Positions 1-34,764 of a DNA stretch of 34,764 nt are shown here, piece by piece (position 1 is the stretch's first letter; every line of letters starts with the position of its first letter). Below the pieces are notes generated by a model. That model worked only from the letters and a program-made list of their open reading frames with translations, ran no database searches and had not been told where the DNA came from. The translations under genes were made by a program, and so were the position numbers. Source of the DNA: a virus (taxonomy: Duplodnaviria; Caudoviricetes); the IMG/VR virus record IMGVR_UViG_3300027835_000014, positions 1-34,764 of that record, one strand, 5' to 3'.

Positions 1-69
1 CATACTGGAAGGTTAGGAAGCATGTCGTGCCTATCTTATACAATCTTATCTATATTGGGTGTAAAAAAA

Positions 70-99
70 TTAGTTTCGTTGACGCAGAAATGCGGGGAT
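70..99 (-). pseudogene. ftsZ: Orphan 3' end of ftsZ (displaced original tail, IPAFLRQRN*)
   Basis: Minus strand reads ATC CCC GCA TTT CTG CGT CAA CGA AAC TAA, matching the conserved FtsZ C-terminal peptide (D-I-P-x-F-L-R). Similarity stops upstream of the Ile codon. Confidence 0.8.
89..99. repeat. att core of the island (left junction)
   Basis: AATGCGGGGAT, repeated exactly at 6005-6015. Confidence 0.8.
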
Positions 100-225
100 T
101 TTTAAGACACAACCCCCTTCTTGCTTCAATTTCTATTATTAAGCACCACTTAATAATGTGTATTCTTATGTCTTCAAGAAGAATTTAACAAAGAAAACTT
201 GGCAAGTCAATACCCGAGGCTAAAA

Positions 226-687
226 TTATACTAAACCGAATCTAATTCCTTCATACTTTTTACGAAGAAGAGACGACAAATTGATTGACCTATCTAAAAT
301 TTTTATAATATCGTCTTTATCAATTACAATAACTGCTATACCATCTTGATCAAATGTTCTTTTTAAAGTTGGGTTGAATTCTTTATATACGACTCCGCTT
401 GTAGCAACAATAATTCCAGCTCTGCATTTTCTTGAGTGTAGTTTATGTATAAATTTTGCTATTTCTCCATACCCAACTGGGTCTTTCCAGTTTTTACACT
501 CAACTAAAATATAACTACCAAACTCATCAAAGATTTTTGAAGAATTATGAATAATTAAGTCGTAGTCATGTTCCGGATCTCTCTTTGAAACTTTTGCTTT
601 TGCCCTTTTGTATCTTACTATGAAACCTGATAGCGAATTAAAAAGAGCCTCCGAAAAATCTTCCAAAAGACTTCCGCTATTATTCAT
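226..687 (-). CDS. Mrr-like PD-(D/E)xK restriction endonuclease domain protein
   Basis: DYDLII...LVECKNWKDPVG...GIIVATSG motif series typical of Mrr_cat-type nucleases. Confidence 0.75.
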   Translation of the reverse strand: MNNSGSLLEDFSEALFNSLSGFIVRYKRAKAKVSKRDPEHDYDLIIHNSSKIFDEFGSYILVECKNWKDPVGYGEIAKFIHKLHSRKCRAGIIVATSGVVYKEFNPTLKRTFDQDGIAVIVIDKDDIIKILDRSINLSSLLRKKYEGIRFGLV

Positions 688-1372
688 TCTGACTTTCCTC
701 CTTCTCTTTATCGGTTAGCTTCTCCCATACTTCTTGGGCTTTATTAAGCTTAAGACGATCTACGCTTTCGTTGTCCTCATAACTTGGGATCAGGTAGTTT
801 TTTTTTGAAACTTCAACGATTTGAAGCGGATTATATTTTGCTTTCCCTCTCAACTTACCAATACTTTCTGCGTATAAAACTAAATTATTTTTTGACAGAC
901 TTTGACTTCTCAATGCTCTATATGCTTGAGATTCTATATAGTCTCTCCCATCAATTACATCCTCTGCGAATGCAGCAAGATAATAATCCCATGCTTTGAT
1001 TCGTTTATGTTGTGTAGAATAAATTTCTGCTATTTGATGTACTTGAGTTCCTTTATGTATTCGTTGATTGTGAGCATTTTGAAATTCTATTACTTTATTA
1101 AACCAAAGTTCATAAATTAATTTCGCATATTGATAAAATACTGCCTCAATGAAACCTAGTCTATAATATCCTTCCGCAATATTCTGAAACGCTGCAGTTT
1201 CGTGATAAGAATGTCTTTCTTTAAGATCCTCTATTGTCCATTGGTGAGCTTCAAGATAATCATAAACTTGACTAAACTCTGAATATGCTTTAAGACGTAA
1301 AGCGGGATTGTTTATTATGGAAGCAGTGTCTTGCAAAAATGAGGAAAAATTTGCAAATTCTTCTTGATTCAT
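680..1372 (-). CDS. Hypothetical alpha-helical (TPR-like) protein, translationally coupled to the nuclease
   Basis: 230-aa ORF overlapping the nuclease start by 8 nt; helical composition; no recognised motif. Confidence 0.6.
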   Translation of the reverse strand: MNQEEFANFSSFLQDTASIINNPALRLKAYSEFSQVYDYLEAHQWTIEDLKERHSYHETAAFQNIAEGYYRLGFIEAVFYQYAKLIYELWFNKVIEFQNAHNQRIHKGTQVHQIAEIYSTQHKRIKAWDYYLAAFAEDVIDGRDYIESQAYRALRSQSLSKNNLVLYAESIGKLRGKAKYNPLQIVEVSKKNYLIPSYEDNESVDRLKLNKAQEVWEKLTDKEKEESQNE

Positions 1373-1469
1373 ATCTTTAATATTAATTCTGCTTATTTTA
1401 CCATGACGAAGAGCAAAAAACTATAAAATGGAGCTATTGAAACTAGATCTAATACAATGGAGTCTTTTT

Positions 1470-2390
1470 TTATCCCGTGTTTTTTTCATCGTCTCCAAAA
1501 GGTAACTTTATTTGCTTTGATCCAGATCTGTGTTCAAGAACTTCTATTATTTCATAATCAGATTTTAATCCCGTATCAGAAATCCATTGTCTCTCATGTA
1601 ATTTAACCCTAAATAAATCATCTTTATAAAAACCATCTTTATTTTGTTGAACTTTATTGACAAAATTCTCATCAGTTATTGTTGCATAAAACTCAACATT
1701 CCCATCACTAAACTTCCACTTATGTCCTTCCGTAAATGATATAGTTGCAACAGTTAAAATAACCTCTCGTACTTCATCTCGCAATAATTCATCGGGTATA
1801 TCAGATAGCTTAAAATAATCTTTTTCTTCTTCTTTAATAACTATTTTTTCTTTACCTTTTTTAATTGCAAAACTACTAATCCCATCTTTTGATAAAGGCT
1901 CTGTAATTACTTTTTGTATTGATGTTCTAACTTTTACATTTGAAAATAGGGCTATTATTTTTGGGCTGGTTTCATATTTCTCACTATCTTCAACCTCTAC
2001 CACAGTTTTTGCTTCATTCACTTTCTCTATATTTTTTATCTTGCGGTTTCTTAACCAAAGAAGGAAACCAATTAACCCCCCTCCTGGAACTACAAATCCA
2101 AGCATTTGCAGAAGATTAGAAGCGGCATTGGCTTGATCAGAATTAAAAAGCGATGTTAATCCATCTATTCCCCCTTGAACAATTGATAGATCAAAACCAA
2201 ATGAACCACTCTTAAATGTACCCTTTACATTAACTTGAACTCTTGTTTTGTCTCCATATGTAATTTTATTTGTTTCATCTAGTACATCGCTTATAGCTAA
2301 TAGAGCAGGGGCTAAATCACGCACATCCATTTCGTTATTCTGGAGAGCTTCGCCATCATATACCACTTGAAAATATTCTTTTTGACTCAT
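1470..2390 (-). CDS. Conserved hypothetical protein of mobile elements
   Basis: 306-aa ORF with N-terminal YDGEAL..NEMDVRDLAPALL...GSF motif; preceded by TTGCTA-17-TAAACT ending 6 nt before the ATG. Confidence 0.7.
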   Translation of the reverse strand: MSQKEYFQVVYDGEALQNNEMDVRDLAPALLAISDVLDETNKITYGDKTRVQVNVKGTFKSGSFGFDLSIVQGGIDGLTSLFNSDQANAASNLLQMLGFVVPGGGLIGFLLWLRNRKIKNIEKVNEAKTVVEVEDSEKYETSPKIIALFSNVKVRTSIQKVITEPLSKDGISSFAIKKGKEKIVIKEEEKDYFKLSDIPDELLRDEVREVILTVATISFTEGHKWKFSDGNVEFYATITDENFVNKVQQNKDGFYKDDLFRVKLHERQWISDTGLKSDYEIIEVLEHRSGSKQIKLPFGDDEKNTG

Positions 2391-2429
2391 ACTTTTAGTT
2401 TATTCAGTAAGGAATTAAATAGCAAGTCA

Positions 2430-2459
2430 AAACTTGCATGCCGCCTTGCATGCAAGTTT
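2430..2459. repeat. Perfect 12-bp inverted repeat (operator or hairpin)
   Basis: AAACTTGCATGC-cgcctt-GCATGCAAGTTT, just upstream of the promoter of 1470-2390. Confidence 0.6.
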
Positions 2460-2530
2460 AATGAAAATAAATGAATATTTCAAGATGACAAACTACCACT
2501 TAATACCTCAGTTTTTACTTTAAAAGCTTC

Positions 2531-2558
2531 ATGTCGCACAATGGTTCATACGCGACAT
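2531..2558. other. dif/Xer-like 11-6-11 site
   Basis: ATGTCGCACAA-TGGTTC-ATACGCGACAT; arms are 8/11 inverted. Confidence 0.4.
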
Positions 2559-2827
2559 AAATTCAAGGCTAAATTTTTTACTAAAAATTCTATCAAGGCT
2601 GAGTCGTTTACTATAAGGCATATTATTGCCAAACATCTAATCAATTTACTAACCAATTTGTTGACGATCAATTTTGCAAATTTGCACTAACAGGGGTACT
2701 CGTAGCACAATTATCTGTAACTCTTGCAAGGATTATACTTATCGCATATATACAGAAGGGCTAAATACATACATAGAATATACATGAAAATATATTTTGC
2801 ATATATGTTTATGTATTTTTATATATA

Positions 2828-3163
2828 TCACTTTATATTATCAACATTCTTAATGAGATCAGTTGCGGTTTTATCCAACTCTTTTTCAAGTCCTTCGTTT
2901 TCTTTGATTAGTTTTCCAAAACGGATTACAGAAGCAGTAGTATCACAAGAGGAATTTGCGTAGCAGGATGTTACTTCATCAACAGAAACCTTGCAGTTAT
3001 TGTATAGCTGCCTGTTTATTCCTGTTACTGTCATACAGGCTTTTGTAATTTCGGCTGTTTGCCTTTTGCTTATATTTAACTCCCTCTCTTTGTATAAGTA
3101 AGTAGCTAGACAACCGAGAAGAAAAAATACGAGCGCAATTTTAATCTCTCTTTTTTTCAACAT
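2828..3163 (-). CDS. Hypothetical membrane-anchored/exported protein
   Basis: N-terminal hydrophobic helix, four Cys in the soluble part, C-terminal coiled coil. Confidence 0.6.
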   Translation of the reverse strand: MLKKREIKIALVFFLLGCLATYLYKERELNISKRQTAEITKACMTVTGINRQLYNNCKVSVDEVTSCYANSSCDTTASVIRFGKLIKENEGLEKELDKTATDLIKNVDNIK

Positions 3164-3419
3164 AGAATTTTATATCCCCTAAATCGTCTGCGTATTTTGG
3201 AAATAAATATCTATACGTTATATGAGCAACAATTGCAGAGATCAGAACTATGCCCATTGTTACATAGCCTCCAAGCTCAGATGATACAAAATCCTTACTA
3301 GCAAAATGCAGATATGCTGTCAAAGCTAAAATTGGCACTATAAGAGTTACGGATATGTCTATGATGTTGATTCGTATCTTATCTGCTAGCCTGTATTTTT
3401 TCATTTCTATTTTCGGCAT
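3141..3419 (-). CDS. Hypothetical two-TM membrane protein
   Basis: Two hydrophobic stretches; overlaps the next gene. Confidence 0.6.
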   Translation of the reverse strand: MPKIEMKKYRLADKIRINIIDISVTLIVPILALTAYLHFASKDFVSSELGGYVTMGIVLISAIVAHITYRYLFPKYADDLGDIKFYVEKKRD

Positions 3420-3430
3420 TCCTGTTAAAT

Positions 3431-3492
3431 GCTAACTCTCGCTTAGCGTAAGTCAAGACTAATATAAGGCTATTTGCTAAGTGTAGCTTAGT
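3431..3492. promoter_or_regulatory. Two putative XRE operators in a divergent promoter region
   Basis: GCTAACtctcgCTTAGC (3431-3447) and GCTAAGtgtagCTTAGT (3476-3492): same dyad, 5-nt spacer. Confidence 0.45.
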
Positions 3493-3526
3493 AGATTATC
3501 CTCTATATTACTTTGATAATCAAGGG

Positions 3527-3739
3527 GTGAGAAGTAATGCTAAATTGCCCAAATCACTTGGTAAGAAGATTCAAAAGCTAAGAAAGGATAAGAACCTTAC
3601 CCAAGAAGAAGCTGCGGAAAAAATAGGAATCAGCAGAGCATATATGGGATTTATTGAACAAGGTAGATATGCACCATCGTTAGAGATTTTAGAAAAGATT
3701 TCAAAAATACTTAAAGTACCCTTAAAAGAATTATTTTAA
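3527..3739 (+). CDS. XRE-family HTH transcriptional regulator
   Basis: LGKKIQKLRKDKNLTQEEAAEKIGISRAYMGFIEQGRYAPSL is a classic HTH_3 pattern; GTG start. Confidence 0.9.
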   Translation: MRSNAKLPKSLGKKIQKLRKDKNLTQEEAAEKIGISRAYMGFIEQGRYAPSLEILEKISKILKVPLKELF

Positions 3740-3978
3740 ATTCGTCATTATATAAATCCTCAAACTTCTTCACCCCCAGTTGGTCTGTTTTTGTAAGAAT
3801 CCTGTAAGAAATTTTTCTTATTCTACTCTATTTTACGTTAATATACTTTACTGCACATTATTTGTATTTAGTCTGATTTGACAATATAAATTTAGTTATC
3901 TATACCTATATTGGTAACATTTTCATTCAAAGTTTTTAAAGAGAATGTTGCATTTGCAAAAATTTATCGGGTGTAAAT

Positions 3979-4018
3979 AAAAGCTCCCGTTAGGACTACA
4001 CCCGAGACGGGAGTTTTT
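3979..4018. terminator. Bidirectional terminator-like hairpin / attenuator before 4021
   Basis: CTCCCGT (3984-3990)/ACGGGAG (4007-4013) stem with an A-run before and a T-run after. Confidence 0.55.
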
Positions 4019-4020
4019 AT

Positions 4021-4347
4021 ATGGATTCAATAAAAGATTTACTCGGCTCTAGAAGAAACAACGTATACGTTGATAGAAATATTAAAGACAACGTATACGT
4101 TGACGTTGCAGATATAGAAAAGATAAACGAAGCTGCGGATAAACACAAAGCGATAGGAGAATTGCTAGCGGAAAAGTTAGGTAAGCCTCAAAACGTAAAA
4201 CTCTACATCAAGCTCTCATATCTAAATCCCCCAGCTCTATTGTTTGAATGGGCAGCGTTAGCTCTTAGTGGCTTCAATGAAAGAAAAACAGAAAACCTAG
4301 GGAGTTATTTCTATGGAATAGTTAGGAATTTAGGAAGGGTGAAATGA
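4021..4347 (+). CDS. Small putative replication-initiator-like protein
   Basis: 108 aa; C-terminal helical ...ENLGSYFYGIV resembles replication-protein C-terminal domains; internal palindromic repeats. Confidence 0.4.
   Translation: MDSIKDLLGSRRNNVYVDRNIKDNVYVDVADIEKINEAADKHKAIGELLAEKLGKPQNVKLYIKLSYLNPPALLFEWAALALSGFNERKTENLGSYFYGIVRNLGRVK
4058..4103. repeat. Two identical 16-mers, each containing the 14-bp palindrome CAACGTATACGTTG
   Basis: ACAACGTATACGTTGA at 4058-4073 and 4088-4103 (30-bp period). Confidence 0.85.
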
Positions 4348-4508
4348 AAAAGTTACAAAATGACAAAAATTTAACAAAACAGATAAGGATAGATGCGGGA
4401 CTGCACCATTTACTCAAAATAAAAGCTGCGAAGTCTGGGATAAGCATTAAGACGCTTCTAGAGGGGTATATTGCCGACATATTGCAAGAAGAAACATCGG
4501 CAAATTAG
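4344..4508 (+). CDS. Ribbon-helix-helix DNA-binding protein (54 aa; not in ORF track)
   Basis: MKKLQNDKNLTKQIRIDAGLHHLLKIKAAKSGISIKTLLEGYIADILQEETSAN; ATGA overlap with the upstream stop; beta-strand plus two helices pattern. Confidence 0.75.
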   Translation: MKKLQNDKNLTKQIRIDAGLHHLLKIKAAKSGISIKTLLEGYIADILQEETSAN

Positions 4509-4511
4509 TTA

Positions 4512-4540
4512 TTGATTTTTTATGCAAGTAAATATACTAT
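4512..4540 (+). promoter_or_regulatory. sigma70-type promoter of the island integrase
   Basis: TTGATT-17 nt-TACTAT. Confidence 0.5.
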
Positions 4541-4598
4541 GGAAAATAGCTTCTTACAGTTTGCGGACTCTCCCACAAGCTACTCCCAGAAAGGGAGT

Positions 4599-5615
4599 AT
4601 GATTATAAACGAAAAGGATTTTTATTCTTTTCTATCAATCAAACAAAGTCTTTCTGAAACTAGCATCCGGCATTGCATAATCCGAATAAAAATAATAAAT
4701 GCTTGGATTTTAAAAGAAGGCTTAACTAAAGAATCCGTAGAAAAGTTTTTCATGGGATTAAAAAACAAAGGTCTTAAAAATAATAGCCTCAATACCTATT
4801 ACTTTACATTTAATCAACTTGTTGCCTACTGCAAAGATAGAGACTTAGCATACGACTTCTTTGATGGATTTAAATCTTTTAAAAAAACAAAGCCCGATAT
4901 TGTTATATTTACGCAAGAAGAGATAGAAAAAATATTAGCTACGAAGTTAACTTATGGTAAATTTCATGGCAACGACTGCAATTTTTTGGATTTTCGTTTT
5001 AGAACAATGACAATGTTTTTAGCTTATACGGGCTGTAGATACTCTGAAGCGGCAGAACTTACTATAAAACATCTTGACTTGAATGCAGGTAAGGCTATAT
5101 TTGTTAATACAAAAACGAATGAGAACAGAACTGCCTACTTCCGAGAGCCATTAAAAAGTCGTTTAGCAGAACTTGTTAAGGATAGAAAACCCAATGACAG
5201 AATATTTAGAAATTCAATGGAAACCCAAGTACATGTAACGGATTTCAGTGCAGACTTAAAGAGGAGAGCAGTTGTAGCAGGAATAACAAAAAGAACATTT
5301 CCCCATAATTTTAGACACTCATATATTACTCACATGCTAGAGGCAGGTGTACCCATTACGGAAGTAGCAACTCTTGTAGGACACAAAGATATTCAAACAA
5401 CATATTCTACATATATGCACTTAGCAGATAAAACATTAGAAAAGGCAGCCTTGAGACATCCTATGGTTAGAAAAACTGTTGATCCTATTGAGATAATAAA
5501 AACAATTAAGGAGGCTTTAGAAAATTTTCATTTAGAGGACGATCCCCGTTTTAGATATAATATTTCCGAAGGAGAGGCTGGATTGATCTTTGAATTAGGA
5601 TTGAAAACAGGTTAA
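4599..5615 (+). CDS. Tyrosine recombinase/integrase (island)
   Basis: TGCRYSE, HNFRHS, LVGH and TTYSTY catalytic motifs; start moved to ATG 4599, downstream of the promoter. Confidence 0.92.
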   Translation: MIINEKDFYSFLSIKQSLSETSIRHCIIRIKIINAWILKEGLTKESVEKFFMGLKNKGLKNNSLNTYYFTFNQLVAYCKDRDLAYDFFDGFKSFKKTKPDIVIFTQEEIEKILATKLTYGKFHGNDCNFLDFRFRTMTMFLAYTGCRYSEAAELTIKHLDLNAGKAIFVNTKTNENRTAYFREPLKSRLAELVKDRKPNDRIFRNSMETQVHVTDFSADLKRRAVVAGITKRTFPHNFRHSYITHMLEAGVPITEVATLVGHKDIQTTYSTYMHLADKTLEKAALRHPMVRKTVDPIEIIKTIKEALENFHLEDDPRFRYNISEGEAGLIFELGLKTG

Positions 5616-5616
5616 T

Positions 5617-5796
5617 CTACTCAGATTCTTCAATTATTTCCTTTATATTCTCTGGAGTAAACCGGATCATATCTCTGCTTCTTATTGGGAGAACACCATA
5701 AGCACCGGTAGATAATTTTCTGTATAAATCCTCTTCGTTTTCTGCATTCACCCTTCCGGCATCTCCCGTATTAACAATAATTCTATACGTCTTCAT
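5617..5796 (-). CDS. Small hypothetical protein
   Basis: ATG 5796 preceded by AAGGGGGTGA SD and TGGTATAAT extended -10. Confidence 0.6.
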   Translation of the reverse strand: MKTYRIIVNTGDAGRVNAENEEDLYRKLSTGAYGVLPIRSRDMIRFTPENIKEIIEESE

Positions 5797-5938
5797 CAGA
5801 TTCACCCCCTTTATCTAATTATACCAGACATATTCTTGAGGCTTCAGTCATGGGGACTATCTCTAATCCCCACTCTCAAACCACAAGCTATTCCCTATCG
5901 CTTCTTACAGTTCCTAGCTTTGTTACAATGAAGACATT

Positions 5939-5961
5939 AAAAAAGCACCCTCTCAGGTGCT
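5939..5961 (-). terminator. Rho-independent terminator after the replacement ftsZ tail
   Basis: Minus strand AGCACC-tgagag-GGTGCT followed by a T-run. Confidence 0.75.
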
Positions 5962-5985
5962 AGTAGAAAGTTGAAGCTATTTTAT

Positions 5986-6042
5986 TTAATTCCTCTGCCT
6001 TAGGAATGCGGGGATGTCCCAGTCATCTTGATGATGTAACAT
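5986..6042 (-). pseudogene. ftsZ: Second orphan ftsZ 3' end, inside an 18-codon mini-ORF (MLHHQDDWDIPAFLRQRN*)
   Basis: ATG TTA CAT CAT CAA GAT GAC TGG GAC ATC CCC GCA TTC CTA AGG CAG AGG AAT TAA; compare E. coli FtsZ DYLDIPAFLRKQAD. Confidence 0.8.
6005..6015. repeat. att core of the island (right junction)
   Basis: AATGCGGGGAT, identical to 89-99. Confidence 0.8.
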
Positions 6043-6056
6043 GTATTGTGTAGTAC

Positions 6057-6091
6057 AAGAGACTATAACTAAAAATTATGGTCTCTTTTTT
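6057..6091 (+). terminator. Terminator-like hairpin upstream of the prophage integrase
   Basis: AAGAGACTATAA-ctaaaaa-TTATGGTCTCTT followed by TTTT. Confidence 0.55.
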
Positions 6092-6117
6092 CGTGGAAAA
6101 ATTTAAAGAACAAGCTA

Positions 6118-6146
6118 ATCATAGGGGGTAATTACCTCTTTGTCAA
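6118..6146 (-). promoter_or_regulatory. Outward-facing sigma70 promoter aimed at the att junction
   Basis: Minus strand TTGACA-17 nt-TATGAT. Confidence 0.6.
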
Positions 6147-6302
6147 TAGGTCAAAATATTTAATAATTATTTAATAATTAGGTTGGACGGACAGCCTAAT
6201 CTAAAACTGCCTCTTGCTTAATCATTATGTATAAGTATATATTAAGGTTACCAAACACATACGCGGCTCAATTATCTAACTGCCCTCAAACGAGTTCTCA
6301 GT

Positions 6303-7385
6303 ATGGATAAAAAAGCATTTCTTAGTTGGTGTGTAAGCAAGCGTAATCTGAAAAAAAATAGTATGAAAAGTACTAGAATCAGATACGATTTGTTCTTCAA
6401 ATGGTTAGGTAGAAAAAAATTAACATTTGATATAGTAGCAGAGTATAAATTATACCTCGTAGAAAAAGGCTTAAGAAATGTTTCGATTAACACCCACCTT
6501 CGTGTTATACGCCTCATAGATATTTACGAAAGAGAATTTAATCAGGACTTAAACCTTTTTAAAAAAATTGATTACCTACCAAAAGAGAAACGCATACCGG
6601 TAATCCTAAGCGTTAAAGAAATCAATTCAATATTAAGCTCTGTAGTCCCTTATACCAAGAGATTTAAGCAAGAAGGGTGGGAAATTGACCTAAATAGAAA
6701 TCTTGCATTGTGGGTAATTGCTGGCACTGGTTGTAGGCTTAACGAGTGCCTTTCGCTTCGTAAATGTGACATTGTAATAGGACTTGAAAAAGGCAATATT
6801 TTAATACAAAACCGGCCAGATTTTACAGTTAAAAATGATCTCAGTCATAAAGTTCCTTTGCCAAATAATATCATTGTGAAACTTAAAAATTTCCTTGAAA
6901 AGAGAGAGCCAAAAGATTTGGCTTTTCAAACCGCAGCCGGCAACAAAATATCTGCTACTTCCATGGAGGATGACTGGCACAGAAGATTGGCTCTAGCAGG
7001 CATCACTACAGCCCCACATATCCATGATCTTCGCGCCAGCTATATCATGGAACATTTACGAAAGAAAACACCCCTACCAGAAATAAGCAAGCTCGTAGGT
7101 CACAAAGATGTTCAGACTACAATTGGCTATATGTCATTTAATGATGCTGACTTGTGGGATGCTGCCAAAAATCATCCATTCTTTGTTATGTCAGAAACAC
7201 CTTTAGAGAAAACAGAAAAGTTTATGAACTGGGTTGAAAAAATAAGGCATGAGCTTGAGTACAATGGCCAATTTTTATCTGCAGAGCGAAAGGAGACATT
7301 AAGAAGTTTGCTTGAGGCTATACACAAAATACTTGAAAACACACGCATTTGTTTTTTATCAGATAAGCAAGAGCATCAGCCTTGA
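6303..7385 (+). CDS. Tyrosine recombinase/integrase (prophage)
   Basis: TGCRLNE, HDLRAS, LVGH and TTIGY motifs; C-terminal extension. Confidence 0.92.
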   Translation: MDKKAFLSWCVSKRNLKKNSMKSTRIRYDLFFKWLGRKKLTFDIVAEYKLYLVEKGLRNVSINTHLRVIRLIDIYEREFNQDLNLFKKIDYLPKEKRIPVILSVKEINSILSSVVPYTKRFKQEGWEIDLNRNLALWVIAGTGCRLNECLSLRKCDIVIGLEKGNILIQNRPDFTVKNDLSHKVPLPNNIIVKLKNFLEKREPKDLAFQTAAGNKISATSMEDDWHRRLALAGITTAPHIHDLRASYIMEHLRKKTPLPEISKLVGHKDVQTTIGYMSFNDADLWDAAKNHPFFVMSETPLEKTEKFMNWVEKIRHELEYNGQFLSAERKETLRSLLEAIHKILENTRICFLSDKQEHQP

Positions 7386-7648
7386 GTCAATTTTTCAAGC
7401 ATTGTTGTAAATGTTTCTCTTATCGTTTCTGTCGAAAATTTTATACCATTGGCTGTTTGATTACCCATTTGGTTGAGTTCTGAGGCAACTTGTGCTATAT
7501 TTGGGTTTTTGACTGCCTTGCTATGCGCAGTAATACCTATTGCTAAAACATATTTTAGGTTTTTTCTGCCTTCTATGTAATCCAAAATGGCCTCAATTAG
7601 TTCTGTCCGTATACTTTCATCAGAGGGATTTTTGGAGTCTAAATTCAT
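7376..7648 (-). CDS. Hypothetical protein
   Basis: 90-aa ORF; TTGCAT-17-TACACT ends 6 nt before the ATG. Confidence 0.6.
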   Translation of the reverse strand: MNLDSKNPSDESIRTELIEAILDYIEGRKNLKYVLAIGITAHSKAVKNPNIAQVASELNQMGNQTANGIKFSTETIRETFTTMLEKLTQG

Positions 7649-7660
7649 TTACAAAGTGTA

Positions 7661-7714
7661 ATATATATGTATTAGAAATGCAATAGTTTTGAAGCTAAAT
7701 TGATACATATATAT
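7661..7714. repeat. 12-bp inverted repeat in a divergent promoter region
   Basis: ATATATATGTAT (7661-7672) / ATACATATATAT (7703-7714). Confidence 0.45.
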
Positions 7715-7752
7715 CTCTTAATATTTGTTTTGTCCATTGATAGGCTGGTGCT

Positions 7753-7980
7753 ATGTTCCTAAAAAGGAAAATAACAAAGCAAAACCTACGGTTGGCAAAA
7801 AACTTGAGAAAAGTAAGGAAGGCAAAGGATGTGACCCAAGAAATCCTTGCTGAAAAAGTGGGAGTATCCCCCGGATGGATCAGTAAAATTGAAAGGGGTA
7901 TATATCCGCCAAACATGAAATTACTTACTAAAATTGCTAGAGCATTGGACGTTAAAGTAAGGGACTTGATTCCGTTCTAA
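7753..7980 (+). CDS. XRE-family HTH regulator
   Basis: LRKVRKAKDVTQEILAEKVGVSPGWISKIERG HTH_3 pattern. Confidence 0.9.
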   Translation: MFLKRKITKQNLRLAKNLRKVRKAKDVTQEILAEKVGVSPGWISKIERGIYPPNMKLLTKIARALDVKVRDLIPF

Positions 7981-8031
7981 AAAAGTGTTCTACTGAATTA
8001 GGTAAGAATATTTTATGTTTCGTAGAAGCAT

Positions 8032-8253
8032 ATGAAACCTGAGCCTGTCATAATCATAGGACTGCTCATTGTCATTGCTATTCAGTTAGTGATTATTTTT
8101 CTTATCCTAAAAATCTCCAAAAAGCGGTATAAAACCATGGAGGGAAGATGCGCAACCTACCTCGATGAACTTGACAGGGAAAACCAAAGACTAAAAACAG
8201 GGAAAATAGCACTGAAAGCTAGGAAAAATTACAGTAAATTGATCGTAGATTAA
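8032..8253 (+). CDS. Small single-TM protein with basic coiled-coil tail
   Basis: Hydrophobic residues 6-26, then a charged helix. Confidence 0.55.
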   Translation: MKPEPVIIIGLLIVIAIQLVIIFLILKISKKRYKTMEGRCATYLDELDRENQRLKTGKIALKARKNYSKLIVD

Positions 8254-9677
8254 GGCTTTCTTTGCACCTTATATATAATAGTATCTCCTTTTTGAAAATA
8301 CTTCTTGATAAATTTGCTTTTCTCTAAATTTTGTAGTCCTTTTATAAAATCTTCTCTGCTAGCCAAAAACCCCCTGCTATCCCAATCTGTAGAAGTGCTG
8401 ACCATTAAATACTCTGGGTTGCCTGCCCACCTAAACCAGTTACAAGTTTTTTGTTTGCATGGTGAGTTAGCTGAAAAATCTTTTGTGGACGGGTAGAGGG
8501 TAAAAATTAAATCTCTATGACTTATATGTGGCGTTATATTGTTTTGAGCAACTATTGAAGCATTGGCAGGTAGATACTGCGCTGCAGCATTGATGCTTTT
8601 TACACTTGCCGGCTCTGTCCAAAACCAACGCTTTGTAAGGTAACTTAAAGGAAGATGAAAGTAATATTGAAAGAAAATTGCTACCAAAAGAAAATAGATT
8701 GCAATGTATTTGTTATTGAGTTTTCTAAATTTACTCAATGCAATTATTGTTGGCAAAATCAAAAGAGGTGCTAGTGAAACTCTATAATGCAAGAAAAATC
8801 CTTGCGCTGCACCAAGAGTATGGGCAAAAATAAAATAGTGGGTAATATCTGCTAACGCAGGCAATAAAAACATTGGCGCAAGTAAAGGCACAAAACCAAA
8901 CCAAGCTAGGCTGTAAAAGATGGTGTTTCTTTTATCAGATGTGTCATAAAAATAAGAAGTGTTGAGGTTGGAAAACAAGCCCCCCTTTTCTTGGTATCTG
9001 TAACCATCCTGGGTGAAATGGGGAAAGTAAATATAAAAAACAGAAAATAAATAAACACCAGAGACTAGTAATAGTGACAAAGAAAATTTATCTTTTCTTT
9101 TTAGTAAATAAACAAAACTTACCGCGCCTGTTAAAAGTGCAATATCTTCTTTGCAAATTATTGCAAGCACAAAAGCTACAATTGCCCAGAGTGTATTTTT
9201 GACATCTAAAAAATAAATAAACCAAGCAAGAAATGCTGCGCCAAAAGCAAGGCTATGAACATCAAACCAAAGTGCGTTTTGTATACCGTAAAACATTAAA
9301 TAACTAATAAGAAGTGAGAAGCACAATATCGGTTTAAGCCTTCTTTTCTTGGCAAGCAAATATATTGGTACGCCTGAAAAACTAATTAAAAATACCTGCA
9401 AAAGCAATAAGGTAACAGGACTACTGAAAAACCAATAGAAAGGAGAAAGTAGGACATAAATAAACTCAACATGATCTGTGAGAATTGAAGTAAAAGGGTA
9501 TGACTGCACTGTTGTTATTGGTGCTTGAAAATGACTATATTGCCAAACTATCTGGTCGCTAATTCCTAAATCAAAACCATAAGACCCATAATGGAGATGC
9601 CTAATAATGGAAAGAGTAGAATATGCAACGAAAAACAAAAGGCAGATAAAAAGTGCTATTTTATTTTGCTTTAACAC
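8250..9677 (-). CDS. Polytopic GT-C-fold membrane glycosyltransferase-like protein (DUF2079-like)
   Basis: FDLGISDQ, DH.E, FDVH and CKED motifs with many TM segments; own TGATATAAT extended -10 six nt before the GTG. Confidence 0.75.
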   Translation of the reverse strand: MLKQNKIALFICLLFFVAYSTLSIIRHLHYGSYGFDLGISDQIVWQYSHFQAPITTVQSYPFTSILTDHVEFIYVLLSPFYWFFSSPVTLLLLQVFLISFSGVPIYLLAKKRRLKPILCFSLLISYLMFYGIQNALWFDVHSLAFGAAFLAWFIYFLDVKNTLWAIVAFVLAIICKEDIALLTGAVSFVYLLKRKDKFSLSLLLVSGVYLFSVFYIYFPHFTQDGYRYQEKGGLFSNLNTSYFYDTSDKRNTIFYSLAWFGFVPLLAPMFLLPALADITHYFIFAHTLGAAQGFFLHYRVSLAPLLILPTIIALSKFRKLNNKYIAIYFLLVAIFFQYYFHLPLSYLTKRWFWTEPASVKSINAAAQYLPANASIVAQNNITPHISHRDLIFTLYPSTKDFSANSPCKQKTCNWFRWAGNPEYLMVSTSTDWDSRGFLASREDFIKGLQNLEKSKFIKKYFQKGDTIIYKVQRKP

Positions 9678-9697
9678 TCAAAAATTATATCACAGCA

Positions 9698-9913
9698 TTA
9701 CTTTACAGTCTTTGATTTTAGCCAAGTCCTGTTGTAGATATAGATAACTGCCGGCGCGAGAATGATAATGATGTCAGAAATAGCTTTAACAAGCTGCGTT
9801 GATTGATCTTGACCGATTACGCCAGCAATGGTAAAAATACCAATTACTTGAGTGGCTAGTGTTATCCAAAATTCAGTTGTTCGATAACCTGATTTTATAT
9901 TCATATCATTCAC
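9698..9913 (-). CDS. Putative holin (2 TM)
   Basis: GYRTTEFWIT start, two TMs, basic C-terminus; immediately downstream of the endolysin. Confidence 0.65.
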   Translation of the reverse strand: MNDMNIKSGYRTTEFWITLATQVIGIFTIAGVIGQDQSTQLVKAISDIIIILAPAVIYIYNRTWLKSKTVK

Positions 9914-9916
9914 CCC

Positions 9917-10963
9917 CTAACTTTTCAGTACTGCCCTATTTGCAAGCCTTTTTAAAAGCTCACCGGCAAGTACTGAGGTTTTTGCAGTGGTGTATGATGT
10001 GTTTTTGAGCTGGGCATTTGAATTAGTCAGCGTTTGATTTGTTTTTCTCAAGCCTTCTTTGTCTAATTCTGCTTGTTCAAGCAATTTTTTGGTTTGCACC
10101 AACTCATCAGATTGAGGACTGAGTACGTCAATTTGATCTTGCAGGGCTTTGAGCTGCGCAGGAAACGCATCAATTTTTGCCTGTTGAGTTTTTATAGTAG
10201 TATTGTCATTTTCAATTGTGCCGTTGAGGCCTTTTATTGTATCCTCTTTTACTTTGAGATCTGCATCATATTTGTCTTTGCCTATAAGTTCACCATGCTG
10301 TACTTTGTTGAAAGTATCCACACACACTTTCATACTATCTTTATTATTGAGGTCAAGCCCACCATACATATCTGCACCGGCAGCAGGTGATGTGCTAGCC
10401 GTTGCCGGCACATTTCCTTTATAAACTACAAACTTGAGGATTGTTTGAGCTGGGTTGTTACCGTAGTTTTTGGTGAAATCATCCACAGAGCCGGGTACTT
10501 GCCATGGGTCAGCAATAACAACCTTTTTGCCATCACATTCAACTGCAACAACAAAGTGTGTCTGTATGCCATCACCGGGGTTGTGGTTAAAATCAACTTC
10601 AAGAATAACTGATAAGGTAGGGTCAGCAAGTAAAGTTTTTAATAAATTGAGGTCTGCTGGGGCGTTAGTAAAGTCATATGCTTTTTGAAAAACAATATCA
10701 CCGTAAATCACCTGTAGCATGTTGTCCGCAGCAAATTTTGCTGGGTCATTATGATTGCCTTGTGCGTTGTAATACACATGACCATTGGTGAAAAAATCAT
10801 CTAGCTTTGAAGGGTTAATGTCTTTGCCATAGTATGCTGCTACCATTGCAAAAGAAGTAACATAGCAACCATATTGACCAAGTGTTGAACCATTTACTGT
10901 GCCAAGTCTCTGCGCTGCCCATTGTGGGTCTCTTTGGCTGAATATCTTAGGTAAGTTTCTCAT
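9917..10963 (-). CDS. Putative endolysin: C39-like cysteine peptidase domain plus coiled coil
   Basis: SQRDPQW...GCYVTSFAMV...THFVV...IADP (Cys-His-Asp); flanked by holin-like genes. Confidence 0.7.
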   Translation of the reverse strand: MRNLPKIFSQRDPQWAAQRLGTVNGSTLGQYGCYVTSFAMVAAYYGKDINPSKLDDFFTNGHVYYNAQGNHNDPAKFAADNMLQVIYGDIVFQKAYDFTNAPADLNLLKTLLADPTLSVILEVDFNHNPGDGIQTHFVVAVECDGKKVVIADPWQVPGSVDDFTKNYGNNPAQTILKFVVYKGNVPATASTSPAAGADMYGGLDLNNKDSMKVCVDTFNKVQHGELIGKDKYDADLKVKEDTIKGLNGTIENDNTTIKTQQAKIDAFPAQLKALQDQIDVLSPQSDELVQTKKLLEQAELDKEGLRKTNQTLTNSNAQLKNTSYTTAKTSVLAGELLKRLANRAVLKS

Positions 10964-11002
10964 ATAGTTGAGGTGTCAAAAACCTTTTAGCTTACTCAGT
11001 CA

Positions 11003-11035
11003 ATTATAGTTTGGTTGAGGGTGTGATCTTATACA
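11003..11035 (-). promoter_or_regulatory. Late-type promoter motif (endolysin)
   Basis: TGTATAAG-N19-TATAAT. Confidence 0.65.
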
Positions 11036-11394
11036 TTTTTCAAAACAGGGGCGATAATTGATTTACTAAGTTCGTTGGCCATTTGTGGATTTGCTGCAAA
11101 GTGTTCTTTTAATGCTGTTTTTATCAAAATTTCTAAATCTGTTTTTTGTGTATTGAGTGTATGTACTTGACCTTCAAGGTAGGTAATTCTTTGCCCTTGC
11201 TTCTCTGTCAAAGTTTCTAAATCTTTTATTTTTACATCTCTAGCTCGAAGCAGATCATTCAATGTGTCGTTTAGGTCTTTTGCCACATCACTTTTACCTT
11301 TTTTCAACTGAGACCATAAATAAGGTATTCCAATGGCAATAACTCCTAAACCTAATATAACCTCTACAATTGTTCTGATGTATTCAAAATTCAT
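11029..11394 (-). CDS. Holin-like/lysis accessory protein (1 TM plus coiled coil)
   Basis: N-terminal TM, heptad-rich C-terminus, located upstream of the endolysin. Confidence 0.55.
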   Translation of the reverse strand: MNFEYIRTIVEVILGLGVIAIGIPYLWSQLKKGKSDVAKDLNDTLNDLLRARDVKIKDLETLTEKQGQRITYLEGQVHTLNTQKTDLEILIKTALKEHFAANPQMANELSKSIIAPVLKNV

Positions 11395-11397
11395 ATT

Positions 11398-12573
11398 TTA
11401 AATCATTGCTAAAACGCCACCGCCTGAACTTGCTAAAACTGGTGTGAGCGTTGAATTATAAGAGCCAGTAATGCTGGTTGGAGTTGCGCCAGAGTAGTCA
11501 ATTTGAGCTGTGCCATTTCCGCCATTTCCACCTGTGCCACCAAAGCTAGCTGTGCAAGTACCCCCTATGCCACCCCCAGTATTGAAAGTTATATTGCTTA
11601 TATTCTGACCTTGACACAATGCGCAACCACCTGCGCTAGCACCGCTTGCTGCAAGGCTAGAGTTAGAATTACCGTTTAGGCCTCTGCAATAGAAAACTAT
11701 ACCAGTAATCGTTGGTGCTAAAAGATGGGCGTTTCCTGATCCATTCACTCCGCTTGAAGCTGGCGTGCCATTTGACCAGTTACCACCAGCCCCAGAGCTA
11801 GCACCACCCATGGTCATATTTTGGCAGTCAATAGTTGAGACAGTGTTGCCTGTCACGCCACCAATGCCTGTATTTCGCGTACTGCCACTAGTCCCAGAGG
11901 TGTAATTTGAGCCACCCCCAGAGTTGCCCCCCTCAACGTGACCACCATCTGTTGCGCCTTGCGCTCCCCCTGCACCATTCCCATTTGCGCTATTTGTGTT
12001 ACTACCAACGCCTGCGTAGCCTTCACCTTGCTGCCCAGTCCCATTGTTGTTTGCGCCACTCCCAGCCCTGAACCCTAAGCCATCCATAACAATCTGGCCA
12101 TTGTTTGACTGTCCAGTAATTGAGACATTTGCAGCCATAAAGAACTCACCACCATAGCTACCATTCCATGCTGGTACTGTAAGTTGTATGCCATTATTGA
12201 TGACTACATTGCGCCAATTTGCTGAGGTTATAATTTGTGCGCCAGTATTCCAAGTCTTTGAAAAAGGATATAGAAAAGTAGCTACACCACCAGATACAGA
12301 AATAAGTTTATTGTATTCCCAGTTTGGGGTAGCATTTGCACCAGTGCCTTGAGATTGCACAATTTTGCAGACTAAATTGTATGTACCATCTGCTAGGTCT
12401 GGGGTACTCCCAGTTGTCGCGCCTGACGTGCCAGTACAACGTGAATTATAAAATTTGTCGCTTGAGTCGAGGGTATGATTGCTTGAGTAGGTTTTGTCAC
12501 CGTCAGCACCAGTACCATATTTAATGCCAAAAGGTGTTGATGATGAATCTGAGTTTTTTAGTTGTCTTGCCAT
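11398..12573 (-). CDS. Glycine-rich tail fibre / receptor-binding protein
   Basis: Gly-rich GGG/GAG segments; last gene of the tail module. Confidence 0.6.
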   Translation of the reverse strand: MARQLKNSDSSSTPFGIKYGTGADGDKTYSSNHTLDSSDKFYNSRCTGTSGATTGSTPDLADGTYNLVCKIVQSQGTGANATPNWEYNKLISVSGGVATFLYPFSKTWNTGAQIITSANWRNVVINNGIQLTVPAWNGSYGGEFFMAANVSITGQSNNGQIVMDGLGFRAGSGANNNGTGQQGEGYAGVGSNTNSANGNGAGGAQGATDGGHVEGGNSGGGSNYTSGTSGSTRNTGIGGVTGNTVSTIDCQNMTMGGASSGAGGNWSNGTPASSGVNGSGNAHLLAPTITGIVFYCRGLNGNSNSSLAASGASAGGCALCQGQNISNITFNTGGGIGGTCTASFGGTGGNGGNGTAQIDYSGATPTSITGSYNSTLTPVLASSGGGVLAMI

Positions 12574-12585
12574 AGTTCATATTTG

Positions 12586-13449
12586 CTAAACATTCTGATT
12601 TATTGTTGTCCCTTCACTTGTATTGGTTGAGTCGTTGGTGACAGTCAAAAAAGTAATGGCAAAGTCATCTGTTTTACTCGCACCGGTTGTAAGAGTTGGT
12701 ACAACGCCATTTGGCCAAGAGATACCAGCAAACCAAGTGATTGTGCGCCCACCTACACCATCCTGTGTAATTCTTATTTGAATTGTTTTACCGGTTAGAG
12801 GCACATTCAAAAGTGCAAGGGTTACATTACCAGCAGGCATGTTGATTTGAAACTTTTTACCTTGCGCTAAGTCAAGAGTGGCAGTACCACCAGCAGTAGG
12901 ATTATAAACCTGCCATTTTTCCTGGTTGAAAATATCATTTCTAAATGCAACTTGCTGTCTCACGTCTGTAATTGAGGTTGGTGTAGTTGCCCCAGAATTT
13001 ACCAACACATTGCTAAGTATTGTATAAGGATTGCCAGCACCAACTGCAGATTGAATTGTTGACCCTGATGGTGGCACAGGTGATGCTGCTGCAGTACCTA
13101 AAACTTCGAGTACAAAGGTTGTATTGGTGTCGTCTGAGTTGGCAGAAATAGTGAGGTCTTTATATAAAACAATTGATGCAATCCTTGGGTTTCCAGTACT
13201 ATTTGATGTCAAAGCCTTATTAGTAATGGCAGCGTCATTGATAACTGGGTAACCATTGCCCCCGGATGCTGCAAGTAAATAAGCGCGTCCAGTTGCAATA
13301 TTGACTGATAGCCCAGAACCGGCAGTGACTAAAAATTGACCTGCCAAGACATCAAAAACCCCGGATGCTTTTAAAAGGTCAGTAATGAATTGCAGCACAC
13401 CGGCCTCTGTGATTGCTGTTGCTGCTGTTTTTATACTTCGTAGAGCCAT
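12586..13449 (-). CDS. Minor tail / baseplate-fibre protein
   Basis: GSGLSVNIATGRAY..NPRI...ITDVR N-terminal module and QDGVGGRTITW...PTLTT...D C-terminal module typical of siphophage fibres. Confidence 0.7.
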   Translation of the reverse strand: MALRSIKTAATAITEAGVLQFITDLLKASGVFDVLAGQFLVTAGSGLSVNIATGRAYLLAASGGNGYPVINDAAITNKALTSNSTGNPRIASIVLYKDLTISANSDDTNTTFVLEVLGTAAASPVPPSGSTIQSAVGAGNPYTILSNVLVNSGATTPTSITDVRQQVAFRNDIFNQEKWQVYNPTAGGTATLDLAQGKKFQINMPAGNVTLALLNVPLTGKTIQIRITQDGVGGRTITWFAGISWPNGVVPTLTTGASKTDDFAITFLTVTNDSTNTSEGTTINQNV

Positions 13450-13455
13450 GATTTA

Positions 13456-13487
13456 ATTATATTGAGAAAAAAAGGCTAACTTATACA
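13456..13487 (-). promoter_or_regulatory. Late-type promoter motif
   Basis: TGTATAAG-N18-TATAAT-N6-ATG. Confidence 0.7.
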
Positions 13488-13495
13488 AAAATGTT

Positions 13496-13729
13496 TTAGG
13501 TGAGGGCTACTACTTTGATTGTGCCTGCTTTATTCCATTTTAGTTGGTTGCTCGTTGAGTTTATCCAAACCTCATTATTTTTGGGAGTTCCGGGGTCTGA
13601 TGAAACCACTTTTATAACCAAAGCTCCGGTATCATCTGGCGGTATTGTTATAACTTTGACAACAAGGCCTTTTTCCATCAGCTCAAGCCTTCTGCTTAAA
13701 TCAATGATAATTTTTCTTAGTTCATCCAT
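13496..13729 (-). CDS. Small tail-tip protein
   Basis: Coiled-coil start and P..NEVWINST..QLKW motif; in-operon position. Confidence 0.55.
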   Translation of the reverse strand: MDELRKIIIDLSRRLELMEKGLVVKVITIPPDDTGALVIKVVSSDPGTPKNNEVWINSTSNQLKWNKAGTIKVVALT

Positions 13730-13732
13730 ACT

Positions 13733-14788
13733 TTATATTGTTAATAAATCAAGCGTTGCAATCATTGTGCCAGTCTGTTCAATATCTACTGTACGCTTTT
13801 TGACCCTGTATTGTGCGTAGCTTATATTTTCCTCTGGTACATCTACAATAATTGTGTCACCTAACCCATAACTAGTGAGGTCAATATCGTCACCATGTTT
13901 TTTGGTTATCTGAGCAAGTGGCAATTTTTCAAGATCAAGTTTTTTGTCACCCTCTGTGGCAAGCACAGTAGTGTCACTGGTGGTGGGATCAGTCAATACA
14001 TCCTCAAGTAGTGTGTATTGATTTATTGTTGGGTCAGATGCAATCCTGACTGACTCTGCAACGTCATTGTTGATGCCTTGGCCTCTGGCCATAACCCGGT
14101 TGGTTATGCTCAAAAGCAATGGTATTTTGACACCATCTGCAAGAGTAGTCAGTGCATCCAGCACAACATTGGCGCGCAGTGAGCCTTTGGTAGGGTAATA
14201 CAAATTGAGCTTGAGAGTTACATCAATATCAAAATCAAAGCTACCTTTAACTCTGTAATTTGAGAGGTCAGATATAGACTGCTTGATGTCTGCCCGGATA
14301 TATTCAGGGCTGACTGTCAAACCAGTTGTAACAGTTGTCCCTTGTGTTATACCAAGATCTGCTGATGCAATACCGGATGTTTGATTTATATTTATTAAAT
14401 CCCATGGAATTGTAGCCGGGTCAACCGCGCTATATGTTTTGAGTGCTGCAGTGCGTCTTTTTTGTAATAAGGCAAAATAGTCACATGCAGCAATTTGCAG
14501 GCTGTAGTTTCCTGCAGCGTCTTTTGTACGCTGATAATCTGAGCAAACACCAAGCCAAAGTTTATTGCCAGCAGAGTCCTCAACCCAAATCTGTGAAAAC
14601 ACTGCAGTAAAAAGATCAAATACATTTGTACCATACGGTGCGCACACCTGCTCTTTTATTGTGGAGTAGTCAAAATTAAAAGTCGCATTTGCACCATTGT
14701 TAAGTTCCTCCACCCAGTTGATAGAGTTGTAGGGTAATTCAAATAGGTCACCGGTTGTGAGATGTTTAAGAAAAACTTTGTATGTCAT
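13733..14788 (-). CDS. Baseplate hub / Tal-like tail tip protein
   Basis: Follows Dit; ITNRVMARGQG and YGLGDTIIV motifs. Confidence 0.7.
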   Translation of the reverse strand: MTYKVFLKHLTTGDLFELPYNSINWVEELNNGANATFNFDYSTIKEQVCAPYGTNVFDLFTAVFSQIWVEDSAGNKLWLGVCSDYQRTKDAAGNYSLQIAACDYFALLQKRRTAALKTYSAVDPATIPWDLININQTSGIASADLGITQGTTVTTGLTVSPEYIRADIKQSISDLSNYRVKGSFDFDIDVTLKLNLYYPTKGSLRANVVLDALTTLADGVKIPLLLSITNRVMARGQGINNDVAESVRIASDPTINQYTLLEDVLTDPTTSDTTVLATEGDKKLDLEKLPLAQITKKHGDDIDLTSYGLGDTIIVDVPEENISYAQYRVKKRTVDIEQTGTMIATLDLLTI

Positions 14789-14790
14789 GG

Positions 14791-15630
14791 TTATATATTT
14801 AAAAATGTATCTCTAAATGCAATGACACACTTGCCACCTTGCCCACCAACTGAGGTAGTAAGCTGTACGGTTATTGCTCCGTTGATGGGTACAGTCCAAA
14901 AAACGCCACTTGCATATTGCCGGCCAACATTGCCAGATGGTTTGATAACCACTGTACCAAGGAAAGTATCAACCACAATTGAGTCACTACTTGATGCCAG
15001 CGCGTATGTGAGACTTAGAGCTTCACCGGTTGAGACATTAGTAATGACCGGGTTTGTAAGCACACCAACAAATGTAAAGATCGGATATGCTGCATAATTG
15101 CCATTATTTTGTATTGTTATTGTGTTTGAATGACCAATGGATAGATCAAGTGGCACTTTCATTGGCACAGACATACCACCACCATTAAAAAGCAGTACAT
15201 CTTGGCTCTTTTGGTTTGAGCTTTGCAAAAATGGATATTCTGCTTCAAGCGTAACCTCAATGAGTGAGCTAAGGCCATCATCAGTTGTGATGTCGCCAGT
15301 GACTTCAAGTGCTTTGATGTCTATTTGCCGACCTGTACCATCAGAACGCGTTGCTACCAGCGTTTGCATACCAGCAGAGTGAATAGTGCCAAGAACACCC
15401 AAGAACGCATCTCGTTGCAATGCCAAGTCTGAAAAACTATCACCAACAATAAGAAAATCAGCAACAAATTGATAAGAGGCAAATGTTGGCGTGACCAACT
15501 TGCTACCATTCTTTCCACCACGTTTTGACCGTGTATAAACAGTAGATGGGAAAGAGCCGTTTTTAAACGCCTGCAAGAGCCATTTATCTTTGGTGAGAGC
15601 AACGCCCCCTAGTGTTAATCCTGTTATCAT
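14791..15630 (-). CDS. Distal tail protein (Dit)
   Basis: Follows the TMP; LEAEYPF and NNGNYAAYPIF..GVLTNP motifs. Confidence 0.75.
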   Translation of the reverse strand: MITGLTLGGVALTKDKWLLQAFKNGSFPSTVYTRSKRGGKNGSKLVTPTFASYQFVADFLIVGDSFSDLALQRDAFLGVLGTIHSAGMQTLVATRSDGTGRQIDIKALEVTGDITTDDGLSSLIEVTLEAEYPFLQSSNQKSQDVLLFNGGGMSVPMKVPLDLSIGHSNTITIQNNGNYAAYPIFTFVGVLTNPVITNVSTGEALSLTYALASSSDSIVVDTFLGTVVIKPSGNVGRQYASGVFWTVPINGAITVQLTTSVGGQGGKCVIAFRDTFLNI

Positions 15631-15739
15631 AGCTTATAGTTAAATTTAGTTATTTTATTTTTTATCATTTTTTTATGATTTAGCCTCAAAGATTTTGTTG
15701 GCCACTTTTTCTGCAGAAAAAATTGGCACTATCCTATAA

Positions 15740-17548
15740 CTATCTTGAATTTCTTAATGCAAACGCTATCTTGTTACCCAGCAAATTCATATCAATGGTA
15801 TTGTCCACAGTTGCATATATATTGATGGGTGTGTTGTTTGTTGTTTTACTGTTCATTACTTGCGTGGGTATACTTTGCTGACCGGTCAACATTGCCTTTG
15901 ATAAAACAAACTCACCAGCATGTAAAACTGCAAGACCGGTTGCCGGGACAAAACCGCCGTCTTGAAAATGTGGAATTTCCGGTATTTTTATTTTGCCATT
16001 GGATGCTGCGCCGGCCACTTTGTTGAAACCTGAAATAACACCATTGACCAAGCCAATAACTACATCAAGTGCTAGTTTTATTGAGTCAATTAGGTATTTT
16101 ACACCGCCACTTATAACATCCTTGATGCCATCCCAGACAATACTCAGTCCTTTTTTTATACCTTCCCATGCCTTTGACCAATTACCAGTGACAATACCCA
16201 TGCCAATATCAAGCACAATAGTAATAAGACCCCAAGCTATCTCAATAATTCCTTTGATGATCTGCCAAACGTCAGCAAGGTAACGAGCAAGAGCCTGCCA
16301 TGTGGTATTCCAAAAACCTTGTATAAATCCGAGTGCAAACCTGAAAATAGCAACTATGTCAATCCAAAATGCCTGAAACGTAACCTTGTTATCGTTTATA
16401 AACTTCATTATGTCCTTAATTGCTCTGCCAACAAAATTTGATATTGCTGCAGCAATGACATTAAACGCAGCACCAACCTCATTGGCAACTGGTGAAAATG
16501 TTTTCCAGTTTGCAACTACGAGAGCAACCGCAGCACCAACGCCGGCAAAGATAAGAAGCACCGGGGCTGAGACTGCGATAAAAGAGAGCATTGCTGATAC
16601 TGCAGCGATGATGGCAATTGCTAGCACTCCGGTAAAAGCACCGGCCAGAGCAACAAGAGCTGTGCGGTTGTGACCAAAGAAAACAATTATTTTACCAAGT
16701 ACATCACCAAACCCACCCAGTTGTAATTTGAGAGCTTTGGCCACTGTTTCTACGTCTGTGCCATACTGCACCCAATCTGTCATTATGGCAATAAAAGCAT
16801 TTAGCTTGGGTAATATAGGAGCAAGACCCTGTACCAGCATGCCACCAAACGCCTCTTGTAAATTATTTACACTTTCTTTAAGTACATTGAGTTGGCCACC
16901 AAAGGTTTTACCGGCTGCTTCTGCACTGCCACCAAACTCTGTCTGCAGCTCTTTCAAAATTACTTTCTGCGCACCCATTAAGTCACCAGACTCTTGCAAT
17001 CTTTTTATGGTGTTTTTCTGCTCATCATTAAATGTCACACCCACCCGGCGCAGCGCGGTCATACCGTTTATAGGGTCATTGAGTGCTTTTCCAAGTTGTA
17101 TTGCTGAGTTTTTTGTATCCTGACCCAAGGCCACTGACATATCAAGTACTGTCTTAGTTGCTTGTGGGAAAACATCTTTATGTATCTGGGTAAAAGTCAA
17201 AAGCATGTTTTCTGCAGATTGTATGGTCTCGTCAGATATTCCAGTTAGTCCCATGTATCGTTGCGCCAAGTACCCTATCTCGTCAGCAGTTTCACCTGCA
17301 GCACCCTTGGTTGATTTTAAAACGGCATTGGTTTGTGCCATAACGGCATCACTTTCTTGAAATGCCTCTATAGAAGTGAAGGCAGCACCAGCCAACCCTG
17401 CCAATGCAACACCAGACACAATTGCTGCGTCTTTGAAGCTGTGAGATAGCATCTCAGCAGTACCGCCGGCCTTTTTCCCAACACCTTCAATTGTGGCACT
17501 TGCCTCATCTCTGGCTTTCAAAACAATTTCTAAAATAGCACCGTCCAT
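15740..17548 (-). CDS. Tail tape measure protein
   Basis: 602 aa, Ala/Gly-rich helical with W/F periodicity; C-terminal FQDGGFV...LHAGEFVL. Confidence 0.92.
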   Translation of the reverse strand: MDGAILEIVLKARDEASATIEGVGKKAGGTAEMLSHSFKDAAIVSGVALAGLAGAAFTSIEAFQESDAVMAQTNAVLKSTKGAAGETADEIGYLAQRYMGLTGISDETIQSAENMLLTFTQIHKDVFPQATKTVLDMSVALGQDTKNSAIQLGKALNDPINGMTALRRVGVTFNDEQKNTIKRLQESGDLMGAQKVILKELQTEFGGSAEAAGKTFGGQLNVLKESVNNLQEAFGGMLVQGLAPILPKLNAFIAIMTDWVQYGTDVETVAKALKLQLGGFGDVLGKIIVFFGHNRTALVALAGAFTGVLAIAIIAAVSAMLSFIAVSAPVLLIFAGVGAAVALVVANWKTFSPVANEVGAAFNVIAAAISNFVGRAIKDIMKFINDNKVTFQAFWIDIVAIFRFALGFIQGFWNTTWQALARYLADVWQIIKGIIEIAWGLITIVLDIGMGIVTGNWSKAWEGIKKGLSIVWDGIKDVISGGVKYLIDSIKLALDVVIGLVNGVISGFNKVAGAASNGKIKIPEIPHFQDGGFVPATGLAVLHAGEFVLSKAMLTGQQSIPTQVMNSKTTNNTPINIYATVDNTIDMNLLGNKIAFALRNSR

Positions 17549-17554
17549 ACTTCA

Positions 17555-17586
17555 ATTATAAGGAGAAAAAAAGGCAGTCTTATATA
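17555..17586 (-). promoter_or_regulatory. Late-type promoter motif
   Basis: TATATAAG-N18-TATAAT-N6-ATG. Confidence 0.7.
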
Positions 17587-17609
17587 TTTAATGAAAAGAG
17601 GACTGATGC

Positions 17610-17834
17610 CTATTGGCTTTTTGCGCTTGCTTCATCAATTTTTCTTTGCGCCTCTGCTGCCATGTGTTTTTGCTTGAGCCACAGTTGCATACGTTCAACC
17701 CACCAATCCGGTTGCTCCATAAGCACTGTGTAGGGCATCTCAAAAAGCTCACACAAATAAATATCATTAAATTCATCTGGGACAAAACCCCGGCCATTTT
17801 TGTGAAACTTAAAGAGTTGAATTTCTACTTTTTT
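17610..17834 (-). CDS. -1 frameshift extension of the tail assembly chaperone (gpGT-like)
   Basis: Slippery A AAA AAG just before the TAG at 17825-17827; the -1 frame stays open to TAG at 17610 (VEIQLFKF...LMEQPDWWVERMQLW...KSQ). Confidence 0.75.
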   Translation of the reverse strand, partial: KKVEIQLFKFHKNGRGFVPDEFNDIYLCELFEMPYTVLMEQPDWWVERMQLWLKQKHMAAEAQRKIDEASAKSQ

Positions 17835-18187
17835 TTTACGGTTTCAGAGAGGTATGTGGACTTTGTCACTTCATCAATTTTGGCATACAATGCTTTACCA
17901 ACATCTTCAAGCTCTGGTGATAATTCTTGTACTGCGTTATAAGCATCATCACCCTGCAAAACATTGCCATCTGGTTTGATGAGTGACACTAGCATCATTT
18001 TTAGTGTGAAGTCTTGAGCTTCATAGAGGATTGACCCATCAATTTTTGTGTTTGCTTTGTTTGTCTCAGCATCAACTGACATTGCGCCGGCCATGAGTTT
18101 TTGGAGCTGTCTTTTTTGACCAAAGTTCAAAAATGGCTTGACCATTGCAGAGTATCCTTGAGGCAATTCAACTTTTTGATTTTCCAT
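17825..18187 (-). CDS. Tail assembly chaperone (gpG-like)
   Basis: Between tail tube and TMP; ends in a slippery KKK; start set at MENQK. Confidence 0.75.
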   Translation of the reverse strand: MENQKVELPQGYSAMVKPFLNFGQKRQLQKLMAGAMSVDAETNKANTKIDGSILYEAQDFTLKMMLVSLIKPDGNVLQGDDAYNAVQELSPELEDVGKALYAKIDEVTKSTYLSETVKKK

Positions 18188-18191
18188 AAGT

Positions 18192-19139
18192 TTAAAGTGT
18201 TGCAAGTAAATTGGTCAATGTAACGGCCATCATTTTGCTTGTTGCTGTGTCGTAAATACCCTCAAAAGAGATTGAAAGCAAATTGTGATTGTCGGTGACC
18301 TTTGACTCAACTGCAGTGTATACAGCTTTTGGTATAAGAATGTCTAGGACATAAGCTGCTGCATTTCCAATTGCCCCACCGGTTGCAATCAGTTCAATTG
18401 ACTCATTGGTATTAGCAAGATAATTTGTTAGCCGTGTGAGTGCGGTTGCATCCAAGTACAACTCAATCTTTCCTGTGACTTGTGAGCCACCTGAGATTGA
18501 AGCATATGCCGGCTCTACATTTCCAAGCGCATAAACGAGATCAAGACCGTTTTTGTAGTCAAGCTCAATGCTCTCAACTTCACCAATAACGCTACCACCA
18601 ATTTTGACTTGTAGTTGTGCATGGTTAAAAGGCTCTACATTTGAAAATGCCCCGGTAATTTGAGTAGAAGATGCTTGTGTTTTGGCCATGATGTGTGGTG
18701 AAAAAGCAAGCATTTCACCAACTTTGCCAGAAATCTTAAAGCCACTGACAATAGAACCTGCAAACCGTCTACTATTTTCAGATATAGATTGCTCAATGGT
18801 TAATGATGGTTTTGGGTTGGTCTCGGTGAAAACGTGGTCATAAACAATTGACTCACCAGCGTGTGTTGCTGGGGTGTCTGTACCAAGTGCAGAAAGTAAG
18901 AAGTGTCCAATATAGTCTGCGAAAGCGTCCATTGTAAAATCACCTTCGTAGCTTGTTTTTCCCTTAATGGCTTTGTAGTTTTTCTGCAGTAATCCTTTGA
19001 CTGCCGGCACTAAATTCATACCGGTTTTTATTTGGATACCGCCAGTGGGTCTGACAGCAATTGACTTGTCTGGTACAACTGCAGTACCCCATGTGGTCTC
19101 TTTTTTAAAACTGATTTGTGCTTGTATTCCTGCGCTCAT
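18192..19139 (-). CDS. Major tail tube protein
   Basis: KETTWGTAV...PSLTIE...FAGSIV pattern; position in the operon. Confidence 0.8.
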   Translation of the reverse strand: MSAGIQAQISFKKETTWGTAVVPDKSIAVRPTGGIQIKTGMNLVPAVKGLLQKNYKAIKGKTSYEGDFTMDAFADYIGHFLLSALGTDTPATHAGESIVYDHVFTETNPKPSLTIEQSISENSRRFAGSIVSGFKISGKVGEMLAFSPHIMAKTQASSTQITGAFSNVEPFNHAQLQVKIGGSVIGEVESIELDYKNGLDLVYALGNVEPAYASISGGSQVTGKIELYLDATALTRLTNYLANTNESIELIATGGAIGNAAAYVLDILIPKAVYTAVESKVTDNHNLLSISFEGIYDTATSKMMAVTLTNLLATL

Positions 19140-19141
19140 AT

Positions 19142-19318
19142 TTATTTATTACCTTTTAAGGCGTCAACTCTCTTTGCCTCACTTTTTGATGTTACTTTCT
19201 CTTGCAATTCCGGGTGGCTTACTTCTTTCTCTGTTGTAATTTCCTCACCAGGCTTGAGTGTTACACCAAGACTAGGAAAATGCTTTTCATCTTCACCGGT
19301 GTATACAAAAGTTTTCAT
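19142..19318 (-). CDS. Small phage protein (58 aa; not in ORF track)
   Basis: MKTFVYTGEDEKHFPSLGVTLKPGEEITTEKEVSHPELQEK...GNK*; fills the gap and follows a promoter motif. Confidence 0.7.
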   Translation of the reverse strand: MKTFVYTGEDEKHFPSLGVTLKPGEEITTEKEVSHPELQEKVTSKSEAKRVDALKGNK

Positions 19319-19328
19319 AACTAAATCA

Positions 19329-19360
19329 ATTGTACTTGGTTTTCTGGGCTTGTTTATACA
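19329..19360 (-). promoter_or_regulatory. Late-type promoter motif
   Basis: TGTATAAA-N18-TACAAT-N10-ATG. Confidence 0.65.
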
Positions 19361-19370
19361 TTTTTAAAAC

Positions 19371-19787
19371 TTACCGCACAACACGCGCTCTTGATGCTAA
19401 AGTTATTTCTAAAATCCGCACATTTGTCTCTTTGTCCCCATATTTCCAAACGCCAGATGTTGGCAGTGACCAGTCAACAACGCCACCAAGTGTCAAGTCA
19501 TGTTCAAGAGCTGTTATTACTGAGTCAGCAACACTCTCAAGTATATCCTCATAATCAGCATCATTGGTCTCATCAGTTCTGAAATACAGACGAATAAAAT
19601 GATAATAGGTCTTGAGGTTAGCCACTGAGTCATGCAGCTCTGCTGTGTGTTCTTTTGCGCTTACTGTTGCTGCAGGAAATTTTTTGATTGCTTTTTCCTC
19701 TTTTCCATACACAACATTAAGACTTGAGACAGTCCCAAGTATTGTAACAATCGCATCTTTTATTGGTTTGTATCCAAAGTTACTCAT
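19371..19787 (-). CDS. Tail terminator / tail completion protein
   Basis: Size, position and FPAATV...DLTLGGVVD pattern. Confidence 0.65.
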   Translation of the reverse strand: MSNFGYKPIKDAIVTILGTVSSLNVVYGKEEKAIKKFPAATVSAKEHTAELHDSVANLKTYYHFIRLYFRTDETNDADYEDILESVADSVITALEHDLTLGGVVDWSLPTSGVWKYGDKETNVRILEITLASRARVVR

Positions 19788-20278
19788 AATGCTGCACCCC
19801 TTGTTGATAGCTTCGTAACAATCAATCTTAATGCTTCCTGCAAGTTGCTGGTCAGTTGTGGTTTCATGTCAGTTTTTGCATCTCTCATATAATGCTTGGC
19901 TGGGATATTGCCGGTATAGGTATAGGGCTTTGTTCTACCAAACTTAGTGCGCCGGCCATTTTTGACGTTGATTGTCATGCCCTTTGTGCCTTTTTCCTGC
20001 GCAAGCGCGTACTCTAAATTTGTACCCACCCTTGCCTCAACATTATTACCGGTGATTCTTGCCAGATGGCCGGGGTCGCGGTCAGTATGTATTGAGTTCC
20101 ACAAACCACCTTTTTTGTGAGGTGCTTTTGCTCTTGCGTCTTTCTCTAAATCATAAGCGGTTTTATTGATGGCCTGACTGATAACTTTTTTGGCATAGTC
20201 CCCCACTTCTGTAAATGCCTTTTCAAGCTCTTTTGCCCCTATGACATTAACTGATAAATTGTAACCGGGATTTGCCAT
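19784..20278 (-). CDS. HK97 gp10-like neck protein
   Basis: AKAPHKKGGLWNSI...VGTNLEYALAQEKGT...PAKHYM. Confidence 0.8.
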   Translation of the reverse strand: MANPGYNLSVNVIGAKELEKAFTEVGDYAKKVISQAINKTAYDLEKDARAKAPHKKGGLWNSIHTDRDPGHLARITGNNVEARVGTNLEYALAQEKGTKGMTINVKNGRRTKFGRTKPYTYTGNIPAKHYMRDAKTDMKPQLTSNLQEALRLIVTKLSTRGAAL

Positions 20279-20280
20279 AA

Positions 20281-20601
20281 TCAAACCACCTGCCTTACTA
20301 AGCACCGTATGTACTTCAAAAATTGATTGTTAATAACAAATGGCTGACCGTCCACAACATACTCTATGCCTGCTTGCGTTACAATTTTGTCAGCATTGCG
20401 CACCACCATAGTCACGTCATATAAAAAAAGCTCAAAGAGCTGAAATGCTGCAACATCCCCAGAGGTTTGTATGTCTGTGCCAGTAGGTGAGATGCACGCA
20501 TTTTTTTGTGTATACGCTGGGGTAGTGTCATACGCTTCTTTGTTACCAGTCCTTTTGAGATGGTACAGTGAAACTGTGTCTGTTACGGTAAGTCTTGGCA
20601 T
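20281..20601 (-). CDS. Head closure (stopper) protein
   Basis: Beta-rich ~106 aa after the connector; start set at MPRLTV. Confidence 0.6.
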   Translation of the reverse strand: MPRLTVTDTVSLYHLKRTGNKEAYDTTPAYTQKNACISPTGTDIQTSGDVAAFQLFELFLYDVTMVVRNADKIVTQAGIEYVVDGQPFVINNQFLKYIRCLVRQVV

Positions 20602-20605
20602 AATA

Positions 20606-21202
20606 TTAGAAATGGTCAACCGGTGGCAGTCGGTATTGATCTAGCACCAGTTTTACAAAATCCGGTATGCCACCAACTTTGTCTGCTGCATATTGAGCCA
20701 TGACAGTACCAACTTGGGTACGCGTAACTTCTTTATTTGCATCCGGTGAGGTTTGTATTTTTCTAGCAAGCCACTCAATCAGTGCCAATTTTATTGGACT
20801 TGGCACAACCCCTGCTGCACCTGAGTGGTAAGTGATTACAACGGACAAAAAGCCCAGAGGATTTGGCAAGACAATGGTTTGTGGTCTTACCCAAAGTTTG
20901 ACATAGGTTTTGTAGTTATAAACATACTGCAAGTCCCAAGGTACACCGCCAACGGTCACAGCATCAATGCTGGCAATAGGTGGGTAGTCAACTATAAAAG
21001 TGCTGTTTGCCTGTGGTGATGTAGTTTCCTGCAGAGCGTCAAAATTCTGAGTAATGGGGTTGGTGATATTCCAAGACCGGTTACAGTACTGGTCAATCAT
21101 GTCTTGCATTGATGGTAAAAGCAATGCAAAAAGAGCCTGACCATTAGCTGTGAGCGAAATATCTAAATATGTCTCAATGTCTGATTGTGCGCAGTAGTTC
21201 AT
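20606..21202 (-). CDS. Head-tail connector/adaptor protein
   Basis: YCAQSDIETYL...IDQYCNR...VPSPIKLA...VLDQYR. Confidence 0.8.
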   Translation of the reverse strand: MNYCAQSDIETYLDISLTANGQALFALLLPSMQDMIDQYCNRSWNITNPITQNFDALQETTSPQANSTFIVDYPPIASIDAVTVGGVPWDLQYVYNYKTYVKLWVRPQTIVLPNPLGFLSVVITYHSGAAGVVPSPIKLALIEWLARKIQTSPDANKEVTRTQVGTVMAQYAADKVGGIPDFVKLVLDQYRLPPVDHF

Positions 21203-21208
21203 ACTTTA

Positions 21209-21240
21209 ATTATAGTGAGAACATTTGCGCTTCTTATACA
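21209..21240 (-). promoter_or_regulatory. Late-type promoter motif
   Basis: TGTATAAG-N18-TATAAT-N6-ATG. Confidence 0.7.
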
Positions 21241-21242
21241 AT

Positions 21243-23201
21243 TTACACGTTGTAGTATAAAGCTATGAGGTCAGTGAGTATTTTGCCTGAGTTGTAGTAT
21301 TCTGCTGCATTATCAGTTGCCAACTTACTACCTTTTGCGTCAAGGCTTGATTTACTTCTGTATAAACCATAAGCTGATTTGATGCGTGCAGTTCCGGTGA
21401 TGTCTCTATTTACAGCAGTCTCTACCTCAGCTCTGCATATAATTGTACGCAACACACTGACCGTCACCCGGCTGGTTGCGGTGATATTTCTAAGCCGGAT
21501 AACATTGATACGTGAAATGCAAACAATGTTTCTTGCTACATTTACCGCAATACGAGTAATGCCGGTCTGAGTTCTATTTACAATCTGAGTGATACGAGCA
21601 ATAGCCGTGATGTTTCGACTTGTTATTCTGGTAATTCTTGCGGTTGCAATCACCGTTTTGCTGACAATTTGGGTAATCCTTGAGATAGCGGTAAGTGTTT
21701 TTATAGCAGTAGCGGTGATACGTGCAATACCTGTTGTTGTTTTAGTTGTTGTTGCTGTAATTCGTGCCACGGCGGTAATTGTTCGTAGAGTTTTGGCAGT
21801 AATTCTTGAAATTGCAGTTGTGGTTTTGACGACTATTTGAGTAATCCGCGCAACGGCTGATTGTGTCTTCACCGTGGTTGCCGTGATTCGTGCTGTAGCA
21901 GTAATTGTCTTGAGGGTTGTAGAAGTAATACGCGCTACGGCTGTTACTGTCTTTAAAACAATTACATTTATACGTGCAATTGCTGACTGAGTTTTAATTG
22001 CCGTGGCAGTGATGCGTGCAACGGCACTTTGAGTCTTCAAGGTTTTTGCAGTAATCCGGGCGACTGCAGTAATTGTCTGTGCTGTGATGTGAGTGATGCG
22101 TGATACAGCACTGAGCGTTTGTGTGACAACTCTTGTAATTCTTGATATGGCAGTTTGAGTTTTTACTGTTGTGGCAGTTATCCTAGCAGTAGCGGTCACC
22201 GTTCTTACTGTGATTGCCGTTATTCTGGCAACTGCTGTGATTGTTTGCGGTACAACTCTTGTGATGCGTGAGATTGCCGTGACTGTTTTGGTCACTGTGA
22301 CCGTAATACGCGCTAATGCTGTTTGTGTCCTTACTGTGGTGGCGGTAATTTTTGCCACAGCACTCAATGTTTTTGTAGTTATGGCTGTAATACGTGAGAC
22401 TGCTGATATTGTTTGCGTTACTGTCCTCTGTATCCGGGCAATAGCTGTTTGTAACCGGGCAGTTGCAGCATTTATATTGGCAATAGCAGTCTGTAGTTGG
22501 TTTGTTACTGCAGTAATCCTAGAAATACCGGTTATTGTTTGTGTTCTAGTGAAAACCTGTATTGCAAAATAGCGTAATGCCTGTACCACCCTCTCATAAA
22601 AAGGGTTCATGCTGGGATTAAGCAATAATATAATCTCTGCAAAGTTTCCAGGGCTCGTCCATGTCAATGTAAAGTCCTGTAGTGAATAAAGTTCTTTATA
22701 CGCAGTCACCGCCTGATTGAAAGTGTAGGAATAGCTTTGTATTGTAGTCCAACCAGCCGGTGTACTTGCACTATCAGAAGTTATTGAGGCAATTGCCCAC
22801 TGCCCCAAAGTTTCAGCATGAATAGTAAGGCCACCGCCACTAGAAGTATCAAGGCTTTGAGATTTCACTCCAAAGGGTTCAAAAGGATTTACGCCATTAA
22901 ATACAACTGCATCATTACCATCAAAATTGTTTGCTGTATTTACAACGTGTATGGTGTTCGTACCCACCTGTGGATTTGGAAAATACCACACATCAATCTC
23001 TTTATTTGGAGAACTACCACCGAGCTGCCTTTTATAAAAAATTGCTGGTTCACCATTGACCGTGATACTTGTAGCGTGATCTGCTCCATTATTGCCGTCA
23101 TTGTGGCAAAAAATAAGCATGAAGCGATTACGACCCGGTTTTACTGTGAGGCTAAAGTCACTATCACTTGCGCTACTTCCTGAGGTATTTATTGTTATCA
23201 T
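21243..23201 (-). CDS. Putative virion protein: N-terminal beta domain plus ~28 x 14-aa Thr/Arg-rich repeats
   Basis: Consensus T-[IQVL]-[TS]-A-[VI]-[AS]-R-I-T-x-x-[TV]-x-[KRQ]. Confidence 0.75.
   Translation of the reverse strand: MITINTSGSSASDSDFSLTVKPGRNRFMLIFCHNDGNNGADHATSITVNGEPAIFYKRQLGGSSPNKEIDVWYFPNPQVGTNTIHVVNTANNFDGNDAVVFNGVNPFEPFGVKSQSLDTSSGGGLTIHAETLGQWAIASITSDSASTPAGWTTIQSYSYTFNQAVTAYKELYSLQDFTLTWTSPGNFAEIILLLNPSMNPFYERVVQALRYFAIQVFTRTQTITGISRITAVTNQLQTAIANINAATARLQTAIARIQRTVTQTISAVSRITAITTKTLSAVAKITATTVRTQTALARITVTVTKTVTAISRITRVVPQTITAVARITAITVRTVTATARITATTVKTQTAISRITRVVTQTLSAVSRITHITAQTITAVARITAKTLKTQSAVARITATAIKTQSAIARINVIVLKTVTAVARITSTTLKTITATARITATTVKTQSAVARITQIVVKTTTAISRITAKTLRTITAVARITATTTKTTTGIARITATAIKTLTAISRITQIVSKTVIATARITRITSRNITAIARITQIVNRTQTGITRIAVNVARNIVCISRINVIRLRNITATSRVTVSVLRTIICRAEVETAVNRDITGTARIKSAYGLYRSKSSLDAKGSKLATDNAAEYYNSGKILTDLIALYYNV
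21363..22538 (-). repeat. Degenerate 42-bp coding tandem repeat (~28 units)
   Basis: Uninterrupted 14-aa periodicity from TITGISRIT to DITGTARIKSAYGL. Confidence 0.85.
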
Positions 23202-23210
23202 ACATAGTTT

Positions 23211-23819
23211 TTATCCAATACTGTCTGCTGTTATCGCAGCAATTCTAGCAACAATAGCAATTGTTGTGCCTGCTTGATATTTATTATTTACAACAACCCT
23301 TAATCTCTTAATTGCTGTGCAGTCAACTGGTACAACAAATTGCTCACATTTATTTACGATTTGTGAGCTTGTTTGTGCGTTAGTCAACCCATCTGCAAGT
23401 GTTTCTGTAGTCGTTGAACCAATTGACACCAGTTTGCCCCATTCAGAGTTACCAATTGTAGAATTTTTAAAGAAAACAATATCATCTTGCACATACGTCC
23501 CAGCAGATGTATGCGTCACTGCTGTAGCTCCTGCGTTGAGCGTTCCTGAGACAGTTTTTAAATTTGCCGCAACTGTACCGGTGACAAGGCTTACAATTGG
23601 TCGCCATGTATCATTTCCGCTTGATTTTTCAGATGCTTCAATTCTATATTCAGTACCTTTTGTTGGTGCTGTTGCAGAGTCCGGTGCATGATCTATAAAT
23701 ATTGTGGCTGCCAAAACTGTGCTTACATCTAGCACTGAGGAAATCTGTTGATTGCCTGAACCAATAGCAGTAATTGCTAAAAGCTCTGTCTGTATTGTTT
23801 TATTGATTGATGATGCCAT
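23211..23819 (-). CDS. Putative structural beta-rich protein
   Basis: Thr/Ser/Ala-rich; located in the head module. Confidence 0.55.
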   Translation of the reverse strand: MASSINKTIQTELLAITAIGSGNQQISSVLDVSTVLAATIFIDHAPDSATAPTKGTEYRIEASEKSSGNDTWRPIVSLVTGTVAANLKTVSGTLNAGATAVTHTSAGTYVQDDIVFFKNSTIGNSEWGKLVSIGSTTTETLADGLTNAQTSSQIVNKCEQFVVPVDCTAIKRLRVVVNNKYQAGTTIAIVARIAAITADSIG

Positions 23820-23825
23820 ACTCTC

Positions 23826-23857
23826 ATTATAAAGTTCCTATAGCCTGATGTTATATA
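23826..23857 (-). promoter_or_regulatory. Late-type promoter motif
   Basis: TATATAAC-N18-TATAAT-N6-ATG. Confidence 0.65.
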
Positions 23858-23859
23858 TT

Positions 23860-24468
23860 TTATTCAACGCTTATTTTCTGTTGGTAGCTCTTGCCTGAGA
23901 TTGTAGTTTGCCAACCAATGCAATATCTGCGTGGGGGTACTGGCACATCTGGCATAATATACACTTTATGTACCATTTGCATCTTGCCATCAAGTTCGTC
24001 TTTTTCATCAATTGACCACATTTTAGCCACTTTGGTAAAAACAGTATCGTTGCCAATTCTATTAGTGACAACGGTACTGCCATCCTTACGTTTCACAATA
24101 CGTCTGGGGTTGTTAAAAAGTGCAGGGGTAGTATGTTGTTGTGTGGTAACAATCCAATAAATCAGCTTATACTTGTTGGTTTTTATTGGCAATGGTCTCT
24201 CACCCTCAACGTCAATTTTAATGCCATCAATTTCAAAATGGCCGTCAGTTAGATCCACGGTGTATTTTCTACCAAAGAGTGTTTGTTCAATAAGTGTGAA
24301 GCGTTTTATATTAAATTTATCAACATCCTCTTGGATGTCAGACATGCAGTTTTTACCCTGTAGTATTCCTTTTTCATTGGGGACAGCCGGCCATTTTATA
24401 GAGGTATCAAGTTTGTTTTGCTTATACTTTGTGCCGTCTAAAAATTCTGCTTCAAAGAGGTATTTCAT
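23860..24468 (-). CDS. Hypothetical phage protein
   Basis: 202-aa ORF in operon; VDLTDGHFEIDG and YCIGWQ segments. Confidence 0.6.
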   Translation of the reverse strand: MKYLFEAEFLDGTKYKQNKLDTSIKWPAVPNEKGILQGKNCMSDIQEDVDKFNIKRFTLIEQTLFGRKYTVDLTDGHFEIDGIKIDVEGERPLPIKTNKYKLIYWIVTTQQHTTPALFNNPRRIVKRKDGSTVVTNRIGNDTVFTKVAKMWSIDEKDELDGKMQMVHKVYIMPDVPVPPRRYCIGWQTTISGKSYQQKISVE

Positions 24469-24504
24469 AGCATTGTATTGCTGGGACGCATTGTATTGCG
24501 TTGC

Positions 24505-24792
24505 TTATTTTTCTTGTTCTTCTGGGACACCGCCCATAACTTCATCAAGAGTGTCAATTGAGCCTTGTACGCTTACTTGTCCGGCGTTTTGTTCTTTGTG
24601 TTCTTCAAAATGCGCTTTTATTTCTGCTGCAGTCATACCGGCTGGTGCTTTGATAAACCCACCACACTCAACACATGTAAAAACCAGCTCACCATTAAGG
24701 TCAACCGCCCCGGTGTGCGCTGTATCTGCCTGACATTTTGCACAGAATACGTCTATTGTCTTTGGTTGTATTTTTTTATTTTCGTTTGACAT
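24505..24792 (-). CDS. Zinc-ribbon protein
   Basis: CAKC...CVEC. Confidence 0.6.
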   Translation of the reverse strand: MSNENKKIQPKTIDVFCAKCQADTAHTGAVDLNGELVFTCVECGGFIKAPAGMTAAEIKAHFEEHKEQNAGQVSVQGSIDTLDEVMGGVPEEQEK

Positions 24793-24796
24793 AGTT

Positions 24797-25345
24797 TTAG
24801 TTCTCGTTATATTGCAAGGTTAGTGTTTGACTAGGAATATCACCGGCTGCTGCATTTGATGCTGTCTGCAGTTGTGATGCAAGCCAATTTGTATAGCAAG
24901 GGTTCGTTGTCATTGTTGCTGCTTTTCCAGTTGCTTCTGGCCCGGTTGCCCCAAACCACACAGCGACACCAGAGCCAATTGCGATAGCAGTTGTACCATC
25001 AACGGTAAGGTTAGAGTTAGCTGCGGTACTTGGAGTTGCATAAGTCATGTTATCACCATCTGCAGTCATTGCCTTTTGGTGTTTGAGGGTCATGTTGGTG
25101 AGCGTTCCAGCAGTGTGAGCAAAAAGACCGGCTGAGATTTGATTAAATGTGCCAGAAAACTTACCAAACTGAAACTTAGTGTAAGAGTTATTGCCTGCAG
25201 TAATAGGACTAGATGAGTACGCGGTGGTACTATCATCTATATTTTTCCAATTACACTCAGTACGACCTGTGGTTCTTGTTGTGCCTTTTGCCGGTGAGCC
25301 TGTTGCTGCCCCGTTATCTTCTTGAAAGTCAAATGTTGCTGCCAT
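24797..25345 (-). CDS. Putative structural beta-rich protein
   Basis: Thr/Ala/Gly-rich; ends TLTLQYNEN. Confidence 0.6.
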   Translation of the reverse strand: MAATFDFQEDNGAATGSPAKGTTRTTGRTECNWKNIDDSTTAYSSSPITAGNNSYTKFQFGKFSGTFNQISAGLFAHTAGTLTNMTLKHQKAMTADGDNMTYATPSTAANSNLTVDGTTAIAIGSGVAVWFGATGPEATGKAATMTTNPCYTNWLASQLQTASNAAAGDIPSQTLTLQYNEN

Positions 25346-25353
25346 ATGATCTA

Positions 25354-25385
25354 ATTATATTGTTTAAATTGTGCCGGTTTATACA
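25354..25385 (-). promoter_or_regulatory. Late-type promoter motif
   Basis: TGTATAAA-N18-TATAAT-N8-ATG. Confidence 0.7.
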
Positions 25386-25420
25386 TTTTTATTTTTGTTG
25401 TTAAAAAAGGGCTTACAAAT

Positions 25421-25444
25421 AAAAAAGACTGCACAAAGCAGTCT
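25421..25444 (-). terminator. Rho-independent terminator
   Basis: Minus strand AGACTGC-tttgt-GCAGTCT followed by a T-run. Confidence 0.7.
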
Positions 25445-25465
25445 GAATAAAATATAGGTGTGAAA

Positions 25466-26020
25466 TTATCCCCAGAGTCTACCGGTTGGGTGAGTTTGTG
25501 GCAAATACTCAACTGCTTGATCTGTTGAGCCATCAAGTGTTGCTGCAAGCGTGACTGTATTTTTAGAAATAACTGCAGTATCAACTGTTTTTGCTGTGAT
25601 GAGAGCTGTTGGTGTATTAAGGAATGAGAAAGCATCACAAAGGCTGTCCAGTCCAAGAGCTGCACCCAGTCCTACTGAAATTGTGTCACTTGCTCCCCCT
25701 CTGGTTGGGAAAGTAACAGACGTAACAGTTTTGAAAGCATTTACTGAGTCTGTTGGTGTTGCAAATGCGCCACCCATTGTGACTGCTTCTGTTAGAGCAT
25801 TACCATAAATGTCAGTGCCTACAACCGTAACAACTAAGCCTTGCGTTGTTGACTGATTTCCTTTGAGTCTGACTGTTCGTGGTACGTCTGGGTTTGTAAT
25901 CCCTGCAGTCACTACAAGAGTGCCGGATGTTGGGAGTGTTTGAGCTGCGAGTACACCAGTGTTAGCTGCCACTGCTGGTTTACTAAATGTTTGCTGTCTG
26001 TGCATTGCTGATTTACTCAT
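25466..26020 (-). CDS. Putative capsid decoration/structural protein
   Basis: ITNPDVPRTV...GTDIYG...AFKTVTSV; flanked by its own promoter and terminator. Confidence 0.55.
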   Translation of the reverse strand: MSKSAMHRQQTFSKPAVAANTGVLAAQTLPTSGTLVVTAGITNPDVPRTVRLKGNQSTTQGLVVTVVGTDIYGNALTEAVTMGGAFATPTDSVNAFKTVTSVTFPTRGGASDTISVGLGAALGLDSLCDAFSFLNTPTALITAKTVDTAVISKNTVTLAATLDGSTDQAVEYLPQTHPTGRLWG

Positions 26021-26026
26021 ATGTTT

Positions 26027-26058
26027 ATTATAACTTCAAATTTCGGGGGGTTTATACA
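26027..26058 (-). promoter_or_regulatory. Late-type promoter motif
   Basis: TGTATAAA-N18-TATAAT-N6-ATG. Confidence 0.7.
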
Positions 26059-26104
26059 TTTTTGGTTTTACGCTGATTTTTAGCCAGCAACCCCATACCA
26101 TTTA

Positions 26105-26407
26105 CTACTTTGCGTCAGTGTTATCTGGCGCAGTTGCATCAGTTTTAACCTCTGCATCAGCTTTGGTTTCTACATCTGCTGGTTTCTCTGCTGGGGCATC
26201 CTTAGTGGTTGCATCAGCTTTTTGTACCATTTTGTTAAGGACTTTTTTTACTTCCTTTTTGACCGGTGCTGCTTTTGCTTCACCATCAAAAGGTGTTGCA
26301 GAGTCGCCCAAAGCCTTAACGACATCTGCCGGTAATTCAACCGGTACGTCTTTTGTGTAGTAATGGCCATCTGTTAAGCCTGTATGATCTACTGTTACTT
26401 TTGGCAT
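26105..26407 (-). CDS. Small post-capsid protein with low-complexity tail
   Basis: GAGGGGGTGA SD; typical position after the MCP. Confidence 0.65.
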   Translation of the reverse strand: MPKVTVDHTGLTDGHYYTKDVPVELPADVVKALGDSATPFDGEAKAAPVKKEVKKVLNKMVQKADATTKDAPAEKPADVETKADAEVKTDATAPDNTDAK

Positions 26408-26610
26408 AAATTGCTCACCCCCTCTTTGCTGCTTATGAGCTTATTACTGGTTGTGAGTGAAAGGAGATGTATAAGTCTAACACTTATAATCGGTGACTCG
26501 CAACCAGTGTATAAACTAAAAAGCACTTCTGTTTTTAGTTTGGCCGGTGGTCTTTGAAAGTTTATTTTTTCCCTTTCATTTCCACTCACCCTACGGCCAT
26601 CAGTTAGTTA

Positions 26611-27768
26611 CTAGGCGTGTGTTTTGACAACTGCAAATGCTTTGTCAGCATTAGCAAGTTGAATATCAATTTGACCCCAGATTTTAAGAGCAACCATATT
26701 CTGTTGGAATAGATTGATTAAAGTACTGCCATCAACATCAGTGATGGTAGCTTGATCTGAAATTTCAACTGTGTATTCCATAGCATCCCCATGAATGAGG
26801 TTACTATAGTCAACCAATGCCATGAATTTCTTGGCAGCTTGTGAGCCGTCAGAGTTCTTAGGCATTACCGCCGTTGTGTCGTAAGGAATATCCCACATTG
26901 TAGCTGGCAATTGATTGCCAAAACCTTCAAACAAGAAACCTTGTTTGTCAGAACCCACAACTGAGCGTAACCGTCTAAAGTTATTAAGTACGGAGAGGGA
27001 CAAAGCCCATCTCATACTTTCACTCAAGAAGTTTTCATCTATTAAATCAAGCGCATTTAATAAATCTTCTGCAGTAACACCGGCATAAGTTGTTGCAGAT
27101 GCCAAAGTTGCTACTGGTACGTTTACGTTCTGGAAAACACCTTCACCAGCACCCAAACCTAAAAGACCCCATTGATCTTCTAACTTTGCTATAGCCTTAC
27201 CGGCAAGCATTGTTATTGCTTCGATCAAATCCGCAGTAGAATTTTGCAATAATACTTTGGAGATAGGGACAATTACACCAACGGTTTTTGCTCTTAATGA
27301 GACATTGCCGGTGGTTGGTTGAGATGCCGTCACTGCTGCAGTATCAGATGCTAACCTGTAAGCTGTGAGGCTTGACATGGTTGGCACGTTTTCGTTGATA
27401 CCCTGTACTGGCCATTTTGTACCGTATTTACGGACAAGACCGTACTTTTGCGCAACTGTGATGAGCTGGTCGGACACATAAGTAGGTACAAGCTCTGCAC
27501 CACTGGTACTACTACCAGCAGACAGTGCTTTGGTGGCCTGACGGTCACCTGCTACCAACTTTTTAAAGTATTCCGCACCTGCAGCTTTTTGGTCTGCAAG
27601 CTCCTTTTCTTTGGTGTTGTTGTCTTCACCTCCAAAAATGTCTTTGCGGAGAGGTTTATCAGCCTTGATTTTCTCAAGCACCTTATCAACCGTTTTTTCG
27701 GTTACAGCCTCAACTATGATTTCCATAGACTTTTTTTCCTCCTCTTTGCGTTTTTCGTCTTCGTTCAT
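26611..27768 (-). CDS. HK97-family major capsid protein
   Basis: N-terminal delta-like coiled coil; GAELVPT, ISKVLLQNS and NLFQQNMVALK motifs. Confidence 0.93.
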   Translation of the reverse strand: MNEDEKRKEEEKKSMEIIVEAVTEKTVDKVLEKIKADKPLRKDIFGGEDNNTKEKELADQKAAGAEYFKKLVAGDRQATKALSAGSSTSGAELVPTYVSDQLITVAQKYGLVRKYGTKWPVQGINENVPTMSSLTAYRLASDTAAVTASQPTTGNVSLRAKTVGVIVPISKVLLQNSTADLIEAITMLAGKAIAKLEDQWGLLGLGAGEGVFQNVNVPVATLASATTYAGVTAEDLLNALDLIDENFLSESMRWALSLSVLNNFRRLRSVVGSDKQGFLFEGFGNQLPATMWDIPYDTTAVMPKNSDGSQAAKKFMALVDYSNLIHGDAMEYTVEISDQATITDVDGSTLINLFQQNMVALKIWGQIDIQLANADKAFAVVKTHA

Positions 27769-28874
27769 TATTTTTCACCCCCTTTCTTTTTTTCCCTTTC
27801 AATTACATTTAATAATTTGAGGGTCAAACCAACACTTTTATCTGTCTGCTTCAATGACTTTGCTAATCGGGTGACGTAAGTTTCTGGCACTGATTTTTCA
27901 TCATCAGATTCGTCATCATCTTCTTTGGCCACTGACTCAAGCACAGATTTTACTTGCTCTGCTCCAGCACTCATGTGATCGCATGCTGCTTTTAGCAGTT
28001 CTTCATGCTTTGCTGAAATTGTGCGCCCTGACTTCATAGTTGCTGGTAGCTTGATTGTTTTTTCACCAACAATTGCTTGTTCTTGCACAACGGTCATCAC
28101 CAATGCTAAGGCCTGCTGCAATTTTTCAATACTGTCTTGCTTCACACCCATTTGAGTAAAGGCTTTTATAAAATAAGAAAGCTCATCAAGTAGGTAACCA
28201 AGAGCAACAACCTGTGAAACGTCTTTTTCTTCAACAACAAGATTATTTACAACCTTTACACCAACAATCTCTTTAAGTTGGGCAACTGTCAAATCAGTCA
28301 CCTTTGTCTCATCTGCAGGGTCTTCATTCTCTTTTGTTTTTTCAATAACCAAATCAACGTCAATGCCCTTTGAGCGCATCACCGTCAATGCTTCGGGATT
28401 GTCTGGGACTGGGACACTTGAAAACTCAAAGAGTTCCCATTGTTTGAAGTTGTAGCCACCTTCCATGTTTTCGTCATAATCTGTTGGCATAAAACCAATT
28501 GACCAAGCATTTAAAAAGCCCTCTTTATACATTGTGTAGATGATGTCAGCCTCTTGATAAACGCCTTCTGGTAGAAACTCAACGGTAGCAAGTATGCAGT
28601 CATCCATAACTTTGAGGCTTGTGCATTTTGCAATTGGTTTGGTGTCGTATTTGTGAGCAAATAAGACAACTGGGTTTTTGAGGAAATTATCAGCTTGCAT
28701 GCCGGATGGTTGCACTGTGTCTCTTGAACGGTCAGCGTTTACTGTTGAAATTTTTACAACTAATGTACGAGGTTGACCATCAGCAACCTTTGTCTCAAGG
28801 ATTTCAAAGGTTTTAAAAATCTTTGCTTTGTGTGGGTCAGCAATGCCCTCAAGATATTTTTTCAGATTTTTCAT
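27768..28874 (-). CDS. HK97-family prohead protease with C-terminal extension
   Basis: DRSRD, KNPVVLFAH, WSIGF and ELFEFSSVPVPDNPEA motifs. Confidence 0.9.
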   Translation of the reverse strand: MKNLKKYLEGIADPHKAKIFKTFEILETKVADGQPRTLVVKISTVNADRSRDTVQPSGMQADNFLKNPVVLFAHKYDTKPIAKCTSLKVMDDCILATVEFLPEGVYQEADIIYTMYKEGFLNAWSIGFMPTDYDENMEGGYNFKQWELFEFSSVPVPDNPEALTVMRSKGIDVDLVIEKTKENEDPADETKVTDLTVAQLKEIVGVKVVNNLVVEEKDVSQVVALGYLLDELSYFIKAFTQMGVKQDSIEKLQQALALVMTVVQEQAIVGEKTIKLPATMKSGRTISAKHEELLKAACDHMSAGAEQVKSVLESVAKEDDDESDDEKSVPETYVTRLAKSLKQTDKSVGLTLKLLNVIEREKKKGGEK

Positions 28875-28885
28875 AAGCTAAATCA

Positions 28886-28917
28886 ATTATATTGAGTTTT
28901 TAGACTTCCTTTATACA
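28886..28917 (-). promoter_or_regulatory. Late-type promoter motif
   Basis: TGTATAAA-N18-TATAAT-N11-ATG. Confidence 0.7.
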
Positions 28918-28925
28918 TTTTGGTA

Positions 28926-30986
28926 TTAGTCGCCTATCTCACCGGTCTCTGGTTGTAAAGCGCACTCACAGTTTGGATGTCCGGGGGGCGCATCATCACC
29001 GCTTTCAAAATCTTGGTCAAGAGGTATAACACCTTGAGCTGCATTGGTGGGACATTGGCCACTTGAGCAATTGCCCTCATCAAAAAGCCAGCTCTTGCCA
29101 CTGACAATACCAGACTGCCTATAGCCCTCAAGGTTTCCTTGCGCGTATGCGTCAATTGTTTCTGTACGTGCCAATCTCTCAGCTCGGTAATCTCCTTGGT
29201 CTTCAAAAAATCCACCAATAGTGGTTGCAATATCATCAACGCTCTCACCTTGCTCGACACCTTCCATAACTTTAAGCGTGATGTCTTCTTTCATTGTGTC
29301 AGCGTATGACTTGGTATTTTCTAGAGCGTGTTGGTTAAGAAAATCTAACGCTCTTGGGTTTTGCATATCAAAAGTAACATCTGCATTGACTTGGGTGATG
29401 CCAACCTTGCCGGCTTGCTCAAAAACAGTACTCATGCCGTCCTCAGTAGCATTGTGCAGTAAGCCAATCCAGTCCTCATAATCAGAAAACAATACTTTGA
29501 CCAGCTCGTTTGAGGGGTCTGTAGCATCTTTGAGGATTTGCAATAATGTACGTTTTACATTGGTTGGTTTTTTATCTTTAGACTTCTGCAGGTTGGCCAG
29601 AAGCATTGATTTTAATTTCTCATTGAGGGCTTTATTTTTCTTGGTGAATTTAGGTATTGCTGCATCAACAATTTTCTTACGGTTATCCTTTAATTGCTTG
29701 ATCGCTAGCTCTTTTTTTTTTGACGCAACCGCGCTCTTGAGTGGCAGAAGTATAAAGCCCTTGCCATTATCTGCCGGGGGTGTTGGATTACCATCTGTAT
29801 TACCTGCAGAGTTCGGTTGATATAGTGTGGGAATATATAAGAAGTCACCACCCTCAACTGGCTCTTTTCCAATTTCGGCTCTGGCTTCGTTAGGTGTCAT
29901 GTAGTAGTTTTTGATGCCACTTTCCCGGTCAAGTCTCTGTTGTTCCCTATTTTCTGGTACTGGATCTGCAAACCAGATACGCCATTGCTTTTGACTCAAG
30001 TTAAAGCGTGGCAAGTAAAACTCTGTGAGGTTACCAGCATACTGGGTGAGTTTTGGCTTAACGGTATTTTTAGCAAAAAGCATGTCTGCTGCATCAGCAC
30101 TTGCAAGGTTGGCAGTATCCAAAATGCCAAGCACCGGCAAAGGGACACCAAAGATACCACAGATTTCATCACGCAGGTCTTTGCGTCCTTGAGAAAACTG
30201 CATGTCACGGTTGGTTGGGTTGATGGGAGTATATGACATGCCACCTTCCATGATTGCCATTTTGTGTGCGTTCTCTACCCCTTTAAATTTACTGTCCCAG
30301 TTTGCTTTTATGCGGTCATATTGCTCTTGGTTGAGTGTGCCGGTTGATGAAAGCACTGCTGATGGCATAGCACTATTGCCAAAAAAGTTGCGTTGCCATT
30401 CTGCTGCAAAGGTGTCTGTATCAATCGCAATTGCTGCTGCCTCTACAGTTCCCATACCTCGGTAGGCGTTGTTTGGGTTGAAGCGTTTGAAGTGTAAAAT
30501 CTCATCTGGGGTAAAAGGCACTTTTGTACCAACTTGGTTAAGGAAAACATACCCAGCAATAAAGTTATCCTTTGACTTAACCACTTGCATGCGTGATGGA
30601 TCAAGAGGCCATATTTCTTTTATTTTACCCCCGGCGGTCTTTGGCATATACCAAAAACTGTTGCCGTCTAGTTCTTGAAAGGCAGAGTACCCAAAAGCTA
30701 GATCATGGTAACTCATGTGGTCATTGACATCATGGAGCAAGTCCATTGCCTCACTCTCGCCAGTGTAATCTTTCCATTCACCATCTTTGTCTTTTTTCTG
30801 CAGTACCAACTCTGTATCAGCTACCCTTTGTGCAATAGCATTGGTGCAGGCAAATACCCAACCCCGGTATGCCTTCAAAAACTCTTTTTCAGACATCTTT
30901 GGTATTGCGCTGGCATTAAAAAACCCAAAGATGCCGGTGTTGAGTTCCTTTCTAAATAAACTGCTGATGTTGCTGAGTAAAGACAT
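28926..30986 (-). CDS. HK97-family portal protein fused to a MuF (SPP1 gp7-like) domain
   Basis: Portal motifs (GNSFW, ILHFK, FFGNSAMP, MTPNEAR) followed by RAERLARTET...PPGHPNCEC. Confidence 0.9.
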   Translation of the reverse strand: MSLLSNISSLFRKELNTGIFGFFNASAIPKMSEKEFLKAYRGWVFACTNAIAQRVADTELVLQKKDKDGEWKDYTGESEAMDLLHDVNDHMSYHDLAFGYSAFQELDGNSFWYMPKTAGGKIKEIWPLDPSRMQVVKSKDNFIAGYVFLNQVGTKVPFTPDEILHFKRFNPNNAYRGMGTVEAAAIAIDTDTFAAEWQRNFFGNSAMPSAVLSSTGTLNQEQYDRIKANWDSKFKGVENAHKMAIMEGGMSYTPINPTNRDMQFSQGRKDLRDEICGIFGVPLPVLGILDTANLASADAADMLFAKNTVKPKLTQYAGNLTEFYLPRFNLSQKQWRIWFADPVPENREQQRLDRESGIKNYYMTPNEARAEIGKEPVEGGDFLYIPTLYQPNSAGNTDGNPTPPADNGKGFILLPLKSAVASKKKELAIKQLKDNRKKIVDAAIPKFTKKNKALNEKLKSMLLANLQKSKDKKPTNVKRTLLQILKDATDPSNELVKVLFSDYEDWIGLLHNATEDGMSTVFEQAGKVGITQVNADVTFDMQNPRALDFLNQHALENTKSYADTMKEDITLKVMEGVEQGESVDDIATTIGGFFEDQGDYRAERLARTETIDAYAQGNLEGYRQSGIVSGKSWLFDEGNCSSGQCPTNAAQGVIPLDQDFESGDDAPPGHPNCECALQPETGEIGD

Positions 30987-30996
30987 AGCTTACTTA

Positions 30997-31028
30997 ATTT
31001 TAGAGGGTTTTAGGACTGATCTTATACA
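30997..31028 (-). promoter_or_regulatory. Late-type promoter motif
   Basis: TGTATAAG-N18-TAAAAT-N10-ATG. Confidence 0.65.
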
Positions 31029-31063
31029 AAATGGTGAAATGGGGGATAGAGAGAGCTAGATTT

Positions 31064-31258
31064 TTATTTCTTCCATTTATAACCACACTGCCTGCAGCTA
31101 TAAGTTGTTGGCGCAATCATTTGGATAATTCCGGCAATAAGAATAGGTATACCAATAAGCACAAAGGATAAGATAGCACCTACTGCTACCTTGCCAGCTC
31201 CACTGTCTTTTGAGCTGCGTATTTTGAAACCTTTACATTGTGGACATTGTTTATTCAT
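31064..31258 (-). CDS. LITAF-like zinc-ribbon membrane protein
   Basis: CPQC - hydrophobic hairpin - CRQCG. Confidence 0.65.
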   Translation of the reverse strand: MNKQCPQCKGFKIRSSKDSGAGKVAVGAILSFVLIGIPILIAGIIQMIAPTTYSCRQCGYKWKK

Positions 31259-31404
31259 GAATTGATTTTATGTTTTTTGGTTATATGTATCCTCATTGCC
31301 TTGAGTGGTTTTGCTAATTTCTTTATCACTTCTCGTTTAGTGTCTGTAGACTTGCTAAGATACACTTGATAATTACAAGCGTAGCATTTCAAGTAAACAT
31401 CCAT
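31255..31404 (-). CDS. Small C2H2-type zinc protein (49 aa; not in ORF track)
   Basis: MDVYLKCYACNYQ...MRIHITKKHKINS*; TTGACA-17-CATAAT ends 6 nt before the ATG; ATGA overlap with the next gene. Confidence 0.6.
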   Translation of the reverse strand: MDVYLKCYACNYQVYLSKSTDTKREVIKKLAKPLKAMRIHITKKHKINS

Positions 31405-31447
31405 ACTTGCATTATGCCTGCATGTTTGGTCGTTGTCAATAGGTATT

Positions 31448-32887
31448 TCATAACCATGTCACGTTTGGCTCTGGCGGTGGCACAGTGAATGTCAGCATAA
31501 ATGCCTCTGCATAATCCGGTGATTTGCCAGTCCTCTTTTTGAGGTCTGCTTTTGGTTCGATCTGCAACACCTTGTCAGAGGTATCTTTATACTTTATCTC
31601 TTTGAGCTGATGCCAGTTGTCATTGGCCAAAATCTTGCTGTCTTCTTTCAACATCCACAACCGGGCAAGCCAGTAATTCTCAGCCTTTTTATTTGAGTAC
31701 CGCGAGGGGTCGCTTGATTTCTCACCGGCAGCAACACCGGTCACGCTATAGTATGAGACCTTGCCGTTAAACTCTGTTTTCATTTCTCTGAGGCGGTCAA
31801 CAACACCGCGACCAATACCAATATCATCAATAAAAACATCCTCTGGCTTGAGTAATCTTATTTTCTTACCCCGGTTATCGGTAATGGTGTACTTGTCTAT
31901 TATTCTTATTACCTCATTTACGTTGGTCATGGTGTCGTTGCTGCGGTTAAAAGTCTCAAACCAAGAGCTATCACCTTGTCGCATACAATAGACGTTGTAA
32001 TCACCACCACCAGCTACGTCAACACCAAGTTTCATGGGGTCATCTGCTGCATCAATAAGCCCAACCATCTTTGCGTCAATATCCTCTGCAGTCAAAAGCT
32101 GCCTGTAGCCTTTGTCATCAATTTCATCCTCTGCAGGAAAACGACACTCATAAAACTGCTCAAAGAATGGCAACCCTCTTTTTTCGTTGACACTTTCAGT
32201 ATCCAAACGCCCCTCTGAAATTGCGCGCTCAAGTGAGATGTCTATTTTCTGGTATTTACTATTGCTCTTGATGTTGAACATGAAGTGATTGCGGTTGACT
32301 GCATTGCCCAACTCAAATAAGAAAGTCTTATTATAGTCACCAGTACCCTCAAGGATTTTCAAAATAATAAGGTATTTGGTTGGGGTCAAAAGTGGTGACT
32401 CGTCCAGTATGATATTGGGGACATGTTCACCAATGGCTTTTGAAACATCATCATCTTTGCCAAAGAGTGACACTATTTTGAGTGAGCCACCACCCCTAAA
32501 ATTCATTGCTGCTTTATTGCGTTCTCGTTTGAGAGTTGTGAGTCGTTGGGTAGTATCAATCTCAAGTTCCTTGACCATTTCGGTACTATCAAAGACATGC
32601 TCAATCACCTTTTTCATTATGATTTCAGAAGTACCATACTTCACTGAGCCAATGATAAATTGCTCATCATTCTTGGCACAGCATAGAATGACAGCCATTG
32701 CCACTGATTCTGACTTACCGTAACCGGTAGGGGCAACGCAGGCAATTCTAGGGTTGGTCTTGAAGATGATTGATGCAGCAATTTCAATTTGGCCGGGTGA
32801 CATTTCATCACCAGCCTGTTTGCCATTTACTTTGAAATAGGCATTAAGAAGTTGTTTTGTCTTGTCGTACTGCTGTTGTGTTACCAT
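31448..32887 (-). CDS. terL: Terminase large subunit
   Basis: APTGYGKS Walker A, IILDE Walker B, GVDVAGGGD nuclease motif, SPDYAEA. Confidence 0.9.
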   Translation of the reverse strand: MVTQQQYDKTKQLLNAYFKVNGKQAGDEMSPGQIEIAASIIFKTNPRIACVAPTGYGKSESVAMAVILCCAKNDEQFIIGSVKYGTSEIIMKKVIEHVFDSTEMVKELEIDTTQRLTTLKRERNKAAMNFRGGGSLKIVSLFGKDDDVSKAIGEHVPNIILDESPLLTPTKYLIILKILEGTGDYNKTFLFELGNAVNRNHFMFNIKSNSKYQKIDISLERAISEGRLDTESVNEKRGLPFFEQFYECRFPAEDEIDDKGYRQLLTAEDIDAKMVGLIDAADDPMKLGVDVAGGGDYNVYCMRQGDSSWFETFNRSNDTMTNVNEVIRIIDKYTITDNRGKKIRLLKPEDVFIDDIGIGRGVVDRLREMKTEFNGKVSYYSVTGVAAGEKSSDPSRYSNKKAENYWLARLWMLKEDSKILANDNWHQLKEIKYKDTSDKVLQIEPKADLKKRTGKSPDYAEAFMLTFTVPPPEPNVTWL

Positions 32888-33323
32888 CGCTTCTCAGCTC
32901 CTTTAAAATAGCCATCACATGCTCTTTGTCGGTGTTGTCAATTGTTGCCTGTATCTTGGTCAACGGTGCATGTCCACCTATATGCAATAAGCTCTCTGCT
33001 GCTTTCCAGTTACCACCCTTTGCGCTTTTATGCAAAGTCTCAAGTGCGTCCGGCAGTGCTTCCTGTATCTTGTCTGCGATCTTTTTTAGTTGTTTCCGGT
33101 TTTCCTTTGCCTGCTGTTTTATCAATTCGTCATAGGCTGGTTTACAAATACCCCCTGTCATAAACCACCGGCGTACAGTCGCATAAGGTCGCTTAATCTC
33201 CTTGGCAATACGAGGGTACGGCCAACCACTAAAAGCATAAAGCACCGCTTCTTGCTGCTCGGCTTCTAGGCTCTCAAATAAGTAAGAACTGTTGCGTTCT
33301 GTTGCATTTTGTTCATCTGCCAT
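32844..33323 (-). CDS. Probable terminase small subunit
   Basis: N-terminal HTH (YPRIAKEIKRPYATVRRW), NWKAAESLL, directly upstream of terL. Confidence 0.65.
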   Translation of the reverse strand: MADEQNATERNSSYLFESLEAEQQEAVLYAFSGWPYPRIAKEIKRPYATVRRWFMTGGICKPAYDELIKQQAKENRKQLKKIADKIQEALPDALETLHKSAKGGNWKAAESLLHIGGHAPLTKIQATIDNTDKEHVMAILKELRSDGNTTAVRQDKTTS

Positions 33324-33329
33324 ACTACT

Positions 33330-33361
33330 ATTATCCTAAATTCTGTGCGCGATCTTATATA
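33330..33361 (-). promoter_or_regulatory. Late-type promoter motif
   Basis: TATATAAG-N18-GATAAT-N6-ATG. Confidence 0.6.
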
Positions 33362-33399
33362 TTTAATCCCCAGAAATGATGAAAAAGTAGTAAAAACTC

Positions 33400-33525
33400 T
33401 TATTTTCCGGCGCAATTGTCGCAAACTTGGTATATACCACCAACGTGGATGGGGGATTGTTCGGGAGCAAGCCAGATGGTTGTGGTGGCTTCTCGCTTTC
33501 TACATAACTCACATCTATGTTTCAT
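33400..33525 (-). CDS. Small zinc-finger protein (41 aa; not in ORF track)
   Basis: MKHRCELCRKREAT...QVCDNCAGK*. Confidence 0.5.
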   Translation of the reverse strand: MKHRCELCRKREATTTIWLAPEQSPIHVGGIYQVCDNCAGK

Positions 33526-33527
33526 AT

Positions 33528-33638
33528 TTACACAAACCACTCTCTGAGAGTCCAGAAAATATTTTTAATACAGTAAGGCATTTGTGAATAATATTTGTCT
33601 TGCGTTTCAACAAGCCACCAGTATATTGCGTCTTTCAT
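33528..33638 (-). CDS. Small hypothetical protein (36 aa; not in ORF track)
   Basis: MKDAIYWWLVETQDKYY...WFV*; tiles tightly between neighbours. Confidence 0.4.
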   Translation of the reverse strand: MKDAIYWWLVETQDKYYSQMPYCIKNIFWTLREWFV

Positions 33639-33640
33639 TT

Positions 33641-33925
33641 TTAATTTCTTTTTAATGATGGCAATGGGCTGGTTGGTACAACAATCTGTGACGGCTCTTT
33701 AAAATCAAGACCTTTTTCGTTTTCTTTGTTGGATTTCCAACACATCTCACAAATAATAATTGTATTTAGGTTTATACTCATTTTGTCTTGACCAGTAGGC
33801 AAAAGCCCATCAATTGCCATCAAAGCGTATGGTTTTCGCTGTGTGATGTTGTAAAACCTTTGCTCTAGAACACATTTAAAGACTGTGTTGTTGAGTCTCA
33901 TTTCAACGGTGAGTGAGTTAGTCAT
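33641..33925 (-). CDS. Hypothetical phage protein
   Basis: Start set at MTNSL, overlapping the upstream stop; contains CEMC. Confidence 0.55.
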   Translation of the reverse strand: MTNSLTVEMRLNNTVFKCVLEQRFYNITQRKPYALMAIDGLLPTGQDKMSINLNTIIICEMCWKSNKENEKGLDFKEPSQIVVPTSPLPSLKRN

Positions 33926-34181
33926 GTCTGTCACCTTCCTCTCTTGATTGCGTTGCATGTTCTATATTTATGCCCTGTAGGCTTGCAAACTCTTTTGAAA
34001 ACTCATCTACAGCAGCATTGAGTTGAATTTGTCCGGATTTTTCTTTTTTGAGCCTTACTACTGTTTCCCATAATTCTTTGAGATGTAGATTTGTCTTTGA
34101 CAGCTCTGCCACATCATTCAAAAATGCTTGCATAAATCTGTCTGCCCGGCGTTGTGCTTTTAATTTCTGTTGCTTTCCCAT
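33918..34181 (-). CDS. Hypothetical phage protein
   Basis: In-operon ORF. Confidence 0.55.
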   Translation of the reverse strand: MGKQQKLKAQRRADRFMQAFLNDVAELSKTNLHLKELWETVVRLKKEKSGQIQLNAAVDEFSKEFASLQGINIEHATQSREEGDRHD

Positions 34182-34182
34182 A

Positions 34183-34485
34183 TCAATTTGCTTTCAAAAA
34201 TAGGTTCTGCATTACCTCTGCCATCTTGTAGGCATTTTTCCAGTCAATTTTTAGCCGTTTTATTTCATTTTCAACTTTAAACTCTATAATTAGCTTGTCT
34301 GCTTGCCGGGTGAAAATAATACCGTCAACGTCATACCTTTTGGACATGGGCAGGCTGTCCAAAAAGTCCCTAATGCGCTTCATGTCCTCATAGGTTTCAA
34401 CGCTTCGTGCCTTTCCGGTTTCAACCTTTTCAATAAACTTTTTAACCTTGGGTAATATAAAATCTTTTATGCTTTGTTCATTCAT
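34183..34485 (-). CDS. Hypothetical phage protein
   Basis: In-operon ORF; KKFIEKVETGKARSVETY. Confidence 0.6.
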   Translation of the reverse strand: MNEQSIKDFILPKVKKFIEKVETGKARSVETYEDMKRIRDFLDSLPMSKRYDVDGIIFTRQADKLIIEFKVENEIKRLKIDWKNAYKMAEVMQNLFLKAN

Positions 34486-34637
34486 AATGTTATTTGTGTA
34501 ATTTCTGCTTTTATTTTTGTCACAACTTCGCGTAATTCTGCTTTGTCTGGCTTGGGGTATTCCTGTAGTACTTTGTCTTTTTCCCAGTAGTTGTATATCC
34601 GGTCAGCAGTCGTTGCTGGGTGTACTAACATAAATAA
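34482..34637 (-). pseudogene. 3' remnant of a phage gene interrupted by an IS
   Basis: Start-less open frame IYVSTHPATTADRIYNYWEK...QITL* with ATGA coupling to the next gene; begins at the IS end. Confidence 0.55.
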
Positions 34638-34764
34638 GGGTCTATTGTCAATAAGGAACGAGATTTTCCTTTCTATGGGATAAAAGTAATGTTATAAGTT
34701 TTTCAACTATCTCATCAAATGAGAGAGTTCTATTGTTATAACGAAACTCCATTTCTTTTATATA
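34638..34764 (-). mobile_element. Right end of an IS1595-family element (transposase C-terminus at 34648-34764)
   Basis: YIKEMEFRYNNR...VPY* matches the IS1595 E-x-x-F-R-x-N-x-R motif; putative terminal IR starts GGGTCTATTGTC at 34638. Confidence 0.7.

Follow-up and report, generated by a model that had tools for sequence, protein, structure and literature searches.

In Escherichia coli, phage 21 and the element e14 both integrate at icd. In the case of e14, a tyrosine integrase enters the 3′ part of the gene and provides a replacement for its end, the old one being left behind as an orphan, and a conservative residue change can result (PMC6379469). Accretion of ICEs, IMEs and CIMEs at gene 3′ ends has been described for rplL, rpsI, rpmG, guaA, trmE and tRNA-Lys in streptococci and others (PMC5704250, PMC4701971); neither of these two papers mentions ftsZ, and ftsK is targeted there at its 5′ end.

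Here we describe a related arrangement at ftsZ in an ultra-small groundwater bacterium of the Microgenomates (Patescibacteria). The window, i.e., the whole stretch of 34,764 nucleotides that was analysed, is best read, with a probability of about 0.9, as a tandem of a 5.9-kb island and a tailed prophage at the ftsZ 3′ end, in which each element is bounded by FtsZ-tail codons and was likely inserted at one common short I-P-A core by a tyrosine integrase of its own. Six-frame translation of the window gave IPAFLRQRN-stop at 99-70 and DDWDIPAFLRQRN-stop at 6027-5986, both on the minus strand, as its only matches to IPxFL[RK], and these orphan tails match the ends of real FtsZ proteins from the Microgenomates group. 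The 11-bp core ATCCCCGCATT occurs exactly twice, on the minus strand and 5916 bp apart, and the two tail copies are 73% identical over 30 nt, with synonymous differences in the codons after the core, so that this part of the original prediction is borne out in full. In simulations under a first-order Markov model of the whole window, two [IV]P[AT]FLR codon matches arose in 0 of 300 runs and one match in 3 of 300. The window holds no tRNA or tmRNA. Its two tyrosine integrases (PF00589), both encoded on the plus strand, are intA (4512-5615) and intB (6303-7385). They lie 288-400 bp from the central tail, are 29% identical to each other and retain the catalytic set R-K-H-R-H-Y. The features are given below, together with counts from a comparison of 37 arrays comprising 44 consecutive attL/attR pairs (20 inserts with an integrase, 24 without), which are not phylogenetically independent.

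70..99, minus: native host ftsZ tail IPAFLRQRN-stop, displaced; distal att site, island attR in the ftsZ direction (six-frame translation; its 30 bp recur in the empty-site contig)
97-92 and 91-81, minus: spacer and right arm within the distal tail
98..108, minus: core arm on the island side, repeating the arm 6007-5997 in imperfect inverted form (sequence; best symmetry geometry over 44 pairs)
123..129, minus: putative outer element-end motif TTGAAGC, mirroring 5971-5978; likely an accessory or arm-type site (sequence motif)
226..687, minus: cargo, Mrr-type restriction endonuclease domain (PF04471, E 1.5e-9)
680..1372, minus: cargo, 230-aa helical, TPR-like protein (Atlas neighbours TPR-like or unnamed, a lead only; no match in Pfam, PHROG, NCBIfam or PADLOC)
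1470..2390, minus: cargo, candidate anti-phage protein PDC-S42, also LAPAL family and phrog_3243 (PADLOC E 8.6e-92; NF053583 E 5.8e-80)
2828..3419, minus: two small predicted membrane proteins of 111 and 92 aa (ORFs; no family match in Pfam or PHROGs)
3527..3739, plus: Cro/C1-type HTH regulator of the island core (PF01381; homologues in 10/20 integrase-bearing inserts)
4344..4508, plus: 54-aa basic protein directly upstream of intA, candidate directionality factor or regulator
4512..5615, plus: island integrase intA, likely start Met30 at about 4599 (PF00589; alignment)
5944..5961, minus: predicted intrinsic terminator, island-supplied, behind the recoded tail
5971..5978, minus: outer motif AGCTTCAA, inverted partner of 123-129 (sequence)
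5986..6015, minus: island-supplied recoded tail IPAFLRQRN-stop, now the prophage/island junction; spacer 6013-6008
6016..34764, minus: tailed prophage with HK97-type head and long tail, leaving the contig before ftsZ
6016..6042, minus: phage-side att arm mimicking the host D-W-D codons (identical in the sibling genome G518)
6118..6146, minus: predicted sigma-70-like promoter, 11/12 consensus, oriented towards the att site, with 131 bp between it and the Ile codon
6303..7385, plus: prophage integrase intB (PF00589, phrog_1; 9 homologues)

Among the island ORFs other than the 54-aa one, no relaxase or conjugation gene was recognised with Pfam, PHROGs and NCBIfam, and the island gave no matches to satellite-type (PICI, P4-like) primase/replication or packaging-interference genes. 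One of its cargo genes is named a "putative phage structural protein" by NCBIfam and a candidate defence gene by PADLOC. Homologues of the 54-aa protein accompany 7 of the 20 integrase-bearing inserts and none of the 24 integrase-less ones. The outer motif precedes the orphan copy in 15/20 integrase-bearing inserts, 12/24 integrase-less inserts and 1/37 full ftsZ copies, as counted with a loose regular expression written after the sequences had been seen; a similar motif follows the ftsZ-side copy in 11 of the 20, and hairpins similar to the island terminator are found downstream of that copy in many related islands. In its predicted structure (pLDDT 84), IntA would consist of a core-binding and a catalytic domain with a short C-terminal extension and no N-terminal arm-binding domain, and the best fold matches of this model are XerA, the Tn1549 Int core and XerH. 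Profile searches identified terminase, portal, protease, capsid, tail tube, tape measure and integrase genes in the prophage, which also encodes a RecT-like protein; no clear repressor was identified in it. An in-frame ATG at 6042 opens an 18-codon frame, MLHHQDDWDIPAFLRQRN-stop, that runs through the tail (this ATG is missing in the loci L031 and L167), and of the 9 elements with the intB layout, 6 have a promoter predicted at -131 to -136, by consensus match only.

Over the 44 pairs, the site resolves into two inverted arms of 11 bp that flank a spacer of 6-8 bp in the I-P-A/T codons, the inverted repeat made up by the codons D/E-W/F-D/E-I-P-A/T-F-L-R-Q being imperfect. Symmetry is greatest about one centre, where it extends to 6.8 of 11 base pairs in the rebuilt attP and 5.3 in the rebuilt attB, compared with an all-geometry median of 2.8. 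Identity is shared over 6-11 bp in most pairs, and after the spacer none of the 44 is identical (2-9 changes) while 33 retain the same peptide. The proposed crossover of the island in the I-P-A codons is supported, as is its supply of a recoded tail plus terminator (5961-5944). Wobble bases inside the spacer are shared above shuffled pairs (0.75 vs 0.46 and 0.84 vs 0.67; 1 of 5000 shuffles each) and those at +12, +14 and +17 are not; positions -4 and +26 likewise exceed shuffles (14 and 50 of 5000), which indicates that kinship inflates identity. The spacer differs at a wobble base in 12/44 pairs (4/20 with an integrase), which strict spacer homology does not predict. The proline codon at the site is CCC in 16 of 18 single-copy genomes, compared with 19/237 elsewhere in the same genes, and two free phages carry R-H-R-N where RQ-type ends are usual. 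We also considered orphan tails as a general source of peptide and rejected this as a family feature, because an in-frame ATG lies within 20 codons of the orphan tail in only 6/44 cases and a stop lies directly before many.

The empty site that the original prediction called for was found in the probable source sample as a 49-bp contig of depth 45.3, joining an ftsZ end reading ...PESDWD to the tail at 70-99; its length is what is expected if ftsZ branches directly after 11 common bases. The occupied branch with the island has a depth of 20.2 and the common flank 65.1, figures that come from assembled contigs rather than reads, in a sample that is not independent of the window. The joint of the predicted 5916-bp island circle was not seen in the contigs of four runs, and since contigs drop rare forms this is no evidence of absence. 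Two joints, 6018-to-67 and 196-to-5993, were set aside, as their sides of 25-32 bases probably belong to other organisms with related elements.

One junction of the prophage lies within the window and the other was read from a sibling phage in G518. This genome has the same intB end on contig C37. On contig C44, the far end of a phage that is 85-91% identical adjoins a full-length ftsZ (TIGR00065, E 7e-130) with a third tail, as had been foreseen for the far end of the prophage, and an arm motif and a terminator are present there too. The two ends lie on separate contigs with the middle missing, so their link rests on shared phage identity. All that the two junctions have in common is 8 bp, ATCCCCGC, with mismatches on either side. 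At L028/G518 the same phage end is joined at the core to the tail of another island, and in G609 the island type of G518 sits directly at ftsZ without a phage. Two attP-like forms were also found. In one (L031), an intB relative and a tail are followed by a 50% homologue of the phage gene that stands first behind the G518 ftsZ, and the other (G618:C7) has RecT, tail, integrase and terminase; no attP form of the window's own island or phage was seen in the contigs examined.

The integrases of this clade are closely tied to ftsZ. After removal of four duplicates (L150, L126, L165, L040), an FtsZ tail was found within 450 bp of 56 of 64 clade integrases, at a distance of 105-400 bp, compared with 0 of 30 other integrases (25 with 450 bp on both sides), and 34 of the 56 have a long FtsZ frame. 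The proposal that the last codons of ftsZ are an integration site is supported. L034 has no tail nearby despite ample flanks, L053 has a decayed copy only, and the remaining six exceptions are near contig or record ends. The two elements, predicted to be different, are indeed distinct, but their integrases fall in one ftsZ-associated branch (SH-aLRT 89 in a quick tree that excluded eight more distant integrases). In the samples searched, this branch is largely confined to Microgenomates. The integrase is present in 25/245 genomes of the order. Within the class, ftsZ and an orphan tail stand on one contig in at least 20 of the 401 genomes sampled; a phylum-wide sample of 401 genomes gave no strong integrase match except in the centre genome. 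Thirty-four genomes were multi-match, and the second match was read in all but ten of them (G066, G070, G107, G173, G217, G300, G301, G327, G372, G395), some of which are probably chance or assembly duplicates. A tail pattern scan of viral contigs gave 0 matches, and three provirus records with related integrases have no tail, which is uninformative on the site because the records are trimmed at the integrase. Cargo of inserts at the ftsZ site includes an AbiP2-like reverse transcriptase, a CBASS-type cyclase, type II R-M, OLD/AriA-like ATPases and a TIR effector, and small integrase-less inserts carry toxin-antitoxin pairs. The integrase-less inserts range from 0.07 to 15 kb and are likely decayed or trans-mobilised relatives.

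The original prediction had the prophage cross over a few codons upstream, at about Q-D-D-W-D, which would give ftsZ two adjacent target sites. The orphan behind intB does match the host over 20 bp (the D-W-D-I-P-A-F codons), and D-x-W-D precedes the orphan in L031 and G316 too. However, the host reads P-E-S-D-W-D, and the stretch is phage DNA that resembles it: the junctions of the G518 phage share no more than their 8 bp, the window and G518 orphans are identical upstream though their hosts differ and the G518 host ftsZ uses other codons there, and D-D-W-D is present in the uninserted L031 and missing from the intB relative of G618. A crossover before the Ile codon would moreover give, by arithmetic and assuming that both phages share that base, an empty-site contig of 61 bp, not 49 bp. 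We therefore consider an upstream crossover improbable; most likely, island and prophage entered at one common core.

Two further explanations were considered. That the copies stem from homology-driven events (tandem duplication, or the action of RecA or phage RecT on an ftsZ end that had been captured) with integrases as passengers is highly unlikely, even though the phage encodes RecT and 24/44 inserts have no integrase, given that most pairs share so few identical bases, that the breakpoints of 37 arrays coincide with a single centre of symmetry, and that outer motifs are conserved and the integrase keeps its short distance from the tail in 56/64. The 11-6-11 geometry, the best family and fold matches to XerA/XerD/XerH, the small integrase-less inserts with toxin-antitoxin pairs and the near-fixation of codons at this position, which extends to single-copy genomes, would all suit a host Xer/dif-type site, whose inserts were IMEX- or dif-module-like passengers of the host recombinase. 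We find this scarcely credible, as the Xer scores lie far under curated cut-offs (120 vs 220 bits for XerA, 103 vs 330 for XerD) and the integrase travels inside the inserts with a patchy distribution in the order; the arms are also, we presume, unlike the canonical dif sequence. An Xer/dif mode could still be behind some integrase-less inserts.

Returning to insertion by the elements' own integrases at the I-P-A core, each element carries a more symmetrical version of the site, followed, as its sequence displays, by its own synonymous F-L-R-Q-x-x-stop codons and a terminator. The identity blocks suggest that strands would be exchanged inside the spacer, and the empty and filled alleles show that ftsZ is kept whole with the tail of the element while the old tail is displaced to the far end. 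A full-length ftsZ carrying a tail supplied by the element stands in G518 and in the 37 arrays; the window itself ends before ftsZ. The rebuilt gene end is itself a target, so that further elements stack there; in the most likely order the prophage followed the island and entered the end that the latter had rebuilt, the reverse order being less likely. We also offer, as a single and rather doubtful proposition, that mobile elements themselves write the ftsZ tail: by entering and leaving time and again, they would have fixed the rare CCC proline codon across a bacterial order, integration would swap the last residues of the FtsA/SepF-binding peptide so that lysogeny can edit a division protein, and the junction would separate a strong predicted promoter from early genes, the 18-residue FtsZ-tail frame between promoter and terminator being a possible division-interfering decoy.

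In the Patescibacteria, whose prophages and islands have been little mapped, the ftsZ site would represent a lineage-wide hotspot for integration and a place to mine defence and toxin-antitoxin cargo. An integrase adjoining IPAFLR-stop may serve as a host-assignment marker for orphan phage contigs, and the integrase and its att site are a candidate pair for engineering Microgenomates/Patescibacteria. It also suggests that a protein motif, not a tRNA stem, can provide the dyad symmetry needed by an integrase, and whether host range is set by wobble bases in two codons is a testable question.

No description of such a locus was known at the time of the original prediction. In the literature searched, ftsZ was not found as an integration target; the mechanism is nevertheless a familiar one for housekeeping genes, 3′-end replacement and tandem accretion being known for icd, rplL, guaA and tRNAs. 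Entry into the 3′ part, the replacement end and the orphan end are alike at icd and ftsZ, whereas the duplicated icd piece is 163 bp and that of ftsZ ten codons with 6-11 exact bases; the target at ftsZ is moreover the binding peptide of an essential division protein, and several element types stack there. With accretion in streptococci and others, the ftsZ site shares site-specific tyrosine integrases (under 30% identical), an intact gene, tandems of unrelated elements, chimeric internal att sites and integrase-less CIMEs. The direct repeats there are 12-54 bp and include the exact gene end for rplL and guaA, whereas the end of ftsZ is recoded in 44/44 pairs; unlike an ICE or IME, the island of the window has no recognised relaxase or conjugation gene. 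Simple tyrosine recombinases (XerA/XerH, Cre and the mycobacteriophage Brujita integrase) have two 11-bp inverted arms and a short spacer as well and, judging from the model, would share with IntA a common fold without an N-terminal arm domain. In contrast to them, the ftsZ-site integrase is element-borne, scores below the Xer family cut-offs, carries a helix and a hairpin as its C-terminal extension, and is accompanied by conserved outer motifs.

Integration into the tail of ftsZ is well supported as a real and new target for a known mechanism. The window contains two FtsZ tails (displaced last codons of ftsZ), an 11-bp core common to both and two integrases, all as the original prediction had stated, and 0 of 300 simulations produced both tail motifs. 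The FtsZ tail has binding partners. No tRNA was found in the 34,764-bp window, a single virus record, which is laid out as follows:

70-99, minus strand, FtsZ tail
100-5985, island of low GC (30-37%) with an Mrr-type nuclease domain, the candidate defence gene PDC-S42, an HTH regulator, a 54-aa basic protein and the integrase intA (4512-5615, plus strand)
5986-6015, minus strand, second FtsZ tail
6016 to the right end, minus strand, tailed prophage, with the integrase intB at 6303-7385 (plus strand); the window ends just upstream of the prophage terminase genes

A 108-aa ORF upstream of intA contains two copies of a 14-bp palindrome at a distance of 30 bp (4059-4072 and 4089-4102). Near the integrase end of the prophage lies a 475-aa DUF2079 membrane protein (8250-9677, minus strand), presumably glycosyltransferase-like and possibly a surface-modifying moron. 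The stretch between capsid and head-tail adaptor (21243-26020, minus strand) holds a series of genes without annotation, 95-652 aa long; several are almost the same size (202, 202, 182 and 184 aa) and may encode paralogous head decoration proteins. Homologues of intA at 65-77% identity come from records named Patescibacteria, Gottesmanbacteria and Levybacteria; the nearest intB record is given the name of another phylum by its source, and the same locus was also found in the sibling genome G518, which belongs to an order containing a Levybacteria record. We infer that the host is a Levybacteria-like Microgenomates bacterium.

An empty target site exists in the probable source sample, where 70-99 is the precise point at which the contigs (two runs, likely one data set) fork. 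Depth is 65.1 over the flank 1-99, which splits into an island branch at 20.2, a single contig (70-11414) running through the island-prophage junction, and a 49-bp contig at 45.3, whose 19 extra bases encode P-E-S-D-W-D in frame with I-P-A, so that 70-99 is the native host ftsZ end. The empty site accounts for about two-thirds of the depth. Assuming 31-letter words for the assembly, from its 30-base overlaps, 49 bp is the contig size expected from a fork in ftsZ immediately behind the 11 shared bases. Alleles with the island alone or the phage alone are not listed among the contigs of this sample.

At its far end the prophage was expected to abut a full-length ftsZ with a third tail, and this is borne out in G518, with the ends on two contigs. 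Contig C37 holds intB at 94% identity and the same phage end as the window, and behind the core a different island, with an integrase 44% identical to intA in opposite orientation and its own orphan tail. The order on C44 is full-length ftsZ, third recoded tail, outer motif, terminator, early phage genes (RecT-like, replication) and finally DNA 85-91% identical to window 25,413-34,637. Because the middle of the phage is absent from G518, its two ends are joined via identity with the window and not by one contig. In the genome G609, a G518-type island sits directly at ftsZ without the phage; island and phage therefore enter independently.

The prophage crossover had been placed further upstream, at about Q-D-D-W-D, and several observations argue against this position. 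The two phage junctions of G518 share only ATCCCCGC, and the Q-D-D-W-D codons are identical in the window and G518 though the hosts differ at that stretch, so these codons belong to the phage. The locus L031, judged by its sequence, is an uninserted, attP-like site: an intB relative, D-D-W-D codons, core and tail lead into a homologue (50%) of the phage gene that comes first after ftsZ in G518. Contig G618:C7 has an L031-like layout lacking D-D-W (RecT side, tail, integrase, terminases). Both uninserted phage sites (L031:803 and L166:1961) supply a non-synonymous tail, IPAFLRHRN*; the ftsZ of G618 itself ends in IPAFLRQKN*, with another wobble base in the spacer (6-8 bp between inverted arms), and is followed by cellular-looking genes.

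A sigma-70-like promoter sequence faces the att site, about -131 to -136 from the core, in six of nine elements with the integrase directed away from the orphan:

6118-6146, minus strand, promoter-like sequence, conserved also in the loci L165, L031, L166, L176 and L177

Between this sequence and a terminator, the window and G518 hold a frame of 18 codons that finishes with the FtsZ tail (window 6042-5986, minus strand); in an ATG test of five intB-type ends it was present in these two only, G618 having TTG. The promoter-like sequence would face the early genes in the free phage; the first 520 bp after the ftsZ of G518 gave no promoter match of at least 10/12. One possibility is a switch that integration cuts, another an outward promoter serving host genes downstream.

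From all fetched loci, 94 non-redundant integrases were collected (four duplicates removed), and 64 scored above 250 bits with one of two profiles, our cut-off for the clade. The predicted association of integrase homologues with ftsZ holds, in that a tail lies within 450 bp of 56 of these 64 (a long FtsZ frame in 34) vs. none of the 30 lower-scoring integrases; clade members without a tail comprise six near record ends, one with a decayed copy and one (L034) unexplained. In a quick tree of 86 rows, every tail-adjacent integrase falls in one branch (SH-aLRT 89), with intB-type and intA-type sub-branches (99 each). Integrases about 70% identical (e.g., intA of the window vs. L007 and L010) face ftsZ in some islands and away in others, and the tree does not separate the three gene layouts, from which it follows that the integrase module flipped several times. 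The structure model of intA has core-binding and catalytic domains and a C-terminal extension without an arm domain, its closest folds being XerA, the Tn1549 Int core and XerH.

The tail pattern matched 239 of 401 genomes sampled from the class, all surveyed genomes being incomplete, with more than one match in 34 (counted by hand); in 20 of these 34, ftsZ and an orphan were read on one contig. One genome marked unpublished (G081) gives one of the 401 rows and one control integrase (L102), and none of the conclusions rests on it. In the order, the intB profile matched 26 of 245 genomes, 25 with a clade member, and in a phylum-wide sample only the centre genome matched. On one contig (G012:C6; L192/L024/L013), two intA-type islands, both intact, stand one behind the other at ftsZ at a distance of about 16 kb, while a third tail lies on another contig. 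The 7.8-kb insert L167 (G316:C137:1048-8825) carries genes resembling vitamin B6 synthase and an intB fragment of 75 aa, and its tail is altered from QGKH* to QGKQH*; a further ftsZ end in G316 differs from this one.

In total, 37 arrays gave 44 consecutive pairs, 20 enclosing a clade integrase (4.5-14.3 kb) and 24 lacking one (69 bp to 15 kb; one holds an intB fragment). Rebuilt element sites show peak symmetry about the centre of the I-P-A/T codons, at 6.8 of 11 pairs (6- or 8-bp spacer), against 5.3 in rebuilt host sites and 2.8 in background. Wobble bases in the spacer are common to the copies more often than in shuffles, whereas most of those outside are not, and after the spacer no pair of the 44 is identical. 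Differences within the spacer occur in 12 of 44 pairs, so either some mismatch is tolerated or copies have drifted. The peptide differs in 11 pairs (three at the first residue, eight after the spacer), where orphans may have drifted. We chose 18 single-copy genomes (L207-L224) among the matches for their RQRN-like ends; 16 of them use CCC for the target proline, vs. 19 of 237 prolines (8%) further upstream in these genes, and at seven other conserved ftsZ prolines CCC occurs in at most five. We read this near-fixation as element-driven homogenisation; it may instead reflect selection on another DNA function. Behind ftsZ in L216 and L224 there are motifs of element ends or a decayed tail, resembling scars of lost elements. 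Some inserts measure only 69-96 bp, and elsewhere short palindromic pieces stand immediately after a tail copy and precede a partial second tail (L017:18038-18107, L173:2983-3079, L114, L115, L123, L175, L185 and L186); this is possibly a miniature element at the ftsZ site.

A scan of 63 proteins from integrase-less inserts (all but the two largest inserts) identified PIN/Phd pairs, Fic, DUF433/DUF5615, a TIR effector and a restriction helicase, together with metabolic genes and a set resembling mercury resistance. From the integrase-bearing inserts, 56 of the larger proteins were selected; PADLOC matched 10 at E 1e-8, including AbiP2, a type II R-M pair and a cyclase. Five defence cargo loci (L007:15744-17237, L178:13448-14764, L191:6230-13988, L186:3964-5676 and L118:4048-4965) together hold an AbiP2-like reverse transcriptase, a CBASS-type cyclase, type II R-M, OLD/AriA-like ATPases and a TIR effector.

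The gene icd is an integration target of phage 21, and dif has a consensus sequence. Replacement of a gene end was described for e14 at icd (PMC6379469), and two further sources give it as the rule for integrases targeting tRNA or protein genes (PMC10111431; PMC12884075). PMC5704250 and PMC4701971 review how unrelated elements accrete in tandem at the 3′ ends of housekeeping genes, and CIMEs that lack an integrase at such sites. A survey of 430,134 proviruses placed 39.9% within coding sequences, its text and one supplementary file mentioning neither ftsZ nor Patescibacteria (PMC13626063); the excerpted text of a patescibacterial phage paper does not mention ftsZ (PMC13059738), and PMC8371274 does so in another context only. 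No report of ftsZ as an integration target was found in the literature searched, which excluded TIGER and most subscription journals. At ftsZ the gene end is recoded rather than copied, and the core is common to islands and phages.
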